In this document: positions 1-64,000 of the stretch, piece after piece
How the letters are laid out: every line of letters begins with the position of its first letter
Position numbering within the stretch: position 1 is the stretch's first letter
NCBI GenBank assembly: GCA_028286835.1
Contig: JAQBQT010000027.1
Location: forward strand, 14,442 to 78,441
Direction of reading: 5' to 3'
Source of the DNA: Candidatus Parcubacteria bacterium
GTDB taxonomy: Bacteria > Patescibacteriota > Minisyncoccia > Phycocordibacterales > PALSA-1337
Length of the DNA: 64,000 nt
The notes under the pieces: generated by a model
The model's database searches: none
What the model was told of the DNA's origin: nothing
The model's input: only the letters and a program-made list of their open reading frames with translations
Program-made: the position numbers and the translations under genes

Positions 1-370
1 CGATGTGATCGAGAAGCCCTTGGAAATAAAGCCGCGGATGGCGGACTCACGGCCTGAGCCGACGCCCTTCACGACGATATCGATCTCCTTCAAGCCGATG
101 TTCTGCGCCTTGAGGGCGAGAGTCTCACCGACCTTGGCTGCTGCGAAGGGAGTTCCCTTCTTGGCACCGCGGAAACCTGCAGCTCCGGATGAGCCCCACA
201 TGAGGGCGTTGCCGCTCTTGTCGGTCAAAAGGACCTTGGTGTTGTTATAGGTCGACTGCACGTACAAAATGCCCGCTTCCACGCGCTTCTTGGCAGAAAC
301 AAGCTGCTTGGCCTTGCCGTCAGCAGATCCTTCGGTTCCCGGAGTTGTTACGATACGTTTTTTTCCCATG
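1..370 (-). CDS. rpsK: 30S ribosomal protein S11, 3' end truncated by the window edge
   Basis: Manual translation of the minus strand from the ATG at 368-370 gives MGKKRIVTTPGTEGSADGKAKQLVSAKKRVEAGILYVQSTYNNT..., a typical S11 N-terminus. It sits immediately downstream of rpsM in the canonical infA-rpmJ-rpsM-rpsK order. It is absent from the ORF track because no stop codon falls inside the window. Confidence 0.85.
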
Positions 371-393
371 ATAGCTGTATTAAATGTTTCGGT

Positions 394-774
394 TTATGTC
401 TTTTCTTCCTTACGGCGTCCTGATCCCATAGTCTTTCGGACGTTGCCGCGGACAGTTCGGGAGTTCGTCTTCGTGCGCTGGCCCCGTGTCGGGAGGTTGC
501 GGGCGTGACGGGTGCCGCGGTATGCCTTGATGTCTTTGAGGCGCTTGATGTTGCCTGAGACCTCGCGCTTGAGGTTTCCCTCGATCTTGTAGCTCTCGAC
601 GAGCTTGCGGACCGTGTTCTCCTGGTCGACGGTGAGATCCTTCGGCTTCACAGTCGGGGAAACCTTGGCCTCGGAGAGGATGTAGCGGGCGCGAGAGCGG
701 CCGACTCCATAGATCGTCGTGAGGGCGATCTCCATCTGTTTATTGTCTGGCAGTGTTATTCCTAGTATACGCAT
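394..774 (-). CDS. rpsM: 30S ribosomal protein S13
   Basis: The 126-aa product begins MRILGITLPDNKQMEIALTTIYGVGRSRARYIL and has a basic C-terminal tail, both characteristic of S13. Operon context supports the call. Confidence 0.9.
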   Translation of the reverse strand: MRILGITLPDNKQMEIALTTIYGVGRSRARYILSEAKVSPTVKPKDLTVDQENTVRKLVESYKIEGNLKREVSGNIKRLKDIKAYRGTRHARNLPTRGQRTKTNSRTVRGNVRKTMGSGRRKEEKT

Positions 775-779
775 ATGAA

Positions 780-896
780 TTATCCTTGTCGCTGCTTATG
801 GCGAGGGTTCGACTTGCAGACGATATACACATAGCCGCCGCGACGGACGACATTGCATTTCGGACATATCTTTTTGACTGCTGATCGTACTCGCAT
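780..896 (-). CDS. rpmJ: 50S ribosomal protein L36
   Basis: This gene is not in the ORF track because the product is only 38 aa. The reverse complement translates to [38 protein letters not shown], the L36 zinc-ribbon CxxC...C...H pattern. It lies between infA and rpsM as expected. Confidence 0.85.
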
Positions 897-901
897 GTTT
901 T

Positions 902-1123
902 TTATAAGCGTCTGATAATTCGCGCCCTGCCTCCGTACGGATCCTGTATCAATTCGACACGGTCACCGACGAGCACGCGGATACGGTTCATTTTCATCTT
1001 TCCGGCGAGATAAGCCAACAGGACTGTGTCGGTCCCTTCTGGGGTTACTCGAAACAAAGTATCAGGCAATGCCTCTACGACAGTGCCAAGGACGGTGTTT
1101 TTCGGTTGAGGAGCGGTATCCAT
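902..1123 (-). CDS. infA: translation initiation factor IF-1
   Basis: The 73-aa product contains the IF-1 S1-like fold signature [51 protein letters not shown]. Confidence 0.9.
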
Positions 1124-1160
1124 TGCGTATAAACGCGTTTGAGCATACTAGCAGATGGTT

Positions 1161-1173
1161 ATTATACCGTCAA
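1161..1173 (-). promoter_or_regulatory. putative sigma-70-type -10 element upstream of infA
   Basis: On the minus strand the sequence reads TTGACGGTATAAT. The TATAAT hexamer is perfect and lies about 35 nt upstream of the infA ATG. The TTGACG hexamer abuts it, so the -35 assignment is unclear. Confidence 0.3.
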
Positions 1174-1193
1174 TGGGTATAGCCATTTTTGTG

Positions 1194-2579
1194 CTATTTA
1201 TCCTTCACGACGATCGAAATCCTGCTCTCGTCATTAGGCACCGACATGCTCCACGATGGGAAAAGCTCGCCCGAGCTCTTGCCTATGTCGATAATGGCGG
1301 AATATGCCTTGAGAATGGCGCTTGTCTGGGCCAGAGAGAGGCCTGCAAGCTTCTGTTTGAGCGTCGCAACAGGGATTATTCCTACGAGCTTCACGTTTCC
1401 CTTGACCTTCGCTATAAGAGTCCCCTGCTGGGCCGGAGAGAATTCGGACGGGTTGGTGATCACGAATGAAAGCGACTCCAGGCCGGGCGCGCGGTATGGA
1501 AAGGCATTGAATGAATTGACCTTCTCCGCGCCGACGAGCTTAACGATGAGATCGCTCGTTTTGAAGAGCACCCCGTACAAAGTCCCGGTCAGCGCGACCG
1601 TCGCCGAGTCTGTCGTCGTGCCTGAAATAGCCGCAGGCGCGAATGAAGTCTTGTACGCATTGTCATACATGATGTATCCCTCGGGCACTGCGGCTTTTGC
1701 CTTGGCGAGAAGCTCTGCAGTGAGCGCGGTCTGGAGGTTCGCTGTCGTCGACGCGAGAAGCGTCTTGTCCACGGTCTTCTTCTGCCCCGCGAATCCTCCG
1801 CTTATGTCAGACGCGGGATGCCCGTAGAAGCCCGCATACCTCGGACCTCCCTGGTACGCAACTATCTTGAACGTAAGCGCTGAGTTCGATTTCGGGATAT
1901 TGTATTCTGCGCCGGCTTGATCGGCGATCACATTCACGGCAAGGCTGCCAGGGGTTATGCCCTTCGATGTGAGCGTGTATCCCGGAACGACAACAGTTCC
2001 CGTGAGGCGGTATATCAGACCGGAATCGGAGGAAAGCCTCGTTCCCGCGTTCAGGCGCTGTGAATCCTTTGAATATGTATTGTACAGAGTGACGACGCCG
2101 GACGCCTTGGTCGAGGAAAATGCCCCAGTCGTTGCCGGCACGGATGTTTTGGCGCTTCCGGTGAATGTCGAAGTCTTATATGAGAGATATCCGAGCGTGC
2201 TCGTGGCTGAGGCGACGATGGTCGTGTCTACCGGAGCGTCGATGGTGACGGGAACGATGGTGAATGTGGCGCGCGAGAAATAGATAGATGCGGCATATCC
2301 CGCGATGGCCACGAATGCGATCACGAGAAAGCTCGTGATGAGCCACCAGTTGCGCGCCTTCCTGGCCTTGCGCTTGGCCGGATCGGGAAAGCCCTTGCCG
2401 GCATTGCCCACATGGATCGGAGCAGTGACCTTGAGCTTGTGTATGGGGACTTCGCGGGCGATGTCTGGTTTCGGTACGGGGGCCTTTCCGCCTTTTTTCA
2501 ATGGTTCGGGAATGTCGATCGGCGTGTCACGGATCGATCGTCGGTCGCTTCTTACAATGTCTTCGACTCTTCGGGGCAT
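1194..2579 (-). CDS. hypothetical bitopic membrane protein
   Basis: The 461-aa ORF has a basic N-terminal region of about 75 aa, then a single hydrophobic helix (WWLITSFLVIAFVAIAGYAASIYF), then a long Thr/Ser/Gly-rich ectodomain likely rich in beta structure. No recognisable catalytic motifs were seen. It lies downstream of the actin-fold gene on the same strand. Confidence 0.6.
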   Translation of the reverse strand: MPRRVEDIVRSDRRSIRDTPIDIPEPLKKGGKAPVPKPDIAREVPIHKLKVTAPIHVGNAGKGFPDPAKRKARKARNWWLITSFLVIAFVAIAGYAASIYFSRATFTIVPVTIDAPVDTTIVASATSTLGYLSYKTSTFTGSAKTSVPATTGAFSSTKASGVVTLYNTYSKDSQRLNAGTRLSSDSGLIYRLTGTVVVPGYTLTSKGITPGSLAVNVIADQAGAEYNIPKSNSALTFKIVAYQGGPRYAGFYGHPASDISGGFAGQKKTVDKTLLASTTANLQTALTAELLAKAKAAVPEGYIMYDNAYKTSFAPAAISGTTTDSATVALTGTLYGVLFKTSDLIVKLVGAEKVNSFNAFPYRAPGLESLSFVITNPSEFSPAQQGTLIAKVKGNVKLVGIIPVATLKQKLAGLSLAQTSAILKAYSAIIDIGKSSGELFPSWSMSVPNDESRISIVVKDK

Positions 2580-2614
2580 GATGGATACATCTTATCACAT
2601 TAGTATCGGATCGC

Positions 2615-3781
2615 TCACAATCTGCCCTCTGCGAGCTTGCGAATGGCGATCGAATACGAGCTGATGATCCTCCAATGATGGGCTGCTGATGCGAATATCA
2701 CATTGGGCATGGCTTCGCTCGGAGACCAGGCCTCGATTCGGCCTCCCGGATGGACCGTCGCGAGGCTCTGCACGAAAAAATCTTCGTGGGAGCGCGCGGC
2801 AACCAGCACATCGCGGCCGAGCGAGCTCTGAAGGGACGTATCCTTGAATAATTTGGAAAGCTCCCCGCTCCAGCCTGCGGCCATCGCCTTCATGACCGAA
2901 GCCGTTGAGGAGGCATGCTCAGGGTCCAGGCGATTGCCGAGATAGAGCGAGATCAAGGAATCGGCTGTTTGAATATCCATCTTCGTAGAGTGGGCGATCT
3001 TGCGGATGATGGTATTGATGCCCATCGGATACGAGCCGAAAAAAGTGCACGAGCCGTTCTTGACCGAAAGGACGTCGGTCAATTCACCGTGGATATGAAC
3101 GAGCGTATATGTGGTCCGTTCCGGCATCGCAGCAAGGACACCAACGTACTGGAGGAGGAGCGATGAATGGAAATGGATGCGGGACGGACGGATGATGTGC
3201 TCGCAGCTTTCTCTGAAGCGCCTGATGGTGTCCGAGCCGCCTACCGTGACGGCGTAAGATATTTCGAGAAGATGAGCCTGCTTGTTCTCCCACACTAAGA
3301 CAGAATAACCGTTCAGGCGGACATCGAATATCTTTTCCTCGATGGTTTCGAGGGGTCCGTCCGTGTCAGGCATGAGCTTCTTTCGTTCTTCGTCAAGGAT
3401 CTCGCGGACCTTCTTGTCCGTGATGGCGGTGTTCTTATCGAGCGCAAGCGAGAGCGTGCGCGCCTGGGATGCGATCCATGGCGACGACAGGACGTAGTGG
3501 ATCTCTTCGACCGTATGCGGCATGAGGCCTTCTGCATCTGCGTGGCTTTGCGCGTGAAGGTCCTTCATGGCCGCGTCTATGGTCTGCGAAAGAGCCTTGA
3601 GCGTGGTCTTTATGAAATACGGCGTGCCGACATTGGGCTTGAATGGGATCGGGCGCTCGTCTACGAACAGGATGCGGATCGGCTCGCCGATACGGTACCA
3701 GACGAGCGAGCTTCGGGCTACCGAGCTCTGGATTTCAAGAAGGAGGATTATTTTCCCGCTGGTTTTTGGGGAGAAGAGCAT
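2615..3781 (-). CDS. hypothetical protein with an actin-like ATPase (ASKHA, FtsA/PilM-like) N-terminal motif
   Basis: The 388-aa ORF carries an N-terminal phosphate-1-like motif, IILLLEIQSSVARSSLV, comparable to the GLDIGSSSIK motif of PilM/FtsA/Ppx-type ASKHA proteins. The rest of the protein was not confidently matched. The functional call is tentative. Confidence 0.45.
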   Translation of the reverse strand: MLFSPKTSGKIILLLEIQSSVARSSLVWYRIGEPIRILFVDERPIPFKPNVGTPYFIKTTLKALSQTIDAAMKDLHAQSHADAEGLMPHTVEEIHYVLSSPWIASQARTLSLALDKNTAITDKKVREILDEERKKLMPDTDGPLETIEEKIFDVRLNGYSVLVWENKQAHLLEISYAVTVGGSDTIRRFRESCEHIIRPSRIHFHSSLLLQYVGVLAAMPERTTYTLVHIHGELTDVLSVKNGSCTFFGSYPMGINTIIRKIAHSTKMDIQTADSLISLYLGNRLDPEHASSTASVMKAMAAGWSGELSKLFKDTSLQSSLGRDVLVAARSHEDFFVQSLATVHPGGRIEAWSPSEAMPNVIFASAAHHWRIISSYSIAIRKLAEGRL

Positions 3782-3807
3782 GGGGAAATTATAGCATGAA
3801 TGAAAAA

Positions 3808-3921
3808 CAGATAAGGATTATGGATTGTCACAACCGGTGTCGGACCCCGCTGGGTCCGCACCTCTTTCTCAGACGCCTTCGCGTCTTCCGAAGAGTTGTT
3901 CCAACCCATAATCCTTATCTG
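3808..3921. repeat. 114-nt intergenic element closed by a perfect 16-bp inverted repeat with two internal hairpins
   Basis: CAGATAAGGATTATGG at 3808-3823 is the exact reverse complement of CCATAATCCTTATCTG at 3906-3921. Inside the repeat are the hairpins GGACCCcgctGGGTCC and AGACGCcttcGCGTCT. The element sits between the alaS stop and the start of the 2615-3781 gene. Confidence 0.45.
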
Positions 3922-3944
3922 TTCTCATCACGCCCAGCTAGTCC

Positions 3945-5804
3945 CTATCCTAAGACAGCCTTGATGCGTCGAATGCCCTGTGAGATGGCTTCTTCCTTCT
4001 GGATCTTGAACTTCCACTTCCCTTCGGGACCTGCGAGTTCGGATGTATTCTTCACGTGAGGGCCGCCGCAGAATTCTTTTGAGTACGCGGAAGCGATATC
4101 GTTGCCGATGAAGTAAATGGAGATCTCGTCGCCATATTTTTCAGCAAAGAAATGGCGGGCGCCGGTCTTCTCGGCTTCGGCCTTCGGCATGGTGACCTGA
4201 TTCACGGGCATTTTGGCGGCTATCTTCTCGTTAATGATGTCCTCGACACGCTTCTTCTCATCGTCGGTCATCTTGGCTCCGTATGAAAAATCGAAACGCA
4301 GGCGCTCTGCGGTGATGTTGGATCCTTTCTGGCCCACTCCCTCTCCGAGCACGTCATGGAGGGCCTGATGCAGGAGGTGCGTCGCGGTGTGATAGCGGAC
4401 GACCTGAGGATCGTCGGCATTTGCGAGGCCGCCTTTGAATTTCTGCTCGGCGCCTGCGCGCGAGAGGTCTTGATGCTTCTTGAATTCCGCTTCGAAGGCC
4501 GCAGTGTCTACCGTCAGGCCTCTTTCTGCGGCAAGCTCCTTGGTCACGTCGATGGGCAGGCCGTATGAAGAGAAAAGAAGGAACGCATCAGCGCCTGAGA
4601 CATTGCCTGATACGGCGAGCCGGTCGAATTCCTTCATGCCATGTGCGAGAGCTTCGGCGAACTTGGTCGCTTCATCGAGCAGTACCTGCTTGATCGTGTC
4701 GGACTTCTGGGCGAGCTCCGGATATGCGACAAGGTATGTGTTCGTGAGCGTATCGACAAATTTTGAAATGCGTCCGGCATCGAGCTTCTTGTCCGTCATG
4801 CTTATGGTCGCGCGGCGGATGAGGCGGCGGAGGATGTATCCACGGTCTGTATTCGAAGGTATGACGCCGTCGGCGATGAGAAATGTGCTCGCGCGAAGGT
4901 GGTCGGCAATGACACGCTTGTTGCGCAGGCTCTGCGACGGATTCTTCATGAGGTCCATGACCGGTTTCAGGAGATCGGTGTCGTATATGTTGTCGACGCC
5001 TTGCAAGGTCATTGTCAGGCGCTCGAGGCCGGCACCGGTATCGACGGAAGGCTTCGGAAGCTTGCCGATGATCACGCCGTCCTTCTTCTCATATTGCATG
5101 AAGACGTCATTCCAGATCTCGATGATGTCGCGCACGTCGTCAGCCTGGACGTATTCGGCATGCGTAAGGGTCCTGCCGGCGAATTTTCCGGAGACGTCGT
5201 AGAACATCTCGGTGTCAGGGCCGCACGGGCCGTTGTCGCCTGCTTCCCACCAGTTGTTCTTGGCTGGCATATAGAAGATGCGGCCGGCTTCGCCCTGCGT
5301 CGTATCGCCTCCGGCATCGATGCGGTTCTTCTTGAAGATCTCGCGCCAGATGGCAGCCGCTTCGGTGTCGCGCGGAGCGACCGCATCGCCCTCGAATACG
5401 GTCACGTACAGGCGCTGAGGATCAAGGCCGAGGCCCTCTTCCTTGTTGGTCAGGAATTCATAGCTCCAGTTGATCGCCTCTTCCTTGAAATAATCGCCGA
5501 GGGACCAGTTGCCGAGCATCTCGAAGAACGTCGCGTGCGTCTTGTCACCTATGTCGTCTATGTCCACAGTGCGGAGGCATTTCTGGGCGTCCACGAGGCG
5601 GGTCCCGGCCGGGTGCTGCTTGCCGAGCAAGAAAGGCACGAGAGGCTGCATGCCTGCCGTATTGAAGAGGGTCGCGTTCGTTACGCCCTTCTCGTCAGGG
5701 GTGACAAGCGACGCGGACGGTATGACCGCATGCCCGCGCTTCTCGAAAAATGCCAGGAATCGAAGGCGTATTTCAGCCGATGTCATCGGCGAGATTGGGT
5801 TCAT
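3945..5804 (-). CDS. alaS: alanyl-tRNA synthetase, short form ending after the editing domain
   Basis: The AlaRS catalytic-core N-terminus is present (SAEIRLRFLAFFEKRGH...FNTAGMQPL). Editing-domain motifs are present (HTATHLLHQALHDVLG and CGGPHV). The 619-aa product ends at RRIKAVLG with no C-Ala domain. The likely true start is the internal Met at about 5786 (MTSAEIR). Confidence 0.9.
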   Translation of the reverse strand: MNPISPMTSAEIRLRFLAFFEKRGHAVIPSASLVTPDEKGVTNATLFNTAGMQPLVPFLLGKQHPAGTRLVDAQKCLRTVDIDDIGDKTHATFFEMLGNWSLGDYFKEEAINWSYEFLTNKEEGLGLDPQRLYVTVFEGDAVAPRDTEAAAIWREIFKKNRIDAGGDTTQGEAGRIFYMPAKNNWWEAGDNGPCGPDTEMFYDVSGKFAGRTLTHAEYVQADDVRDIIEIWNDVFMQYEKKDGVIIGKLPKPSVDTGAGLERLTMTLQGVDNIYDTDLLKPVMDLMKNPSQSLRNKRVIADHLRASTFLIADGVIPSNTDRGYILRRLIRRATISMTDKKLDAGRISKFVDTLTNTYLVAYPELAQKSDTIKQVLLDEATKFAEALAHGMKEFDRLAVSGNVSGADAFLLFSSYGLPIDVTKELAAERGLTVDTAAFEAEFKKHQDLSRAGAEQKFKGGLANADDPQVVRYHTATHLLHQALHDVLGEGVGQKGSNITAERLRFDFSYGAKMTDDEKKRVEDIINEKIAAKMPVNQVTMPKAEAEKTGARHFFAEKYGDEISIYFIGNDIASAYSKEFCGGPHVKNTSELAGPEGKWKFKIQKEEAISQGIRRIKAVLG

Positions 5805-5843
5805 GTGGAAAAATATAGCAGTTTTTGGGGATTTTGCGAAATG

Positions 5844-7655
5844 CTAGTAGCGCTTCTTCGCTGAGATCTTCTTTGTCTTAGAGGTAAGCTGTTCGAGTTT
5901 TTTAATATCCTCTTCTATCTCCTTGAGGCCTTCCCTCCAGAAATCAGGCTTCGAAACATCGATACCTATGGAACTAAGGATGTTTTCAGGGGAATCTTTA
6001 CCTCCAGACGATAGGAATTGTTCGATCTTCGGCCAGAATGATGCATCGGCTCGATAGCGACGCAAGAGAGCATTGGATACAAGGAGACCGTATGCATATG
6101 AGTACACATAGAAGAAGCGCCGTATGTGGCCCCAATGTACAAAGAAGTATCCCTCATCACGCGTAAGCTTAAAGGCTGGGCCGAGATAGGCCTGCATATT
6201 CCTATTATGTGCATCAGCGATTTCATCGGAGGACATGAATCCTTTGGTCTTGATGGTCTCGTGCAGTTCTTTTTCAAAATTGAAGCACGCTATCTGACGG
6301 AATACCGTAGAAACAGAATCATTGATCTTATCATGGAGAATGACTATCTTTTCGGTATCGGAAAGAGAGTCATAGACTGCGTCCAGAGCGATCGATTCGA
6401 AAAGCGTGCTCGCAGTCTCGGCGAGTGCCATCGAATAATTAAAGTAGATCAGCTTCTGGGACTTGGAAAGCTCTGTGTGGAATGCATGACCAAGCTCATG
6501 GGCAATAGTAGTGAATGATTGCAGGTCATCAACATGATTGAGAAGCACGAATGTCGGTAGGCTGTAGGACCCAGAGCAGTATGCGCCACCGGTCTTCCCT
6601 ACGCGTGGCATAACGTCGATTTGACCGTTCTGTATGTATTCATTGATAAATGCAGGATATTTCGCGTCGAGTTTGCCGAAAGATTTCTTAACGATTTCAA
6701 TACTGTGATCAAACGAGAAGGTGGCTTTTACCAAACCAATTTTCGCTGCCCTGTCTGAGTAGGCAAGGGATTTTAACTTAAGAAGTTTTGCCTTGAGTTT
6801 GTGGAAACGGTGTGCGATCGGAAATCCAGCCGTGACCGTTCTGACAAGCGATTCAACGACGGCAGGATCATTTCTATACACACGGACGGTCGATTCGTAT
6901 GGGGTTTTGTAGCCTCGCAATTCATCGTTTATCCTCTTATTTGTGAAGATCGCGTTAATCTCGGCTTCGGAGAATGGTGCTACTGTCTTAAGAACAGCTG
7001 AAATCTCTGCATTGAGGTGGTTGCGCTCTTTTGCGCTCGGTAGGCCGGCAAGCATATTAAAGGCTTGCGCTATCGGCAGCTTCTTTCCTTTCCATTGAAC
7101 CGTGCGCATGTTCAGCAGTTTCTGATTGCCCGCTACCCACATCTCGTATGCGGGTTGCGATTTGAGACTCATTATCTTCTCCTCTTCGATAGACAAGTTG
7201 TGCTTCGCATCATCAAAGATTCTTTCCAGGAATATTTTGTATTCCAAGAGGTTGGTATCGGAAAGAAATTCCGATTGTTTCTCAACAGGAACCTTTCCAA
7301 GCCGAATAGGAAAAAAGGTTAGCTTGTTGTCTGCTTTTGTCAGTCGATTTTCCAGAAGGGCTATGTTAGAAATAGCGTCCTTATTTTCTGCTTCGATATC
7401 ACGTAAATAATAAAAATACAAAGCAGGTTTTTCGCTTGATGCCCGCATTTTTTCCATATCGCGAATTGCTGAGGCTAAGACCTTTGGATCTTTCAGAAAC
7501 TCTTTCTCGATCGTATCGTATTTCTTTGCGAATGCTTCATGTGCACGCTCTATCGCCTTCACGTCCTTTTCGATCTGTGGGTCCGTCGTAGAAGAATAGA
7601 GAAGACTGAGATTCCAAGTCGGCAATTTCTTCAAAGGTTTCTTATTGGTCTTCAT
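5844..7655 (-). CDS. pepF: oligoendopeptidase F (M3B family metallopeptidase)
   Basis: The 603-aa product contains the HEXXH zinc motif IAHELGHAFH, and its length and overall pattern fit PepF. Confidence 0.8.
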   Translation of the reverse strand: MKTNKKPLKKLPTWNLSLLYSSTTDPQIEKDVKAIERAHEAFAKKYDTIEKEFLKDPKVLASAIRDMEKMRASSEKPALYFYYLRDIEAENKDAISNIALLENRLTKADNKLTFFPIRLGKVPVEKQSEFLSDTNLLEYKIFLERIFDDAKHNLSIEEEKIMSLKSQPAYEMWVAGNQKLLNMRTVQWKGKKLPIAQAFNMLAGLPSAKERNHLNAEISAVLKTVAPFSEAEINAIFTNKRINDELRGYKTPYESTVRVYRNDPAVVESLVRTVTAGFPIAHRFHKLKAKLLKLKSLAYSDRAAKIGLVKATFSFDHSIEIVKKSFGKLDAKYPAFINEYIQNGQIDVMPRVGKTGGAYCSGSYSLPTFVLLNHVDDLQSFTTIAHELGHAFHTELSKSQKLIYFNYSMALAETASTLFESIALDAVYDSLSDTEKIVILHDKINDSVSTVFRQIACFNFEKELHETIKTKGFMSSDEIADAHNRNMQAYLGPAFKLTRDEGYFFVHWGHIRRFFYVYSYAYGLLVSNALLRRYRADASFWPKIEQFLSSGGKDSPENILSSIGIDVSKPDFWREGLKEIEEDIKKLEQLTSKTKKISAKKRY

Positions 7656-7657
7656 TT

Positions 7658-7990
7658 TTATTTTAGTATCGCAGCCAAGCCGTCGGTAAGCGCAGTCTCA
7701 AGTTTTCCCTTGAAGAGCATCGCAGCCATCGGGAGCTTGGCGGTGACCTCAACCTTATCTGCCAAAACCGAGATAGTGCCTGATATGGATTGTCCCTGGG
7801 CCGTGAACGTGAATTCACATGCATTTCCTTCCCACTTCTGCTCAAGCGTTCCGGAAACGGGAGGCACGCCTGGCGCTTGTATCGGGCCTCCAGATAGTTT
7901 CAACTGGGCCTGATCCATGAAGACCTTGATGCGGCTTTGAGCCTCTTCCTGGCCGAGCGTATGAGGAGCCGATGCGTGTAGTGTGGACAT
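7658..7990 (-). CDS. hypothetical protein
   Basis: The 110-aa ORF is tightly packed between pepF and the UDG gene. No motifs were recognised. Confidence 0.5.
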   Translation of the reverse strand: MSTLHASAPHTLGQEEAQSRIKVFMDQAQLKLSGGPIQAPGVPPVSGTLEQKWEGNACEFTFTAQGQSISGTISVLADKVEVTAKLPMAAMLFKGKLETALTDGLAAILK

Positions 7991-7998
7991 AGAGAGTA

Positions 7999-8619
7999 TT
8001 ATGCAAACTTTTTTAAAATATGGAAGTCCGTTATGAGCGTCTCGCGCATGCCGCCATTGTAGAGCGCTGCGGCGGGATGATACAAGGTGATGATGGTGAC
8101 CGGATGGGACCCATGGTCCTCATCGAAATACGCTGTCTCGAATGTCTTGCCGTGGATCTTGCTGATGGGCTCCAATTCCAGGTCCAGATCATATCGCTGC
8201 ATGACATAGTTCATGCTGTGGCGCCCCAGCGTGGCGATGACCTTGGGCTGAATGATCTGCACCTGCCGGTCAAGGAATGGCGCATATAGGGCGATCTCTT
8301 CAGGCGTCGGATCGCGATTCTCAGGCGGGCGATCCTTGACCATGTTGGTAATGTAGACATCCTCGCGCTTGAGGCCGATAGAGGCGATGAGCTCATCGAG
8401 GAATTTCCCTGCAGCACCGCAGAAAGACCTCCCTGTCTTTGCTTCAGTCTGCCCGGGCGCTTCGCCGACGAACATGATGCTCGCATCGTGGCTCCCCTCC
8501 CCGATCACAGGGAAATATTTATTCCTGGTGCGATACTCATATAAGGGCGAGGCCTTGAATTCAAGAAGCTCGTCCCGGATCTTCTTCAGCTTTTCGTATT
8601 TGTCATTCTTGGTAGCCAT
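7999..8619 (-). CDS. uracil-DNA glycosylase, family 4/5 type
   Basis: The protein contains GEAPGQTE (the family-4 UDG motif GE[AG]PG) and a C-terminal HP motif (TLYHPAAAL). It is 206 aa. Confidence 0.8.
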   Translation of the reverse strand: MATKNDKYEKLKKIRDELLEFKASPLYEYRTRNKYFPVIGEGSHDASIMFVGEAPGQTEAKTGRSFCGAAGKFLDELIASIGLKREDVYITNMVKDRPPENRDPTPEEIALYAPFLDRQVQIIQPKVIATLGRHSMNYVMQRYDLDLELEPISKIHGKTFETAYFDEDHGSHPVTIITLYHPAAALYNGGMRETLITDFHILKKFA

Positions 8620-8649
8620 GATGGTTTGCTCTGATCCGATGAGCGAGGT

Positions 8650-9534
8650 TTATTTCGCCTGCTGGACCACCGCCTGTGCCTCGGTCAGGATGCGCTCGAC
8701 TCCTTCCTCCTTTATGCCCACTTCGTGCAGCATCGAAGGCTTGCCGATGAGGTCTATGCAGGTCATGATGCCGCGTCCTATGATGTCGCGCTTCTCCTGA
8801 TGCGTGAGCGTAGTGAGAACCGTTATCGGATGGAGCCCGTTCCGTTCGATTATCTCATGGAGGTTGTCATGTTCCGGATAGTTCCAGGATATGAGGCGTA
8901 TGTTGTTGCAGGTCGCATACTTCACGGCCATGTCGGTGAACTTGGTGTTCGTGATGAGGTAGTGGCCTTCGGTCGAGATCTTTCGCTCCTTTTTTCCGTA
9001 ATCAAAGACAGTCTCGGCTATATCGTCAAAGCGTGCCTTCACATAGAGCGCTACTTTGAGATCTGACTTGAGGCCGAGAACGTTGTGGAACTTTGCTTCG
9101 GCCATGATGAGCTCGTCTCCCTTCCAGGCGACGACATCGATCTCGTGCGGCACACATACGCCCTGCACGATCTGGTCGGTGACGGCTTCATAGCCCCAGA
9201 GCTCGAATATGCGTGCGACAAATTTCTCGAACGGAAAGCCGTCAGGGCCGAGGTCGAAGAGCGCACGACGGATGGAGTATTTGACCGCAGTCGGCCGGTG
9301 ATATTTTCTGAGGAGCGAGAAGGCTTTGCTATAGATGTCGGTCGTGGACATGCCGTTCTCTAGCCCGTTCTCTATCTCGTCGGTGATGTCATCCACCACT
9401 TCCGGCGAGGTGCCGGCTCGCTTCAGGGAATTCTCCAGCTTCGCCTGATCGAATAACTCGGTGCTGCCGTCTGATTTGATGATGGAAACTGGGGTGCTCA
9501 TAGGGCAATTATAGGTATAAAGAGGCCAAAACAC
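8650..9534 (-). CDS. ATP-cone domain fused to an Mrr-like PD-(D/E)xK restriction-endonuclease domain
   Basis: The N-terminal region (VSIIKSDGSTELFDQAKLENSLKRAG...) resembles the ATP-cone of NrdR/RNR. The C-terminal region (FEKFVARIFELWGYEAV...HEIDVVAWKGDELIMAEAKFH) matches the Mrr_cat D...ExK core. The likely start is the internal Met at about 9501. Confidence 0.65.
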   Translation of the reverse strand: MFWPLYTYNCPMSTPVSIIKSDGSTELFDQAKLENSLKRAGTSPEVVDDITDEIENGLENGMSTTDIYSKAFSLLRKYHRPTAVKYSIRRALFDLGPDGFPFEKFVARIFELWGYEAVTDQIVQGVCVPHEIDVVAWKGDELIMAEAKFHNVLGLKSDLKVALYVKARFDDIAETVFDYGKKERKISTEGHYLITNTKFTDMAVKYATCNNIRLISWNYPEHDNLHEIIERNGLHPITVLTTLTHQEKRDIIGRGIMTCIDLIGKPSMLHEVGIKEEGVERILTEAQAVVQQAK

Positions 9535-9562
9535 AAAACAGCCGCCTGATGCGGCTCCTCTG

Positions 9563-10627
9563 CTACTCTACGATGCCTCCCCCCAGGCATCGTTCGCCGT
9601 CATAGGCCACGAATGATTGTCCCGGAGCGACCGCTTCGGGAGCATGCTCGAATTCAAGCTCGGCCGTATTCCCCTGCGCGGAGATCAGCCGGACATTTTC
9701 CAGCGGCTGTCGGTATCTGACCCTTCCCTGAAATACGTGGTTGATATGAGGCTCGCTGCCGATCCAATTCGTGCGCGAGAGCTTCACTCGTGCGCTTCCT
9801 GCCGACTCGGCAGCGATATCCTTCCTGTTCGAAACAGTGATGGTGTTCGCCTCGGCATCCTTGCCGATGACGTAGTAGGCCGCATCGTTCGGCGTCGTAT
9901 GCGCGACCGAAAAGCCCCGGCGCTCGCCGATGGTAAAAAGAAGCGCTCCAGGGTGCGTGCCTATCTCCTGCCCCGCTTCATTCAGAACCTTTCCGGGAAC
10001 GGCTGGGATGTAGTGCTGCAGGAATTCTTTCACGTCGATCTTGCCCATGAAGCAGAGGCCCTGGCTGTCTTTCTTCTCCGCATTCGGCAGGCCGAATTTC
10101 GCGGCGAGCTTGCGTACCTGGGGCTTAATGAGATGCCCTACCGGAAAAAGCACGTGCTTAAGATCATCCGGCGTGAGGGTCCACAAGAAATACGATTGAT
10201 CCTTGTTCGCATCCGCGCCCATGAAGAGCTTGCCGTCCTTGGTCTGAGCATAATGTCCGGTGGCGATATAGTCGGCTCCCTGTCCTTTCGCCCATTTCCA
10301 GAATGCACCGAATTTTATCTCGCGGTTGCACATGACGTCCGGGTTCGGCGTGCGGCCGGCGCGGTACTCGGCGATCATATAATCTATGACGCCCTGCTTG
10401 TATTCTTTTTCGAGATCGAGAGTCACGAATGGGATGTCGAGATGGGCGGCGGCGCGCATGGCATCGAGGCGCTCCTCGCGCCAATTGCATTCGATCCAGT
10501 CCGGCTGCCAGACTTTGATGAATACTCCAGTGACATCGTAGCCGGCTTTTTTGAGCAGGGCTGCAGAGACAGAGCTGTCGACTCCGCCTGACATCCCTAC
10601 AAATGCTTTTTTGCCTGAATGATTCAT
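9563..10627 (-). CDS. mnmA: tRNA-specific 2-thiouridylase MnmA
   Basis: The PP-loop SGGVDSS is present in AFVGMSGGVDSSVSAALL, and the 354-aa product has the MnmA pattern throughout. Confidence 0.9.
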   Translation of the reverse strand: MNHSGKKAFVGMSGGVDSSVSAALLKKAGYDVTGVFIKVWQPDWIECNWREERLDAMRAAAHLDIPFVTLDLEKEYKQGVIDYMIAEYRAGRTPNPDVMCNREIKFGAFWKWAKGQGADYIATGHYAQTKDGKLFMGADANKDQSYFLWTLTPDDLKHVLFPVGHLIKPQVRKLAAKFGLPNAEKKDSQGLCFMGKIDVKEFLQHYIPAVPGKVLNEAGQEIGTHPGALLFTIGERRGFSVAHTTPNDAAYYVIGKDAEANTITVSNRKDIAAESAGSARVKLSRTNWIGSEPHINHVFQGRVRYRQPLENVRLISAQGNTAELEFEHAPEAVAPGQSFVAYDGERCLGGGIVE

Positions 10628-10658
10628 GAATTCCCTGAACTCTGACGCACTTCCCGGA

Positions 10659-11615
10659 CTATTTCAAGTACTTCATGTTTGCCACGTGTCCGTCGAGATC
10701 AGCGGCAAAATGCGTGCGGCCGTCTGTGCCCGACAGAAAAAACCAATACGGAGTGATTGTGGGGTTTATGGTATCGACGATGGCATCGAGGCCGGGATTG
10801 TCGATGGGGCCCGGCGGCAGTCCGAGATGCTTGTAGAGGTTGTATGGCGAGCTCGTAGCTAGATCGCGCACCGTGAGCTGAGCCGACGTCTTGCCAAGGA
10901 TATAGAAGAAAGGCGCGTCCACTTGGAGGGCCATGCCGTTCGCCATGCGCTTCCAGAGTATGCCTGCGATGATGCGGCGATCCTTGCTCGATGTCGCCTC
11001 TTCTTCCACAAGCGACGCCATGGTCAGGACGCTTTTGAATGTTATGCCTGAATTGCCAGCAAGCTCCTTCGGCACGCTGATGTTCTTTGTCCGGTTATCG
11101 AAATTCGTGCGCATCGCCGCTATGGCGTCCTCGGGCGTCGTATTCTTGTCGAAGAAATACGTATCCGGGAAGAGATATCCTTCGAGCGGTCGCGCGAGCT
11201 TCAGGAATGCCTTGTCATCGAAAGTAGGAATGTCTTTCTTGATGGCACGGGCGACATCGGGAGAAGCTAGGCCTTCAGGGATGGTGACCTTGATCTGCGG
11301 CACTCCCTTGAGCCCCTTGGCAAGCCTGTATGCGATGCGCAGAACGGATTCCGATTCGCCGAAGAAATAATTGCCGGTCTGGACCCCTCCCGCCTTTCCC
11401 AGGATATTCACATATGCCTTGAACAGGATCGTGGACTTGATCATCCCGTTATCGAAAAGCTTCTGGGCGGTATCGGTGATCGAAGTCCCTTCCTTGACCG
11501 AGAGCGTGACGCCCTGCGGGAATTCGCTCGGCGCCGCAGAGCCGACCGCGACGATGCCGATCCCGATGAGGATCAATGCGAACAATCCCCCTGCCCCGAT
11601 GATGAGTTTCTTCAT
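10659..11615 (-). CDS. mltG: endolytic murein transglycosylase MltG (YceG family)
   Basis: The product has an N-terminal transmembrane helix and the YceG signature region YNLYKHLGLPPGPIDNPGLDAI. Confidence 0.85.
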   Translation of the reverse strand: MKKLIIGAGGLFALILIGIGIVAVGSAAPSEFPQGVTLSVKEGTSITDTAQKLFDNGMIKSTILFKAYVNILGKAGGVQTGNYFFGESESVLRIAYRLAKGLKGVPQIKVTIPEGLASPDVARAIKKDIPTFDDKAFLKLARPLEGYLFPDTYFFDKNTTPEDAIAAMRTNFDNRTKNISVPKELAGNSGITFKSVLTMASLVEEEATSSKDRRIIAGILWKRMANGMALQVDAPFFYILGKTSAQLTVRDLATSSPYNLYKHLGLPPGPIDNPGLDAIVDTINPTITPYWFFLSGTDGRTHFAADLDGHVANMKYLK

Positions 11616-11630
11616 GCGTACTGTGTATTC

Positions 11631-12953
11631 TTATACGGGAAGATTGCCCGGAGCGGTGCCTTTCTTGGAAGGAACGCGGTCGAGGCTCGGAGTCGCGGCA
11701 ACTGAGCCCGGGAAGTGGTAGATAGTGGCGAGCTCTTCCGTATTCATGACCATAGTCTTGGATTTATACGGCGGATAGAAGGCTGAGCGGCGGCGATATG
11801 CCATGAGGACGCGCTTGGAATAATAATTGCGCTTCGTGTCCTTGTAATCCTCCCACGGATAATCAAGCTGGCCTGGGATCTGTTTGCCGCCTGGCTTGAA
11901 TCCATTCAGGTGCTCGGCATTGAATTGCTTCATGCTCGAAATGCAGCCGCCGATGCCGAACGGAGTGTCGAACGATGAGCGCTTGGCGATATAGAGGGCC
12001 CGGACGCACACGTCGAACGGCAGCTTGGTGAGCTTGCGCTCGATGGCCGTAACGATATCCTGTTCGCCGCCGGAAATGAGCGGACGCTTGGTGACGATCT
12101 TGGTCGTGCCGTCAGGATTCGTCTGAACCTCTTCAGTTCCTTGGAACTTGGACTTCGGGTCACGCATGAGGAGCTTGTCTATCTCCTTGGCCGTCTCCTC
12201 TCTGTAGAGGTCCGCCTTCGTCCAGAATGTTCCCGGCTTCTTCTGGTCCTTCTTGTGGGCGCGCACGACGAACTGGAACCATGCCTGCTCGTTCGGGCGC
12301 AGGCTGCCGAGCCACTCGATGAGATGGGTCAGAGGGTCGATCTTGAATTCTTCCTTGGGGTCCTTGTCGAGGCCATAGTCGACATAAGTCTTTATGGGAT
12401 AAGGGTTGGCTTTCGTGAATGCGAATTCAGATGCCCATATCTTCCAGACTTTCGGATCGAACTGCACTGACTTTGCATAGTCTTCCTGTTCCGAGATCTC
12501 GATGCCCGGGTACTGCGAATACAGCGCCGACATGAGATTGTTCTTGCGGCGGTCTTCGGTCCAGATCATGAATTTGACCTCGCCTTCGACGGACATGATC
12601 TCAAGCGAATACCATGGGCGGGTCTCGCCTTTCCAAAGCTGGGCGAATTCGCTTCCGTCTGACGTATTATGGAGGGCATGAAGAACAGTCTCCATTGCCA
12701 GGGGTGATTTGAAAGTGTCCTTGGGCAGTTTGAGCTCAAGCAGCGTGTATTTGATGCTATTGAAATTCTTCAGGCGCACATATCGCATCCATACGTTGCA
12801 GAATATGGCCGTAAGGCCGACCGCCATGAGTATTGGCGACACCGGGATGAAATAATGGAGGATGACGGGCAGGAGCGACGAGTTGAAAGCGCTACTCAGG
12901 AAGTTAGAAAGTTCCGCATAGGTCATGGGGAGAAGTATAGCAAAATAGAACAA
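11631..12953 (-). CDS. hypothetical membrane protein
   Basis: The 440-aa ORF has two N-terminal transmembrane helices and a large soluble domain. No Walker motifs were seen. It lies upstream of the sigma-70 region-4/HARE-HTH gene on the same strand. Confidence 0.55.
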   Translation of the reverse strand: MFYFAILLPMTYAELSNFLSSAFNSSLLPVILHYFIPVSPILMAVGLTAIFCNVWMRYVRLKNFNSIKYTLLELKLPKDTFKSPLAMETVLHALHNTSDGSEFAQLWKGETRPWYSLEIMSVEGEVKFMIWTEDRRKNNLMSALYSQYPGIEISEQEDYAKSVQFDPKVWKIWASEFAFTKANPYPIKTYVDYGLDKDPKEEFKIDPLTHLIEWLGSLRPNEQAWFQFVVRAHKKDQKKPGTFWTKADLYREETAKEIDKLLMRDPKSKFQGTEEVQTNPDGTTKIVTKRPLISGGEQDIVTAIERKLTKLPFDVCVRALYIAKRSSFDTPFGIGGCISSMKQFNAEHLNGFKPGGKQIPGQLDYPWEDYKDTKRNYYSKRVLMAYRRRSAFYPPYKSKTMVMNTEELATIYHFPGSVAATPSLDRVPSKKGTAPGNLPV

Positions 12954-13092
12954 AGAGCGATATCAGGTTTCGCGACCGGCATCGCCATCTGCTGATGGCG
13001 TGCCTACTTCTCGGCTCTCTTCGAGCCTCCGAAAGTTCGCTCTACCCGATATCGCTCTTCATCCTATCTGACTATGCACCTCTTCCCCATGC

Positions 13093-14130
13093 TTAACCGA
13101 GTACCGAGTACTTGCTGTCCTTGTCGCGCTTGAAATACTTCGGATTCTGGAGGTTGACTGCGATGGTGTTCTCCTTGACGTAGCGCTCCTTCATGACCTT
13201 GGCGACTATCTCGTCCTTGGTGAGAGGCCCGCTCTTCTCGAGGATGTGCTTGATGACATCGCGGACGATGCCCGGAGAGTAGCCCCATTCTGCGAGAGCG
13301 TAGAGGCCGCGTCCGACGAGGACGAAGCGCTTATCCTTGATGAGCTCGTTGTGGGTCGTCGCTACATGGGCCTTCTTGTTGAAAAGCTTTTCGATCTGAG
13401 CGGCGACGTCGCGAAAGTGGATCGGCGATCCGTGCTTCCTGATGACGAGGAATGCGTAGTCGCGGACGCCCTTGGTGTGGATGTTCGATGAATTTGTCGC
13501 ACCCCATTCGCCGAGGGCGTTGCGTCCGATCTTCTTGGATATTGAAAGCCAGCGGCGCATGATCTCCTGGTTCTTATAGCGCTCTGAGACTTCCTCGAGG
13601 TGCTGGAGGAGGCGGTTGACCATCTCTGATTCAGGAAGAAGGTCCTCGCTTGAGAGATTTCCGTAGAGCTTCTGGAGGGCATCCTCGACTTTCTTGGCGA
13701 GGGCCTCATTCACGTGCCAGCGATGGCGGAAGTCGTCATCCTCGCGGCGCTTTTTGAAAGGCTCGCCGACCGACAACAGGAAATGGATATGATTCTGGAG
13801 GCCATGCTCCTTGGAGATGTGGCCGAGGAAGTCCTCTTCGACGACGACGCCTCCGAGGGAGTGGAGGAGGGTCTCGATCTCCGCGAAAGCTGCGCGCTCC
13901 TGCTTGAATTCGTCGGACTTGCGGATGACGCCGAGAGCGTAGTTCTCGATCTGGCGGACGCGCTCGCGAGTGATGCCGTATTTCTTGCCGATGGCGTCGA
14001 GGGTCATACGCTTCTCCTCCTTTCCGAGGCCGTAACGGAACACGATGATCTCGCGGGCGCGATCGGGCAATGAGGCCAAAAGGCGCTTCACGACCTGCTT
14101 TGGTTTGAACGATACGGGTGAGGTGGGCAT
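13093..14130 (-). CDS. sigma-70 region-4-like HTH protein with a C-terminal HARE-HTH domain
   Basis: The N-terminal region (LPDRAREIIVFRYGL...MTLDAIGKKYGITRERVRQIENYAL) matches the sigma-70 region 4 helix-turn-helix. The C-terminal region (RFVLVGRGLYALAEWGY) matches the HARE-HTH domain seen in the RNA polymerase delta subunit. No region 2 is present. Confidence 0.6.
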   Translation of the reverse strand: MPTSPVSFKPKQVVKRLLASLPDRAREIIVFRYGLGKEEKRMTLDAIGKKYGITRERVRQIENYALGVIRKSDEFKQERAAFAEIETLLHSLGGVVVEEDFLGHISKEHGLQNHIHFLLSVGEPFKKRREDDDFRHRWHVNEALAKKVEDALQKLYGNLSSEDLLPESEMVNRLLQHLEEVSERYKNQEIMRRWLSISKKIGRNALGEWGATNSSNIHTKGVRDYAFLVIRKHGSPIHFRDVAAQIEKLFNKKAHVATTHNELIKDKRFVLVGRGLYALAEWGYSPGIVRDVIKHILEKSGPLTKDEIVAKVMKERYVKENTIAVNLQNPKYFKRDKDSKYSVLG

Positions 14131-14187
14131 GGATATGGTTAAATGATGTAATAATACCTTACCATTTAGTTTGCTGAATTGTCAACA

Positions 14188-17100
14188 TTATGCCGTTACT
14201 ATGTTGACGAGCTTCCCGGGCACCGCTATGACTCTCTGAATTACCTTGTCCTTGAGCCATTTTTCGGCCTCCGGAGCCGATTTTGCCGCCTTTTCGAGCT
14301 CCTCCTTCCCCGCCCCGGAAGGGGCAATAAACGACCCCCTGGTCTTGCCGTTTATCTGCAGAATGATGGTGGCTGTAGCCTCGACTAGAAGCGCGGGATC
14401 GAAGATCGGCCACTCCGAAACGTGAACGGATTTCTTGTTGCCGATATCAGTCCAAAGCTCTTCGGTCACGTGCGGCGCGAAGGGTGCGAGGAGCTTCAGA
14501 TACGTCTCTAGAGTATGGCGGTCCAGGCTCTCGCTCTTTTCGAGCTCGTTGAGCGCGATCATCAGCGTGCTGATGGCGGTATTGAAACGCAGGGACTGAA
14601 TGTCATCCGTGACCTTCTTTATGGCCTTGTGAAGGATGCGGTCATTCTCTGCCGAACTCTTCCCCGCGCCGACCCTCTCAGCTAGTTTCCAAACCCGCTC
14701 GATGAAGCGTCTCGATCCCACCATGCTCTGGGTGCTCCAGGCGATGGCCTGATCGAACGGGCCCATGAACATCTCATATATGCGCAGCGTGTCGGCGCCG
14801 AATTGCTTCACAATGTCGTCCGGATTGACCACATTGCCGAAACGCTTGGACATCTTCCTGCCGTCTTCGGCCATGATGAGCCCGACCGACTGCAATTTCT
14901 TGAATGGTTCGATGCCTGATACCGCTCCGATGTCATACAGGAATTTATGCCAGAAGCGTGCGTAGATGAGGTGGCGTGTGGCATGCTCCGCTCCGCCCAC
15001 GTAAAGGTCGACTGGCGACCAATATTTCTCTTTTGCCGGATCGACGAAGGCCTTCTTGTTATCCGGGTCCATGAATCGCAGGTAATACCAGGAAGATCCC
15101 GCCCACTGCGGCATGGTGTTCGTTTCGCGTTTGGCTTTTCCTTTGCACTGTGGGCACTTCACATTGACCCAGGAATCGATGGCCGCGAGCGGCGACTCGC
15201 CTGTTCCGGTCGGCTCATAGAATTTCACTTTCGGGAGCTTCACAGGCAGATCCTTTTCAGGCACTGCGACCACTCCGCATTCCGGGCAGTGGATGAGCGG
15301 TATCGGCTCGCCCCAATATCGCTGGCGCGAGAAGACCCAGTCGCGGAGCTTGTACTTCACGACTTTCTTCCCGTATTTCTGGACCATCTCCTCCTTGTCT
15401 TCAAGCTTTGTGTCGATAATGGGCAGGTTGTAGACCTTGGCAAACTGGGCATCGCGCTCGTCATGCGAAGGCACTGCCATGACTGCTCCAGTGGCGTAAT
15501 CCGCCAGCACATAGTCCGCTATCCATACAGGAACCTTCTCTCCATTGGCGGGATTGATGGCGCAAAGGCCCTTGAGCTCGACGCCGGTTTTTTCTTTTGT
15601 GCCATCAGTGCGTTCTATGTCGGTCTTTGATTTGGCCCGATCGATGTACGCCTCAACTTCTGCCCTATTGTCTATAAGATCGAGGAATTCCTTCACCCAA
15701 AAATGCTCGGGGGCAAGAACGAGATATGTCACGCCGAAGATGGTGTCCGGACGGGTGGTGAAGACTGCGGCCTTCGGAGTGCAGCATTCGAGGATGGATG
15801 GTTCTTGGGCGCCAGTGAAGTGTTTCTCTACTGCGTCGACTTCGATAACGCCTGCTGATAGCTTCGTACCAAGGTATTTTATGTATTCTGAACGATGAAT
15901 CTCTTTGGTATCAGAGAGGAGTGCGATCCTGCCGCTTGTGAGCTTTTTGATCTGCTCAAAGTCATAGTTCCATGAGAAGTTTGAATGATACGGTCGCTCC
16001 TTTGACTCCTTATTGAAATTCGGTTCGATCGCAGGCGCTACTAAGACCAAGCCGGAGATCTGCTTATTTGATTTCATCAGCGCCTTTAGGGCAGAAACGC
16101 AGCCGAGGCTATGCGCGATGATCACAGTGTTTTTGTCTAACGTGCAGTTCTTGAGGATGAAGTCGACTTGCTCGCTCTCTTTTGGATCATTCGGATTCGG
16201 CAAAGCCGGCGCCTGGACTTCATGACCCTTCTTCTCAAATTCCGTCTTGAGCCATGGGAAGAAATCATCAGCCGGACTTCCTTTGTATCCATGGATGAGC
16301 ACATAGCGTGACTTTTTCTTTGTCAGAGCGAGCTCGAAATCGATCTCAGCCCCTTCGCTCCTTCCGATCCAATTGCGCTGGGCTTCCTTGATCGATTCGG
16401 GCCATTCGAGGAGCGGCTTGATCTCCTGCTTCTTCGCGCCGGTATACAGATCCCAGAGGTACTTCATGTCCTCATGATTGAGGAACTTCTGAACTTCCGC
16501 AGGTGAAAGCCACATCGGATCCTGGAGGTCTTTCTCTTCCTGCGATATATCGGTGCGCTCCCCGTCCTTCAATTCAAAATATCCGCAGACATAATGGGCA
16601 TGACGATTGACTTGTTTGATCACCTGGTAGAAACGGGTGTCCACCTTTCCGACTTCCCTGACGAACCGGACGTTTTTGAAACCAGTCTCTTCTTGTATCT
16701 CGCGTACTCCTGCCGTTCCCATATCTTCGCCTTTCTCGATGCCGCCTATCACAAAGCCCTGCCAGTTGGTGGCTTTCCAGTTCACGCACAGGTATTTGTC
16801 TTCGGACCAATGCCTGATGATGCACACAGCCGCATCACGTTCGATGAACGGCTCGTTTTCATGCGCGGCGCCCTTGCCTTCTCTGGCCGTTACGACCGGT
16901 ATTCCGCCTGTCGCATCGAGGTCCTTGAGCAGCCTGTCAGCATAGTCAGTGATCTTCAGGACCCACTGCCTCATCGGCTTCTTTTCGACGAGCGTGCCGC
17001 AGCGCTCGCATCGGCCGTCCTCAACGTCCTCATTGGCGAGGACCGTCTTATCCGTCGGGCACCAGTTCACTGGCTCGAATGACTCGAAGGCTAAGCCCTT

Positions 17101-17580
17101 CTTGAACATCTGCAAAAAGATCCATTGGGTCCACTTATAGAACTTGGGGTCGGTCGTGTTGACCTCGCGGGACCAATCATAGTCGAAGCCCAAGAGCTCA
17201 AGCTGCTCTTTATAGTGCGCGACGTTCTTGGCGACGGAATCAGCTGGGTTGGTCTTGGTCTTGATGGCGTAGTTCTCGGCGGGCAGGCCGAATGCGTCGA
17301 AGCCCATGGGATGGAGCACATTCATGCCCTGCATGCGCTTCATGCGCGATACGACATCGGTCGCTATATAGCCTTTCGGATGGCCGACATGGAGACCCTC
17401 GCCCGACGGATATGGGAACATGTCGAGCACATAGAATTTGTCCTTGGCGTCCTTGGATTCGGTCGAGCGGTAGACCTTCGACGATGCCCATTTCTTCTGC
17501 CACTTCTTTTCTATCTTGGCCGGGTCATAGGCTTCCTTGGCGGCGCGGGCAGGCGTGGGTTTCTTCATGGCTTCAATCAT
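14188..17580 (-). CDS. leuS: leucyl-tRNA synthetase with two inserted enzymatic domains (NUDIX and serine hydrolase)
   Basis: The class I HIGH motif (HVGHPKGY) and the LeuRS editing-domain motif TTRPDT are present in the 1130-aa product. The additional ~190 aa at residues 225-392 carry a NUDIX box, and those at residues 418-603 carry an IHGY...HSLGC serine-hydrolase region; see the findings. Confidence 0.9.
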   Translation of the reverse strand: MIEAMKKPTPARAAKEAYDPAKIEKKWQKKWASSKVYRSTESKDAKDKFYVLDMFPYPSGEGLHVGHPKGYIATDVVSRMKRMQGMNVLHPMGFDAFGLPAENYAIKTKTNPADSVAKNVAHYKEQLELLGFDYDWSREVNTTDPKFYKWTQWIFLQMFKKGLAFESFEPVNWCPTDKTVLANEDVEDGRCERCGTLVEKKPMRQWVLKITDYADRLLKDLDATGGIPVVTAREGKGAAHENEPFIERDAAVCIIRHWSEDKYLCVNWKATNWQGFVIGGIEKGEDMGTAGVREIQEETGFKNVRFVREVGKVDTRFYQVIKQVNRHAHYVCGYFELKDGERTDISQEEKDLQDPMWLSPAEVQKFLNHEDMKYLWDLYTGAKKQEIKPLLEWPESIKEAQRNWIGRSEGAEIDFELALTKKKSRYVLIHGYKGSPADDFFPWLKTEFEKKGHEVQAPALPNPNDPKESEQVDFILKNCTLDKNTVIIAHSLGCVSALKALMKSNKQISGLVLVAPAIEPNFNKESKERPYHSNFSWNYDFEQIKKLTSGRIALLSDTKEIHRSEYIKYLGTKLSAGVIEVDAVEKHFTGAQEPSILECCTPKAAVFTTRPDTIFGVTYLVLAPEHFWVKEFLDLIDNRAEVEAYIDRAKSKTDIERTDGTKEKTGVELKGLCAINPANGEKVPVWIADYVLADYATGAVMAVPSHDERDAQFAKVYNLPIIDTKLEDKEEMVQKYGKKVVKYKLRDWVFSRQRYWGEPIPLIHCPECGVVAVPEKDLPVKLPKVKFYEPTGTGESPLAAIDSWVNVKCPQCKGKAKRETNTMPQWAGSSWYYLRFMDPDNKKAFVDPAKEKYWSPVDLYVGGAEHATRHLIYARFWHKFLYDIGAVSGIEPFKKLQSVGLIMAEDGRKMSKRFGNVVNPDDIVKQFGADTLRIYEMFMGPFDQAIAWSTQSMVGSRRFIERVWKLAERVGAGKSSAENDRILHKAIKKVTDDIQSLRFNTAISTLMIALNELEKSESLDRHTLETYLKLLAPFAPHVTEELWTDIGNKKSVHVSEWPIFDPALLVEATATIILQINGKTRGSFIAPSGAGKEELEKAAKSAPEAEKWLKDKVIQRVIAVPGKLVNIVTA

Positions 17581-17600
17581 AGCCTAAAGGCACCGAATAT

Positions 17601-17632
17601 TCAAAATAAAAAAGCACCTCGTCAAAGGTGCT
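17601..17632 (-). terminator. rho-independent terminator for the 17652-18782 gene
   Basis: On the minus strand there is a 7-bp stem AGCACCT/AGGTGCT with a 6-nt loop, followed by TTTTTATTTT. It insulates leuS from the upstream gene. Confidence 0.5.
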
Positions 17633-17651
17633 TCGTGTCTGTTGTAATCAA

Positions 17652-18782
17652 CTATCCTTTTAGGGCCAGATCAGCCTCGCTCAGCTTCACCGGTATGAAG
17701 AGCCGAGTATTCTGATTCATGGTACCCGCGGCTATTTCCAATCGAGGCATCTTGAATGCATGATCAAGCTTCTTAAGCCTGTCCAACTCTTCCTTGACGA
17801 CGTTGTGCAGGAAGTTGGCACGTGAACGGGCCTCGAATTCTGCGCGCTTGCGCTGCGGACCTGTCTCGTCGCGAAAAACTGAAGAAGCCACCAAAAGAAG
17901 ACCGTCTCCTTTGGATATCTTTCCTTGCTTCAGATTTGAAAACAGAATGCTGCACGCTACTTGTATGTGCTTGGCCTTTCCGTCATTGAAGGGACCGACA
18001 ATGAGCATCTGATTCGGCTGGTGATGCCAGTCGAACCCTCTACCGTAGCCGAGGATATTTTCTTTATGGTCGATATCCGCTATGGGCCGATTGATCTTGC
18101 GAACTTCAGCGATATGCCTGACGTTGCCGACGCAGAGCGGAATGAGGCTTTCGATCTTGTCCCGGGTCATGTCCGGATACAATTCCTCTAGCTTCATACG
18201 CAGAGATATGGGGTCTTCAGTGCCGACTTCCGACAAGTCCAGCTTCTTTCCATTGTTGCCATGGAATACCAGCGAATCCTCGTCAGTTTCGATGCCGACT
18301 TGAATGGGATGAACTATTCCATGATCGGCGCCAAATATGTCCTCGATGTCGCGAACAGTACCCTGCGTGTAGGAACGAGCCGCTTTGACATCGCAGCTGA
18401 AACCTTTGCATCCACGGTGGGCAGGATCGCCTTTTGACCAATGATAGGTCACGAGGACGATCGAGCCTGACCGGCCGCTCTCAATGCCGTGATTGATCCA
18501 TTCGGCTAGCACCGCTCCAAACTCGCTTCCGAGGTCGAATTTGCCGCCCAGATCCCGGTATGGCTGAATGATGCCAAGGGGCGTCTGTGTCATGACAGCC
18601 ATGTTGATGCGGCCATCCATGCACTTAAGAGCTGCTATCTGGGCCGTATACGTCTTCCGGTACTGGCGCCTCAAGAGCGTCTGCCCAGGTTCCGTGTATT
18701 TGTTGCTCTGTTCCCGATTGTATTTCAGGAACGAGGTGCTGATCGAATGTGATGTAGGCATAAGGATAAAGTTGCGGTTCAA
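17652..18782 (-). CDS. hypothetical protein with weak beta-carbonic-anhydrase-like motifs
   Basis: The 376-aa ORF contains CMDGR, then G-x6-R-x2-G, then HRGCKG, which loosely recalls the CxDxR...HxxCG zinc ligands of beta-carbonic anhydrase. The functional call is weak. Confidence 0.5.
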   Translation of the reverse strand: MNRNFILMPTSHSISTSFLKYNREQSNKYTEPGQTLLRRQYRKTYTAQIAALKCMDGRINMAVMTQTPLGIIQPYRDLGGKFDLGSEFGAVLAEWINHGIESGRSGSIVLVTYHWSKGDPAHRGCKGFSCDVKAARSYTQGTVRDIEDIFGADHGIVHPIQVGIETDEDSLVFHGNNGKKLDLSEVGTEDPISLRMKLEELYPDMTRDKIESLIPLCVGNVRHIAEVRKINRPIADIDHKENILGYGRGFDWHHQPNQMLIVGPFNDGKAKHIQVACSILFSNLKQGKISKGDGLLLVASSVFRDETGPQRKRAEFEARSRANFLHNVVKEELDRLKKLDHAFKMPRLEIAAGTMNQNTRLFIPVKLSEADLALKG

Positions 18783-18911
18783 AATGTGCTATTTCTGTTT
18801 TTCCTCCGGTTTGGGGGAAGAAATCAATATAGCCTCATAGCGGCCGGTTCGTCAATACAAAAAGTGACTCTAAATCTTAAACTGCGCGCAGGAAACAGCC
18901 TGTATTATCAG

Positions 18912-18940
18912 TTGACATTAACTAAACAAGATGATACAGT
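18912..18940 (+). promoter_or_regulatory. putative sigma-70 promoter
   Basis: A perfect TTGACA hexamer at 18912-18917 is followed by a 17-nt spacer and TACAGT at 18935-18940. This is followed by the Shine-Dalgarno sequence AAAGGAGG and the ATG at 18967. Confidence 0.35.
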
Positions 18941-18966
18941 ATATAAATAAAGGAGGCTGTTCATTT

Positions 18967-19185
18967 ATGGAAGACCCAGTTAACGTTATCTTATGTTTCA
19001 TCGGTATCTTCGTGTGGCCCGGTATGACGCTTTGCTTCATCCTCTGGTCACTCGGACATCCGATTCTTGGAATTATAGCTCTCTTCTCAGTCGAAGCTAC
19101 GACCAAGATCCGGAAAGTCGTGAAGGAAAAATTCATTGACTCAAATACTGGACAGATTGTGAAAGAAACTGAAAGTGAAGAATGA
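18967..19185 (+). CDS. small membrane protein, hypothetical
   Basis: The 72-aa product begins MEDPVNVILCFIGIFVWPGMTLCFILWSLGHPILGIIALF, giving two predicted transmembrane helices. A strong Shine-Dalgarno sequence (AAAGGAGG) lies 8 nt upstream. The ORF track shows a longer 84-aa form starting at 18931. Confidence 0.55.
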   Translation: MEDPVNVILCFIGIFVWPGMTLCFILWSLGHPILGIIALFSVEATTKIRKVVKEKFIDSNTGQIVKETESEE

Positions 19186-19200
19186 TTCCTAATTCAAGTC

Positions 19201-19236
19201 CAGACCCCACCGCTTCGGCGATGGGGTCTGTTTTTT
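19201..19236 (+). terminator. rho-independent terminator
   Basis: A 9-bp stem CAGACCCCA/TGGGGTCTG with a 12-nt loop is followed by TTTTTT. It lies directly after the small plus-strand ORF. Confidence 0.6.
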
Positions 19237-20332
19237 AAATCTTAAATTCTATAACCTCCCCATCCTTCACGATGTATTCCTTGCCTTCGGTGCGGAGCAG
19301 GCCCTTCTCGCGTGCTGCAGCGTAGGAGCCAGCTTCCAAAAGCTCTTTCCAGCCTATGACTTCGGCACGCACGAATTTGTCCTTGAAATCGCCATGAATG
19401 GCAGTACCGGCCATCGGCGCAGTCCAGCCTCGCTCTATGGTCCAGCCGCGGGTCTCGTCTTCACCGGTCGTGAAATAGGTGATGAGTCCGAGCATCTCAT
19501 AGCTCGCGCGGATGAGATTGTCTATGCCATCGTCTTTGGCGCCCATGCCTTCGCGCATCTCCTTTTTCTCCACGTCGTTCATATCCTTGAGATCATGCTC
19601 GAAGCCGGCGTCCACCGCGACCCATGTCGCACCGCTCTCTTTCATGAATGCCATAAGCGCATTCCAGCGCTCGTCCTTGAGCTCGTCGAGATTCACACCG
19701 CCTGACTTTTTGTTCAGAACGTAAAGGATCTTCTTGGAAGTAAGAAGCTGCATCTGCTTCAGGAGCGGCGCTTCGTATTCATCGGCAGCCACTGTCGAGG
19801 CGAGCTTCCCTGCTTCAAGCGCAGTCTTCGCACGCTCCAGAACCCCGGCCTCTATCTTTGCTTCCTTCTTGCCGGCCTTCACTTCCTTGGCGAGGTTGCC
19901 AAGGCGCTTCGTGACCGTGTCCGTATCGGCGAGAATGAGCTCGAGATTGATGACCTCGATATCCTTGAGCGGATCGATCTTGTTATTGACGTGAATGATA
20001 TCCGCGTCCTCGAATATGCGCACGACTTCGGCGATCGCGTCGGTCTCGCGGATATTCGAAAGGAACTTGTTGCCGAGGCCTTCGCCGTCTGAGGCGCCTT
20101 TCACCAGGCCTGCAATGTCTACGAATTCGACTGCGGCAGGCACTGTCTTTGCTGACTTCGAGAATTCAGAGAGCTTCCAGAGGCGCGGGTCAGGAACGGC
20201 CACGACGCCGACCGACGGATCGATGGTTGCGAAGGGATAGTTGGCCACCAGCACGCTCTTTCTTGTGAGCGCGTTAAAGAGCGTGGACTTGCCCACGTTC
20301 GGGAGGCCGACGATGCCGATGGAGAGAGACAT
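19235..20332 (-). CDS. ychF: ribosome-binding ATPase YchF (Obg-family GTPase)
   Basis: The G1 motif GLPNVGKST, the pattern NYPFATIDPSVGVV, and the C-terminal TGS domain are present. The product is 365 aa. Confidence 0.9.
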   Translation of the reverse strand: MSLSIGIVGLPNVGKSTLFNALTRKSVLVANYPFATIDPSVGVVAVPDPRLWKLSEFSKSAKTVPAAVEFVDIAGLVKGASDGEGLGNKFLSNIRETDAIAEVVRIFEDADIIHVNNKIDPLKDIEVINLELILADTDTVTKRLGNLAKEVKAGKKEAKIEAGVLERAKTALEAGKLASTVAADEYEAPLLKQMQLLTSKKILYVLNKKSGGVNLDELKDERWNALMAFMKESGATWVAVDAGFEHDLKDMNDVEKKEMREGMGAKDDGIDNLIRASYEMLGLITYFTTGEDETRGWTIERGWTAPMAGTAIHGDFKDKFVRAEVIGWKELLEAGSYAAAREKGLLRTEGKEYIVKDGEVIEFKI

Positions 20333-20385
20333 GCGAATCAGAGTACAGGAAAATCCCGGTAATCACAAATCTGGCCACTATCCTA

Positions 20386-20414
20386 TTGACATTTAACTCA
20401 ATATGGTGTATAAA
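20386..20414 (+). promoter_or_regulatory. putative sigma-70 promoter
   Basis: TTGACA at 20386-20391 is followed by a 17-nt spacer and TATAAA at 20409-20414. It lies about 50 nt upstream of the 20467 ATG. Confidence 0.45.
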
Positions 20415-20466
20415 GCTCAGCAGCCAGTAAACCTATAAACCGATAGCTCTTGCAAAACCAATACAA

Positions 20467-20787
20467 ATGAATATTCTGATCGCCAGTCCCGATGCCGTCT
20501 TTCGCAACAACGCTTACCGAACGTTCAGGGACACAGATAATGAGGTGTCTCTAATGTGCAGGATGTCTGAAGCTCTGAAAATGCTTTCAGTGCAAAGAGA
20601 AGAATATGACGTAGTCGTCTTAGACATACGCGAGCCGATCACGCAGCCGTATGAGTTTCTTTTCCTGTACGTTTTTGACGGCCGCGTTACGAATCCTCGG
20701 CTCGTGCTTATCGAGCCCCGGAATGTATTCTCAATGGAAATGCTCAGAAAATCAGTGCTGCAGCCTGATCAGCTGGTTCCAGCATAA
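20467..20787 (+). CDS. small receiver-domain-like protein (degenerate CheY-like), hypothetical
   Basis: The 106-aa product carries a DVVVLDI segment resembling the receiver phosphoacceptor region. It lacks the N-terminal acidic pair and clear T/K positions. Confidence 0.4.
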   Translation: MNILIASPDAVFRNNAYRTFRDTDNEVSLMCRMSEALKMLSVQREEYDVVVLDIREPITQPYEFLFLYVFDGRVTNPRLVLIEPRNVFSMEMLRKSVLQPDQLVPA

Positions 20788-20845
20788 TAATTCTGAGTCT
20801 TTAATCACAGCCGCCCCTCAAGGTCGGCTTTTTTGTTGCCTCTTA

Positions 20846-22294
20846 TTACAGCACTTCCCTGGCGCCTTTCTCGTATCGCGTGAGCGGCACGTTCTTCCAG
20901 GATTTGATGACGGCTTCGATGAATTTCCATGAAGCCATGATCTCCTCGGTCGAGGCAAACAATGTCTGATCTCCTACGAATGCGTCATGAATGAGCCGTT
21001 CATAATCGTTCGGCATGATGACCCAGCCCGGAGTCGCCTGCTCGGAATATTTGAACTTGAGGGTCTTCGGCTCCACATTGAATTCAAGCCCCGGCGTCTT
21101 CACAAAGAATTTTATCTTGATGCCCTCGTCAGGCTGAATGCGGAACGTAAGGATGTTCTGGCTTTCTTCTGCTCGTGCTGGATCGGCTGAGGATGTTGGC
21201 GCCTTCTTGTCGCTCTTGAAATAGACATCGATCTCGGTTTTTGATTCCGACAAAGCCTTGCCGCTCTCGAGGTAGAACGGGACGCCCTTCCATCGCTTTG
21301 AATTGACGAGTGATTTGATGCGGAAATATGTTTCGGTCTGCGAATCCTTTGGTACGTTCTCTTCGTTCGTGTAACCGATGTATTGGCCGCGGATCGTGCA
21401 TTCCTTCAGGCTCTTGCCCGAAGCGGCCTTGAGCTTGCCCAGCACCGCAGCACGCTCCTTGCGGATGGCTTCGGCCACGAATGATTTTGGTTTGTCCATG
21501 CAGACAGTAGCGAGCATCATGAGAACATGGTTCTGCCCCACGTCCTTCAGTGCGCCGATCGGATCATATGAATCCCCTCGGCCGCTGATGTCGCCCTGTT
21601 CGAATATCTTGACGTGCACCTTGTCGATGAATTCGCGGCGCCAGATCGGCTCGAAGAGCGAATTGCTGAAGCGGAACGCGATGATGTTCTGCAGTGATTC
21701 CTTGGCGAGATAATGATCGATGCGGAAAATCTGCTTCTCCTTGAAGAGCTTTGCTAAGAGCTTGTCGAGAGACTGCGCGGTGTCGAGGTCGCGGCCGAAC
21801 GGCTTCTCGATGAGGACACGCGTCCACCCTGTGTCATCAGCGCACGGCTCTGTCAATCCGGATGCAGCGAGGTTGTTCAAAATGCCTTCGTAGAGGGATG
21901 GGGGCACCGAGAGATGAAAAAGCTTGTTCGAGCACTGGCCCCATCTGCGATCTATGTCTGTAATGCGCTCGGAAAGCCTCACGTATCCCGCCCGGTCGCC
22001 AAATATTCCCTGCTCATATGACATATGATCGAGAAAGTGCTTGATGTCCTCTTCCTTGAATTGGCCGGGCTTCACATTCATGTGCGTGCGGATGAGCTCG
22101 CGGAATTCCTCGCGGGAGAATGGGCGGCGGGAAAATCCGATGATGGCGAAGCGCTGAGGGAGCATCTTCTTGGCATACAGGCTTAGGAGGGCCGGAATGA
22201 GCTTGCGCGCGGCAAGGTCTCCGGTGATGCCGAAGATGACGAAGATAGTCGGATGAAGCGCCGCTCTGGCGGCTTGGGATTGGTTCTCTTCCAT
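20846..22294 (-). CDS. zwf: glucose-6-phosphate 1-dehydrogenase
   Basis: The NADP-binding N-terminus (FVIFGITGDLAARKLIPAL) and the active-site RIDHYLAKE motif are present. The product is 482 aa. Confidence 0.9.
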   Translation of the reverse strand: MEENQSQAARAALHPTIFVIFGITGDLAARKLIPALLSLYAKKMLPQRFAIIGFSRRPFSREEFRELIRTHMNVKPGQFKEEDIKHFLDHMSYEQGIFGDRAGYVRLSERITDIDRRWGQCSNKLFHLSVPPSLYEGILNNLAASGLTEPCADDTGWTRVLIEKPFGRDLDTAQSLDKLLAKLFKEKQIFRIDHYLAKESLQNIIAFRFSNSLFEPIWRREFIDKVHVKIFEQGDISGRGDSYDPIGALKDVGQNHVLMMLATVCMDKPKSFVAEAIRKERAAVLGKLKAASGKSLKECTIRGQYIGYTNEENVPKDSQTETYFRIKSLVNSKRWKGVPFYLESGKALSESKTEIDVYFKSDKKAPTSSADPARAEESQNILTFRIQPDEGIKIKFFVKTPGLEFNVEPKTLKFKYSEQATPGWVIMPNDYERLIHDAFVGDQTLFASTEEIMASWKFIEAVIKSWKNVPLTRYEKGAREVL

Positions 22295-22350
22295 GGGCGG
22301 TATTGTACTATTCGGCGGCCGAATTTACTAATCTAGGGATCTAAAAAGGC

Positions 22351-22560
22351 CTAAAAATCTTCGCCCCACTCGACCCACCACGGATAGACAGTGCTTGCGA
22401 CCCAGACGCACGGCAGGATCACGACCGAGAGAAGCGCCCAGGTGATGAATTTCAGGATGGTCGGGATGACCGAAAGGATGGCGGTGACCATTTCCCAGAT
22501 AAGATCGAATATTTCCCCTATTGCGTGTTCGAATTGCTCCATATGCGGATATGATACCAC
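22351..22560 (-). CDS. small membrane protein, hypothetical
   Basis: The 69-aa ORF contains two hydrophobic helices. It ends 7 nt before tRNA-Val. Confidence 0.4.
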   Translation of the reverse strand: MVSYPHMEQFEHAIGEIFDLIWEMVTAILSVIPTILKFITWALLSVVILPCVWVASTVYPWWVEWGEDF

Positions 22561-22566
22561 GGTTTG

Positions 22567-22640
22567 TGCACCCTGCAGGGCTCGAACCTGCGACCTCGCC
22601 CGTGTGAAGGGCGCGCTCTAGCCAACTGAGCTAAGGGTGC
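22567..22640 (-). tRNA. tRNA-Val (anticodon CAC)
   Basis: A manual cloverleaf can be drawn: acceptor stem GCACCCT/AGGGTGC, anticodon stem CGCCC/GGGCG with loop TTCACAC, and T arm GCAGG-TTCGAGC-CCTGC. No CCA is encoded. Confidence 0.85.
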
Positions 22641-22729
22641 GGTGAAAACAGCTTACGGCATTTTTGAATATTCCTCAAATCATGCTAGATTGTAGTGCGT
22701 CCGAATAGCGAGGATCGCGATCAGCTTTC

Positions 22730-22802
22730 GGGCCATTAGCTCATCTGGTAGAGCGCACCCATGGCATGGGTGAGGTGGCCGGTTCGAGTCCGGCATGGTC
22801 CA
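22730..22802 (+). tRNA. tRNA-Ala (anticodon GGC)
   Basis: The acceptor stem GGGCCAT/ATGGTCC carries the G3:U70 alanine identity pair. The anticodon loop is ATGGCAT. The T loop is TTCGAGT. Confidence 0.85.
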
Positions 22803-22864
22803 CACATAGAATGGGAAAGTTCCTCTGGCGAATCAGGACTGGAATGTGGTATCGTAGCTCACAT

Positions 22865-22935
22865 CGGGGCGTAGTATAGTGGTAGTATACACGCTTCGGG
22901 TGCGTGAGGTCCGAGTCCGATTCTCGGCGCCCCGA
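22865..22935 (+). tRNA. tRNA-Pro (anticodon CGG)
   Basis: The acceptor stem is CGGGGCG/CGCCCCG. The anticodon stem CACGC/GCGTG closes loop TTCGGGT, which has G37. The T arm is CCGAG-TCCGATT-CTCGG. Confidence 0.75.
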
Positions 22936-22976
22936 CATGAATTTATTCCGCCGATGTGCACTCGATGGCGGAGCCA

Positions 22977-23047
22977 GGGCCTATGGTCTAGTGGCATGAC
23001 GTGGCATTCGCATTGCCAAGACCCGAGTTCGATTCTCGGTAGGTCCA
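22977..23047 (+). tRNA. tRNA-Ala (anticodon CGC)
   Basis: The acceptor stem GGGCCTA/TAGGTCC has G3:U70. The anticodon stem TGGCA/TGCCA closes loop TTCGCAT. The T arm is CCGAG-TTCGATT-CTCGG. Confidence 0.8.
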
Positions 23048-23087
23048 CAAAAATAACGACCAAGGGTCGTATATTTTTGTAGGATGT

Positions 23088-23125
23088 CTGGATCGTTTAC
23101 GATCCAGACGCCACAAAGATAGATC
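23088..23125 (+). repeat. tRNA-Ala-linked conserved hairpin element, copy A
   Basis: The sequence is TGTAGGATGTCTGGATCGTTTACGATCCAGACGCCACA, with a perfect 10-bp stem GTCTGGATCG/CGATCCAGAC and loop TTTA. It lies 41 nt downstream of tRNA-Ala(CGC). A near-identical copy lies at 24339-24376. Confidence 0.5.
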
Positions 23126-23136
23126 GTATAAATAAA

Positions 23137-23162
23137 AAGCCGCCCATTTGCATGAGCGGCTT
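23137..23162 (-). terminator. rho-independent terminator for the PEP-CTERM protein gene
   Basis: A 7-bp stem AAGCCGC/GCGGCTT with a 12-nt loop is followed on the minus strand by TTTTTATTTAT. Confidence 0.5.
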
Positions 23163-23183
23163 GAGGTTGAAGCTGTACTGAAA

Positions 23184-24047
23184 CTAACAACTGACTGCGA
23201 CCAACGCTGGCTGCCGGTTGGAACGGATCCTTCTGATAACTACGAAGCCCATAAGGCTGATCGCAGCTAAAAGACCGTACGTCGCCGGCTCGGGAACTGC
23301 GGAGAAACCTCGTGCCTCTCCTGCCCCAGTGACATTCCTAACGTACACTGTATTTTCAAAGCCTTGGTTTTTGATTTCAAGGCTGATCGAAGTGACGTCT
23401 GGAACTTGGGCATCGCTGATGGTATCGATAGTGACTCCGTCTTTTACGAAGGAAACGCCGACACCTTGCTTGTACTTGATCTGCCAATCCGACCAGATGC
23501 TTTGCGGTTCGACATCTTCGGGCCGCGGATTCATGTACGATAGCGAGCCGTGCTCTACTCCGTTTACTTCCATTGTCCATAGCATCTTCTGTGGATCAAT
23601 AGAGGTTCCATTGTGAAGGATGAGCTTCACGCTGTTGCCATCGGCAGTTTGCACCCACATTTCTGCGTCATACGCAATTGGAACAAGATTATTCCCGAAA
23701 GAGACCTTGTCCACGAACATGTTGGTTGGAACGCCGATGCCTGCACCGACGATCCAATCCCCTTTCAGATCCACCAGCTTTGTCCCGCCTTGAAAGTTGG
23801 ACAATTGATTCTGCGGCTGATCCGGGGGAAAGTAATCCCGAGGAAGAGCCTGAAGCTTGAGCATGTTGGTGAGGCCGCCGGTGCTTGGGTCGGGTACTGC
23901 AGCGAACGTAGCAGCAGGACTCACATTCGGAGTCCAGCCGTCGGTATTATCGAATTTGTCCAGGAAGTACCCGTTTGAGGGACCCTGAGCAAACGTTGAA
24001 CTGACAAAGCTGATCGCAAGGATCAGCGAGACTAGTAGTTTATTCAT
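23184..24047 (-). CDS. secreted protein with a C-terminal PEP-CTERM sorting signal
   Basis: The product has an N-terminal signal peptide (MNKLLVSLILAISFVSSTFAQG). The C-terminus is VPEPATYGLLAAISLMGFVVIRRIRSNRQ, which is a PEP motif, then a transmembrane helix, then an Arg-rich tail. The product is 287 aa. Confidence 0.7.
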   Translation of the reverse strand: MNKLLVSLILAISFVSSTFAQGPSNGYFLDKFDNTDGWTPNVSPAATFAAVPDPSTGGLTNMLKLQALPRDYFPPDQPQNQLSNFQGGTKLVDLKGDWIVGAGIGVPTNMFVDKVSFGNNLVPIAYDAEMWVQTADGNSVKLILHNGTSIDPQKMLWTMEVNGVEHGSLSYMNPRPEDVEPQSIWSDWQIKYKQGVGVSFVKDGVTIDTISDAQVPDVTSISLEIKNQGFENTVYVRNVTGAGEARGFSAVPEPATYGLLAAISLMGFVVIRRIRSNRQPALVAVSC

Positions 24048-24225
24048 ATGTTAACGAGCTAAGTGTGAAAGGCTGAGTAGTTTGGAAAGCCAAATTCTTC
24101 TGCCTTGAGTGAGTTATCTGCCATTGAGCATCATATCACAACAAACCATAAAAAGCAAGATACATTGAAAAAACGGCTATAATCATGTATTCTCTCTCAG
24201 TAGCATGTTTTTTCGTCCCTCGTTT

Positions 24226-24298
24226 GGGCCTGTAGCTCATCTGGTAGAGCGCCGCTTTTGCAAAGCGGAGGCACGCGGTTCGAGTCCGCGCAGGTCCA
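24226..24298 (+). tRNA. tRNA-Ala (anticodon UGC)
   Basis: The acceptor stem GGGCCTG/CAGGTCC has G3:U70. The anticodon stem CCGCT/AGCGG closes loop TTTGCAA. The T loop is TTCGAGT. Confidence 0.85.
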
Positions 24299-24338
24299 CA
24301 AAATCAAGGAGCGTAACGACTATAATCTTGTAGGATGT

Positions 24339-24376
24339 CTGGATCGTTTACAATCCAGACGCCACAGATACATACA
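24339..24376 (+). repeat. tRNA-Ala-linked conserved hairpin element, copy B
   Basis: The sequence is TGTAGGATGTCTGGATCGTTTACAATCCAGACGCCACA, matching copy A at 37 of 38 positions. It lies 41 nt downstream of tRNA-Ala(UGC). Confidence 0.5.
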
Positions 24377-24392
24377 TATATCTAAATAAAAA

Positions 24393-24414
24393 ACGCAGCC
24401 TTTAGGGGCTGCGT
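24393..24414 (-). terminator. rho-independent terminator for the 24435-24806 gene
   Basis: An 8-bp stem ACGCAGCC/GGCTGCGT with a 6-nt loop is followed on the minus strand by TTTTTTATTTAG. Confidence 0.5.
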
Positions 24415-24434
24415 CGTGTTTGTGAGCACATAGT

Positions 24435-24806
24435 TCAGGAAGGCCTGGGAGATGCTGAATCCAGGGACTGCTTGAGAATGTTGTTATGCACCACATCGAG
24501 CACTTTGCTCGGAGGCGGGAACATGACTCGCTCATGCTTCTCGTTCTTTACAACGGGAAGCTCTTGCTTGGCCTCAGATGTCTGCCCCATGGGCGCGGCA
24601 TCCGAAGCCTTGCCTTTTGGTTTTCCTTTCATAAATGACAGGACTGGGATGAGGGCGCTGAGAGCCAGTGCGAGGAAGCAGGTGACGGCTCCGGCAAGTT
24701 TTGGAATGTACTTCTGTTCTTTTTTCAAGTGCGTACGGTGTTTGTAGTTTTTGTGCTTCGATCCCAACCGCGGGACCGACCTGGAAACATCATACCATCT
24801 TACCAC
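24435..24806 (-). CDS. small membrane protein, hypothetical
   Basis: The 123-aa ORF has a basic N-terminus followed by one transmembrane helix (LAGAVTCFLALALSALIPVLSF). Confidence 0.45.
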   Translation of the reverse strand: MVRWYDVSRSVPRLGSKHKNYKHRTHLKKEQKYIPKLAGAVTCFLALALSALIPVLSFMKGKPKGKASDAAPMGQTSEAKQELPVVKNEKHERVMFPPPSKVLDVVHNNILKQSLDSASPRPS

Positions 24807-24836
24807 TTAACTTGTCAAGTTAAGTAAAACGTTGTC

Positions 24837-25826
24837 CTATATTTCGCACAGTGCGAGCCGTATGAGATGGTCCGCAAACTCGGGAAGCCCGCTGCCGACG
24901 GCGTGGAGCGACTTCGGAACAAGCGACTCCTCGGTCAGCCCGGGAAGCGTATTGGTCTCGAGGACGTAGATCCCCCTGCGCGGATGGATGATAAAATCTG
25001 TGCGCGAATAATGGCGCAGCCCGAGGACTGTGTGGACCTTAGCAGCGAGGACCTCGATGGATTTCTTTAGCTCCTGCGAAAATGTAGCTGGTACGATCTC
25101 CTCTGACTCCCCTTCGTATTTCGCCTTGAAGTCAAAGAAGGAATTTTTCGGGCGTATCTCGACAGGAGGCAAGGCATACAGATCCTGTCCACGGAAATTC
25201 TCGATAATGCCGCAGGTGGATTCGATACCTGAGATGAATTCCTCGACAAGGATAGAATGCCCATGAAGAGCTGCCTCCCGGAGGGCTGGTTCGATGTCGG
25301 CATGCTTCCTCACGATAGAAACGCCCACTGATGAGCCGCTCACGGCAGGCTTGATGACCGCGGGCAGGACGAATGTCTCGAATAATTCTTGAGCGGTGGC
25401 CGCAGCCTTCTCTCCCTGCACGTCCTCGGACAAGACCTCCTTCCAGTACGGCGACTTGATGCCGTGCTTCGCAAGAACCTGCTTGGTCAGGATCTTATTC
25501 ATGCCCAATGCGGACGCGAGCGAGTCCGAGCCGGTGAATGGGATGCCGTGCGCCTCGAGGATGGATTGCAGCTTGCCGTCTTCCCCGTACGCGCCATGAA
25601 GCGCGTTGAAAGCGACGTCGAATCTGACGCGCGCGTCTTCGGGATCTATCCGTATGCCGTCAGCATGCCATTCCCCTGCGCGATCTATGAGGACGTCATG
25701 GATGCGATAGCGTTCGTCGGCGCGCGATCGGAGTGCGGCGAGGATGGCACCGCCGCTTTTGAGCGATACGTCGTATTCGGAGCTCGGCCCTCCGCGAAGG
25801 ACCCCGACCCGTATGAGATGGGACAT
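24837..25826 (-). CDS. ddl: D-alanine--D-alanine ligase
   Basis: The N-terminus RVGVLRGGPSSEYDVSLKSG matches the Ddl GG(R/P)S(A/S)EHEVSL region. The ATP-grasp body is present. The product is 329 aa. Confidence 0.85.
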   Translation of the reverse strand: MSHLIRVGVLRGGPSSEYDVSLKSGGAILAALRSRADERYRIHDVLIDRAGEWHADGIRIDPEDARVRFDVAFNALHGAYGEDGKLQSILEAHGIPFTGSDSLASALGMNKILTKQVLAKHGIKSPYWKEVLSEDVQGEKAAATAQELFETFVLPAVIKPAVSGSSVGVSIVRKHADIEPALREAALHGHSILVEEFISGIESTCGIIENFRGQDLYALPPVEIRPKNSFFDFKAKYEGESEEIVPATFSQELKKSIEVLAAKVHTVLGLRHYSRTDFIIHPRRGIYVLETNTLPGLTEESLVPKSLHAVGSGLPEFADHLIRLALCEI

Positions 25827-25909
25827 GTAGATATTATAACAAGAAAGTACGGATTGATGGTATCTCCTTGTTGCATTGTATTTTAGCCTGGAGTAGTCTT
25901 TTGCCAGAC

Positions 25910-26665
25910 ATGAAAACTACATATAAAGGACTCAGGGCCCTTACTCCAGCTGAGCGACTCATAGTTTCGGCTGATTTCTCACCACATACAACAACTCAGG
26001 AAATTAGAGGCGAGGTTCTTAAACTGGCCGATCTTCTTTCTAACACCGGAGTGTGTATTAAAATAAATTCCGCGCTGAGATCCTGCGGCTATAGTCTTAT
26101 TAGTGAAATCAAAGCTCGGAACCTTAGGGTCTTTGCGGATTTGAAGCTTTATGACATTGGAACTACGCTAATCGCAGACGCAAACTTCCTTCAAGACATG
26201 GAACCAGACATGCTTACGATTTCCGCTCACGTAAATATGACGTGGCTCGTGCCAATGTTAAAGATAGAACTGCCTCGTACTGAAATACTTGGAGTGACAG
26301 TTTTGACAGAAACAACCCACCGGGAATGCTTCAGTATTTACAATCGGTCTGTTGATATGGCCGTTGCGGCTCTGGCCCGGCGAGCTTCAGAGGGAGGCCT
26401 ACATGGAATCGTCTGTTCCCCCATGGAGGCTTCCAGGGCGAGGAGTTATATTAAAAAATCAATGAGCATTAATACTCCTGCAGTGCGTCCGCTCTGGTCC
26501 ACATTGAAGGATGACAATCAGAATTCTCGACGTATTGATACTCCTCAGGGAGCTATTCAAAAAGGAGCAAACAGGATTATTGTAGGTCGCCCTATCATTG
26601 AGTCCGTCGATCGTTATGGCGCCGTAATGCGCACTATCGACGAAATAGCTTCAGCCCTGTCTTAG
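25910..26665 (+). CDS. pyrF: orotidine 5'-phosphate decarboxylase
   Basis: LIVSADF (the LIVALD-type motif) and DLKLYDIGTT (the D-x-K-x-x-D catalytic motif) are present. The start was chosen at the internal Met MKTTYKGL; the ORF track opens at 25868. Confidence 0.8.
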   Translation: MKTTYKGLRALTPAERLIVSADFSPHTTTQEIRGEVLKLADLLSNTGVCIKINSALRSCGYSLISEIKARNLRVFADLKLYDIGTTLIADANFLQDMEPDMLTISAHVNMTWLVPMLKIELPRTEILGVTVLTETTHRECFSIYNRSVDMAVAALARRASEGGLHGIVCSPMEASRARSYIKKSMSINTPAVRPLWSTLKDDNQNSRRIDTPQGAIQKGANRIIVGRPIIESVDRYGAVMRTIDEIASALS

Positions 26666-26687
26666 GCCCTAAAGCAAACTAGTGCAA

Positions 26688-26716
26688 CCCCTCCCTGTAT
26701 TGGTGAGGGGATTTTT
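26688..26716 (+). terminator. rho-independent terminator after pyrF
   Basis: The stem CCCCTC/GAGGGG with an 11-nt loop is followed by TTTTT. It lies between the convergent pyrF and uvrC genes. Confidence 0.5.
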
Positions 26717-26727
26717 GTTTAAACAAA

Positions 26728-27966
26728 TCAAGAGAGAAGTCGCTTATTCCTTCTTTGTCTATGATACGCAATTGCAAACCTGTGCGCCTCCGCATTGAGC
26801 GCGATGATCTCAGCTTTGTATGGTTCGGTCAGATCTGGATTGCCGACGAGCCTGTCTGCAACGTGCCGCTCATTCTTGGTCACGCCGACGACGGGGATCG
26901 CGATGCGCCGCGCCTTGAGCACATTCTCGGCATGCTTTGCCTGGGTCTCGTTACCGTCGACTATGATGAGGTCTGGGTAGGGCCACTCAGGATGGTTGAG
27001 CCGGCGGAACAGTGTCTCGGTCAGGCCAGCGATGTCGTTGTTGGCATTGCGGGAGATCTTGAACTTGCGGTATTCCGCCGGTGCGAGCTGGCCATTCGTG
27101 GAGACGACCATGGCTCCCACGGTCTCCATGCCGCTCAGATGCGCAATGTCATATGCCTCCATTCGGAATGCGCGGCTGGCTCCGAACTTTCCGCTTTGGG
27201 AGATGTCCCGCTTGATGAGGGCCATGTCATTGATATGGTCGAGCGCGTGCAGGAGGTAGCGGATCTGCCCCGCTTCCTCGAACTGGAGCTCTTTTGCTGC
27301 TGCGTTCATCTGCTTCTCGAGTCTGCGGCGCAGGATCTTCTTCTTGCCCTCGAAGAACAGGATCAGATAGTTGATCGTGCGAAGGTACCGCTTTCGTGCA
27401 TCCTCGTCCGTGTCATGCGGCGAGTGGCCTATGGCGCGATAGAAAGCATCGTGGCGTTCGTCGAGGGATTTCTTGTCCCTGAATGGAAAGAGGCGGCGCA
27501 GGATCTTGAGGGCGACTTTGATGAGCCCTGATTCATGGTATGGGCCGAAGCGGCGCTTGATCTTGTATGGAGCTGTGCCCTCCTTCAGGGCCTGATCGAG
27601 ATCGCGGGCGCGGGCGAGGAATACGCGCGGCCACGGCTCGGCGGTGATGACGACGTACTGCGCGCTCTTGTCGTCCCGCTCGTCGACGTTATAGAAAGGC
27701 TGGTATCGCTTGATGAGCTCGGTCTCGAGGAGGATGGCTTCGAGGACGGAACCGGTGGGCTCCCAGGTGACCGTGTGCGCCTTCGTGACCATGTCCACGA
27801 TGCGCGGCCCGCGGGTCGCGATGAGGTCTGCGGCAAAATAGCTCCGGACGCGGTCCTTGAGCGATGTAGCCCGACCAATATACATGGGGCGCTTCTTGGC
27901 GTCCCTGAATGTGTACACGCCCGGCTCGTCAGGCATATTGAGTTTTGGGAGCTTTGTGGAGAGCAT
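26728..27966 (-). CDS. uvrC: excinuclease ABC subunit C, short form
   Basis: The N-terminal GIY-YIG domain is present (GVYTFRDAKKRPMYIGRATSLKDRVRSY). The UvrB-interaction region and the RNase H-like endonuclease domain are present. At 412 aa it lacks the C-terminal helix-hairpin-helix pair. Confidence 0.8.
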   Translation of the reverse strand: MLSTKLPKLNMPDEPGVYTFRDAKKRPMYIGRATSLKDRVRSYFAADLIATRGPRIVDMVTKAHTVTWEPTGSVLEAILLETELIKRYQPFYNVDERDDKSAQYVVITAEPWPRVFLARARDLDQALKEGTAPYKIKRRFGPYHESGLIKVALKILRRLFPFRDKKSLDERHDAFYRAIGHSPHDTDEDARKRYLRTINYLILFFEGKKKILRRRLEKQMNAAAKELQFEEAGQIRYLLHALDHINDMALIKRDISQSGKFGASRAFRMEAYDIAHLSGMETVGAMVVSTNGQLAPAEYRKFKISRNANNDIAGLTETLFRRLNHPEWPYPDLIIVDGNETQAKHAENVLKARRIAIPVVGVTKNERHVADRLVGNPDLTEPYKAEIIALNAEAHRFAIAYHRQRRNKRLLS

Positions 27967-28044
27967 AATATATTGACTTATAGCTAATAATAATACATAG
28001 TTCTTGTCAGAAATACAATTTAAATTGATTTTTTAAAATTTAAT

Positions 28045-28533
28045 ATGAAACATATATGCAAATCTCTAGCGGAAATTAGGTCAATTCTACCTTCAGGTAA
28101 AAGCTTCACCCTTGTAAGTGGATGCTTCGACCTCCTCCATGTTGGTCACCTTCACCTACTTGAGTACGCTTCTCGCCTCGAAAGCATGTTAGTTGTTGCT
28201 ATTCTCTCGGATAGATATATACAAGGTTACAAAAATAGTAGTAGACCTATCATACCCGAGAAGCAGCGTGCCATGTTGGTGACGAGCCTGCGTTGCGTGG
28301 ATGTTGTCTATATCTCTGATGTCAGCCCAAATGACGAAAGTACTTTGACTGCATTACGACCCACTAGCATTGTATTTGATGACAGCATTCGAAATTCAGA
28401 GAAAATGAAATTGCGACTGTCTCAAATTCAAAAATGGTTGCCGTGCACAAAAGTACACTTTCTTCCCCGGTATATGGACGAGTCCGTCTCGACAACTCAG
28501 ATAATCGATAGAATCCGAGGAATAGCCAAGTGA
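28045..28533 (+). CDS. cytidylyltransferase-fold nucleotidyltransferase, RfaE domain II / HldE adenylyltransferase-like
   Basis: The HxGH motif is present in GCFDLLHVGH, and the C-terminal STTQIIDRIR region is typical of RfaE-II/TagD-type enzymes. The gene lies in an AT-rich segment. Confidence 0.7.
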   Translation: MKHICKSLAEIRSILPSGKSFTLVSGCFDLLHVGHLHLLEYASRLESMLVVAILSDRYIQGYKNSSRPIIPEKQRAMLVTSLRCVDVVYISDVSPNDESTLTALRPTSIVFDDSIRNSEKMKLRLSQIQKWLPCTKVHFLPRYMDESVSTTQIIDRIRGIAK

Positions 28534-29172
28534 TTATTTTCCCAACAAAGCATCTGTTCTTTGTAGAAAAAAGTAGTCACGGATCGCATTGAAACATGAA
28601 TTATAAAACTTAGGATTAGATTCCTGTTTTATTTTATCCTGTTGTAGCTTTAGTCGCTTGAGTGCTTCACTAAATGACACCCAAGCCACATATGTTCCAA
28701 CACTCTTCTCATTGTCTGTGAGATCTGATTGCGCCTGAGATTCTGTACGAGCTACGTATCCATAGCTGATGGTATGCCTTCCGTCTCTGGAGCGGAAATC
28801 TTCTGTTTTCCCGAGAAACTGATCTATGCTGACGTGATAACCAATCTCCTCGAGGCATTCTCTTCGAAGTCCATTGATCACTGACTCTTCGGCGTCGATC
28901 CCCCCTCCAGGTAAAAGTAAAAGATCGTGCACGGCATTGCCAATGAGAGCTATTTCATTACGCTCATTAAATACGACCGCCTTTGCAGTTATGCGGTCTT
29001 GCCATTCTGTACGAGGCATAAGTGACAAATTTGCAAATACGTCATTGTCTCTAAGGAGAAATAATGTTTCGCTTTTTTCGTCATCAAAGCTTTCCATGGA
29101 ATGCAGTCTACCACAAAAATCCAAAGATATTAGAAAGGAAATATGAAGCCGAGAATAATAATCTGCAGGCAC
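28534..29172 (-). CDS. NUDIX hydrolase
   Basis: The NUDIX box is LPGGGIDAEESVINGLRRECLEEIGY. The likely start is the internal Met at about 29097 (MESFDD), which removes the overlap with the divergent gene. Confidence 0.75.
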   Translation of the reverse strand: MPADYYSRLHISFLISLDFCGRLHSMESFDDEKSETLFLLRDNDVFANLSLMPRTEWQDRITAKAVVFNERNEIALIGNAVHDLLLLPGGGIDAEESVINGLRRECLEEIGYHVSIDQFLGKTEDFRSRDGRHTISYGYVARTESQAQSDLTDNEKSVGTYVAWVSFSEALKRLKLQQDKIKQESNPKFYNSCFNAIRDYFFLQRTDALLGK

Positions 29173-29796
29173 GCAGAATCAATTGAGGACGTAGATAATA
29201 CTATTTACAGTATTCTGGATGACCTAGAAATACCTTTGACTGAGAACGGGCGCTCACAGGCGGCAAATCTCGGTAATATTCTAGCTCAGGTATTGAAGAA
29301 TTCGACCCGTGTGCAATTCTATACCTCTCCAGGCGTACGAAACGTGCAGACGCTTAAAGAAGTGATACCCAGATTACCAGATTCAATTGCAGTAAATGTT
29401 GAAGTAGAACCCCTTATTGTTAAACAATGTTGGGGTAAAATTGATCTCACTACTCGATCCTCCATAGAAGCTGAAAGATATCGGGTAGGTGTTCTTCGTT
29501 ATACTTTCCCACAAGGCGAAAGCGCATTAAGTTTGATATCTCGGCTCGAAATGTTCAAGAATAAGATACTTAGTCTTCACGAAGAAAAAAGATGTGACGT
29601 TGTAGTGTTGTCACACGGATTTGAATTTCGAGTATTGCTCAAACTTATTTTAGGATGGAGCGAAGAGCTGTTTGAATCCTACGGCAATCTGAACAACTGT
29701 GAATATAGAATTCTAACTCAAGTTGAGACCGGTAAATACGCACTTGATAGAGATCTTCGAATGCATGGTAATCCTATTACCCGACTCAAAAATTGA
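29143..29796 (+). CDS. histidine phosphatase superfamily protein (phosphoglycerate mutase-like)
   Basis: The RHG-type catalytic motif IICRHAES is at the N-terminus, and a later SHG motif (VVLSHGFEF) is present. The product is 217 aa. Confidence 0.7.
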   Translation: MKPRIIICRHAESIEDVDNTIYSILDDLEIPLTENGRSQAANLGNILAQVLKNSTRVQFYTSPGVRNVQTLKEVIPRLPDSIAVNVEVEPLIVKQCWGKIDLTTRSSIEAERYRVGVLRYTFPQGESALSLISRLEMFKNKILSLHEEKRCDVVVLSHGFEFRVLLKLILGWSEELFESYGNLNNCEYRILTQVETGKYALDRDLRMHGNPITRLKN

Positions 29797-29840
29797 AGCC
29801 AGTCGTAAGCCTGACACATTTAGTTGTCAGGCTTTTTTTA

Positions 29841-32501
29841 TTACCCCTTCTTCAGCACTTTTTTCAAATACTGTCCCGTATACGATTTCGGATTATTTGC
29901 AACGTCCTCTGGTGTTCCCTTCGCGACGAGCTTGCCGCCGCGCTCGCCGCCTTCAGGACCGATGTCGATGACATAGTCCGCGCTCTTGATGAGATCTAGG
30001 TTGTGCTCGATGACGACGACTGTATTGCCCTTGTCGACGAGCCTCTGGAGGATCTCGATGAGCTTGCTCACGTCTTCATAGTGGAGGCCGACAGTCGGTT
30101 CATCCAAGAGATAGATGGTCTTCTGGGTGTGCGAGCGATAGAGCTCTGACGATATCTTCACGCGCTGGGCCTCGCCGCCGGAAAGGGTCGTGGCTGACTG
30201 GCCGACCTTCACGTAGCTCAATCCCACTTCCTGCAGTGTTGACAGGCGGTCATGAATGGCCGGAATGTCCTCAAAGAATTTCAGGGCCTCTTCGATGGTC
30301 ATCTCCAGGATGTCATAGATGCTCTTCTTCTTGAACTTGATGTCGAGGGTCTCCTTGGTGAAGCGCTTGCCGTTGCAGACGTCGCAGGTCACATAGACGG
30401 TCGGAAGGAAATGCATCTCCACTGCGATCTCGCCGTTGCCTTCGCAGTTCTCGCAGCGTCCGCCCGGTCTATTGAACGAGAAGCGTCCTGGGCCCCAGCC
30501 TCGTGCGCGGGATTCAGGCTCGCTCGCGAACATGTCGCGGATGTGCGTCCATGCGCCGGTATATGTCGCTGGGTTCGAGCGTGGCGTGCGGCCGATCGGA
30601 GACTGATCGATGAGGATGGTGCGGCCCACATATTCAGTGCCCTTGAATTCCTTGGCATTGATGACCTCGTTGGAGCGGTTGCGGCTCTCGAACCTCGCCT
30701 GCAGGTTGCGATGGAGGATCTCGTACATGAATGAGGATTTGCCGGAGCCCGAAACGCCGGTGATGACGTTGAATACGCCGAGCGGTACGTCGGCATCCAT
30801 ATTCTTGATATTAAAAGCGTTGCCGCCGCGGATCAGGATCTTGCCCTTCGGCTCACGGCGCTTGGCCGGAGTCGGTATGACCTTCTCGCCGCGCAGGTAT
30901 GCCAGAGTGAGGGAGTCGGACGTATTCTTCTTGGCCGTGAGAAGCTCGTCGAGCCAGCCGGAGACGACCACGTTGCCGCCGTGGATGCCGGCACCTGGGC
31001 CGATATCGACGATATAGTCGGAAGCGTACATGGTGTCTTCGTCGTGCTCGACCACGAGAATGGTGTTGCCGAGGTCGCGCAGATGCAAGAGGGTCTTGAT
31101 GAGGCGGTCATTGTCGCGCTGATGGAGGCCGATGGTCGGTTCATCCAGAACATATAGAGCGCCCACAAGACCTGAACCGAGCTGTGATGCCAAGCGGATG
31201 CGCTGGGCTTCCCCGCCGGAGAGAGTGGATGCACGACGGTCTAGGGTCAGGTATTCGATACCAACGTTGACCATGAATGAGATGCGTGCGCCGATCTCTC
31301 TCAGGACGACCTTGGCGATCTCGCGTTCGGCTTCGGTGAGCTTGATGTCCTCGAAATACTTCACAGCCTTCTCGATGGATAACCCTACGACGTCCACGAT
31401 ATTCTTGTCGCCGATGCGCACGAAGAGGGCTTCGGGGCGTAAACGGGCACCTTTGCATTCCGGGCATGGCTTGTCGCTGAAGATGCTCTCTGTGCCGAGG
31501 CCGTTGCAGGTCGGACATGCTCCGTATGGCGAGTTGAAGGAGAACAGGCGCGGCTCGATCTCGGGATATGAGAAGCCATCATACGGACACATGAATTTGA
31601 CGGACATGAGCTTCTCGTCGCCTTCGCTTTCCTTGGCGCCCGGATATTCTATCTTGATAAGGCCGTCTGATTCCTGAATGGCGCGCTCCAACGCTTCGGA
31701 CAGGCGCTCGCGGGCGTCTTCCGCCTGCTTCTTGTCGCTGAATTCGCTGACGAAGAGCTCGTCCACCATGACGTCTATGTCATGCTTCTTGTTCTTCTCG
31801 AGGATGATCTGTTCGCGCAATCGGTGCGGGGTGCCGTCGACGCGGACGCGGTCATATCCCTTGCCGAGGAGGTCATAGAGGAGCTGGTAGTATTCGCCCT
31901 TGCGGCCGACGACGACCGGGGCCCAGACACGGACTTTGGCATCGGTTATATTCACGCCGAATACATTCTTAGCGCGGGTCGAGCGCTCGGTCACGGTCTT
32001 CAGAATGGTCTCAAGGATCTCTTCCTTGGAGATGCGGTTGATCTCGCGGCCGCAGATGAGGCAGTGCGGCTTGCCGACGCGCGCAAACAAGATACGCATA
32101 TAGTCGTATATCTCTGTGATCGTGGCCACCGTCGAACGTGGGTTGTTGGAGCGGGATTTCTGGTCGATGGCGATGGCCGGAGAGAGGCCGAGGATCTCAT
32201 CGACATCGGGTTTCTGCATCTTGTGCAGGAATTGGCGGGCATATGCGGACAATGACTCGACGTAGCGGCGCTGGCCTTCTGCGAAGATGGTATCGAATGC
32301 AAGCGATGATTTGCCGGAACCTGAAAGACCAGTGACCGCGATCATAGTATTTCGCGGCATTTCTACGCTGATGTTCTTGAGATTGTGCGTGCGTGCGCCT
32401 TTTACAATGATCTTATCGTCGCCATGAGCACCTGTGCGGGCGGAGTGGGTGGACTTTTTTGGAGTAGCTGACATGATTTCGGGAATATAGCACGATTTCA
32501 A
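29841..32501 (-). CDS. uvrA: excinuclease ABC subunit A
   Basis: Two ABC ATPase modules are present ([12 protein letters not shown] and [12 protein letters not shown]), along with zinc-finger CxxC pairs. The likely start is at about 32474 (MSATPKK). Confidence 0.9.
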
Positions 32502-32598
32502 GCTTATATCAAATATGACGGTCCATCTGCCGGGTTATGTCGCTTATAGCCAATAAAAATAACAGAAATCAAAGTAATGACTACGATGATTGAGGCGC

Positions 32599-33408
32599 CT
32601 ATCTGCACAACCCTCTCACTTCTTCGATGATCTGATCAAGAGAAACCGATGCTTTTACCAGGAATTTCTGGGCACCGAGGGATTTTGCGCGCTCTATATC
32701 GCTTTGTTTTGAAAGGTTGGAAAGGATCATGGCTGGAACATTCTTGAAGCGGTTATCCTCGCGGATCTTCTGAAGGATGTCGAAGCCGCTCATTCCGGGC
32801 AGGACGAGATCGAGCACCACTGCATCGGGCGCAAATGTCTTCAGGCCCTCTATCGCCTCATCTCCGCTTTTTGCATGGAAAATGTCGAAGCCGGACGATG
32901 TGAGCTTCTTCATGAGGATGTTGCCGATGAGCTTGTCGTCCTCGACCCAGAGGATCTTCTTTTTGGCCGAAGTATTGGCTGCTGCCTGTTTTTCCATATC
33001 AGCTGCGGTCTGATGGCCGAAGCATGCGTTGACTTTGCCGACGACTTCTTCGGGCGTGATATGCATCGAGATCAGGAATTCCTTGACGCTGCCATTCGGG
33101 ATGCGCGACATGGTGATGGGCTGTCCATCCGTCGACATGAGATAGAGCGGGATGCGCGTGAGGAGCGGCTCGGCATGCTTCTTCTCTACGACCGTGTAGC
33201 CGTCGCCGTCGGAGAGCGCCACATCAAGGATGATGAGGTGCGGCAGGTAGTCATAGATCGCCTTGAGGCCGTCAGCGCCATTCTTGAGCAGGAATACGTT
33301 CTCGTAGCCGTCTTTCTTGAGAGCGAGGTCGATCTGCGAGCCGAATGCTCCGTTGCTTTCGATGATGAGGATCTTCTCGGGTTTTGTGGAGAGAGATGCT
33401 GGGGGCAT
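32599..33408 (-). CDS. tandem-receiver (REC-REC) response regulator without an output domain
   Basis: Two CheY-like modules are present. The first is KILIIESNG...HLIILDVALSDGDG. The second is KILWVEDDKLIG...DAVVLDLVLPGMSGF...KFLVK. No DNA-binding or enzymatic domain is present. Confidence 0.75.
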   Translation of the reverse strand: MPPASLSTKPEKILIIESNGAFGSQIDLALKKDGYENVFLLKNGADGLKAIYDYLPHLIILDVALSDGDGYTVVEKKHAEPLLTRIPLYLMSTDGQPITMSRIPNGSVKEFLISMHITPEEVVGKVNACFGHQTAADMEKQAAANTSAKKKILWVEDDKLIGNILMKKLTSSGFDIFHAKSGDEAIEGLKTFAPDAVVLDLVLPGMSGFDILQKIREDNRFKNVPAMILSNLSKQSDIERAKSLGAQKFLVKASVSLDQIIEEVRGLCR

Positions 33409-33489
33409 ATGTGGAAGTATTATACATCATTATTTGACATTGGATATTCATATTGCCACTATGTGCTTAGATTCCTACTCTTTAAAACT

Positions 33490-33933
33490 ATGAAAAATAC
33501 TCTATCACTCAGGATTTTTGTCCTTTTGGTCTTCGCCTATGCTTTGCTGAATGTTGCTGGCGCCGGCAGAGCCATATTGTGCGTAACTATTGTCTTAATG
33601 GGCCTGACGGCTTTTTTGAACTTAAACGAATCAAGAGCAGATAAGAAAACAGAAAATTTGGCCGATTCCATACCTGATGGATCGAAAATCACCAAAAAAT
33701 ACGGAGGAAAGGAGGTTGAGGTCTATCTCTACAGCGGGATCAGGATCATTGGGAAAATAGCGGCACTTAATGACCAGCGCAGCATACCTGGCTACGTATT
33801 GATGAGGGATGCCAGGGTTGCTGTTGGGGATGAGGATAGCCAGGCGACAGAAAACGACGCACTAAAAGACGAGATCAATATTGAGGTAAGTCAGATAACC
33901 ATCGTCATATTCGGAGACATGGATAAAGTCTGA
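33490..33933 (+). CDS. small membrane protein, hypothetical
   Basis: The product begins MKNTLSLRIFVLLVFAYALLNVAG with two transmembrane helices, then a soluble ~90-aa domain (KEVEVYLYSGIRIIGKIAAL...). It is the only non-antisense part of the long 32875-33933 ORF. Confidence 0.5.
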   Translation: MKNTLSLRIFVLLVFAYALLNVAGAGRAILCVTIVLMGLTAFLNLNESRADKKTENLADSIPDGSKITKKYGGKEVEVYLYSGIRIIGKIAALNDQRSIPGYVLMRDARVAVGDEDSQATENDALKDEINIEVSQITIVIFGDMDKV

Positions 33934-33987
33934 AGAATGCATTCGTTCGCCAGCCAACCAGCAATGGTTGGCTTTTTTATTGAGAAC

Positions 33988-36042
33988 CTATTTTGCTTTC
34001 TTGGCACCTTTCTTGCCCTTCCCCTTCACGAGCCCCATCATTTCCTGGAGCTTGAATACTTCGTCGCGGATGAGCGCTGCGGATTCGAAATCGAGCGCCT
34101 TCACGGCCTCTTCCATCTGATCTTCTTTGAGCTTCAGGAGCTGCTTCGGATTGTTGCGCGCCAATTCCTCGTCGATCTTGACCATCTCATTCACGGCCTT
34201 TTCGTGCTCGGTTCGGAGCTGGTCTGTGATGTCATGGATCATCTTCCTGATGGTCGTCGGCGTGATGCCGTGCTCGGTGTTGTATGCGACCTGAATGGAA
34301 CGGCGGCGATCGGTCTCGCGGATGGCATTGGTCATCGAATTCGTCATATGGTCGGCATAGAGGATGACGCGGCCGGCTGAATTGCGGGCGGCGCGGCCGA
34401 TGGTCTGGATAAGAGCCGTTTCAGAGCGCAGGAAGCCTTCCTTGTCCGCGTCGAGGATGCCGATCAGGGACACTTCGGGCATATCCAATCCTTCGCGGAG
34501 CAGGTTGACGCCCACCAGGATATCGTACTTGCCGCGGCGGAAGTCCGTGATGATATTGATGCGATCGATGGTCTTTATATCGCTGTGAAGATAGGCGGTC
34601 TTGATCCCCTTCTCCTTGAGGAATTCTGAGAGGTCCTCGGCCATTTTCTTTGTGAGCGTCGTGGCGAGAACGCGGTCGCCAATCTTGATCGTCTTCTGGG
34701 CTTCGGAGATGAAATCGGCGATCTGGCCCTTGTAGTCGCCCTTCTCGATGATCGGCCGGATGTCCACGATCGGATCGATGAGGCCCGTCGGGCGGATGAC
34801 CTGCTCCACTATCTGCTGGCTCTCGGTGCGCTCGTAGTCGCTCGGCGTCGCGGACGTGAATAGGATCGGGCCCACGCGCTGTATGAATTCGTCGAACTTG
34901 AGCGGACGATTGTCCTTGGCCGATGGCAGGCGGAAGCCGTGCTCGATGAGGGTACTCTTGCGGGACGCATCTCCGGCGAACATGCCGTTGAGCTGCGGAA
35001 CCGTGACGTGCGACTCGTCAATGACGGTCAGGAAGTCGGGAGTGCCGTCAGGCTTGTGCGGGAAATATGAAAGCAGCGTATCCGGCGGCTCCCCAGGCAT
35101 CTTGCCGGAAAAATGGCGGGAGTAGTTCTCGATGCCGTTGGTGTAGCCGATCTCGCGGATCATGGCGAGGTCATATTTTACGCGGCGCTTCAGGCGTTCG
35201 GCTTCGAGCATCTTGCCGGCCTTGTCGAGCTCCTTGAGGCGGCCTTCGAGCTCAGCCTGGATGGTCTTCATGGCGCGCTCGCTGTCCTCATCGTTGGATA
35301 TGAAATGCTTGGCCGGGAATATGAAAATGGTCTGGGGAGTTCCCCTGAGGCCGCGCGTCACCGGGTCGAGCTCGATTATTGCGCTGACTTTTCCTCCCTC
35401 GTATTCAAGGCGGAATATGGTCTTGTCGTTCACGGGCATGACTTCAAGGGTATTGCCCACAGCACGGAACTGGCCGTGATTGAGGTCGGCCGTCGTGCGC
35501 TCGAAATGGATGTCGATGAGCTTCCTCAAAAGCTCCGAGCGCGACAGATCCATGCCGACGGTGAGCTTGAGGTTCACCTTTTCATAATTGGCAGGGCTGC
35601 CCAAACCGTATATGCATGAGACAGACGCGACAATGATCACGTCCTTGCGCGTGAGGAGAGCCTGTGTCGATGCGTGGCGGAGGCGCTCGATCTCGGTATT
35701 GATCATGGCCTCCTTCTCTATATATGTGTCGCTCGACGGGATATATGCTTCCGGCTGGTAGTAGTCATAGTAGGACACGAAGTAATGCACCGCGTTGTGC
35801 GGGAAGAATTCGCGATATTCCTGGGCGAGCTGGGCGGCGAGCGTCTTGTTATGAGCGATGACGAGGGTCGGCTTGTCGTATGTGGTTATGATGTTAGCCG
35901 CCGTGAATGTCTTGCCGGAACCCGTCACGCCAAGAAGGGTCTGGCGGTTCATGCCCTTTGCGAAGCCCCTGTTCAAGGCCTCGATCGCTTTTGGCTGATC
36001 CCCTGCGGGCGTCAGGTTTGTGGCTAGTTTGAAGGCTCCCAT
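33988..36042 (-). CDS. uvrB: excinuclease ABC subunit B
   Basis: The Walker A motif GVTGSGKTFT, helicase motifs, and a C-terminal UvrB/UvrC interaction domain are present. The start was chosen at MGAFKLATNLTPAGDQPKAI. Confidence 0.9.
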   Translation of the reverse strand: MGAFKLATNLTPAGDQPKAIEALNRGFAKGMNRQTLLGVTGSGKTFTAANIITTYDKPTLVIAHNKTLAAQLAQEYREFFPHNAVHYFVSYYDYYQPEAYIPSSDTYIEKEAMINTEIERLRHASTQALLTRKDVIIVASVSCIYGLGSPANYEKVNLKLTVGMDLSRSELLRKLIDIHFERTTADLNHGQFRAVGNTLEVMPVNDKTIFRLEYEGGKVSAIIELDPVTRGLRGTPQTIFIFPAKHFISNDEDSERAMKTIQAELEGRLKELDKAGKMLEAERLKRRVKYDLAMIREIGYTNGIENYSRHFSGKMPGEPPDTLLSYFPHKPDGTPDFLTVIDESHVTVPQLNGMFAGDASRKSTLIEHGFRLPSAKDNRPLKFDEFIQRVGPILFTSATPSDYERTESQQIVEQVIRPTGLIDPIVDIRPIIEKGDYKGQIADFISEAQKTIKIGDRVLATTLTKKMAEDLSEFLKEKGIKTAYLHSDIKTIDRINIITDFRRGKYDILVGVNLLREGLDMPEVSLIGILDADKEGFLRSETALIQTIGRAARNSAGRVILYADHMTNSMTNAIRETDRRRSIQVAYNTEHGITPTTIRKMIHDITDQLRTEHEKAVNEMVKIDEELARNNPKQLLKLKEDQMEEAVKALDFESAALIRDEVFKLQEMMGLVKGKGKKGAKKAK

Positions 36043-36125
36043 ACGAGGACTATACCAGAAAATCCAGGCAATAAAAAATGGCGCCGCTTCTTGTGAAGTG
36101 ACGCCATTGAAGGCACATGAAGAGC

Positions 36126-36767
36126 TCAATTTTGGGCTGGAGCAGATACCACTTGGAGAGGCGGGGTTTCGAGCATCTTCAGGAAGGCTTCCTTGGAGAT
36201 GCTTACCCTTTTTTCCAGGTAGTGGCTTGCAAGCTTGATCGCCCGCTGAATGTGCACAGGTTTTTTGTCGGGAGACATGTGAGCAAGCAGTGGAAGCAGA
36301 TCAGATATTTCAGCTCCTTGGAGTTTGGCCATCTTCATCAAGGTGCTGACATGCACGATTGAATTCAGGCTTGCGAATGTCCGCTCGATCAATCCTGCGT
36401 CAATCCGATTATTCCTGAATCCTGCAACAAGGCTGCTAGTGCCTGCATAGAAGAGACGGTGATGAAGAAGGATGTACATCTGGTACAGCTCTTCTACAGT
36501 CGCCGACGTCTTGCCGCCCTTAGCATCCAGCTCTGCAAAAAGCAGCTCGGCGAGAAGCTTCTGCGCCTCTGCCGAAGGATTCCTCCAGCTTTCACGGTTG
36601 AAAGCATGAATGATGTCGCGGGCGTAGTCTCTACCTTGCTCGAGCATGGTTTCCTGTACCTTTGCCAACAGATCCGGCCGACGTCCTTCGTCAGCCAGAG
36701 CGTAGTCGCGAAGTAGATTCGCGAATTTATCAGTCTGAACTGACAGAATGTCGTCCATAAAAAGCAT
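36126..36767 (-). CDS. hypothetical protein
   Basis: The 213-aa ORF has helical, non-repetitive composition. No motifs were recognised. Confidence 0.5.
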   Translation of the reverse strand: MLFMDDILSVQTDKFANLLRDYALADEGRRPDLLAKVQETMLEQGRDYARDIIHAFNRESWRNPSAEAQKLLAELLFAELDAKGGKTSATVEELYQMYILLHHRLFYAGTSSLVAGFRNNRIDAGLIERTFASLNSIVHVSTLMKMAKLQGAEISDLLPLLAHMSPDKKPVHIQRAIKLASHYLEKRVSISKEAFLKMLETPPLQVVSAPAQN

Positions 36768-36901
36768 ATTCTGCGCTATGTAATTGTTAACTTCGGCTGC
36801 CTGGGATCAGGCGGCCCCTAGCAACAGCTAATCACGAAATAACAAGACTAGCAAGTTTACAGGTTGTGATTCCTATTGTATTAAAATTACCCTTTTCAAC
36901 G

Positions 36902-37924
36902 CTATTTCCGCACCATAACCTTCTGCACTGTCTCACGGATATGCATCTCCCCCATGCCATAATGCTCAACAAGCTCGTCAGGTTTGCCTGATTGACCGAA
37001 AAGGTCTTTGACCCCGATGAACTCTATCGGCACAGGATGATTGGCTGCGAGGCATTCCGCCACAGCTGATCCCATACCGCCGTGGATCTGGTGTTCCTCG
37101 ACGGTGACGATGGCTCCCGCATCGTGGGCGAGGCGGATGACAGCTTCCTCATCGAGCGGCTTGATGGTGGCTAGGTTCATGACTGCGACGCTTTTGCCCT
37201 TGCTCGAAAGATCTTGTGCGACAGCAAGCGCCTTATGAAGCAAGGCACCTGTTGCGATGATGGCTGCGTCATATTTCGTGCCGCGCTCCCCTTTTGCGTA
37301 TTTCTTCTCGGGCGGCGCAAAGAATATCTGAGCTTTGCCGATCTCGAACGGAGTATCGTCGGTCGTTATGACCGGAGTCTTCTCGCGGGCAAGGCGGATA
37401 TAGGTCGGTGAGACAGTTTTTGCCGCGGCGATGGTTGCTTTGCGTGCTTCATTTGCATCGCATGGAGAGATAACCACCATTCGCGGGATGACGCGCAGGA
37501 TGGCAATGTCTTCGATGGCCTGATGCGTGCCGCCGTCCGGGCCTACTGATATTCCCGCATGGGATCCGGCGATTTTCACCGGCTGATTATTGTATGCGAT
37601 GGTCGTGCGGATCTGTTCCCAATTCCTACCAGGCGAGAACATAGCATATGAGGTGATGAAAGGGATCTTGCCCATCGCCGCCATGCCGCTCGCTGCTGCA
37701 GCGAGGTTCTGCTCGGCTACTCCCATTTCCAGGAATCGCTCGGGGTACTTCTTCCTGAATGCGAGCATGTGCGTCGATTCGGTGAGGTCGGCGCAGATGC
37801 CGATGACCTGCTTGTTCGCATCCGCCGCAAGTACGAGACCTTCGCCGAAGCCTTTGCGTATCGGCTGCTGATCGACATCCTTATCGAAAAGCTTTGCGTT
37901 GAGTTTTAGGTCGGGGTTGAGCAT
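36902..37924 (-). CDS. transketolase, C-terminal subunit (pyrimidine-binding and C-terminal domains)
   Basis: The product (340 aa) matches the second half of transketolase (AIGICADLTESTHM...GSHAGISVGPDGGTHQAIEDIA). It is paired with the N-terminal subunit at 38201-39103. Confidence 0.85.
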   Translation of the reverse strand: MLNPDLKLNAKLFDKDVDQQPIRKGFGEGLVLAADANKQVIGICADLTESTHMLAFRKKYPERFLEMGVAEQNLAAAASGMAAMGKIPFITSYAMFSPGRNWEQIRTTIAYNNQPVKIAGSHAGISVGPDGGTHQAIEDIAILRVIPRMVVISPCDANEARKATIAAAKTVSPTYIRLAREKTPVITTDDTPFEIGKAQIFFAPPEKKYAKGERGTKYDAAIIATGALLHKALAVAQDLSSKGKSVAVMNLATIKPLDEEAVIRLAHDAGAIVTVEEHQIHGGMGSAVAECLAANHPVPIEFIGVKDLFGQSGKPDELVEHYGMGEMHIRETVQKVMVRK

Positions 37925-37929
37925 GGTTG

Positions 37930-38208
37930 TTATGCAAATGCGACGTAAGAAACGACAGCGGCGAATACGAGCATCAACCCGCCTTCGATCCGCCTCATGA
38001 TAATGACGCGTCTATTATATTCATATCCAAGCGGATATATGTAGCTCGGATGCTTTGTATTCAAAAGCAGCGTGAGCCCAAGAAGGACTGAAACTATAAG
38101 AAAAGCAGTTATCGATTCATGTGATATGCCCATGATCAAAAAGTACGCCGATATCATAAGATAGGCGAGCTTTAGGAGTATTTCGAAGATTCGTATCGGA
38201 TTAGTCAT
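37930..38208 (-). CDS. small membrane protein, hypothetical
   Basis: The likely start is the internal Met MTNPIRIFEILL. The product has three hydrophobic helices. It sits between the two transketolase halves. Confidence 0.4.
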   Translation of the reverse strand: MTNPIRIFEILLKLAYLMISAYFLIMGISHESITAFLIVSVLLGLTLLLNTKHPSYIYPLGYEYNRRVIIMRRIEGGLMLVFAAVVSYVAFA

Positions 38209-39103
38209 GGTCAGGTGCTTTAACTCGGCCGCCGAATGTCCGAACCTCGCGCAGCGCCTTGCGGGCGGCATCTATCTCTTCCGGAGTCGTCGGCGGCTTG
38301 CCGTGCCACTCGAACTGGCGCTCGAAGGCAGGAATGCCCTTTGACGGGATGGTGTACGCGATGATGACAGACGGCTTGTCGAAGACCGCCTTGGCCTCGC
38401 CGACAGCACGATCGATATCGCGGAAATTGTGGCCGTCTATCTCCTGCACATGCCAATTGAATGCGCGCCATTTATCGGCAAGCGGATTGAGCGGCATGAT
38501 GTCTTCGGTGAATCCGTCGATCTGGATGTTATTTCGGTCGACGATGACGGTCAGGTTCTGGAGCTTTTCTTTGCTCGCGAGCATGATGGCCTCCCAGTTG
38601 TTCCCCTCATCGAGCTCGCCGTCGCCGGTGAGGCAGTAGAACTGCTTCGAGGACGAGCGGCCATTATCCATCCTGTCTGCGATCGCCATGCCGACTGCCT
38701 GCGAGAGGCCGCAGCCGAGGGGGCCTGAAGACGTTTCGAGCCCCGGCAGCCATTCGCGGTGCGGATGCCCCTGAAGGCGCGAGCCGAGCTTGCGAAGCGT
38801 CATAAGTTCGGATACAGGAAAATATCCAGCGTGCGCCATTGTCGCATAGAGGACGGGACATATGTGGCCGTTCGAGAGGACGAGGCGGTCGCGGTATTCC
38901 CAATCGGGCTTCTTCGGGTCGTGCTTCAGTGCGTGGAAGTAGAGATATGCAAAAATGTCGGCCATGTCGAGCGGACCGGCGGTATGTCCAGACTTTGCTT
39001 CGATGAGGGACTCGATGATGGATCGGCGGATATCGAGAGCTTTCCCTTCCAGGAGCTTTATCTTGTCTTCGGTGAGGGATTGAGGAGATTGCGTGGGTGC
39101 CAT
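38201..39103 (-). CDS. transketolase, N-terminal subunit (thiamine-pyrophosphate-binding)
   Basis: The TPP-binding GDG region and the Mg/TPP motif are present (GHTAGPLDMADI...LTGDGELDEGNNWEA). The product is 300 aa. Confidence 0.85.
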   Translation of the reverse strand: MAPTQSPQSLTEDKIKLLEGKALDIRRSIIESLIEAKSGHTAGPLDMADIFAYLYFHALKHDPKKPDWEYRDRLVLSNGHICPVLYATMAHAGYFPVSELMTLRKLGSRLQGHPHREWLPGLETSSGPLGCGLSQAVGMAIADRMDNGRSSSKQFYCLTGDGELDEGNNWEAIMLASKEKLQNLTVIVDRNNIQIDGFTEDIMPLNPLADKWRAFNWHVQEIDGHNFRDIDRAVGEAKAVFDKPSVIIAYTIPSKGIPAFERQFEWHGKPPTTPEEIDAARKALREVRTFGGRVKAPDHD

Positions 39104-39146
39104 TTGGAATAATTATAGCACCTTAGCGGCAGCCCTAGAATAGCCC

Positions 39147-39824
39147 CTATTTCACCAGCGCTTTGAAATCCTCAACGGCCTGAATGATATTGTCGCTTCC
39201 AAAGATAGCTGAGCCGACGACAAGCCTATCGGCACCGGCAGCCATGAGCTCTGGAGCAGTCTCTAGCGAAACTCCCCCGTCAACTGAGATCGGCATGCCT
39301 GGGAATTTCATGCGCGCCTCCTTGATGCGGCCCAAAACCTTCTCGTCGAACGGCTGATGCTGGAAACCCACATTATCTATGCCCATGAGCTGGATGAAGT
39401 TTATCTTCTCGCGCAAAGGCTCTATCACGTCGAGAGATGTCTCTATATTCAAAGCCAATCCCACCTCTACGCGTCCCTCGAGCATGTTGACGGCCTCCGC
39501 AACGTCGCCGGTCGCCTCGGCATGAATGATGATCCGAGCTGCCCCGGCTGAAACCCATGCCTCCACCAGATCCTGCGGCCTGTTCGCCATGAGATCTATC
39601 TCGAAATCAAAGACATCCCATCCCGGGAATCCCTCCTCTTCATGCATGATCTTCTCGAACGAATCGTCATGCTTCCTATACGGCCACGTAGCATTCTGCA
39701 CGAACTGCCCGTCGCATACATCTATCTGTATGGTCTTCACCCAGCCTTTCAGGTACGACGTCTTTTCTTCGATCTCGGCGAAGTCGTTTGGCAATATGGC
39801 GGGGATGATTTCGGCACGGCTCAT
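39147..39824 (-). CDS. rpe: ribulose-phosphate 3-epimerase
   Basis: The product (225 aa) shows the Rpe TIM-barrel pattern IIPAILPNDFAEIEEK...IQIDVCDGQFV. Confidence 0.85.
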   Translation of the reverse strand: MSRAEIIPAILPNDFAEIEEKTSYLKGWVKTIQIDVCDGQFVQNATWPYRKHDDSFEKIMHEEEGFPGWDVFDFEIDLMANRPQDLVEAWVSAGAARIIIHAEATGDVAEAVNMLEGRVEVGLALNIETSLDVIEPLREKINFIQLMGIDNVGFQHQPFDEKVLGRIKEARMKFPGMPISVDGGVSLETAPELMAAGADRLVVGSAIFGSDNIIQAVEDFKALVK

Positions 39825-39842
39825 GATTATGCTGGCGTTATA

Positions 39843-40310
39843 TTATTGGATGTTATCCATCTCCTGGATGCGGCGCTTGTGGCGCTCGTCACCGGAGAAC
39901 GGTGTTTTGAGCCACAGCTCGACTGCCTTGACCGCGAGCTCTTCGCTCACGAAGCGGCCACCCATGGAAAGGATGTTGGCGTCATTGTGCTCGCGCGACA
40001 GCTGGACGATATCGAGCTTGTCTCCGTACCATGCGACTGCGCGCACGCCCGGGAATCGATTGGCGACCATCGCCTCGCCCTCTCCTGAGCCGCCTGCGAT
40101 GACGGCTTTGGTGTGACCCTTGAGATCCGATGCCACTTTCATGGCCGCGGCTGCCATATATGGAGGATAGTCGTCGCCAGCATCATATTCATGGGCGCCG
40201 ACATCGAGCACCTGGATCTTTTGCGATTCTAGGTACGCCTTCACGGCTTCCTTGAGCTTGTATCCGGCATGATCTGCCGCAAGCACTATTGTAAGTTTTT
40301 CTTCGGCCAT
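39843..40310 (-). CDS. rpiB: ribose-5-phosphate isomerase B
   Basis: The product (155 aa) shows RpiB/LacAB family features (IVLAADHAGYKLKE...AVIAGGSGEGEAMVANR). Confidence 0.85.
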   Translation of the reverse strand: MAEEKLTIVLAADHAGYKLKEAVKAYLESQKIQVLDVGAHEYDAGDDYPPYMAAAAMKVASDLKGHTKAVIAGGSGEGEAMVANRFPGVRAVAWYGDKLDIVQLSREHNDANILSMGGRFVSEELAVKAVELWLKTPFSGDERHKRRIQEMDNIQ

Positions 40311-40314
40311 AGTA

Positions 40315-41346
40315 TTACGCCAGTCTACCCGCTTTTACCACATGCTCTACGAGCGTATACGTATACCCCATCTCGTTGTCATACCACGCGAGGACTTTCA
40401 CGAGGTTGCCTCCGACGACACGGGTCATAGCGAGATCCGCGATGGAGGCATGGCGGTTTCCGATGATGTCATGCGAGACGAGCGGCTCTTCCGTCGTATC
40501 GAATATGCCATTCCAGCGCGGATCCTTCGCGGCTTTCTTGAGCAAGCTGTTGACCTCTTCGGCCGTGGTGTCGCGCTTGGCCACGAACGTGACGTCGACG
40601 ATGGAACCAGTCACAACCGGCACGCGGATCGATATGCCATCGAACTTACCCTTGAGCTGTGTCGCGACTTCAGTCACGGCGATAGCGGCGCCGGTGGATG
40701 AAGGCACGATGTTCTGGCCTGCGGCGCGCCCCTCGCGGAAGTCCTTCTTGGAAGGCCCATCCACCAGCGACTGGCTGGCTGTATATGCGTGAACAGTGTT
40801 AAGAAGGGCCTTCTCTATGCCAAGAGATTCGTCGAGAATGGCGATGAGGGGCGATCCCGCATTCGTCGTGCATGAAGCGTTGGAGGAGATCTGACATGTT
40901 TCGAGCTTCTCCTCATTCATGGCCATGAGGATGGTCGCGCCCTTTACGGCAGCGTCCGGAGCATCCTTGATCGGGGCCGAGATGACGACGCGCTTAGCGC
41001 CGGCGGTAATGTGGGCCATGGCTTTATCCGCAGACGTGAAGAGGCCTGTAGATTCGACGACGACGTCGATGCCGAGCTTCTTCCATGGGAGCAGAGTCGG
41101 ATCCTTTTCGCTCACGTATTGGATCTCCATGCCGTCGACCGTCAAGATATTCTTCTTGTCATCGGCCGAAACCTCGAACTGGCTTACGCCATATGCCGTG
41201 TCGTACTTCAAAAGATATGCAAAATCGTTGATATTACCAAGATCATTGATGGCCACGATCTCTATTTCCTGACGTTCTCGCGCGACTTTGACGAATGCTC
41301 TGCCTATTCTGCCGAAACCATTGATTGCAACGCGGATTTTTTTCAT
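40315..41346 (-). CDS. gap: glyceraldehyde-3-phosphate dehydrogenase
   Basis: The NAD-binding motif VAINGFGRIGR is present, and the catalytic Cys lies in SNASCTTN. The start was chosen at MKKIRVAINGFGRIGR. Confidence 0.9.
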   Translation of the reverse strand: MKKIRVAINGFGRIGRAFVKVARERQEIEIVAINDLGNINDFAYLLKYDTAYGVSQFEVSADDKKNILTVDGMEIQYVSEKDPTLLPWKKLGIDVVVESTGLFTSADKAMAHITAGAKRVVISAPIKDAPDAAVKGATILMAMNEEKLETCQISSNASCTTNAGSPLIAILDESLGIEKALLNTVHAYTASQSLVDGPSKKDFREGRAAGQNIVPSSTGAAIAVTEVATQLKGKFDGISIRVPVVTGSIVDVTFVAKRDTTAEEVNSLLKKAAKDPRWNGIFDTTEEPLVSHDIIGNRHASIADLAMTRVVGGNLVKVLAWYDNEMGYTYTLVEHVVKAGRLA

Positions 41347-41480
41347 GAGAAGTCTGTGGATTACTCTTATATTGCTGCTAGTAGGGATATTGTAGCATAT
41401 GGCCCTCATATGCTATTGTCAAAGTCGGATCGCGCAGAGGTTCTGCGTATCATAGCAACCTACAACCACATATTAGCGTT

Positions 41481-41924
41481 ATGAGTAAAAACCTTCTGAG
41501 AGAAGCCGTCGAAGAGAAAATGGCTTGGGTAAAAGATGCATTGGATGTGCTTATGCTTTCCCAGCGTTCCTATTGCGGTTTTACGCAGACTATCGTCAGC
41601 GTAACCCCTCTTCGCCATTCTGATGAGTGGCCGGCAGATTTCGAAATTGTCCTGAAGGGTAGAAGGAAGCCAAGCAAGCGCTTCCTGTTCATTGACATCA
41701 TTCCTTCGAAGCCAATGAGAAAGTACCTCAAGGAAAGACTTCAGGATTACGGCATCGTAAAGGTGTCCATTAACCTATACTCAAAATTCAAGACAGTCGT
41801 GCGGACTCTTGCCGCATCGCTCAGACGTTCGATCGGCATGCCTCGTCCGCGAAAACAGCCGACGCGGCATCTCCATAGCTATCACCCGCGCATGTCACGG
41901 TCGCGATTGGCCTGTATCGCCTAA
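41481..41924 (+). CDS. hypothetical protein
   Basis: The first ~110 residues of the 147-aa ORF look protein-like. The Arg-rich C-terminal tail may be a read-through artefact. Confidence 0.35.
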   Translation: MSKNLLREAVEEKMAWVKDALDVLMLSQRSYCGFTQTIVSVTPLRHSDEWPADFEIVLKGRRKPSKRFLFIDIIPSKPMRKYLKERLQDYGIVKVSINLYSKFKTVVRTLAASLRRSIGMPRPRKQPTRHLHSYHPRMSRSRLACIA

Positions 41925-42024
41925 CTTTTCATCACTATTATATATTTTCTCAGCGGCCCACTACCCAGGGCCGCTTTTTTATCGCCTGGGAGTGCGATAT
42001 ACTTTTAATGCGTCCATAAACCTC

Positions 42025-42633
42025 ATGTATCTCCAGAATCTTCTTATCGGCGTCGCTACGAACCATGATGTTCTCGTGTACGCGCTCATCATCGTCCTTG
42101 CCGCCACAGAAGGACCAATCGTCTCTATCGCCGCGGGCATTCTCTATCGCTGGGGCTATTTCCCCTTCCTGCCCCTCTATATCGCCCTCATGACAGGCGA
42201 TCTCATCGGAGACATTGTCTGGTATACGGTCGGATACAAGGCCGGCAGGAAATTCGCTGCCAGATTCGGCAAGTATTTCGGCATCACCGAGATAGGCATC
42301 GCGAGCTTCGAGAAAAGGTTCCATACCCACAAGGATGCCATTCTCGTCATATCCAAGCTTACGACGGGGTTCGGCTTCGCAACAGCCGTCCTCTTCACGG
42401 CCGGGCTCGTGCGGATCCCCTTCCGCCGCTACATCACGATCAACGTGCTCGGACAGTTCGTCTGGACGGCCCTCCTCATCTTCGTGGGATATTCCTTCGC
42501 CCATCTGTACGTGACATTCAATAATCTATTTGCCCGAAGCGCCCTCATCGCCTTTACGGTCATAATCATCTTCTTCATCGTGCGATACGCGCGCTACATG
42601 CGCAAGAAGCTTGTCGAGGGCCAAGACATCTAA
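42025..42633 (+). CDS. DedA/TVP38-family membrane protein
   Basis: The product is multi-pass. Its DedA-like core is GDLIGDIVWYTVGYKAGRKF...FGFATAVLFTAG. The start was chosen at MYLQNLLIG. Confidence 0.7.
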   Translation: MYLQNLLIGVATNHDVLVYALIIVLAATEGPIVSIAAGILYRWGYFPFLPLYIALMTGDLIGDIVWYTVGYKAGRKFAARFGKYFGITEIGIASFEKRFHTHKDAILVISKLTTGFGFATAVLFTAGLVRIPFRRYITINVLGQFVWTALLIFVGYSFAHLYVTFNNLFARSALIAFTVIIIFFIVRYARYMRKKLVEGQDI

Positions 42634-42642
42634 TCCACCAGA

Positions 42643-43401
42643 ATGCTATCCATCATCATACCGACGCTGAACGAAGAGCTCTATATAGAGCGCACGGTTA
42701 AGTCCATAAAAGCTGCCTTAACCCCTCCTTTTGAGATCATCGTAAGTGACGGCCAGAGCAGGGACCATACTGTGGAAGTGGCGAAAGCGTGCGCTGATAA
42801 GGTCGTCGAATATACGGGCGTCACTCGTCAGACCATAGCTGCCGGACGGAATGCAGGAGCCAAGGCAGCAACCGGTGAATTTCTGGTATTCATGGATGCG
42901 GACTGCAGCATTCCCGGCCCTGACTTTTTTTTCGGCAAGATTCTTAAGCATTTTGCCCGGGATCCGAAGCTTGTAGCGGTGAACGTAGCCATTCGTGTAC
43001 TTCCGGGTTCCGAAACATTCGCGGACTGGGCCATCTACAACCTTTTCAACGATTATCTCTGGTTTGTGAATAATGTCTTGCATATCGGCATCGCTGCCGG
43101 TGAGTTTCAGATGGTCCGCAGAGACGTTTTTGATCGCATCGGAGGATACAACGAGGCCTTGCCCGCAGCCGAAGATGTCGAGCTGTTCAATCGCCTTTCG
43201 AAGGTGGGCAGAGTCAGATACGAAAAAGGCCTCAAGATCTATCACACAGGCCGTCGCGTGCACAAGGTCGGGTGGCCCAAACTCCTCTGGCAATGGAACA
43301 TGAATACCATATTCATGGCTTTAACGGGACACGCATACAGCAAGTCATGGGGCGGAGACATGACGGGAAAGCCCACTCCCCCGGTTGAAAAAGCAAAATG
43401 A
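42643..43401 (+). CDS. family 2 glycosyltransferase
   Basis: The N-terminal IIIPTLNEE motif and the DxD-type segment FMDADCS are present in a GT-A fold protein of 252 aa. Confidence 0.8.
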   Translation: MLSIIIPTLNEELYIERTVKSIKAALTPPFEIIVSDGQSRDHTVEVAKACADKVVEYTGVTRQTIAAGRNAGAKAATGEFLVFMDADCSIPGPDFFFGKILKHFARDPKLVAVNVAIRVLPGSETFADWAIYNLFNDYLWFVNNVLHIGIAAGEFQMVRRDVFDRIGGYNEALPAAEDVELFNRLSKVGRVRYEKGLKIYHTGRRVHKVGWPKLLWQWNMNTIFMALTGHAYSKSWGGDMTGKPTPPVEKAK

Positions 43402-44102
43402 AAGTCTCAGTTATAATCCCCGCCTTTAATGAGGAAGCATCTCTTCCCCGCACCCTCGAAGCGATCCTGTCCCAGGATCATCCGGATTTTGAGGTCATCG
43501 TCGTAGACAACGCAAGCACTGACCGCACATTCGAGACCGCCGTCTCTTTTCAAGGAGTGACTGTTGTGCGTGAAGGCCGGGCAGGCACGATGTGGGCATG
43601 CGAACGGGGCCGCAGCGAAGCAAAGGGAGAGATCATCGTGCGCCTCGATGCCGATTGCATACCAGAGACGGATTGGCTTTCGAAAGGAAGCGCGCGCTTT
43701 TCCGATCAGACAGTAGTGGTCGTCTCAGGTCCATATGATTATTATGACGATACCAGTTCTTTCAGGGGCTTGGCCCTATTGATACAGAGGAACTTATTTT
43801 ATCTTGTCCACATGCTTTTTCAATTGCTGAAACTGGGCGGGATCACTATGGGCGGCAATACATTCATGAGATCCACCGCTCTTCATTTTGCGGGAGGATT
43901 CAATACGGCCATTACATTCTATGGCGATGACACGGATATACCGAAGCGGCTTTCACGTTACGGACGCTGCATATACGATAGGAATCTTATAATGAAGACG
44001 TCAGCCCGTCGCTTCAAAAAGGATGGCATCATACGCCTCCAGGCTCGGTATACCCGCTATTTCTTCAAGACGATTTTTTCGCGCACTAGCGGACCGTCGT
44101 AG
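43398..44102 (+). CDS. family 2 glycosyltransferase, paralogue of the upstream gene
   Basis: VIIPAFNEE and VVDNASTD...LDADC motifs are present. The start overlaps the stop of the upstream GT2 gene by 4 nt. Confidence 0.8.
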   Translation: MKVSVIIPAFNEEASLPRTLEAILSQDHPDFEVIVVDNASTDRTFETAVSFQGVTVVREGRAGTMWACERGRSEAKGEIIVRLDADCIPETDWLSKGSARFSDQTVVVVSGPYDYYDDTSSFRGLALLIQRNLFYLVHMLFQLLKLGGITMGGNTFMRSTALHFAGGFNTAITFYGDDTDIPKRLSRYGRCIYDRNLIMKTSARRFKKDGIIRLQARYTRYFFKTIFSRTSGPS

Positions 44103-44955
44103 AGGCCGAAGTCGTGGCTGAGACCTTTGCTTCGGCTTTCAGGTACTGCGCAATCGCTTTGGCATCGCTGTATGCCGTCTGGAGATCCTTCATTGCGGTG
44201 TGGATCTTCTCTCTGCCTGCTTTGAGAGCTGCATCGTTTGCCGTCATCACAGCCTGGACGCCCTGATCCGGCTGGAGGCTCATAACGAGGCTAACTGCTG
44301 CTTTTGACTGGATGGAGGCATCGGCGATCTTAGCCTTGAAGTCGGCAAGCCTGGCTGACATTGAAGTGCTTGCGTGCTCTGCGAGGCGCGCGTCGAACTT
44401 TGCGCCCAGCGTTTGGAGCGTGGCCACTGCGGCATCAGCACGATCGGCTGCAGCGACGATCGAAAGCTGAGGCATGATCAGACGATAGATGCGGTAGTTC
44501 GGGGCAATGGTCTGAAGGTCAGCCTTGAGGCTCGTCGTAGACGTATCCGCCTGGATCTTGGCGAGGAGGGTGTTCATGGCAGCGATCTGGGTCTGAATGT
44601 TCGCAGTGAATGAGGCCTTTTGGGAAGCCGAAAGATTCTTCATGTCCTGAATGCGGACGGCGAGTTTGGTAAGGCTGTTTATGCGATTATTGATCTCGAC
44701 GTCTCCCCTGTCGGACAGCGTATTCACGCGCTTATCGAGCTTGTCCTGGGATGTGCTCGAAGCCTTGGCCGCTGAGCTGCTATTTTTTGCAGAGCTGTTC
44801 CCGGAACTCTTGGAATTATTATTGATAGTCGCTGCCGGGGCATTTACCGAGGCGTTAGCGCTTGCATTCACTCCAACCTGAGCAGATGCAGGCAAAGCGA
44901 GCGCTGATATAACTGCGGATACGGCGAAAGCCGAAGAAAGGATTCTTGATTTCAT
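44086..44955 (-). CDS. secreted Ala/Ser-rich coiled-coil protein, hypothetical
   Basis: A signal peptide (MKSRILSSAFAVSAVISALALPASAQ) is followed by low-complexity and heptad-like sequence. The product is 289 aa. Confidence 0.55.
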   Translation of the reverse strand: MKSRILSSAFAVSAVISALALPASAQVGVNASANASVNAPAATINNNSKSSGNSSAKNSSSAAKASSTSQDKLDKRVNTLSDRGDVEINNRINSLTKLAVRIQDMKNLSASQKASFTANIQTQIAAMNTLLAKIQADTSTTSLKADLQTIAPNYRIYRLIMPQLSIVAAADRADAAVATLQTLGAKFDARLAEHASTSMSARLADFKAKIADASIQSKAAVSLVMSLQPDQGVQAVMTANDAALKAGREKIHTAMKDLQTAYSDAKAIAQYLKAEAKVSATTSASTTVR

Positions 44956-44973
44956 GGTGATGGTTGTATGGGA

Positions 44974-45270
44974 TTAATTGGTGCTGTTCATTCCCGCGTC
45001 TATATTCGCCGAGTCGCTGTTCATGGCGTTCATCTGACTGTTGGCCGATGTCATGTCGCTGTCGATGCTCGCATTCGAGGTGTCACTTGCCGTTGAAGGC
45101 GTGCTTGTCGAGGTCATAGAAGGCGAATTCGAAGATGTTGTCTGGTACTGGGTATTGTCGGCAGGAGATGACGGCTGGTTGCCCGCAGTTCCTGAATACC
45201 AGATCCAGCCCAATACGACGAGGATCAGTACGATGATAATTGCGATCCACATTTTAGCTCCATTTGACAT
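44974..45270 (-). CDS. small membrane-anchored Ser/Thr-rich protein, hypothetical
   Basis: An N-terminal transmembrane helix (WIAIIIVLILVVLGWIWY) is followed by an S/T/N-rich tail. Confidence 0.45.
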   Translation of the reverse strand: MSNGAKMWIAIIIVLILVVLGWIWYSGTAGNQPSSPADNTQYQTTSSNSPSMTSTSTPSTASDTSNASIDSDMTSANSQMNAMNSDSANIDAGMNSTN

Positions 45271-45385
45271 AATGTTGAATTAGTTGAGATTTTACACTGA
45301 TAAGCTGCGTCTCTGATGCGCCATCAGTGTACGCTAGTAAGACGGATTGCGGTGCGCAAGATTACACTGGTATACTGCTTTTCAT

Positions 45386-46246
45386 ATGATCACATACCTT
45401 CAAGCCATCATTTTGGGTGCCATACAGGGCGCCACCGAACTTTTCCCTGTTTCCAGCCTGGGCCATAGCGTCATCATCCCCCAGATCCTGGGCTGGAATA
45501 TAGACCAGAACACGGATTTCTTCCTGAATTTCCTTATCGCGACTCATTTGGCGACCTCCCTCGTTCTCCTCGCATTCTTCTTCAGGGATTGGATGAGGAT
45601 TATCGGCGGGATCTTCCGATCCATCGTGCGCTTCCGCATCGATCCTGCCGATACCTATGCCAAGCTCGGATGGCTCCTTATTCTTGCGACCATTCCTGCC
45701 GGACTCCTCGGCCTTCTCCTTGAGCACAGGCTCAAGCTTCTGCTTGCTTCGCCAATCATCGTGTCTGTCGCCCTCATTCTGAACGGCTGCCTTCTCTATT
45801 GCGTTGAATTCCTGACGCATCGGCACGAACAGGCTCCTGCAGGCGATCCGGATCAGAATATAAGCGTGCTGTCGTGGAAATCCTCCCTGAAAGTCGGCGT
45901 CGCTCAGGCGCTTGCGCTCATTCCGGGCTTCTCGAGGACGGGCGCGACTCTCGGCGGCGGATTGCTCATCGGGCTTTCCCATAGGGATGCCGCTAGATTC
46001 TCTTTCCTTCTTGCAACCCCCATCATTTTTGCCGCAGCCGTTCTCAAGGTCCCAGCATTGATCAAAACGGGAACAGCTGATTCACTGAATATCACCCTTG
46101 CAGGCGTCATCGGTTCCGCTATCTGCGCCTTCTTGTCCATCCGCTACCTCACTAAATATTTTGAGAACAAGACGCTGAAGCCGTTTGCCGGATATTGCAT
46201 TGGCGTCGGCATCTTCGCGCTCATCGTGCTATTGGTCCGAGTATAA
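45386..46246 (+). CDS. uppP: undecaprenyl-diphosphatase
   Basis: BacA/UppP motifs are present (ELFPVSSLGH and IPGFSRTGATLGGGLLIG). The start was chosen at MITYLQAIILG. Confidence 0.85.
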   Translation: MITYLQAIILGAIQGATELFPVSSLGHSVIIPQILGWNIDQNTDFFLNFLIATHLATSLVLLAFFFRDWMRIIGGIFRSIVRFRIDPADTYAKLGWLLILATIPAGLLGLLLEHRLKLLLASPIIVSVALILNGCLLYCVEFLTHRHEQAPAGDPDQNISVLSWKSSLKVGVAQALALIPGFSRTGATLGGGLLIGLSHRDAARFSFLLATPIIFAAAVLKVPALIKTGTADSLNITLAGVIGSAICAFLSIRYLTKYFENKTLKPFAGYCIGVGIFALIVLLVRV

Positions 46247-46906
46247 ATAGGCTTCTTTCATGCTTTTGAGTATCTGCGCGGGTTCGTCCTCGAGCGGCAG
46301 GACCTCTTCGCGCAGATGCTTGATGGCAGCGGCTTTGGATGAGCCGAATACGAATGCGTACGCGGCTGATATCTTCATGAGAGCCGAGGGCGTCAGAGTG
46401 ATTCGTGTAAAAGGGTTGCCTGCGTATCCAGATATGAAACGCGGATCAGTGACGGCTTTAGTGTGCGGCAGGATCCCAGCTATATGGCCGTCCTCGCCCA
46501 TGCCGAATTGGCCGATAACGATGCCGCCTGAAGCCAATGTTTTTTCAAATATTGGCCGTATCGCCTGCTCGTAGCCGGTGATCGTCTCCTCGAGGGGTTT
46601 GCCTTCAAGAATCGGGATGAAGCGGATGCCGCTAAAATCGAATCCGTCATCCTGCATCTGCTTCCAGTTCGAATCCGGGTGGTCGACCGGGCCGTAGCGC
46701 TCATCGGTCTGAGCGACAGTGAGCTGGCTGATCTTCTCGGCCGGCACGCTCTTCCGGATCTCATTCATGGCCTCGACTGCCGTTGGTATGTTCGACCCGC
46801 CGCATATGAGCCAAAGGACTTTTTGATCTTGCATGAGGGCCGAGCTGATGCGGCTCGCGAGCGCGTGCATCCCTTCGGTATGGTCTTTGGCTTGAATGGA
46901 TTTCAT
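46229..46906 (-). CDS. 6-phosphogluconolactonase / glucosamine-6-phosphate deaminase family protein (likely Pgl)
   Basis: The product (225 aa) has the NagB/Pgl fold with LWLICGGSNIP (the GGS motif). Confidence 0.7.
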   Translation of the reverse strand: MKSIQAKDHTEGMHALASRISSALMQDQKVLWLICGGSNIPTAVEAMNEIRKSVPAEKISQLTVAQTDERYGPVDHPDSNWKQMQDDGFDFSGIRFIPILEGKPLEETITGYEQAIRPIFEKTLASGGIVIGQFGMGEDGHIAGILPHTKAVTDPRFISGYAGNPFTRITLTPSALMKISAAYAFVFGSSKAAAIKHLREEVLPLEDEPAQILKSMKEAYLYSDQ

Positions 46907-46929
46907 ATGCCTCGAAGTATATCAGGATT

Positions 46930-47583
46930 TCAGCCCTGCTTTAATTCCGCGGTGACTACGAGGCGCTTGTCGTATGTGTCGCCGCCGCTCACCCATCTGC
47001 CAGAGCAGGTTATGAGGCGGAGACGATAGCCGGTGTCATCGTTGAAAATAAGATCGACTGGCACAGACAGATAATCGTAAGCCGTAACGTCCGAGACGAC
47101 AAAATGCAGCTTCGTGCCTGAATCAGTCATCACATAGAGGTCATCACCGATCTTCACGTCCGACAGGTGCTTGAAGACGCCGTCGAGGCCGAGCCCATTG
47201 TCCTCATGCCCGTCTATGACCGCGCTCCCCTTCATTCCCGGCACGGTTCCGAACTTGTACCAGGCTACATCCGTAAAATTTCCAGGAGTGGCCATGGTTC
47301 CCGCAGCAGTGGTCCCCACGGCCCGCACTTCAGCATCGATGCCGATGACAGGAATGCTGAGCCGGGAAGGATAGCCTGGAAAATTCTTATTGGTGCTTGT
47401 GGCCAACGACACTGGTGTGACTTGGGAATGAGCTGAAAGATGAGGGATATAGATTCCAGACCCGTCCGAGTCAGACCACACCGCCAGTGCGAACGTGTGC
47501 GTGAAGACCACGACCGCGGCGATGGTGACGCCTGTCACCAGGAATTTTATAAACTGGGTTTTTGTGGGGAAAATGATATACAT
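46930..47583 (-). CDS. sortase (class E/F-like transpeptidase)
   Basis: An N-terminal transmembrane anchor is present. The catalytic His lies in VIDGHED. The catalytic Cys lies in the LITC motif (RLRLITCSG). A conserved Arg follows. Confidence 0.75.
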   Translation of the reverse strand: MYIIFPTKTQFIKFLVTGVTIAAVVVFTHTFALAVWSDSDGSGIYIPHLSAHSQVTPVSLATSTNKNFPGYPSRLSIPVIGIDAEVRAVGTTAAGTMATPGNFTDVAWYKFGTVPGMKGSAVIDGHEDNGLGLDGVFKHLSDVKIGDDLYVMTDSGTKLHFVVSDVTAYDYLSVPVDLIFNDDTGYRLRLITCSGRWVSGGDTYDKRLVVTAELKQG

Positions 47584-47667
47584 GTCGGTTGCCGGTGAAA
47601 GGCACCTGAGTGGCTAGTCCTGCATAACGAAAACGGATGCAGTGAGCATCCGTTTCCGCCGGCGAGC

Positions 47668-47976
47668 TTATCTCTGCTGGGCATAGGTCCTGCCAAGATA
47701 GGCGGCACCTGAGATTGCGAGAAGGCCTGAGCCTATGAGTAGGGCTATATTAAGGGTTGCATTGCCTCCGGCTCCGGTGTTTGGGGCGCCTGGAGTCACT
47801 GCCGCAGCGCCAGTCGTATTCATAACGCCGCCGGTCGTGCTGGCTGCCGTAACTGCGGCTGGGACTACCGGACCTGCCTGCGTAGTGGTCTGGGCGTGGG
47901 CCGAATGGGCGCTTCCGAGACCTGCAACGACTGCGAATGCTAGGGCTAATGCCGTAAGGCGAGTGGATTGATTCAT
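47668..47976 (-). CDS. small secreted protein, candidate sortase substrate
   Basis: A signal peptide is present. The C-terminus is GAPNTGAGGNATLNIALLIGSGLLAISGAAYLGRTYAQQR, which reads as an xPxTG-like motif, then a hydrophobic stretch, then a basic tail. Confidence 0.45.
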   Translation of the reverse strand: MNQSTRLTALALAFAVVAGLGSAHSAHAQTTTQAGPVVPAAVTAASTTGGVMNTTGAAAVTPGAPNTGAGGNATLNIALLIGSGLLAISGAAYLGRTYAQQR

Positions 47977-48153
47977 ACGTTCAAGATATTAGATGCTAAT
48001 ACTGATAATGAGCGACCTCCTTAAGCGAGACGAATCGCCCCTCAGTTCCTTACACGAAAAACGGCCCCGGTAGGGTGATCCAGCAATCGCTTCAGCAGAA
48101 ACGATATGAGAATCACCCTACTGGAGCCGCTTTGAAACGGTTCAGTATGAAGC

Positions 48154-49362
48154 TTAGGAAACGAACGTCAGCGCCTTTCCCTGCTTGCCTCCGCGGCCTG
48201 TACGGCCGATGCGGTGGACATAGTCCTCGTACGTAGCCGGCGTATCGAAGTTGATGACGTGGCTTACGTTCGGGATATCCAAGCCGCGCGCTGCGACGTC
48301 TGTCGCCACGAGGATCTGGATATGGTTGTCCTTGAAGAGCTGAAGGGCCTTGATGCGGCGCGAGTAGTTCTTGTCGCCGTGAATGGATTCAGCCTTGAAG
48401 CCGCGCGCTGCGAGTTCGCGCGAGAGGCGGTCCACGCCGTGCTTCGTGCGTCCGAAGATGAGGATCTTGTCGAAGCCTTCCTTCTTGAGGAGGTCCTGGA
48501 GGATGGCGAGCTTGTCGACTCCGCCAGGGACTTTGATGACGTCCTGGTCGATGGTCTTGGACGTGTCGCGAGTCTTCACAGATACGCGGACCGGGGTGCG
48601 GAGGAACTGACCGATGAGCTTCTCGATGTCCGGAGACAATGTAGCCGAGAAGAAAAGGGTCTGGCGTTCCTTCGGCATTCCTGCCATAAGAGCCTTCATA
48701 TCGTTGATGAATCCCATATCGAGCATGCGATCTGCCTCGTCGAGGACGACAGCCGTGAATTTCGAGAGGTCGATGAGCCTGCGGTCGATGAGGTCTTTGA
48801 GGCGTCCCGGCGTGCCGATAACGAAATTATTATGGTAGCGGAGGGCGCGCATCTGGGGCACGATGTTCGCGCCGCCGACGCCGCACACCGAGAAGATCTT
48901 CATGCCGGGCGTGAATGTCTTGAGCTCAGCGTCGATCTGGACGGCGAGCTCGCGTGTCGGAGCGACGATCATGACCTGCATCTTCGGATTGCCGAGCACC
49001 TTGTGGATGAGCGGGAGGAGGAACGCTGCCGTCTTGCCTGTTCCCGTATTGGCGATGCCGACAACGTCGGATCCCATGAGGACGTGCGGAATAGCCTTGT
49101 CCTGGATAGGAGTCGGCGTGACGTAGCCCTTCTTTGCGATGACTGCCTTGAGGCGCTCATCGATATGGAAGTCCTGGAATGAGTGCTCAGGCGTAAAGAC
49201 CTCCACTTCTTCGGTCACGATGACCTTGTTAACGAAGCGGGCCGGGTTGATATATTGTGCGCCGGGTGCGTTCCTGGAACGCGAAGCCGGACGTGAGCCC
49301 GAGGATCTCGAGCCATGTGCGAAAGACCTTTTCGGTCCCCCGTAGTTGTTTCTTGTATTCAT
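48154..49362 (-). CDS. DEAD-box ATP-dependent RNA helicase
   Basis: The Q-motif region, Walker A (ANTGTGKTAAF), DEAD box (VLDEADRMLDMGF), SAT, and HRIGRTGR motifs are present. The start was chosen at MNTRNNYGG (49362). Confidence 0.85.
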   Translation of the reverse strand: MNTRNNYGGPKRSFAHGSRSSGSRPASRSRNAPGAQYINPARFVNKVIVTEEVEVFTPEHSFQDFHIDERLKAVIAKKGYVTPTPIQDKAIPHVLMGSDVVGIANTGTGKTAAFLLPLIHKVLGNPKMQVMIVAPTRELAVQIDAELKTFTPGMKIFSVCGVGGANIVPQMRALRYHNNFVIGTPGRLKDLIDRRLIDLSKFTAVVLDEADRMLDMGFINDMKALMAGMPKERQTLFFSATLSPDIEKLIGQFLRTPVRVSVKTRDTSKTIDQDVIKVPGGVDKLAILQDLLKKEGFDKILIFGRTKHGVDRLSRELAARGFKAESIHGDKNYSRRIKALQLFKDNHIQILVATDVAARGLDIPNVSHVINFDTPATYEDYVHRIGRTGRGGKQGKALTFVS

Positions 49363-49505
49363 GTTGTAACCCCTGGTCTCACGGGGTTTTAATAAAAGCG
49401 AGGCGATACCTGCGCAAAACCGGAGATTGAAGTTAATACCATCATATACTATAGGCTGATTGCTGTCAATAGTAGTAAGTTTAAGGGCTATACGGGGCAA
49501 TAAAA

Positions 49506-49529
49506 AACCGCAGATGTTACTCTGCGGTT
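49506..49529 (-). terminator. rho-independent terminator for the ECF sigma gene
   Basis: An 8-bp stem AACCGCAG/CTGCGGTT with an 8-nt loop is followed on the minus strand by TTTTTTATTG. Confidence 0.5.
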
Positions 49530-49554
49530 CAAGCTGTCTTTTAGCTCCTGGCTG

Positions 49555-50238
49555 TTACCTTCGGTGCGTGTATTCCAGAGAGCTCTTGAATGTGCCGATT
49601 TCCGGACATTCTTCAAGGATCTTTTGCCTGAGACAGCTCCTGGCTCGGCTAACACGGCTTTTGACAGTTCCGCTATTTGTCGCAAGCTGTGAGGCGATGG
49701 CATCGTAAGGGACATTATCAAGCGTAAGGACCAGAAGCATATGCTGATGATCAGGCAATTTTGACATAAATCTGCCAGCCATATTTTCTGTTTCAAACCG
49801 GACCGCCGCCTGATAGGGATCGGCATTCTCATCTGGAAGCAGATCGGCTAGCGTTCGTGCAGTATCAGCTCCAAGAGGCGTGTCGAGCGAATGATGATCG
49901 CGCTTGCGACGCCTGCGGTTGTAGTAGTACCTGTGGGTGCATTTATTGCGCGCTATTTTAAAAAGCCATGTTTTGAGGCATGATTCGCTTCGGAAATCTG
50001 TAAGGCTCCTATGAGCCCGGATAAATGTATCCTGTACGATCTCGTCAGCATCCTCCTTGCTATAAAGATAGTTGAATGCGAGTTTCCAGATATACTTATT
50101 ATACCGTTCCCAAATCTCGATGAATGCTGACTCGTCTTGATCGACGACAAACCGTTTAATAAGTTTGCTATCGATCTCACATTCTATTTCGGCGCTTGGT
50201 CGAGACGTTTCTGCCTTTTCTGTGTGCGTGGTGCTCAT
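49555..50238 (-). CDS. ECF-type RNA polymerase sigma factor
   Basis: Sigma-70 region 2 (IVQDTFIRAHRSLTDF...KTWLFKIARNKC) and region 4 (VPYDAIASQLATNSGTVKSRVSRAR) are present. The product is 227 aa. Confidence 0.75.
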   Translation of the reverse strand: MSTTHTEKAETSRPSAEIECEIDSKLIKRFVVDQDESAFIEIWERYNKYIWKLAFNYLYSKEDADEIVQDTFIRAHRSLTDFRSESCLKTWLFKIARNKCTHRYYYNRRRRKRDHHSLDTPLGADTARTLADLLPDENADPYQAAVRFETENMAGRFMSKLPDHQHMLLVLTLDNVPYDAIASQLATNSGTVKSRVSRARSCLRQKILEECPEIGTFKSSLEYTHRR

Positions 50239-50533
50239 TCGTTGCTATGTGGTTTTGATGTGCTAAATACGTGATTGTGGCTATCTACATGTACTGCAAT
50301 AGTATACTACATATTTATAGAATGTCAATGATACTTCTTTGCAGGCAACAAATCCCGCTCAAATGAGCGTATGACCCTTGACAAATATTCTTAAGGGTGT
50401 ACGGTTTAAACAGGCAACGACACAACGTCTTTTGTCCTTTGAAAAGAGATCGATAGCTTCGGCCCAATCAGCCCAAGGTATCTTCGCTATGTAAAACATA
50501 TAACTACGTCAGAAATGTCAGTTCGTTAAAATC

Positions 50534-51322
50534 ATGAAGACTAAAAAACTTCTGCCAGTGTTAGGTATATGCATGTTGGCGGTATTCGTCGGCATTGTTA
50601 TCTTCAAGTCAAACCGCCCTGCGCAGGCAACTGCCATGACGGATCAGCCGACGCCTCCAGTAACCTCTGCGAATCCGGTAAAACCTGTTCAGACAGCGCC
50701 CATTGCACTCCGTACTGATAATCCCGGCATCAGCCGTTCTGTTTTATCAGTTCCAATGGTGCGGGTGCCTGCAGCGAAAGACGGGGGCCTGATCGCCTAT
50801 CAGGCGAATGAGCTTCTGATGATGGCAGACCAGCATCCGGAGGTCGGCCTTACAGTCGGTGATCTTAAAAAGTCCCTGCCGATTTTCCTCGATGCATACG
50901 TGCACCTTCAGGAGCTTGAAAACGGCCTTGCGATACAGACCAAAACGACTCCAATGGAAACGGTCATCGAAATACCGGCATATGCAAGCGAAGGCGAAAA
51001 GATCGAGAGCGAATTGTATGCGAAGCTCGAGCAGGCATTGGGAAAAGCCAAAGTCATGCTGATTCGCGACGCTCTCCTCGGACCCATCGCACGACTGAAC
51101 AATTCGTGGGGCCAAGCTCCGCAAACGCTGTCTTTCCAAAAAGAAGGCGAGCTGTACCGGATCACTCAATCGATTGGTACGCATTCGTTAACGGGAATTG
51201 TGAAGGAAATGACAGGATTGGAGGAGAAGTTCATAGTCGCAAGAAACAAGCCTGGGAGCATCGTCACTAAGGATGACCTTGGGCAGTACGCGATTAAGGC
51301 CGTGTTCTTTCCGAAAGGCTGA
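50534..51322 (+). CDS. membrane-anchored hypothetical protein
   Basis: An N-terminal transmembrane helix (LLPVLGICMLAVFVGIVIF) is present. The gene is divergent from the ECF sigma gene. The product is 262 aa. Confidence 0.5.
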   Translation: MKTKKLLPVLGICMLAVFVGIVIFKSNRPAQATAMTDQPTPPVTSANPVKPVQTAPIALRTDNPGISRSVLSVPMVRVPAAKDGGLIAYQANELLMMADQHPEVGLTVGDLKKSLPIFLDAYVHLQELENGLAIQTKTTPMETVIEIPAYASEGEKIESELYAKLEQALGKAKVMLIRDALLGPIARLNNSWGQAPQTLSFQKEGELYRITQSIGTHSLTGIVKEMTGLEEKFIVARNKPGSIVTKDDLGQYAIKAVFFPKG

Positions 51323-51345
51323 GAAACTATTCAATATTCACTCCA

Positions 51346-51987
51346 ATGAAACTTTTGAATCGTTTTTCCCTTCTCGCTGTCATGCTTTGCGTGGCAGCCG
51401 TCAATGCCGGAGCTCAGATACTGGCTGTCAATCGCAATTATGATACGGCAGAATACATCGCAAACGTGACAAGCTACTCAAAGACCGAGTTGTCTCTCGT
51501 TATTCCTCCAGTGCAGATTCGTGGAATCGATATGGCAAGCGGCATGATCATCGGGTTCAATTATAAGAACACGGTTTCGATAGGATCGCCCTGGGCGAGC
51601 AGTACGATAACGTACGAGTGGAAAGCTCTCATCACCCCGGCGGGAGCAGAGTATCCCACTATCATACTCGAAATAACGGATGCCAAGGCGGCATCCGTGA
51701 TCTATTCGAGTTCTCCTACCCATAGAATAGTAGTGACTACGGCGGAGCAGTTTAGAGAAGAGGGGCTGAGTCCTGCCCCAGAGACGCCTGCTCAGCCGCA
51801 AAACAATACCATCAACTCCGGCGAGGGAGGAGGTGGAGGACCTCATGTCGGCATAGGAGGAGGATATGGGCCATCATCTAGAGTGTCTCTATTTGACGGC
51901 TATACACCCGCCCCCTTCACTGTTGTGAGCTGGAGCTTCCCTGAAGATCGGAACGGATCGGCATACGTTTCCATCCGTTCAGACTAA
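51346..51987 (+). CDS. secreted hypothetical protein
   Basis: A signal peptide (MKLLNRFSLLAVMLCVAAVNAGAQ) and a Gly-rich C-terminal region are present. The product is 213 aa. Confidence 0.5.
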   Translation: MKLLNRFSLLAVMLCVAAVNAGAQILAVNRNYDTAEYIANVTSYSKTELSLVIPPVQIRGIDMASGMIIGFNYKNTVSIGSPWASSTITYEWKALITPAGAEYPTIILEITDAKAASVIYSSSPTHRIVVTTAEQFREEGLSPAPETPAQPQNNTINSGEGGGGGPHVGIGGGYGPSSRVSLFDGYTPAPFTVVSWSFPEDRNGSAYVSIRSD

Positions 51988-52010
51988 AAGCAGCACCTGT
52001 TAGTTCTCAA

Positions 52011-52040
52011 GCGCACACCCCAACGGATGTGCGCTTTTTT
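52011..52040 (+). terminator. rho-independent terminator
   Basis: A 7-bp stem GCGCACA/TGTGCGC with a 10-nt loop is followed by TTTTTT. It lies between two convergent genes. Confidence 0.55.
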
Positions 52041-52070
52041 ATATTCCATATCTGGCACCTGATCGCTTCC

Positions 52071-53555
52071 CTATTCCACGTGCACAGTCACATCGGAGCG
52101 CTCTTTGCCTACCTTCATGGTAAGTATGAAGAATGAGCCTACGATGACTATTACGGAGGAGAGGACGAATACGTAGTCGTACGCGTCGATCTGAGCCTTT
52201 GATATGACCAGCGCGATGTATGAGGAGATATCCGCTGGCACATTGCTGTGGACCCAGCTCTGGGCATTGATGCGAAGGATGTTGCTCTCGATGCGGTTGT
52301 TGAGGATGGTGCCAAAGAGCGCGATGCCGAAAGCTCCGGCGACATTCCTGGCCAGAGCGAGGATGGATGATGCGATGCCTATCTCGTTCTGATCGACGAC
52401 CGACGCGATGATATTCGTGCGCTGGGCCATGCCGAATCCCATGCCGAACGCCATGATGCAGAGAGGCCACATGATGGACCACGCGGTCGACCTGGCATCG
52501 AGGAAGGAAAAGAAGAAGATGCCGATCCCCGCGACGAGCGTGCTGGCGAAGATAACATAGCGCGCCTGGACCCTGCCGATGAGCGAGCCGCCCAAGGGCG
52601 CCGCGAGCATGAGCGCCGCCGCCATCGGCATGAAGAGATATCCAGCCTGCGTGGCATTATCCCCCAGGAATGACTGCGCGAATATCGGGATCAGGAAGAG
52701 TCCGCCCATCATTCCCATGAATACGATGAAGTTGTTGCCGAGCGTGTTGACGAACGCGGGTATCTTGAAGAATTTGAGGTCGACTATAGGCTCGGACACC
52801 CTCCTTTCTATCTCTATGAATATCCAGAAGAGGGCGACGATGAGCGCGTAGCAGAGGATGCTGGCGCCGGAAAGCCATCCCCATTCAGGTCCCTGGTCGA
52901 GAACGAGGACGAGCGCTGAAAGCGTGCCGCCCAGAGACAGCGCTCCCCACCAGTCGAAGTAGTGCGTCGCCTGCCCTTCTGCGCGAGATTCATGGATGAA
53001 AGCGAGAGCCATGAGGATACCGACGATGCCCACTGGAATATTTATGAAAAAGACCGAGCGCCAGCCGAAGTTGTCTATGAGCGGTCCGCCGATGAGCGGG
53101 CCGAACACGCTCGCTGCCGCGAACGATGACGACCAGATGCCGAGAGCCTGAGCGCGCTCCTTCGCTCCCTTGAATGTCACGGCGATGATGGCCATAGCCG
53201 TCGGATAGTCAGCGGAGCCGGCGATGGCCTGAACGACACGGAAGACGATCATGGACGACAGGTTCCAGGCGAGGCCGGCAAGGACCGAGCCGACGATGAA
53301 CATGCCGAAGCCGAGAATGTACACTTTCTTGCGGCCGATGGTGTCTCCAAGCTTGCCCCAGATCGGCACGAACACAGCATTGGCGAGGATATATGCCGTC
53401 GCTATCCAGCCTGCGGCCGATACGGATATGGAAAAATCATTGATGATCTTCGGCAGAGCGAGGTTCACGATGGTCTGGTCCAGGCGGCCGAGGAACGTGC
53501 CGATGATGACTGTCAGAAGGATCCACCATTTGAGATTGCTGCTCTGTTCTTCCAT
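52071..53555 (-). CDS. MFS drug efflux transporter, DHA2 (EmrB/QacA, 14-TMS) family
   Basis: The 494-aa product has 14 predicted helices and the MFS motif A region GKLGDTIGRKK. Confidence 0.85.
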   Translation of the reverse strand: MEEQSSNLKWWILLTVIIGTFLGRLDQTIVNLALPKIINDFSISVSAAGWIATAYILANAVFVPIWGKLGDTIGRKKVYILGFGMFIVGSVLAGLAWNLSSMIVFRVVQAIAGSADYPTAMAIIAVTFKGAKERAQALGIWSSSFAAASVFGPLIGGPLIDNFGWRSVFFINIPVGIVGILMALAFIHESRAEGQATHYFDWWGALSLGGTLSALVLVLDQGPEWGWLSGASILCYALIVALFWIFIEIERRVSEPIVDLKFFKIPAFVNTLGNNFIVFMGMMGGLFLIPIFAQSFLGDNATQAGYLFMPMAAALMLAAPLGGSLIGRVQARYVIFASTLVAGIGIFFFSFLDARSTAWSIMWPLCIMAFGMGFGMAQRTNIIASVVDQNEIGIASSILALARNVAGAFGIALFGTILNNRIESNILRINAQSWVHSNVPADISSYIALVISKAQIDAYDYVFVLSSVIVIVGSFFILTMKVGKERSDVTVHVE

Positions 53556-53558
53556 AGG

Positions 53559-54215
53559 TTACTGAGGGAACACTTTCATCTTGGCGGACATGCCATTCCT
53601 GAATTCAGGATGAGCGGCGGCGTCATACCGGACCTTGATGTCGAACTGGCGGGTCGGGCGCTTGTCGGAGATACTGAAGATGACGCTCGTATCCTTCGAA
53701 GTCGGGCTGATCTCGTCGACTATGCCGACATATGAGATGCTGCCGAATGCATCGACCGTGAAGCTCACGGGGTCGCCGACCTTGATCCGCGAAAGGCCCT
53801 TGTTCTCGTCGAGCGTGCCGACGACGCGCAATTCCAAAGGATCGATCATGGAGACGACCGATGAACCTGAAGCGAATACCTGCCCCGGAGTGTTCTTGGT
53901 TTCGATGATGACTCCGTTGATCTTGGACGTGAGCGTTTCTGTGCCGACTGCTGCGAGGGTCTGCCCGGCTGTGACGATGTCGCCTGGCTTGACGTATACC
54001 GTCTGAAGGATGCCTGCCGTCTGCGGTCCGATGGCGATGACAGGCGCAGATATGATGGAATTGTCTATTGCTACTCGTGCGGAAAGAGACTTGTATGCGA
54101 TGCCTCCGGCGAGAAGCAGCACGATGACGATGATGCCGACGAGGCTCTGGACCCACGGCTTCCTGAACATGCCTTGCTTCTTCGGGGCGCTCTGATTGGT
54201 GGCTGGGTTTTCCAT
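53559..54215 (-). CDS. HlyD/EmrA-like membrane fusion protein, short form
   Basis: An N-terminal transmembrane helix and biotinyl/lipoyl-like beta segments are present (VKPGDIVTAGQTLAAV). It is immediately upstream of the MFS pump. The product is 218 aa. Confidence 0.65.
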   Translation of the reverse strand: MENPATNQSAPKKQGMFRKPWVQSLVGIIVIVLLLAGGIAYKSLSARVAIDNSIISAPVIAIGPQTAGILQTVYVKPGDIVTAGQTLAAVGTETLTSKINGVIIETKNTPGQVFASGSSVVSMIDPLELRVVGTLDENKGLSRIKVGDPVSFTVDAFGSISYVGIVDEISPTSKDTSVIFSISDKRPTRQFDIKVRYDAAAHPEFRNGMSAKMKVFPQ

Positions 54216-54216
54216 A

Positions 54217-55254
54217 TTAGTAGGTGCTTATTGTTATAACGCGCTGATTAGCCGATACCGACTGGCCGACCTTGAGGCTGGAATCGATGAAGGTCACTGT
54301 GCCCAAACCCGGCGCGACGAGGATATTATTTGCGTACTGGGCCAAGGCGGCCTGATACGCGCTCTCCGCGACGTTCACGCTGGCGCTCGCCGTATTGGCG
54401 CTTGTGTCCGAACCGTTCTGGCCGATGCTTGCGCCGAGCTGGCTCAGCGTCTGCTGACGCGTAGAGACTGCAAGATCATATGCATTCCTGTTCGCCTGAT
54501 AGCTCGGCGACTGGGTGTTCGGGATCTCGACGGTCCATTTGTCTCCGCCGCCGAAGCCTCGTACGAAGGTGATGAAGAGCCCGCATGTGCCGAGAGGCTG
54601 AGGAGCGCCGTATGTCACGCTGCCATTTCCCTGCTCCAAGCCGCGGACATTGAAGGAGTAGCCGGATTCTGCGCCCGAAGCATAGAGGTCGATCTGATAG
54701 CTTCCCTCTTTGCCGCAGGTGTATGTGCCGCTGATGGTCGGATTGTGGCTCTCATCGATGACACCGATCGGACGAGCCTGAAGGCCGCTCGAAAGGAGCG
54801 TGCGGTATGCGTTATTCACGAGCGTGTCCTGCTGAGCCTTGGCGTTCGTATACTGGAGGCTGATGGAACCGTACTGGGCTTTCGCGAGATCTAGAGAAGC
54901 CTTAGCCTGAGCGACTGCGCTCGCTGCAACGGCTGTATCAAGGGAGGCGAGGACCTGGCCCTTATTGACTGTGTCGCCCGCACGGACATTCACTGCGGCG
55001 ATGCGGCCCGATATGGGGAATGCGAGCTGAGTCGGAGTGCCTGTTGCGACTGGTGCAGGCTGGCCGACGGCATATGTCGATGTGGCGCTGATTATCTGAT
55101 TCACGTTCATAATGCCGGAAGTGCTTGTGGCGGCAGCATTCATGCCTACTGACGGAGCTTGTCCCACTGTCGGCAATACGGCAGCGGCGATTATAATGGC
55201 GATAACTAGCGTAAGGCCAATAGCGAGGGCTGGCTTGGATAAAATGGATTTCAT
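54217..55254 (-). CDS. HlyD-like membrane fusion / periplasmic adaptor protein
   Basis: A transmembrane anchor and the lipoyl-like motif (VRAGDTVNKGQVLASLD) are present. The start was chosen at MKSILSKPALAIG. Confidence 0.6.
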   Translation of the reverse strand: MKSILSKPALAIGLTLVIAIIIAAAVLPTVGQAPSVGMNAAATSTSGIMNVNQIISATSTYAVGQPAPVATGTPTQLAFPISGRIAAVNVRAGDTVNKGQVLASLDTAVAASAVAQAKASLDLAKAQYGSISLQYTNAKAQQDTLVNNAYRTLLSSGLQARPIGVIDESHNPTISGTYTCGKEGSYQIDLYASGAESGYSFNVRGLEQGNGSVTYGAPQPLGTCGLFITFVRGFGGGDKWTVEIPNTQSPSYQANRNAYDLAVSTRQQTLSQLGASIGQNGSDTSANTASASVNVAESAYQAALAQYANNILVAPGLGTVTFIDSSLKVGQSVSANQRVITISTY

Positions 55255-55285
55255 AGAGTAAAAGCTACACGTTTTTTGGTAAAAG

Positions 55286-56203
55286 TCAACTCTTTTTCTT
55301 GTTTTTTGTGCGAGCCCGCTCATTCTTCGGCGGTTTTATTGGCGGCATCTTGATAGTGAATTCTGCGGGAATATTTTTGAGCTCTGAAACGAATTCCGGG
55401 CCGAATTTTCGGACATAGATTGCGTATGCCGCTGCAAAGAGATAGAAATTACCTTCTGATTCTTCCGGGCTCCATCCTTTCATCTCAAATCCCTGCTTGT
55501 GCGCGGTACCAAGGCGCACGACTCCGGTCCAGAGGCCGCCATACTCCTTGATGGGCAGAATATCATCGTGACAGACTAGAGCCGCAGTGCGATATGCAGC
55601 CGTCTGCAGCTCATACTCTTCCCATATGCCGCTCGATGTCTTCCAGTCTATGAGGATCAGTATCCGAGTCCCCCGCACTTCCGTTGGAAAAGCCTTGTCA
55701 TCAGGCGGCACTTGTATCGTGCCGACAAAGTCTATGGTTCCTGCGTATCCATGAGCCCTGGACCATATAGGTTCCTCAGAAAGGAGGACATGCGGATCAT
55801 ACTTCGAGCACCAAGCTGCGAACGCTTCGATATTGTGCCACTCTTCCGGCGAAAGCGATTCCCACTTGCCAGTCAGGTCGTTCGGATACTTGGTTTCCAG
55901 AGAAACAGTCTTGCCCCAGATGAGATCGCGGATTGCGCTGTGGGTGCGTGTGCCTTCTTCGCCCGCAGTGAGTAGCTTTTTCTCCGCCTCGGCCGGGTTC
56001 GCATGAAGGAGGTACTGATAGAAGCGCTCCCCCTTCGGATATCCTGTGCGGATGATGTGATTCACGGCCGGCACGAATATCTTCTCGCTCTTGATCCAGT
56101 AGTGGGTCCAGTCGCCCCTCCTGTCTATGAACCGGAATATATTCGGGTTGGAAGTCCGCTTGTACGTATGGCTCGGGATCGTCTTCGGTCTTCGTGATGC
56201 CAT
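55286..56203 (-). CDS. RecB/Cas4-like PD-(D/E)xK nuclease
   Basis: Motif I (GTRTHSAIR), motif II (GYAGTIDFVG), motif III (LILIDWKTS) and the QxxxY motif (QTAAYRTA) are present in the 305-aa product. No Cys4 cluster is present. Confidence 0.65.
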   Translation of the reverse strand: MASRRPKTIPSHTYKRTSNPNIFRFIDRRGDWTHYWIKSEKIFVPAVNHIIRTGYPKGERFYQYLLHANPAEAEKKLLTAGEEGTRTHSAIRDLIWGKTVSLETKYPNDLTGKWESLSPEEWHNIEAFAAWCSKYDPHVLLSEEPIWSRAHGYAGTIDFVGTIQVPPDDKAFPTEVRGTRILILIDWKTSSGIWEEYELQTAAYRTAALVCHDDILPIKEYGGLWTGVVRLGTAHKQGFEMKGWSPEESEGNFYLFAAAYAIYVRKFGPEFVSELKNIPAEFTIKMPPIKPPKNERARTKNKKKS

Positions 56204-56260
56204 GTGGTATATGACGGACGAAGCATTAAAAACTTAACTGGAACCTATTTTCTAAAGCCG

Positions 56261-57634
56261 CTATGCGTTCTTCATGTGCCGGACGAGCACCTTGTAGACA
56301 TCATAATCGAAGAATTGCGAGAAGCCGTCCAGAAGCGGCCGCGGCTCCTCTTCCTCATACACGAGCGCCTGCTCGAGCATCCAGTTGTCTATGATGAATA
56401 CTTCGGCCTTCTCATGATTCTTGTCGTAGTATTTCAAAGTGACCTTGTTCTTGTATGGCCAGATGCGCAGCTTCCGTTCCGCAAAGATGGCTTCGATCTG
56501 ACGATTGTAGTCTGCCTGCTTCGCTTTGCCGCTGCACGCACCCGAACAAAGCCCGAGCTGGGATGAGAAGCAAGCACCCTTTCCTGATTCTGCTCCGAGA
56601 AGCTTCGGGCAGACTTTGTGCTCCTTCGCGAGCTCGGTCAGGGCGCTCACAGCCTGTTTCTTTGTTTTGAAGACGGCATACAGGTTCTTCAGATCATCAA
56701 AGACGATCTCCCTGTCGGGAACGAGCTCGAAGGCGACGTACCCCTTGTCGTTCATGAATTTCTCGAGATACCACATGCCTTTCACTCGTCTGCTCGCCCG
56801 ATTGTACTTGGGGTATTCCGATTTTATCTTCTTGAGCTCGAGCAGGGATGCGCCGAGATCGCTTATGGTGCTTTCGCAGCCGATGTCTCGCACCTCGTCC
56901 CACAGCCGCATTTCCTTGCCGTCCTTATGCGTATTGGAAAAATGGCTCATGATCCTCGAGCGTATATTCACGCTCTTGCCGATATAGAGCACTTCGCCGT
57001 CCTCCCCGTAGAATGTATAGACGCCCGGGGTCTCCGGAAGATCGGCCAGTATCTTCGGATCGAGCTGGTGCGGCACATTCTTCGCTCCGCAGATCTTGTC
57101 CGTCACCGCGAGGGTCTTCTCTGCGCCGAGCTTTGATTCGACATGGTCCAGGAATTGGACCAGGACATCCGCATCGCCTTCTGCACGATGCCTGGCAGCG
57201 CAGGTGAAGCCATGCCGCTCGATAAGGGACGAGAGATCGTGATGGCGATGCTTCGGAAAGACAGAGCGCGACATCTTCGCTGTGCATAGAAGCGTTTTCT
57301 TGAATTCATATCCTGACCGTTCCATTTCCGCCTTTATAAAACTGTAGTCGAAGCGCGCATTATGCGCACAAAGGACCGCATCCTTGAAGATGCCGTGGAT
57401 CCTGGGCGCTATCTGAACGAATGTCGGGGCATCCTTCACCATCTCATTGGTGATATTGGTTGCCGCCTGTATCTGAAGGGGGATATTCTGCTCGGGATCA
57501 AGCAGAGTGACGAATCGATCCGTTTCCTTTCCGTTTTCCAGGCGGATGCAGGCGATCTCTGTTATTCGGCCACGGGAGGGAGACATTCCGGTCGTTTCGA
57601 CATCAACGATCACTATTGGTTTGTGGTAGGTCAC
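56261..57634 (-). CDS. DnaQ-like 3'-5' exonuclease fused to a GIY-YIG nuclease domain (Cho/UvrC-homologue-like)
   Basis: The N-terminus has DEDDh exonuclease motifs (IVIVDVETTG, then AHNARFDYSF, then HRAEGDADV). The middle region has a GIY-YIG motif (GVYTFYGEDGEVLYIGKSVNIRSR). The product is 457 aa. Confidence 0.8.
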   Translation of the reverse strand: MTYHKPIVIVDVETTGMSPSRGRITEIACIRLENGKETDRFVTLLDPEQNIPLQIQAATNITNEMVKDAPTFVQIAPRIHGIFKDAVLCAHNARFDYSFIKAEMERSGYEFKKTLLCTAKMSRSVFPKHRHHDLSSLIERHGFTCAARHRAEGDADVLVQFLDHVESKLGAEKTLAVTDKICGAKNVPHQLDPKILADLPETPGVYTFYGEDGEVLYIGKSVNIRSRIMSHFSNTHKDGKEMRLWDEVRDIGCESTISDLGASLLELKKIKSEYPKYNRASRRVKGMWYLEKFMNDKGYVAFELVPDREIVFDDLKNLYAVFKTKKQAVSALTELAKEHKVCPKLLGAESGKGACFSSQLGLCSGACSGKAKQADYNRQIEAIFAERKLRIWPYKNKVTLKYYDKNHEKAEVFIIDNWMLEQALVYEEEEPRPLLDGFSQFFDYDVYKVLVRHMKNA

Positions 57635-57666
57635 GAGACGTTATGTAGTATACTATAGAGTGAACT

Positions 57667-58551
57667 ATGAATAAATATCTACAAATAGGCGCTTTTGTCA
57701 TTCTTGGCGGTGTTACGGGCTATCTTGGCTATGCAAACCAGCAAAACACCGCCCGGCTGGAGCGCCTTTCGACGAACCTGTATTCCCTTCAGCTCTCTAT
57801 TGCCTCGACGACCCAGATCCTGCAGACAAGCATCGCCCAGACTCACGGCGATCTGGCAGATGCCCTCGCCCGCCAGCAGCAGACGGTCCAGACCCAGCTC
57901 GGCACATACCAGCAGCAGGTCAATTCGGTGGCTGGCACGGTGACTACCCTCCAGAAGCTCTCCAAGACCGACCCTGAGCTTCTCCAAAAATATTCAAAGG
58001 TCTTTTTCCTGAATGAGAACTACGCCCCGGCAGAGCTCACTGAGGTTCCGAGCACATACCGCTACAGCGACGCCAAGCATAATCTCATTGCCACAGCCGT
58101 ATGGCCGCACATGAAGCAGATGCTCGATGATGCGACCGCAGCCAAGATCGCACTCTATGTCTTCTCGTCATATCGCTCGTTCAACGAACAGAGCGCCCTC
58201 AAGAAAGACTATAAGGTCACGTACGGCGCAGGCACAGCCAACTCATTCTCGGCCGATCAGGGCTATTCAGAGCATCAGCTCGGCACTGCAGCCGACTTCA
58301 TCACTTCAGGCCTCGGCGGCCAGGTCGACGGCTTCGATAAGACAGCAGCATACAAGTGGATGACTGCCAACGCATATAAATACGGCTTCGTCCTCTCTTA
58401 TCCCTCCCAAAATCAGTATTACGTCTTCGAGCCGTGGCACTGGAGGTTCGTCGGGGTCAAGCTTGCAACGGACCTGCATAACGCTAATCAGTATTTCTAC
58501 GAATGGGATCAGCGCAAGATCGACGAGTATCTCGTGAATCTGTTCGATTAA
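57667..58551 (+). CDS. D-alanyl-D-alanine carboxypeptidase, VanY / peptidase M15B family
   Basis: An N-terminal transmembrane helix and a coiled coil are present. The zinc motifs are SEHQLGTAADF (the HxxxxxxD type) and EPWHWRFVG. The product is 294 aa. Confidence 0.8.
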   Translation: MNKYLQIGAFVILGGVTGYLGYANQQNTARLERLSTNLYSLQLSIASTTQILQTSIAQTHGDLADALARQQQTVQTQLGTYQQQVNSVAGTVTTLQKLSKTDPELLQKYSKVFFLNENYAPAELTEVPSTYRYSDAKHNLIATAVWPHMKQMLDDATAAKIALYVFSSYRSFNEQSALKKDYKVTYGAGTANSFSADQGYSEHQLGTAADFITSGLGGQVDGFDKTAAYKWMTANAYKYGFVLSYPSQNQYYVFEPWHWRFVGVKLATDLHNANQYFYEWDQRKIDEYLVNLFD

Positions 58552-58889
58552 AGCGTCTCCTCGGCAGCTTTGATCGCGCTAAGCAATTCTTGCCATTCAG
58601 CTTTCTTAAGAGAATCGGCCGTTTTTGCATCCCATATACCCAGCCCTATTTCCTGTCTATATGAAAGCTCTCTTGGTTTTTCCACTTCACCTGCGCAATC
58701 GAGAAGGGTGCCGAATTCTGGTATCTGCTGCAGCTGTTCGGATTGATCCAGAATCAGGGCAACTATACTGTATGCGGCTTTTTCTTCAGTCAGTTCGCCT
58801 GAATTTTTCTTATCTATTATTTTCTGGCACTCAGAAACCACGAATCTTTTTTGGTCTCTAAGACTGGACTCCGATGCGGATATCTCCAT
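58548..58889 (-). CDS. hypothetical protein
   Basis: The ORF was trimmed to the internal Met MEISASE to avoid a 100-nt overlap with the upstream membrane-protein gene. No motifs were recognised. Confidence 0.35.
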   Translation of the reverse strand: MEISASESSLRDQKRFVVSECQKIIDKKNSGELTEEKAAYSIVALILDQSEQLQQIPEFGTLLDCAGEVEKPRELSYRQEIGLGIWDAKTADSLKKAEWQELLSAIKAAEETL

Positions 58890-58894
58890 GCCTA

Positions 58895-59392
58895 TTATGA
58901 CGAAGACGATTCGCCGCCCTTTCTTCCTACAAACGGCACTAATACTGCTAGGGCGATAATAATGCCTACAGTGTTGCTCATGAGATCGAGCCATGTGTCA
59001 TTGGTCGTGCGCAGGAAGACCATGCCGCCATAGTTCTGCAGGAAATATTCTACGATCTCGTTGGCGACGCCGAGGCCTGTCACGATAAGCGAGCCCAGGA
59101 CCGCAAATTGGAATTTTGTTATAGAGATTCGGCTGTCTCTGACCGCTAAAAAGCATACGAGGAAGGCCACGAATCCCCCTCCGAAGCCGTGGAGGATGCG
59201 GTTGCCCATCTCGAGATCGCGCGTATGAAGTACGACAGCATATCCTGCGAAACTGAGGATCACAATGATGAGGACCGAGATGATCGATCGCGCCCCAGGC
59301 CTCTCTAGCTTCTGCCCGAAGAAAAAAGGAAAGAACGCATACAAGATGAAGTACGCGGCTACCAGGCTTGCTGTGATGGTTAAGAGATACAT
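58895..59392 (-). CDS. multi-pass membrane protein, hypothetical
   Basis: The 165-aa product has four to five hydrophobic helices. Confidence 0.5.
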   Translation of the reverse strand: MYLLTITASLVAAYFILYAFFPFFFGQKLERPGARSIISVLIIVILSFAGYAVVLHTRDLEMGNRILHGFGGGFVAFLVCFLAVRDSRISITKFQFAVLGSLIVTGLGVANEIVEYFLQNYGGMVFLRTTNDTWLDLMSNTVGIIIALAVLVPFVGRKGGESSSS

Positions 59393-59401
59393 GGGGTCGG
59401 A

Positions 59402-60331
59402 TTAGTTTATCTTGCAGGCCGTTTTCAATTCCTGGACATCCTGTACGGTAAGCGAAAGGGTCTTGCCATGATTCACCGCATTCATGATCGAATCCGCGCC
59501 AGCGTCGTGCGAAAGCTGGAGCGCGTGCCCTAATTCATGCGCCAGAACGCGGATGAACGCGGTCTTGGTGCTGAACTGGAATATGTTTATGCGCTTTCCA
59601 TTCCTGTCCGAGATGTATACGCCCTCCTCGAACTGCGTGCCGGTGAGGCCATCCGTGTTTATGGTCTGGATGTATGAATTGATGTTGCCGATGACGGAAT
59701 TGTACGAAGCGATGAGCGTATTGATCCTGTCTGCGAGAGCGTTCACATCCTGGCGCTCGCGCTCAAGGGCATCCTGCCTGGCGATCAGGTTATTCTTCTG
59801 GGCCGTAAGCTGAGTGTACTGATCTGAAGGAGCTCCACCGTGCGCATTCCAATAGTCGGTCTGGAGATTGTATGCATCGCGGGCCTGCTTGAAGAGCGCC
59901 AAGTCATTCGTGTAGTCCTGCTGAGCCTGCTTGTAGCTGGCCTGCATGGTGTTGATCTGCGCCTTCATGGAAGCGGCGGTCTGATTCTTCTGGGTGATGG
60001 CGGAATTGAGCACTACTTCCTGCTGAGTCGTCTCTTGGCGCTTGTCGTATATGAGGCTGATCGTCAGGCTGCCCTGCGGATTGTATTCGAAAAGCTGCCG
60101 GCCGATGGCGTCGCTCCATAGCCCGCCTGCGCGGTGGATGTCATCAAGAAGCTCGCTCGAGGATATGCCGAAGCGCGGATCGATGCTGCCCAGCTTATAT
60201 TGGATGGGCACAGTGCACGGCGCCTTGGGTGCGAAGTTCTTGGCGTACACGTCATAGCCGTAAAATCCGACAGGAAGAAGAACGGCGATGAACGCCGCTG
60301 TTTTGAGACACGCCAAAAGCCATTTTTTCAT
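59402..60331 (-). CDS. membrane-anchored metzincin (matrixin-like) zinc metalloprotease
   Basis: An N-terminal transmembrane helix and a coiled-coil middle region are present. The C-terminal region carries the HExxHxxGxxH motif (VLAHELGHALQLSHD). Confidence 0.7.
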   Translation of the reverse strand: MKKWLLACLKTAAFIAVLLPVGFYGYDVYAKNFAPKAPCTVPIQYKLGSIDPRFGISSSELLDDIHRAGGLWSDAIGRQLFEYNPQGSLTISLIYDKRQETTQQEVVLNSAITQKNQTAASMKAQINTMQASYKQAQQDYTNDLALFKQARDAYNLQTDYWNAHGGAPSDQYTQLTAQKNNLIARQDALERERQDVNALADRINTLIASYNSVIGNINSYIQTINTDGLTGTQFEEGVYISDRNGKRINIFQFSTKTAFIRVLAHELGHALQLSHDAGADSIMNAVNHGKTLSLTVQDVQELKTACKIN

Positions 60332-60367
60332 GTGCCGTACAGTATACCAAAAGCCACCGTTTAGTCC

Positions 60368-61255
60368 CTAATCGGCCGAGTAGTAGCTGAAAAGGGCCTT
60401 TATGCCTGCCAGATTGCGGTCCCATTCGATGGATTCATGGGTCTTGAGCTCAACCGTGATCGCCGGAATGTTCATGGAGGCTAGCCAATCGTCGGCGGCG
60501 CCCGTCGTCGCATAGGCATCGAATGTTTTGACCGCCGGATACCCTGCGGCCTTCGAATACGCATTCATGATGGCGAGCGTGCCCGGAAGGATCCCGTTCT
60601 TGCATTGCGAAGCATAGACAGCATTCGACTGGCTGTGCCAGAAGACGGCAGAGGCAGGCTTGTAGCTCGCAATGAAATCCCGCAAAGCCTGTGCCTCGGG
60701 TTCGGAGAATGCTGAAGTGCCAGCGCTCACTGTTTTGGACTGCCACGTGCTCTTCGGCTGCCATTTGCAATCGAAGTTGCGGTTGAGATCCACGCTATGC
60801 GCGTTGAATCGGGCTTTGGCGAGAATGGTCGTACTGGTCGATACGTCAGAAGCCTTGAAGCGACCCTCTATTCCCGTCACAGCATATACTCCGTCCGGGT
60901 TTGCCGAGGGGATCACTGTGACCGTAAGGCCCTTAGGAACGGACTGGGGATTCGCCTGCAGATAGTCCATGAATGTATATGCTAGAAGGACGCTATTCCA
61001 TTCATAGCCGCCATGGATGCCGCCCACGAAGAGAAGGTGTTTCGCGCCATCTCCGTATGAGTAAGCTTCTATGTCTCGCCCTTGGACCGAGTGGCCGATG
61101 ACTTCGTGCTTAGGTCCGGCGGGCTTTGGCTCGACGACAACCGGCGTAGGCATGGGAGCGATCTTGTGCGAACCCACATACGCAAAAGCGCCGATGCCGA
61201 CAATGGCAAGGGCGACAAGTGCTGCGATCCATTTTTTTGCGCCTGGTCGCATCAA
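60368..61255 (-). CDS. M14-family zinc carboxypeptidase
   Basis: An N-terminal transmembrane helix is present. Zinc ligands are in GGIHGGYEWN (the HxxE motif). DLNRNF and a later His are present. The product is 295 aa. Confidence 0.8.
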   Translation of the reverse strand: MMRPGAKKWIAALVALAIVGIGAFAYVGSHKIAPMPTPVVVEPKPAGPKHEVIGHSVQGRDIEAYSYGDGAKHLLFVGGIHGGYEWNSVLLAYTFMDYLQANPQSVPKGLTVTVIPSANPDGVYAVTGIEGRFKASDVSTSTTILAKARFNAHSVDLNRNFDCKWQPKSTWQSKTVSAGTSAFSEPEAQALRDFIASYKPASAVFWHSQSNAVYASQCKNGILPGTLAIMNAYSKAAGYPAVKTFDAYATTGAADDWLASMNIPAITVELKTHESIEWDRNLAGIKALFSYYSAD

Positions 61256-61258
61256 TTC

Positions 61259-62173
61259 CTAATATTTCGAGTAGTAAGAGATAAGGGCCTGAACGCCTGC
61301 AAGGTTCTTGGACCATTCCGTGTCCGTATGATTCGTGAGAAGGACGCTGATGGTCGGAATGCCTATCTTGGCGAGCCAGTTCGTCATGTCGCCTGTCGTC
61401 GTGTACGAATCGAAGCTTGCATGAGCCGCATATCCGGAGGCCTTAGCGAAGGTCTTCATGATCGTGTCTGTCTCCGTGGAAACTCCGTTGCGGCAGCTCG
61501 AGGCGTAGACACCGCCTGCAGCGCTATACCAGACGACGACCGCCGCCGGCTTGTTGGCATCTACATATGCCCGCATGGCCTTGCTCTCAGGTTCCGAGAA
61601 GGCTGAGCTTCCTCCGCTCACCGGCGTGCTCTGCCATGTGCCGGAAGCCTGCCAATCGCAATCGAAGTTGCGGTTCAAGTCCACCTTGTTCGCATTGAAG
61701 CGGCCGGCGATCTGCGTCGCCTGTGAAGCTGAGACGTCTGCCTGTGTGAAGCTCCCTGTCGTGGTGCCGACGACCTTGTACAAGCCGTCCGGGTTCACTG
61801 CAGGAATGACGGTTATCCTCACATTAGCCGGAATGGCCGATGGGTTCGCCTTCAGATAATCGACGAGCTGCTGAGCGACCTGGACCGTATTCCATTCGTA
61901 GCCGCCATGGATGCCGCCCACGAAGAGGAGCTCGGTCGTGCCTGCGCCGAAATGATATGCGGTGATAGGGCGTCCCTGCACTGATGTGCCGATCGAAGCC
62001 TCTGCCAGATTCTGCGAAGGCGTGCCGGTTGCCTGCGCATTAGTCTGCGAGGTTGTGGCTGTGGGAGTCGAGGCCTGCTCCACAGGGGGCATATTCGATG
62101 TCTTCTTGGAAATGAAGTAAATTCCGAAGCCTATAATGAGAACCACGACAATTGCGATAATGGTTTTTTTCAT
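61259..62173 (-). CDS. M14-family zinc carboxypeptidase, tandem paralogue
   Basis: The same motifs as the adjacent gene are present (GGIHGGYEWN, VDLNRNFDC, SAFSEPE). The two genes are 4 nt apart. Confidence 0.8.
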   Translation of the reverse strand: MKKTIIAIVVVLIIGFGIYFISKKTSNMPPVEQASTPTATTSQTNAQATGTPSQNLAEASIGTSVQGRPITAYHFGAGTTELLFVGGIHGGYEWNTVQVAQQLVDYLKANPSAIPANVRITVIPAVNPDGLYKVVGTTTGSFTQADVSASQATQIAGRFNANKVDLNRNFDCDWQASGTWQSTPVSGGSSAFSEPESKAMRAYVDANKPAAVVVWYSAAGGVYASSCRNGVSTETDTIMKTFAKASGYAAHASFDSYTTTGDMTNWLAKIGIPTISVLLTNHTDTEWSKNLAGVQALISYYSKY

Positions 62174-62227
62174 ATATCCATTCTAGCACGTATGGCTAGG
62201 TTGCAAGGCCGGCATGTGCTTCGGAAG

Positions 62228-62800
62228 CTAGCGGACCACTTTGTAATGCAGAGTCAAAATTCCGCCTTCTAATACGGCAGATTCGAGCAATTCAAGTTTG
62301 ACCATGGTCTGTACTTTTCTCAAGAAGGTCTTTCCTTCAGACAATATGACCGGGCTGACCGTGAATTGGAATTCATCTATCAGATCCAGCTCCATGAGGG
62401 AAAGAGCCAGAGTCGGGCTGCCGAAAATGACCAGATCCTTGCCTAGCTGCGCCTTGAGGACTGAAACCTCCTTCTGTATGTTGCCGGCGATGACCTTCGT
62501 ATTTTTCCAGTCAGGATTTTTAAGGGTCGTCGAGAAGACAACTTTCTCTGTATCTTCAAGCCATTTGACGTGCACCCTATCATGTTCAGAGGATGCTTCG
62601 GGGTCTGCGGTCACAGACTGCCAGTAGCCTTTCATTAGCTCGTATGTCACGCGTCCGTAGAGCGGGGATCCGACTGTGCTCACCATCTTTTCGCCATACT
62701 TCATCAGCGCGTCATTATACGGGATCCATTCAAGTCCTCCTTCCAAGGTTGCGCAAAACCCGTCCAAGGACTGATGCATGAAGAGTACGACTTTTCTCAT
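62228..62800 (-). CDS. dihydrofolate-reductase-like protein (RibD C-terminal domain family)
   Basis: MRKVVLFMHQSLDGF followed by a GSPTL pattern is typical of the RibD_C/YwjB family. The product is 190 aa. Confidence 0.7.
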   Translation of the reverse strand: MRKVVLFMHQSLDGFCATLEGGLEWIPYNDALMKYGEKMVSTVGSPLYGRVTYELMKGYWQSVTADPEASSEHDRVHVKWLEDTEKVVFSTTLKNPDWKNTKVIAGNIQKEVSVLKAQLGKDLVIFGSPTLALSLMELDLIDEFQFTVSPVILSEGKTFLRKVQTMVKLELLESAVLEGGILTLHYKVVR

Positions 62801-62904
62801 GCGCTCAGTATACCAATATATCTACTGCTTGTGGGACGCTTGCCTAAAAGCAAAAGCCGTTAGGCTATCGACTTTGGATGCTATTTGCAGGGCCCGTTCA
62901 AATC

Positions 62905-63333
62905 TTATTTGTTTGGATCAAATTCTATGATCCACTCGATACCGTATTTATCCCTAAACATGCCAGCATATGTTCCCCATGGACTGTCACCAAGAGGTCC
63001 TTCTACCTGTCCTCCGGCCGAAAGCCCGTTACATACTCTTTCAGCTTCTTCTTTGCTGTCTATTCCTAGATGGATTTTGCTTCTATTCTCATTTTCATTT
63101 ACCTTTCCCATAAATTCGGGTACATCATTTCCTATGAGCATGTTCGCGTCACCGATAGGCAGAATGATCTGCAAGATCTTGTTCGCATCCTTTTCTGCAA
63201 CCGGGAATTCAGTACCTGAAAGATCCTTGAAACGGATCACTTTCGTGAACTCGCCGCCAAAAACAGATCTGTAAAAATCAAACGCCTCTTCGGCATTGCC
63301 ATTAAAATTGATCCAGGGGCTTATTGTTGTCAT
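62905..63333 (-). CDS. VOC-family (glyoxalase/bleomycin-resistance fold) protein, PhnB-like
   Basis: The 142-aa product shows the PhnB-like pattern WINFNGNAEEAFDFYRSVFGGEF. Confidence 0.65.
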   Translation of the reverse strand: MTTISPWINFNGNAEEAFDFYRSVFGGEFTKVIRFKDLSGTEFPVAEKDANKILQIILPIGDANMLIGNDVPEFMGKVNENENRSKIHLGIDSKEEAERVCNGLSAGGQVEGPLGDSPWGTYAGMFRDKYGIEWIIEFDPNK

Positions 63334-63372
63334 GACTATAACTATATAATATTTTTAAATTTTAACTGTCTT

Positions 63373-63774
63373 TCAGACAGTCTTGATCTGACGCATATAG
63401 AAAACATTCCACTTGTGATGATCGACGTCTGCAAAGCTTCTGCCATATATCGTACCCATATCTGCCGGTTCGTGAAGCTCTGAAGCGCCAGCTTTGATGG
63501 CGCCATCAACCAATGAATCGACTTCTTCTTTGCTATCCATCCCGATTGCGATGAGCACCTCGTTCCCTTTGGAAGCATCAGCCAATTCACCCATAGACGC
63601 TTCTTTGAAATGGGGCTCAGGCAGTAGCGCAAGAAACACATTTTCAGTCACATCGAAACAGGTTGCATTTTCATCCGTGAATTCAGGATTGATCAAAAGC
63701 CCCATTTGGGAGAAAAACGCCTTTGACCTTTCGATATCTTTGACAGGCAGATTAAAAATGATTTGTTTTGACAT
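63373..63774 (-). CDS. VOC-family (glyoxalase-fold) protein
   Basis: The 133-aa product has the pattern NLPVKDIERSKAFFSQMG. It forms a second VOC gene in tandem with the previous one. Confidence 0.6.
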   Translation of the reverse strand: MSKQIIFNLPVKDIERSKAFFSQMGLLINPEFTDENATCFDVTENVFLALLPEPHFKEASMGELADASKGNEVLIAIGMDSKEEVDSLVDGAIKAGASELHEPADMGTIYGRSFADVDHHKWNVFYMRQIKTV

Positions 63775-63803
63775 GATGATTTGTGTTAATTATTTCTTCT
63801 ATT

Positions 63804-64000
63804 TTAGTGGCTACCCCCTCGAAGGACCTTCTTTTCTGTAACCTTATAAATTCTGCCCTTGGAATCATATGTCGTCCATTTGCCGGCAGGTTCTCCACTC
63901 TTAAAGGTTCCGGAGCGTTTGAGCGTCCCATCAGGGCGATACCATTCCCAATACCCATTCGGCTTTCCGTCCTTAACCTTCCCCCTTGACCATACAGTCT
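63804..64000 (-). CDS. MORN-repeat (YwqK-like) protein, 5' end beyond the window
   Basis: Manual translation of the minus strand gives ...GKPNGYWEWYRPDGTLKRSGTFKSGEPAGKWTTYDSKGRIYKVTEKKVLRGGSH followed by a stop. G-x-W-x-x-Y repeats of the MORN type are visible. Confidence 0.5.
   Translation of the reverse strand, partial: TVWSRGKVKDGKPNGYWEWYRPDGTLKRSGTFKSGEPAGKWTTYDSKGRIYKVTEKKVLRGGSH

Follow-up and report, generated by a model that had tools for sequence, protein, structure and literature searches.

A predicted ATP-cone-gated nuclease of the AF1548 family in a Candidatus Parcubacteria genome

ATP-cones are the ATP/dATP switches of ribonucleotide reductases (RNRs) and of the repressor NrdR, and the question raised by the locus studied here is what such a sensor might do when it is joined to a nuclease. 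The gene lies on the minus strand of a 64,000-nucleotide stretch of Candidatus Parcubacteria DNA (the window), where a preliminary description had marked an open reading frame at 8650..9534, recognized in it an ATP-cone and an Mrr-type catalytic domain, and suggested a nucleotide-pool-gated DNase, for example one activated during phage infection. The open reading frame is present there, with both peptides quoted from it (SIIKSDGSTELFDQAKLENSLKRAG and HEIDVVAWKGDELIMAEAKFH) lying inside. Considering the gene model, the domains, the relatives and the genomic surroundings of this protein, we read it as, most likely, a nuclease gated by adenine nucleotides and acting in nucleic-acid turnover or repair.

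Gene model and domain architecture

The coding sequence likely starts at the ATG at 9501 and encodes 283 aa (8650..9501, minus strand, from the list of open reading frames; stop codon, 8650-8652), rather than at the GTG at 9534, which had been taken as the start of a 294-aa protein; the 11-codon extension between them (9502..9534, minus strand) is probably untranslated. Homologues are 281 to 283 aa long, orthologues begin at the ATG, and NCBI holds a 100% identical protein of 283 aa (P0001, [quoted passage not shown]). Moreover, a TATAAT -10-like box read from the sequence (9508..9513, minus strand) ends 6 nt upstream of the ATG, within the supposed extension, and a TATAAT/TATACT box with at most one mismatch occurs in 51 of 63 orthologous loci, in most of which it ends 6 to 8 nt ahead of the start. 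This arrangement suggests that the box is the gene's own promoter and that the mRNA may be leaderless or near-leaderless; the generic promoter scan missed the box because the -35 element is weak. The upstream neighbor mnmA (tRNA 2-thiouridylase; 9563..10627, minus strand; Pfam tRNA_Me_trans domains) is closed by an intrinsic-terminator-like hairpin and T-run (9540..9556, minus strand), which the terminator scan gave as AGCCGCATCAGGCGGCT, then GTTTTGTGTT. Downstream, a family-4 uracil-DNA glycosylase (UDG) gene (7999..8619, minus strand; Pfam UDG; NCBIfam UDG_fam4, 196 bits against a cutoff of 125) follows after 30 nt, and the terminator scan found no terminator between the two genes, which are probably co-transcribed. 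The two neighbors had thus been named correctly, and the description of the gene as standalone is borne out by its promoter-like box and by the mnmA terminator that precedes it, but not on the side of the closely spaced UDG gene.

The N-terminal domain (residues ∼5 to 83; 9253..9489, minus strand) was matched by the Pfam ATP-cone profile PF03477 at residues 6 to 77 (E = 5.6e-10, 40.1 bits against a cutoff of 25.8), which argues against a generic helical extension, and the same profile was found in all 60 full-length family members. In an AlphaFold2 model of the protein, compact and predicted with confidence (pLDDT 96.2, pTM 0.90), this region adopts a β-hairpin plus helical-bundle fold superposable on the cones of RNRs and NrdR: Foldseek returned both kinds of cone at probability 1.0, ranking after PDB entry 1Y88 (see below), with matches that included the NrdR structures 9FVR, 9FXK, 7P37, and 9GEX and several rmsd values of 1.7 to 2.7 Å over 82 to 88 columns. 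The family profile also aligns with the cones of Prevotella copri NrdD and Escherichia coli NrdR. Conservation was assessed in 488 homologues from Patescibacteria, Archaea, Bacteroidota/Chlamydiota, and other lineages, among which the ligand-contact positions K9 (codon 9475-9477), K21, T53, and Y75 are kept at 99%, 98%, 95%, and 99%, respectively, a basic residue (K/R) stands at positions 74 and 78 in ∼100%, and G12 belongs to the same 95 to 100% conserved set. Position 10 is the exception: the canonical Arg after K9 is Ser in the window protein, most bacterial members have Ala or Ser there, and only about half of the archaeal ones retain the Arg. The cone shares with RNRs (class I/II/III) and NrdR the N-terminal motif hKxxGxxExFxxxKh and the conserved Tyr of the last helix, but differs from them in this unconserved Arg and in its output domain, which is a nuclease where theirs is a reductase or a zinc-ribbon DNA binder. 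In none of the loci examined was an RNR or NrdR gene linked to the nuclease gene, and family HMMs detected no second ATP-cone and no second family copy in the window. An NrdR-like transcription factor was ruled out, the nuclease active site being invariant.

The central domain (residues ∼84 to 211; 8869..9252, minus strand) carries the PD-(D/E)xK nuclease core. The Pfam profile Mrr_cat (PF04471) matched residues 88 to 139 only marginally, with 22.0 bits against a cutoff of 21, and reached 23.4 bits with the isolated C-terminal 200 aa; among 61 diverse family members it was found in all at E ≤ 0.1 (best E = 1.3e-11), accompanied by Hjc-like Pfam matches in 26 and weak Card1_endonuc matches in 8. 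Eight residues (E92, E120, D122, E135, K137, R157, D160, and N185) are 100% conserved in the 488 sequences, including the catalytic ones, whose codons were confirmed in the window sequence (E92, 9226-9228; D122, 9136-9138; E135, 9097-9099; K137, 9091-9093; minus strand), so that no loss of the catalytic D/E/K residues is seen in the alignment. Mrr restriction enzymes are defined by an N-terminal winged-helix reader of modified DNA, Mrr_N, for which Pfam gave no match here, the N terminus being the ATP-cone; the earlier term "Mrr-type" is therefore apt for the catalytic fold and not for the enzyme.

A third part, overlooked when the protein was described as having two, is an AF1548-like C-terminal helical domain (residues ∼212 to 283; 8653..8868, minus strand), which the 1Y88 alignment covers. 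PF22357 (AF1548-like_C) matched residues 225 to 279 at 22.3 bits, just below its cutoff of 23.9, and was found in 54 of the 61 family members at E ≤ 0.1 (best E = 9e-27). The 488 sequences all share W206 and P225, weak HHH_5 matches occurred in 4 of the 61 members, and the domain is possibly a helix-hairpin-helix-like nucleic-acid-binding module. We have high confidence in the three-domain architecture and in the predicted catalytic competence of the protein, in which a nucleotide sensor with cone contacts conserved at 95 to 100% appears to be joined to an active nuclease.

The AF1548 family and its genomic context

The closest relative of known structure is AF1548 of Archaeoglobus fulgidus (1Y88), found by phmmer among PDB sequences at E = 2e-30 and by the family profile at E = 4e-52 (residues 93 to 279 in both cases), and also the top Foldseek match (E = 1.9e-18, TM 0.76/0.82). 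Among the papers found, only the GOS study predicts AF1548 to be a nuclease, and the catalytic triad predicted there aligns with D122, E135, and K137 (PMC1821046). The two proteins share the same D...ExK residues and the same C-terminal domain, but the crystallized 1Y88 chain begins "...HM-VARLLEE" and so includes neither the ATP-cone nor the invariant GPxGFxFE motif that bears the first catalytic Glu. A 265-aa Archaeoglobus protein (P0272), 99% identical to AF1548, carries both the cone and the motif, and the crystallized AF1548 is a truncated member of the ATP-cone nuclease family. Since AF1548 has no assigned function, this homology transfers structure and not role.

PF03477, PF04471, and PF22357 also occur together in one protein in the archaeal AF1548 relatives, and the fusion is near-universal in the family, forming its standard architecture. 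The family comprises at least 423 clusters (50% identity, E ≤ 1e-30), and the members among the best 150 of these are nearly all full length at ∼275 to 290 aa; a word-index search scored 6,551 clusters at 90% identity. Members were found in Patescibacteria, Bacteroidota, Chlamydiota, Archaeoglobi, and DPANN archaea, the taxon being known for only a minority of 1,151 clusters. Database entries already label them "ATP cone domain-containing protein" or "restriction endonuclease." A literature search returned no functional study of the family and nothing on ATP-cone nucleases or the Usp/β-CASP/phosphorylase cluster described below.

In the window, the gene belongs to a housekeeping array in the order mnmA, ATP-cone nuclease gene, family-4 UDG gene, and, a few genes on, alaS. 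Across 80 orthologous Paceibacteria loci, mnmA lies within four genes upstream in 70 (directly adjacent in 46) and the UDG gene lies downstream in 45 (directly adjacent in 30); 10 loci have a PDDEXK_1 nuclease gene at +1, and 3 have one for a NUDIX protein. The mean identity to the window orthologue is 57%, compared with 59.5% for mnmA, 62.6% for UDG, and 63.6% for AlaRS, and the rank correlations of its divergence with these three are positive (0.31 to 0.70); the gene diverges at housekeeping rates. Synteny retained among related genomes may reflect inertia and not function. Two DPANN lineages, like Paceibacteria, have alaS near the gene, possibly by chance.

Other lineages offered a different neighborhood. 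In a metagenome scan that used a 12-sequence alignment (A2) as the query, 33 of 56 Bacteroidota/Chlamydiota loci with at least 2 kb of downstream sequence contained a co-directional β-CASP nuclease gene within five genes downstream, and 11 of the 56 contained genes for this nuclease, an AMP-phosphorylase-like enzyme, and phosphoribosyl pyrophosphate (PRPP) synthetase together. Pontibacter, Criblamydia, and a Bacteroidota MAG carry, in this order, the gene itself, a β-CASP MBL gene, a thymidine/AMP-phosphorylase family gene, and a PRPP synthetase gene, the partners being identified from NCBIfam and the phosphorylase being of the TIGR02645 type; moreover, tandem Usp genes stand upstream in 24 of 54 loci. 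Neither the window nor any of the 80 Paceibacteria loci yielded a β-CASP, phosphorylase, PRPP-synthetase, AAA_28, or Usp homologue in BLAST. Repair genes occur nearby in single loci, namely those for endonuclease V and Prim-Pol in Hadesarchaea, Pur_DNA_glyco in Aenigmatarchaeota, Hjc in Geoglobus, and an AddA-like helicase-nuclease in the L177 locus. The archaeal contexts are lineage specific and uninformative, and in every lineage sampled the neighbors are housekeeping or metabolic genes.

Proposed nucleotide gating and the competing explanations

Gating of the nuclease by nucleotides is probable given the conserved cone and active site. In RNRs and NrdR, binding of ATP or dATP governs activity via oligomerization (PMC4390871). 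In the mechanism favored here, for which we infer ligand binding, the kind of substrate (DNA or RNA), and the sign of regulation alike, the cone would bind ATP and/or dATP, ligand binding would alter the oligomeric state or domain packing as it does in those proteins, and this change would turn nuclease activity on or off. Held by the C-terminal helical domain, cellular or imported nucleic acid would be cleaved in a manner set by adenine-nucleotide status; the cuts would leave 5'-phosphate ends, opening the products to exonucleases and thereby feeding nucleotide recycling. The cone could instead be a structural or oligomerization module that has lost nucleotide sensing, leaving the nuclease constitutive or regulated in another way, for which the replacement of the canonical KR Arg by Ser or Ala would speak, as would a review noting that some RNR cones detected by Pfam are non-functional in activity regulation (PMC4390871). 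We regard this as improbable, because conservation of K9, K21, T53, Y75, and the basic positions 74 and 78 over clades that share only 35 to 40% identity is hard to explain without ligand binding.

The defense-related explanations fare poorly on the genomic evidence. In the reading that grew out of the preliminary description, the protein is an anti-phage DNase of the abortive-infection type, set off by disturbed ATP/dNTP pools during infection, and its layout does resemble that of the CARF nucleases Can2, Card1, and Cdn1 of type III CRISPR signaling, in which a small-molecule sensor likewise precedes a PD-(D/E)xK nuclease. The nuclease domains of these enzymes are the nearest structural neighbors after 1Y88 in Foldseek, Card1_endonuc gave the weak matches mentioned above, and the β-CASP partner has type VII CRISPR Cas14 as its best NCBIfam match, yet at 392 bits, far under the cutoff of 800. 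Only the nuclease domains superpose, however, at the fold level (TM ∼0.4), no CRISPR or defense context exists here, and the sensor is an ATP-cone and not a CARF domain (for which Pfam gave no match), so that the presumed ligand is a primary metabolite and not cyclic oligoadenylate. In PADLOC-DB v2 the protein itself had no significant match (best PDC-S02, E = 0.0047, 14 bits), and the sole match among 10 neighbors linked a sigma-70 region-4 protein to MzaA. No relatives were found among 50,697 phage records or in IMG/VR contigs, BFVD yielded no full-length structural match, and only 2 of 72,556 plasmids carry the family. With a fixed core-genome position and housekeeping-like divergence in Paceibacteria, and with conserved partners outside them that are metabolic or stress genes and not defense genes, such a DNase seems very unlikely. 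A classical restriction endonuclease (type IV of the Mrr kind, or an orphan type II enzyme) would account for the Mrr_cat match and for the name that some database entries bear, and the catalytic fold and motif are those of Mrr type IV enzymes. The protein differs from these enzymes, however, in having an ATP-cone and AF1548-like_C in place of the Mrr_N winged helix, with no other reader domain for modified DNA, and its gene behaves as a strongly conserved core gene rather than a mobile or defense gene. The reported lack of a methyltransferase in the window was upheld over ∼12 kb 5' and 8 kb 3' of the gene (in the minus-strand sense), a span smaller than the whole window, and none turned up among those recurrent neighbor clusters of the 80 orthologous loci that were annotated, or among the genes annotated in 15 loci from other lineages. 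A restriction enzyme is thus highly improbable, and the protein very probably belongs to neither defense nor restriction-modification.

The choice between repair and turnover is closer in the evidence that bears on it. The protein could be a DNA-repair or structure-specific endonuclease tuned to dNTP/ATP supply and partnering the family-4 UDG and other base-damage enzymes, as the frequent UDG neighbor, its 30-nt spacing in the window, the PDDEXK_1 and NUDIX genes, the archaeal and L177 repair genes, the weak HhH-type C-terminal matches, and the Hjc-like matches would all allow. Every one of these repair associations is lineage specific, however, a repair gene within five genes is not rare by chance in genomes so small, and no repair partner is kept across phyla, whereas the β-CASP partner is; moreover, XPF/Mus81-type and other repair nucleases are not near the top of the Foldseek list. 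We therefore consider such a repair endonuclease unlikely. An analogy with XPF/Mus81 (nuclease plus HhH2) was dropped after Foldseek gave no XPF-type match. A role in turnover and recycling is proposed because of the conserved Bacteroidota/Chlamydiota operon, in which the gene is followed by those for the β-CASP nuclease, the AMP-phosphorylase-like enzyme, and PRPP synthetase. These partners and Usp being absent from the window and from the 80 Paceibacteria loci, the role is extrapolated across ∼40% identity, and the UDG, PDDEXK_1, and NUDIX neighbors in Paceibacteria fit DNA repair or nucleotide sanitation at least equally well; for the Patescibacteria genome studied here, recycling as the specific role can be put forward only tentatively, by analogy. 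Taken as a whole, an ATP-cone-gated nuclease that cuts nucleic acid according to adenine-nucleotide status, and not for restriction or against phages, is the best explanation that we can offer, held with somewhat less than even confidence.

Implications for nucleotide economy

A bolder form of the nucleotide-gated reading, which is speculative and on balance rather unlikely, would have the AF1548-family ATP-cone nuclease sense adenylates and guard the entry to an undescribed route that leads from nucleic acids to nucleotides. When ATP or dATP fell, the nuclease would nick RNA or DNA, the partner β-CASP exonuclease would free nucleoside monophosphates (NMPs), and the AMP-phosphorylase-like enzyme and PRPP synthetase would turn these into bases and activated pentose; the same switch would control nucleic-acid scavenging in genome-reduced CPR bacteria and DPANN archaea. 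If this were true, regulation of a nuclease by an ATP-cone would be without known precedent.

More generally, the family looks like a part of core nucleic-acid metabolism and not of phage defense or restriction, and the label "restriction endonuclease" should not be applied to its members. The only solved structure, 1Y88, is without the sensor and is missing one of the invariant catalytic residues, a Glu; this may explain twenty years without an assigned role. Cultivable Bacteroidota members (Pontibacter, Chitinophaga, and Psychroserpens) make genetics possible. Patescibacteria and DPANN archaea are thought to depend on scavenged nucleotides, and the family, being well conserved in both, thus offers a tractable entry to their nucleotide economy. 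A conserved and catalytically intact nuclease under ATP-cone control would extend the logic of the cone from the synthesis of DNA precursors to the cutting of nucleic acids.

Gene model, domains and predicted fold

The ORF of the preliminary description was present on the minus strand (8650 to 9534), with both quoted peptides inside it. Its GTG start at 9534 (294 aa) was displaced by the ATG at 9501 (283 aa), which is almost certainly the true start, considering that the identical NCBI protein and nearly all close homologues have 281 to 283 aa, that a TATAAT −10 box read from the sequence (9508 to 9513, minus strand) falls within the supposed N-terminal extension, and that a TATAAT or TATACT box precedes the gene in 51 of 63 orthologous loci from Paceibacteria. 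This conserved box mostly ends 6 to 8 nt before the ATG, and no Shine-Dalgarno sequence is visible ahead of the gene in the window, which together suggest a conserved leaderless or near-leaderless transcript. The box was also frequently TG-extended among orthologues. A terminator scan placed a terminator-like hairpin closing mnmA at 9556 to 9540 (minus strand), and the family gene has its own −10 box downstream of this hairpin; a gap of 30 nt, containing no terminator, leads to the uracil-DNA glycosylase (UDG) gene.

Pfam analysis recovered, both above cutoff and in one protein, the ATP-cone (PF03477, residues 6 to 77, E = 5.6e-10, 40.1 bits against a curated cutoff of 25.8) and the Mrr-type catalytic domain (Mrr_cat, PF04471, residues 88 to 139, 22.0 bits against 21) that had been proposed. 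The two-part description was incomplete in that it missed a third domain, AF1548-like_C (PF22357, residues 225 to 279), matched at 22.3 bits, below the cutoff of 23.9. Moreover, AF1548 of Archaeoglobus fulgidus (1Y88) was the sole protein found by phmmer among all PDB sequences (E = 2e-30, residues 93 to 279). An AlphaFold2 model built from 116 homologues (mean pLDDT 96.2, pTM 0.90) confidently predicted a compact three-domain fold, for which Foldseek ranked 1Y88 at the top, followed by a long series of NrdR and ribonucleotide reductase (RNR) ATP-cones with a probability of 1.0; for the nuclease domain, those of Can2, Card1 and Cdn1 were the nearest solved neighbors after 1Y88. By every testable criterion, the protein belongs to the ATP-cone, PD-(D/E)xK/Mrr_cat fold and AF1548 families. 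Assignment as an Mrr-type restriction enzyme, a restriction-modification system, a known defense system or a CARF nuclease was tested and not borne out.

Four sets of family sequences, 488 in total, were aligned to assess residue conservation: close homologues from Patescibacteria, representatives at 50% identity, archaeal AF1548 relatives, and relatives from Bacteroidota/Chlamydiota. Identity between the sets is only 35 to 40%. Nuclease residues E92, E120, D122, E135, K137, R157, D160 and N185 were 100% conserved, and the catalytic triad predicted for AF1548 in the GOS paper (PMC1821046) corresponds to D122, E135 and K137 in the phmmer alignment. In the cone, K9, G12, K21, T53 and Y75 were 95 to 99% conserved, and positions 74 and 78 were Lys or Arg in every member; the family profile aligned over the same motif to the cones of Prevotella copri NrdD and Escherichia coli NrdR. 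The Arg that follows Lys in canonical cones is Ser in the window protein; of the archaeal members, only about half keep Arg. Retention of both residue sets across clades this distant speaks for a nuclease that is active and has kept nucleotide binding. Two nuclease-domain cysteines, C116 and C198, were 98% conserved across all clades.

A 265-aa Archaeoglobus member (P0272; locus L085, 7001 to 7798), 99% identical to AF1548, has a canonical VRKRDG cone and the invariant GPxGFxFE motif, while the crystallized 1Y88 chain starts "...HM-VARLLEE", past both. Thus, 1Y88 is a truncated construct that has neither the sensor nor the first invariant Glu, and the deposited ORF appears to be cut short at its N terminus.

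A housekeeping array in Patescibacteria

Across 80 species-level Patescibacteria loci, the family gene lies in a co-directional array composed of a sigma-like protein, a 440-aa protein of unknown function, MltG/YceG, mnmA, the family gene, a family-4 UDG, further genes (often including pepF) and alaS. mnmA occurred at most four genes upstream in 70 of the 80 loci (immediate neighbor in 46), and UDG was downstream in 45 (immediate neighbor in 30). The mean orthologue identity to the window protein was 57% for the family gene, compared with 59.5% for mnmA, 62.6% for UDG, 63.6% for AlaRS and 46% for MltG; given these similar values and the positive rank correlations (0.31 to 0.70) between its divergence and that of its neighbors, the family gene co-diverges with housekeeping genes at a housekeeping rate. 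Annotation of the window from position 394 (8 kb downstream, in the minus-strand sense) to 32.5 kb (23 kb upstream) included ribosomal protein S13, AlaRS, PepF, LeuRS, YchF, G6PD, Ddl, PyrF, UvrC and UvrA. A PDDEXK_1 nuclease, a NUDIX protein and a polysaccharide deacetylase recurred as extras in the 80 loci.

Several neighbors deserve mention in their own right, all on the minus strand. alaS (3945 to 5804) was only a few genes from the family gene in 35 of the 80 loci, and likewise in Aenigmatarchaeota and Nanoarchaeota (L172, L173 and L176), a proximity that may be due to chance in small genomes. Conserved array members included a 345-aa protein (13093 to 14130) with N-terminal Sigma70 region 4 and a HARE-HTH domain, and the 440-aa protein (11631 to 12953), without Pfam or PADLOC matches. 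The 1,130-aa leucyl-tRNA synthetase (14188 to 17580) is an unusual composite enzyme with an insertion inside its catalytic domain that matched NUDIX (residues 251 to 372, 45 bits) and serine-hydrolase/alpha-beta-hydrolase (residues 426 to 520, 49 bits) domains, and a 376-aa protein (17652 to 18782) weakly matched the catalytic domain of carboxysome-shell carbonic anhydrase (CsoSCA_cat, 23.3 bits against a cutoff of 21.5).

Distribution and genomic context in other lineages

An exhaustive search of 1.84 billion cluster representatives yielded 1,151 clusters at E ≤ 1e-3, of which 423 reached E ≤ 1e-30; nearly all of the best 150 of the 1,151 had 275 to 290 aa and matched over the full length. 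Word-index searches scored 3,435 and 6,551 clusters at 90% identity. Among 61 diverse members, Pfam detected Mrr_cat in all 61, ATP-cone in 60 of the 60 full-length proteins, AF1548-like_C in 54 and, weakly, HHH_5 in four. The fusion is the standard architecture of the family rather than peculiar to the window genome. Named members came from Patescibacteria (Paceibacteria, Taylorbacteria and others), Bacteroidota (Pontibacter, Chitinophaga, Psychroserpens and Saprospiraceae), Chlamydiota (Criblamydia and Chlamydiia MAGs), Archaeoglobi (Archaeoglobus, Geoglobus and Ferroglobus), Hadesarchaea, Aenigmatarchaeota and Nanoarchaeota. Public databases already list the architecture, under the names "ATP cone domain-containing protein," "restriction endonuclease," "Restriction endonuclease/ATP cone domain" or "Holliday junction resolvase-like predicted endonuclease," and the window gene is an unremarkable orthologue; the searchable literature yielded no functional work on any member.

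One gene order was shared by a Pontibacter actiniarum plasmid, a Criblamydia sequanensis plasmid and one Bacteroidota MAG: the ATP-cone nuclease, a beta-CASP metallo-beta-lactamase (MBL) hydrolase (∼456 aa), a thymidine-phosphorylase-family protein (∼500 aa) and a ribose-phosphate pyrophosphokinase (∼297 aa). According to NCBIfam, the first partner is closest to the Cas14 and aCPSF1 beta-CASP ribonucleases, below their cutoffs; the second matched TIGR02645/PRK04350 above cutoff and the AMP phosphorylase model at 486 bits, under its cutoff of 535; and the third falls into the PRK07199 PRPP-synthetase subfamily. Among 78 metagenomic loci of the Bacteroidota/Chlamydiota clade, 56 had at least 2 kb of downstream sequence, and the beta-CASP gene was co-directional and at most five genes downstream in 33 of these, with all three partners together in 11; tandem universal stress protein (Usp) genes lay upstream in 24 of 54 loci. 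Other recurrent neighbors were 2-hydroxyacid dehydrogenase, phosphofructokinase, MgtC, ion channels, P-type ATPases and AAA_28 proteins. Taken as a whole, the gene set resembles a stress or energy-limitation cluster with a module leading from nucleic acid through NMPs to base plus pentose phosphate.

The co-directional order of tandem Usp, ATP-cone nuclease, beta-CASP MBL, TIGR02645-type phosphorylase and PRK07199-type PRPP synthetase spanned L087, L088, L091 and L092 to L171 (Bacteroidota and Chlamydiota), and small proteins without Pfam matches (84, 132, 137 and 218 aa) recurred beside the Usp/nuclease/beta-CASP genes. In Psychroserpens ponticola (L090), two genes from the family gene (+2), one ORF caller joined AAA_28 and a beta-CASP MBL in a 643-aa ORF, and the collection's gene calls gave only a 153-aa AAA_28 gene in the same stretch, leaving the fusion a candidate; in six other loci, stand-alone AAA_28 genes occurred together with the family gene.

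In archaea, the gene is chromosomal, in surroundings that are lineage specific. In three Archaeoglobi (L081, L083 and L085), the family gene begins at or before the stop codon of the preceding membrane-protein gene, which varies by genus (an amino-acid permease with a Usp domain, CorA or MscS). The gene lies near DJ-1, a Glu-synthase-like gene, DHH phosphoesterase and alaS in Aenigmatarchaeota, and near Endonuclease V and Prim-Pol in a Hadesarchaea MAG; in another bacterial lineage, it is flanked by mraY and an addA-like gene.

Proposed mechanism and biological role

The PD-(D/E)xK site and the cone are intact, and the gene behaves as part of the core genome. Neither the anti-phage DNase of the preliminary description nor a mobile-element role found support, be it in this housekeeping behavior or in database searches. 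PADLOC returned nothing meaningful for the protein and, for 10 neighbors, only a match of sigma-70 region 4 to MzaA; no relative was found by tblastn in 50,697 phage records and no member by an IMG/VR motif scan, and all matches in BFVD were partial, to a viral RNR cone or to a viral Mrr-like nuclease, with none combining the two. Only 2 of 72,556 plasmids (those of P. actiniarum and C. sequanensis) carried a member.

We favor adenylate-gated nucleic-acid turnover feeding nucleotide recycling, since the sole partners conserved across phyla point that way. Cleavage by PD-(D/E)xK enzymes leaves 5′-phosphate ends, which would be suited to a 5′-3′ beta-CASP exonuclease, and the family nuclease would pass such ends to its beta-CASP partner. 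CPR bacteria are thought to depend on nucleoside and nucleotide salvage (PMC5113843). The main rival is a repair nuclease partnering the probably co-transcribed UDG. None of the beta-CASP, phosphorylase, PRPP-synthetase, AAA_28 or Usp partners was found in the window or the 80 Paceibacteria loci; for the Patescibacteria subfamily, the present evidence fits turnover and repair alike.

In the proposed mechanism, ATP and/or dATP would bind to the cone and the nucleic acid to the C-terminal helical domain, the part of the protein that gave the weak HHH_5 matches. Nucleotide binding by the cones of RNRs and NrdR shifts oligomeric state or domain packing (PMC4390871), and a similar change may gate cleavage here. 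The closest working analogy is offered by Can2, Card1 and Cdn1, whose ligand-binding domain controls their PD-(D/E)xK domain, a likeness of logic only and not of family membership. Nuclease control is outside the characterized uses of the ATP-cone. The fusion is real, conserved and testable, its specific role being what we infer; allosteric control by ATP-cones and ligand gating of PD-(D/E)xK nucleases are known separately but not in combination.

Follow-up and report, generated by a model that had tools for sequence, protein, structure and literature searches.

MutT1 proteins of M. smegmatis and M. tuberculosis are natural fusions of a Nudix domain and a histidine phosphatase domain, and the function of the phosphatase domain in MutT1 (Rv2985) went unrecognised for a long time (PMC11784022). 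The same two folds are coupled, together with a small nucleotidyltransferase, in a trio of genes located between uvrC and uvrA in a 64 kb stretch of Parcubacteria DNA (64,000 nucleotides analysed as a whole and referred to here as the window). The NUDIX model from this trio has MutT1 structures among its top matches. Compared with MutT1, however, the trio shows differences: the identity is 18–20%, the genes are separate and divergent, the phosphatase falls outside the MutT1 model, and MutT1 has no transferase partner. HldE domain II and HldC resemble the cassette transferase as small HxGH enzymes, with TIGR02199 matching over the full length (77 bits), and stand-alone enzymes named HldC-type by their sources are 45–50% identical to it over the N-terminal ~100 residues. 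In contrast to HldE and HldC, the C-terminal third of the transferase diverges, the coverage against generic homologues is 55–65%, and the partners are a NUDIX hydrolase and a histidine phosphatase rather than GmhA, HldA and GmhB.

In NadM-Nudix and NatV, which are bifunctional NMN adenylyltransferase-ADP-ribose pyrophosphatases, a transferase belonging to this superfamily likewise works together with a NUDIX enzyme, and NF003791 matches the cassette weakly, over the Nudix-box region. Conversely, the transferase and NUDIX genes of the cassette are convergent instead of fused, the cassette additionally encodes a histidine phosphatase, its transferase does not belong to the NMN-adenylyltransferase type, and the NUDIX protein lacks the mark of ADP-ribose pyrophosphatases. 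By analogy, the cassette may also be compared with the eukaryotic turnover of inositol pyrophosphates by the PPIP5K/Vip1 kinase-phosphatase and the DIPP Nudix enzymes, in which a writer is combined with a NUDIX eraser and a histidine-phosphatase eraser. In sequence and structure searches with the NUDIX protein, DIPP enzymes come in the second tier of matches, and the corresponding partner in a sister clade is tentatively ATP-grasp-like. The cassette phosphatase belongs to branch 1, unlike the branch 2 enzyme of the PPIP5K/Vip1 system, and to our knowledge inositol pyrophosphates are not known in bacteria. A full-text literature search for this gene combination, or for a link between ADP-heptose and Nudix enzymes, returned nothing relevant.

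An inserted AT-rich segment between uvrA and uvrC

The genes uvrC (26728-27966) and uvrA (29841-32501) are both minus-strand genes read in the same direction, with uvrC downstream of uvrA, rather than convergent as the preliminary description had it; the convergent pairs at this locus are phosphatase/uvrA and transferase/NUDIX. Between the two uvr genes, the three intact ORFs that it reported in the order plus, minus, plus are recovered with matches to PF01467, PF00293 and PF00300. The segment had also been described as AT-richer than its flanks, and windowed GC and tetranucleotide measures show that it is the extreme of the window on both. The GC content of 27967-29830 is 0.403 compared with 0.529 for the whole 64 kb, which is the lowest value among all 1864-bp windows (mean 0.530, sd 0.029; −4.4 SD). 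The 4-mer distance of this segment is the greatest of any window tried (z = 7.05). The transferase, NUDIX and phosphatase genes all agree with the GC minimum, with GC3 of 0.34–0.42 against a mean of 0.65 over 52 ORFs.

The closest relative, L007, places the boundaries of this DNA. Over uvrC and uvrA its DNA matches the window at 75% and 84% identity, respectively, and the match ends at 27935 and restarts at 29835, enclosing an inserted, compositionally foreign segment at 27936..29834 (no strand; GC 0.40, 4-mer z = 7). The order uvrB-uvrA-uvrC-ddl is kept without the trio in about 20 Parcubacteria relatives, and no copy of the trio lies 8 kb or closer to uvrC in any of them. The gap separating uvrA and uvrC in the relatives is as short as 7 bp and as long as about 5 kb, its contents are unrelated, and in L007 the same junction holds a different low-GC gene. 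Since these relatives do not have the trio at the junction, the trio is an insertion here. The proposal of horizontal acquisition is supported by foreign composition and by insertion relative to about 20 genomes, but composition alone does not stand as proof of recent arrival.

The segment resembles a classical genomic island in its atypical composition, in the site being empty of the trio in relatives, and in the junction cargo varying by lineage. Unlike such an island, it measures only 1.9 kb and is not accompanied by the usual marks of integration: no recombinase ORF (integrase or transposase) occurs in or adjoining it, the nearest potential tRNA target is 3.6 kb away, and flanking direct or inverted repeats or target-site duplications do not exceed chance level. 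Entry into the otherwise conserved uvrA-uvrC junction may have occurred by horizontal transfer or illegitimate recombination.

The cassette and its control regions in other genomes

The plus, minus, plus trio recurs with unchanged order and orientation in nine distinct neighbourhoods: uvrC/uvrA, DUF6176/UCP032817, greA/PBP2, LAGLIDADG/methyltransferase, tig/clpP, histidine kinase/tRNA synthetase, hypothetical/hypothetical, isochorismatase/contig end, and FtsK-ResIII-methylase/contig end. A scan of metagenome contigs with the pattern FDL[LI]HVGH was dominated by generic RfaE-II homologues and added a single orthologous locus (L087). The junction geometry is conserved between cassette loci, and the pairwise identities of transferase and NUDIX co-vary across them (r = 0.88). 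The invariance of the cassette in nine unrelated neighbourhoods supports the earlier suggestion that the three genes form one functional unit. The preliminary description regarded the same genes at the same position in relatives as the mark of core genes; the genes are conserved, but at other sites.

The spacers share further features. The AT-rich spacer from the uvrC start to the transferase start (27967..28044; 78 nt, 15% GC) is a likely divergent promoter region and contains, on the plus strand at 27973-28001, the element TTGACT-17-CATAGT, promoter-like by consensus match only. Unlike in orthologous cassettes, no Shine-Dalgarno sequence precedes the transferase ATG here. The transferase and NUDIX genes are arranged tail-to-tail with 0 nt between their stop codons. 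The divergent arrangement of the NUDIX and phosphatase genes was correctly described, and their start codons are 45 bp apart. This 45-bp spacer (29098..29142) harbours AGT(C/G/A/T)TAC at 29105-29111 and a GAAAGG ribosome-binding site at 29133-29138, the latter identified by eye in every spacer examined. AGT.TAC is invariant over eight loci (alignment A4) and recurs in two further loci, L174 and the sister-clade L177. Downstream of the phosphatase gene, a terminator scan identifies an intrinsic terminator on the plus strand (29807..29841; 10-bp stem, T7 tail), which falls within the segment non-homologous to L007. A stem followed by a T-run is visible by eye 3´ of the phosphatase gene in five further loci, whereas the sixth that was examined, L172, contains none in the 90 nt inspected. 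This terminator belongs to the cassette. No riboswitch or small RNA is found in the spacers, and the Rfam matches across the window are tRNAs only. The new element here is the fixed nature of the trio, which many ultra-small Parcubacteria carry as a cassette at differing genome sites, with its own terminator and a conserved spacer motif.

In the sister clade (loci L177 and L178), the NUDIX/phosphatase pair is retained and the transferase is missing, with a 340-aa protein in its place. L178 carries a second phosphatase-NUDIX linkage that adjoins an aminoacyl-tRNA synthetase gene, a potential source of Ap4A. The 340-aa protein gives weak collinear matches to LysX (E = 0.0055) and BacD (E = 0.017 and 0.8), which tentatively suggests an ATP-grasp-like partner. 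Pfam and PHROG gave no match for it, and hhalign found nothing between it and the ATP-grasp Ddl of the window, used alone or as an 18-sequence profile. On the reading we prefer, the divergently transcribed NUDIX/histidine-phosphatase pair is the invariant core, to which the third gene would add an ATP- or NTP-using enzyme.

In each of the four GC-rich hosts examined the cassette is shifted towards AT, and in low-GC hosts it has the composition of its host. The AT shift is therefore a property of the cassette family, which weakens it as proof of recent arrival; selection could account for a family-wide shift. The same pattern, together with the high conservation of the phosphatase (55–72% identity), would fit vertically inherited core genes of an ordinary kind that happen to be neighbours and are AT-rich for reasons of expression, forming neither an insertion nor a functional unit. 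However, the location varies in every genome examined, the trio is missing at this junction in about 20 relatives while L007 has another low-GC gene, and the invariant order and orientation, the spacer motif and the co-varying divergence favour a functional unit. We therefore consider ordinary core genes very unlikely.

NUDIX and phosphatase enzymes are found in some defence and anti-defence systems, and the preliminary description hinted at phage defence or counter-defence, in which a nucleotide would be depleted or a nucleotide signal destroyed. The foreign composition of the islet is consistent with this hint, as is the L176 cassette, which adjoins FtsK-like, ResIII, DUF3800 and DNA-methylase genes. 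Searches do not bear it out: PADLOC-DB 2.0 contains no match to the transferase or the phosphatase and a single NUDIX match (22 bits) confined to the Nudix-box stretch, and 0 orthologues occur on the 2.9 million viral contigs of IMG/VR or in INPHARED or PLSDB. The contexts are mostly housekeeping genes, and a sensor or effector component is absent. A role in defence is very improbable. The absence of orthologues from IMG/VR, INPHARED and PLSDB also led us to reject a phage or plasmid origin.

Enzyme families and candidate substrates

The first gene (28045..28533, plus strand) encodes a 162-aa HxGH nucleotidyltransferase of the cytidylyl/adenylyltransferase superfamily, in the RfaE-domain-II-like clade. 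Both superfamily models are matched above their cut-offs (PF01467, 49 bits against 21; TIGR00125, 48.1 bits against 27.7). The HxGH motif and the C-terminal S-T motif are kept, and His32, His35, Lys63, Ser149 and Thr150 are invariant in an alignment of 29 sequences (A1). The best-scoring curated model is TIGR02199 rfaE_dom_II, which covers the full length of the protein and gives 77.1 bits, below its equivalog cut-off of 181.5. This model and phrog_7878 (79 bits), the two best matches, represent heptose-1-phosphate adenylyltransferases. The TagD glycerol-3-phosphate cytidylyltransferase model TIGR01518 (38.7 bits, cut-off 165.4) and the archaeal pantetheine-phosphate adenylyltransferase model NF001985 (35.1 bits, cut-off 104) also remain below threshold, and no NMN adenylyltransferase model (NadM, NadD or NadR) is among the 11 NCBIfam matches at E ≤ 0.01. 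PDB matches of the family profile include ethanolamine-phosphate cytidylyltransferase (3elb), 3glv, HldC (5x9q) and TagD. The family profile aligns over its full length with the archaeal protein 3glv (59.5 bits), which we take to be of the RibL FAD-synthetase type. GmhA, the HldA kinase and GmhB are found neither in nor beside the cassette across the nine contexts.

The third gene (29143..29796, plus strand) encodes a 217-aa branch-1 histidine phosphatase, phosphoglycerate-mutase-like (PF00300, 73.8 bits; cut-off 21.7). Arg66 and His158-Gly159 are invariant in its alignment (A2), and Arg9-His10 is present in at least 90% of the sequences. Homologues form more than 100 clusters at 55–72% identity. 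The AF2 model (pLDDT 94.7) has TM values of ~0.7 to TIGAR, CobC and PspA, and the folds nearest to it are those of sugar-phosphate and small-molecule phosphatases (TIGAR, Rv2419c, CobC, PspA and Ykr043c), with the riboflavin-pathway histidine phosphatase 9mmh also among them. All equivalog scores fall below their cut-offs: PspA (44.3 against 350), CobC (33.3 against 163), dPGM (34.6 against 225), SixA (18.3 against 74.5) and PmrG (18.2 against 170).

The second gene (28534..29097, minus strand) encodes a 187-aa NUDIX hydrolase (PF00293, 55.7 bits; cut-off 21.1) with a Nudix fold in its AF2 model (pLDDT 90.5). Translation starts at the ATG at 29097, in agreement with the public gene call; a longer ORF with a GTG start, reaching 29172, does not represent the gene. 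The Nudix box, G-x5-E-x7-REC-x-EE-x-G, is intact, and its residues are invariant in the family alignment (A3). A C-terminal FYNxxFNxxRD motif is specific to this family. The closest PDB structures share at most 24% identity, and fold searches of the PDB with the NUDIX and phosphatase models yield superfamily-level neighbours only (at most 25% identity). The fold neighbours of the NUDIX are mostly enzymes acting on polyphosphate, Ap4A or 8-oxo-GTP, not NDP-sugar hydrolases. Many Arg, Lys and His residues are invariant in the family, which may point to a more highly phosphorylated ligand.

ADP-ribose pyrophosphatases of the NUDIX superfamily are marked by a proline approximately 15–16 residues past the Nudix box, CoA pyrophosphatases by an upstream NuCoA motif, and NADH pyrophosphatases by a downstream SQPWPFPxS motif. 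The proline is absent here: Arg, Ser, Arg and Asp occupy positions +15 to +18 beyond the box, inside a conserved FRSRD motif. The NuCoA and SQPWPFPxS motifs are likewise missing from the alignment when inspected by eye. The ADP-ribose or NAD reading offered earlier finds no support in either enzyme, as the transferase matches no NMN adenylyltransferase model and the proline typical of ADP-ribose pyrophosphatases is missing from the NUDIX. The profile searches of the three proteins that had been called for confirm the superfamilies, and none of the three genes reaches a curated subfamily or equivalog cut-off.

Parcubacteria depend on external cofactors, and a role in cofactor salvage or homeostasis would suit an organism relying on its host for them. 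The NUDIX would split imported FAD, CoA or NAD(P), the phosphatase would trim a mononucleotide or a 2´/3´-phosphate, and the transferase would re-adenylylate FMN, 4´-phosphopantetheine or NMN, so that three reactions could close a cycle on a single cofactor. The 3glv alignment, the weaker match to NF001985 (35 bits) and the presence of 9mmh among the phosphatase neighbours are consistent with such a cycle. Against it, the PPAT model scores ~40 bits below the heptose-type models, no NMN adenylyltransferase model is matched, the CoA, NADH and ADP-ribose motifs, as commonly defined and sought by eye, are absent from the NUDIX, and the cassette lacks a riboflavin kinase and a dephospho-CoA kinase. 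Cofactor salvage is possible but unlikely.

The MutT1 fusions raise a different role, in which the NUDIX and phosphatase would sanitise the nucleotide pool or clear (di)nucleoside polyphosphates, acting MutT1-like on 8-oxo-(d)GTP, Ap4A or phosphohistidine proteins with the transferase as an accessory. The NUDIX model finds some of its best structural matches in these fusions (TMq ~0.55), and MutT1 is its best NCBIfam match, although at merely 22 bits (NF052459, cut-off 475); MutT TIGR00586 gives 20.9 bits (cut-off 97.9). A distant family member is fused with an inosine/xanthosine triphosphatase domain, the pair stands without the transferase in the sister clade, and its L178 linkage lies beside an aminoacyl-tRNA synthetase. 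However, all of these similarities are superfamily-level (18–24% identity), the phosphatase gives no hit to the MutT1 model, and the strict transferase linkage in 9/9 cassette loci is left unexplained. We regard sanitation as distinctly unlikely.

Proposed function and biological meaning

The reading we prefer, which we judge about evenly balanced between right and wrong, is that a conserved, self-contained Parcubacteria/Patescibacteria cassette inserted here makes and breaks a nucleotide-activated phospho-compound. From the enzyme families and gene arrangement we infer a substrate class, a reaction order and a mode of regulation. The transferase would convert ATP or CTP and X-phosphate, a phosphorylated sugar or polyol, to NDP-X, with ADP-heptose-type chemistry as the nearest model. 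The NUDIX would cut the pyrophosphate bond of NDP-X to yield NMP and X-phosphate. The histidine phosphatase would remove a phosphomonoester, either converting a bisphosphate to X-1-phosphate or disposing of X-phosphate. The abutting 3´ ends without a terminator between them and the common 45-bp control region point to possible alternate expression of the synthesising and degrading activities. Counting against the NDP-X scheme, the cassette has no heptose kinase or isomerase, the sister clade dispenses with the transferase, and the NUDIX fold neighbours are mostly not NDP-sugar hydrolases.

A broader and rather improbable reading is a CPR-specific, undescribed NUDIX/phosphatase system with an exchangeable ATP-using partner, which would write and erase a phosphoanhydride-bearing signal or activated precursor for episymbiosis and would spread horizontally without recognisable mobility machinery. 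One clade would use an RfaE-II-like transferase as the exchangeable partner, another a 340-aa protein, possibly of the ATP-grasp type.

Parcubacteria genomes are tiny and contain few accessory pathways, so that a trio retained intact in over 100 sequence clusters likely serves something these organisms need. The cassette has repeatedly moved to new sites, and one of its members is 55–72% identical across lineages. Conserved junctions such as uvrA-uvrC and tig-clpP can take up gene cargo without integrases or repeats, which bears on gene acquisition by reduced genomes. Knowledge of the substrate would define part of the metabolism, or of the handling of host-derived nucleotides or cofactors, in an almost entirely uncultured group.

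Gene content and composition of the uvrA-uvrC interval

The three small genes of the preliminary description are present as intact ORFs in the window. The transferase, a 162-aa HxGH nucleotidyltransferase (28045-28533, plus strand; Pfam CTP_transf_like, 49 bits), is followed on the minus strand by a 187-aa NUDIX hydrolase, which starts at ATG 29097 and ends at 28534 (Pfam NUDIX, 55.7 bits), and on the plus strand by a 217-aa histidine phosphatase (29143-29796; Pfam His_Phos_1, 73.8 bits). A longer GTG-initiated NUDIX ORF overlapping the phosphatase gene was rejected: ATG 29097 is the start used in the public annotation and in the database protein. Database records for all three proteins come from a Candidatus Parcubacteria metagenome-assembled genome. 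The trio is flanked by uvrC (26728-27966) and uvrA (29841-32501), which had been described as convergent; in the ORF list both lie on the minus strand and are thus co-directional. UvrC has 412 aa against the 574 positions of the TIGR00194 model, and its score of 243 bits falls below the cut-off of 285. Among the relatives with ORFs read, UvrC has 413-453 aa, close to or a little above the length in the window, and the truncation therefore seems to be shared across the lineage; judging by the domain hits, the C-terminal helix-hairpin-helix region would be the part that is missing.

The reported AT-richness of the segment is borne out by windowed GC and tetranucleotide bias. The GC content of 27967-29830 is 0.403 compared with 0.529 for the whole window. 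No other 1864-bp window has a lower value (mean of all 0.530, sd 0.029), and none has a larger tetranucleotide distance (z = 7.05). GC3 averages 0.65 over 52 ORFs and lies at 0.34-0.42 in the three genes of the trio, and a 78-nt tract singled out earlier contains 15% GC. Three further genes stand out in composition. The M3 oligopeptidase gene (5844-7655, minus strand; GC 0.447) has the second-highest tetranucleotide distance, and an ECF-type sigma factor gene (49555-50238, minus strand; GC 0.475) is also atypical. The third, pyrF (25868-26665, plus strand; GC 0.459, GC3 0.42), separates uvrC from ddl. Most relatives have ddl directly after uvrC, and pyrF at this position is shared only with the closest relative, L007, whose copy is 38% identical and has a host-like GC of 0.58; this difference suggests that the window pyrF is a foreign allele that replaced an earlier copy. 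Elsewhere in the window, a 287-aa secreted-looking protein (23184-24047, minus strand) has a PEP-CTERM sorting motif (26 bits) at its C-terminus, and its gene adjoins a cluster of five tRNA genes (22566-24299).

Insertion at a recurrent landing site

A UvrC scan of 185,579 species genomes yielded 80 loci, which were compared with the neighbour genes of the window by tblastn. About 20 Parcubacteria relatives, including Taylorbacteria, with UvrC identities of 36-77%, keep the gene order uvrB-(response regulator)-uvrA-uvrC-ddl with all genes in one direction. These relatives lack the trio at the uvrA-uvrC junction, and none of the 80 loci carries it within 8 kb of uvrC. The gap between uvrA and uvrC is 7 bp in one relative (L020) and 21 bp in another (L018); in L009 it measures 1.35 kb and holds small membrane-like ORFs (read by eye), and in L019 it reaches about 5 kb and includes a 1453-aa ORF that resembles a secreted repeat protein. 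In L007 (UvrA 93% and UvrC 77% identical), DNA homology breaks off at window position 27935 and restarts at 29835. An unrelated 852-bp insert occupies the junction there (L007:745-1596; GC 0.41 vs 0.55 for the locus), coding on the opposite strand for a hypothetical protein of about 255 aa. The varied gap content and the different L007 insert therefore identify the junction as a recurrent landing site, with the trio as lineage-specific cargo. No integrase, junction tRNA or flanking direct or inverted repeat was found at the trio junction.

The insertion is thus established by synteny rather than by composition, from which horizontal acquisition had originally been proposed. The AT shift is present in every GC-rich host compared, where cassette GC lies 12 (window), 8 (L004), 10 (L167) and 7 (L172) points below that of the host. 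In low-GC hosts it is near or slightly above the host value (L002 +4.5, L171 -4, L174 -2 and L176 0 points); overall, cassettes range from 0.34 to 0.51 and hosts from 0.36 to 0.58. The shift is therefore a property of the cassette family. Either gene flow from low-GC donors or selection would fit it, and by itself it gives no date for the arrival in the window genome.

A conserved cassette in different neighbourhoods

Transferase and phosphatase orthologues were looked up on their source contigs, and the trio was confirmed by tblastn. All orthologue contigs inspected carry the same three genes in the same plus, minus, plus order, and all neighbourhoods differ, giving nine contexts with the window included. 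The trio lies between DUF6176 and UCP032817 genes (L002), greA and PBP2 (L004, an Adlerbacteria genome), LAGLIDADG and methyltransferase genes (an ENA contig), trigger factor and clpP (L167-L170), histidine kinase and tRNA synthetase genes (L171), or two hypothetical genes (L172), or between a contig end and either an isochorismatase fragment (L174, a Taylorbacteria genome) or FtsK-ResIII-DUF3800-methylase genes (L176). Upstream of the trio, L172 carries an Exo_endo_phos gene. The three genes are conserved, but at sites other than uvrA-uvrC, whereas the preliminary description had considered conservation in this position.

The geometry is preserved across loci. The transferase and NUDIX genes meet stop codon to stop codon, either 0-4 nt apart or overlapping by as much as 14 nt; no terminator separates the two genes in the trio loci compared. 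A stem followed by a T-run was read by eye 3´ of the phosphatase gene in five of six other loci, the exception being L172 in the 90 nt shown; the corresponding terminator-like element of the window falls inside the segment non-homologous to L007. The NUDIX/phosphatase spacer, measured from tblastn-supported NUDIX starts, spans about 40-60 bp and contains a GAAAGG ribosome-binding site across loci. Roughly 35-50 nt ahead of the phosphatase start codon, the spacer also holds an invariant AGT.TAC motif, often TTGAGTGTAC, located at 29105-29111 in the window and likewise present in the spacers of L002, L004, L006, L087, L167, L171, L172, L174 and L177. The motif may serve as an operator or as a -35-like promoter element; the cassette itself contains no regulator gene.

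The phosphatase has more than 100 clusters (55-72% identity), some with source names Yonath-, Taylor- and Woesebacteria, and the transferase about 30 orthologous clusters (42-57% identity). A NUDIX profile search returned 48 representatives at E <= 1e-30, and one NUDIX orthologue carries the source name Roizmanbacteria. From locus to locus, the pairwise identity of the transferase rises and falls with that of the NUDIX protein (r = 0.88), which fits inheritance of the trio as a unit. The window copy is the most divergent among those compared. We regard it as very probable that the trio is a conserved functional cassette inserted in the window genome.

Predicted enzymes, partner exchange and function

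The best curated model for the transferase is rfaE domain II, matched over its full length at 77 bits and about 30 bits ahead of the others. The resemblance to HldE domain II proposed earlier thus holds at the level of the best model, and the score remains far below the equivalog cut-off of 181.5 bits. The cut-offs of the TagD model (score 38.7 bits) and of the archaeal PPAT model (35.1 bits) were missed as well, and no NMN adenylyltransferase model matched, so that the separation of NadM/NMNAT, RfaE-II and TagD selects none of them. The protein matches the heptose adenylyltransferase family phrog_7878 (79 bits); the family profile matches human ethanolamine-phosphate cytidylyltransferase, archaeal 3glv (full length), Burkholderia HldC and TagD, and the HxGH and C-terminal STS motifs are invariant.

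The NUDIX protein has an intact Nudix box, the family-specific motifs FRSRDxRH and C-terminal FYNxxFNxxRD, and a confident predicted structure (pLDDT 90.5). Its nearest structures are at most 24% identical; the fold neighbours are 2azw, diphosphoinositol-polyphosphate phosphohydrolases, mycobacterial MutT1, DR1025 and Ap4A/Ap6A hydrolases. MutT1-like sanitation or ApnA clearance is a rival function for the trio, as is salvage of a cofactor (FAD, CoA or NAD). The NUDIX protein lacks what we take to be the hallmarks of the ADP-ribose, CoA and NADH subfamilies, which speaks against the ADP-ribose pyrophosphatase option raised earlier. Two distant NUDIX family members carry fusions, P0378 (337 aa) to an inosine/xanthosine triphosphatase (NTPase_I-T) domain and P0305 (344 aa) to DUF7689. 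In the phosphatase, R9, H10, R66 and H158 are conserved (predicted structure, pLDDT 94.7), and the fold neighbours, at 17-25% identity, are TIGAR, Rv3214, Rv2419c, CobC, PspA, a riboflavin-pathway phosphatase and Ykr043c; its model scores all stay below the equivalog cut-offs. Intact catalytic motifs and failed equivalog cut-offs indicate, from sequence and predicted structure, that the trio enzymes are probably catalytically competent superfamily members, none assignable to a characterised subfamily.

The divergent NUDIX/phosphatase pair is also kept in loci L177 and L178, which belong to a sister clade of the phosphatase (38-46% identity); the sister-clade NUDIX protein is orthologous over its full length (hhalign probability 100%, 39% identity). 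The transferase is absent; instead, a protein of about 340 aa follows the NUDIX on the same strand (L177:4316-5335 and L178:3849-4892, both minus; 50% identical to each other). Because the pair is kept and the transferase swapped, the NUDIX/phosphatase pair is the invariant core, and the third partner can be exchanged. The partner family has no Pfam match and only weak, collinear matches to the ATP-grasp ligases LysX and BacD; further tests of an ATP-grasp nature were negative, and a candidate ATP-grasp ligase is offered as a lead. In L177, CYTH (triphosphate tunnel), second NUDIX and Exo_endo_phos genes (6677-7694, minus; 7720-8514, plus) follow the phosphatase gene. Mycobacterial MutT1 is a natural fusion of both folds of the core pair (PMC11784022) and is the closest known physical precedent for their coupling. 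A second, independent phosphatase-NUDIX linkage occurs on the Patescibacteria contig L178, where an IleRS-like class-I aminoacyl-tRNA synthetase of 1177 aa with a DUF5915 C-terminus (7664-11197, plus) contains a histidine-phosphatase domain at residues 519-674 (114 bits) and overlaps the start of a 144-aa NUDIX gene (11197-11631, plus).

The data show an inserted, strictly linked cassette whose active sites are intact and whose geometry is conserved. In the mechanism proposed for it, the transferase would join an NTP and a phosphorylated sugar or polyol into an NDP-X phosphoanhydride, the NUDIX enzyme would cleave NDP-X, and the phosphatase would supply or remove the phosphomonoester. The abutting convergent genes and the common 45-bp control region may allow synthesis and degradation to be expressed alternately. 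This NDP-sugar or polyol chemistry is a tentative assignment, somewhat doubtful in itself. A defence module, suggested earlier as phage defence or counter-defence, has essentially no support: PADLOC was negative for the trio, and no trio relatives were found on viral contigs, in phages or on plasmids.

Each protein falls into a known superfamily, and the trio fits coupled nucleotidyltransferase/NUDIX/phosphatase modules, in principle no surprise. Full-text literature searches returned no description of the conserved trio, of the exchange of its third partner or of its repeated moves to new sites in Parcubacteria. For work on the metabolism of ultra-small bacteria that are still uncultured, the trio offers a solid lead that can be tested.
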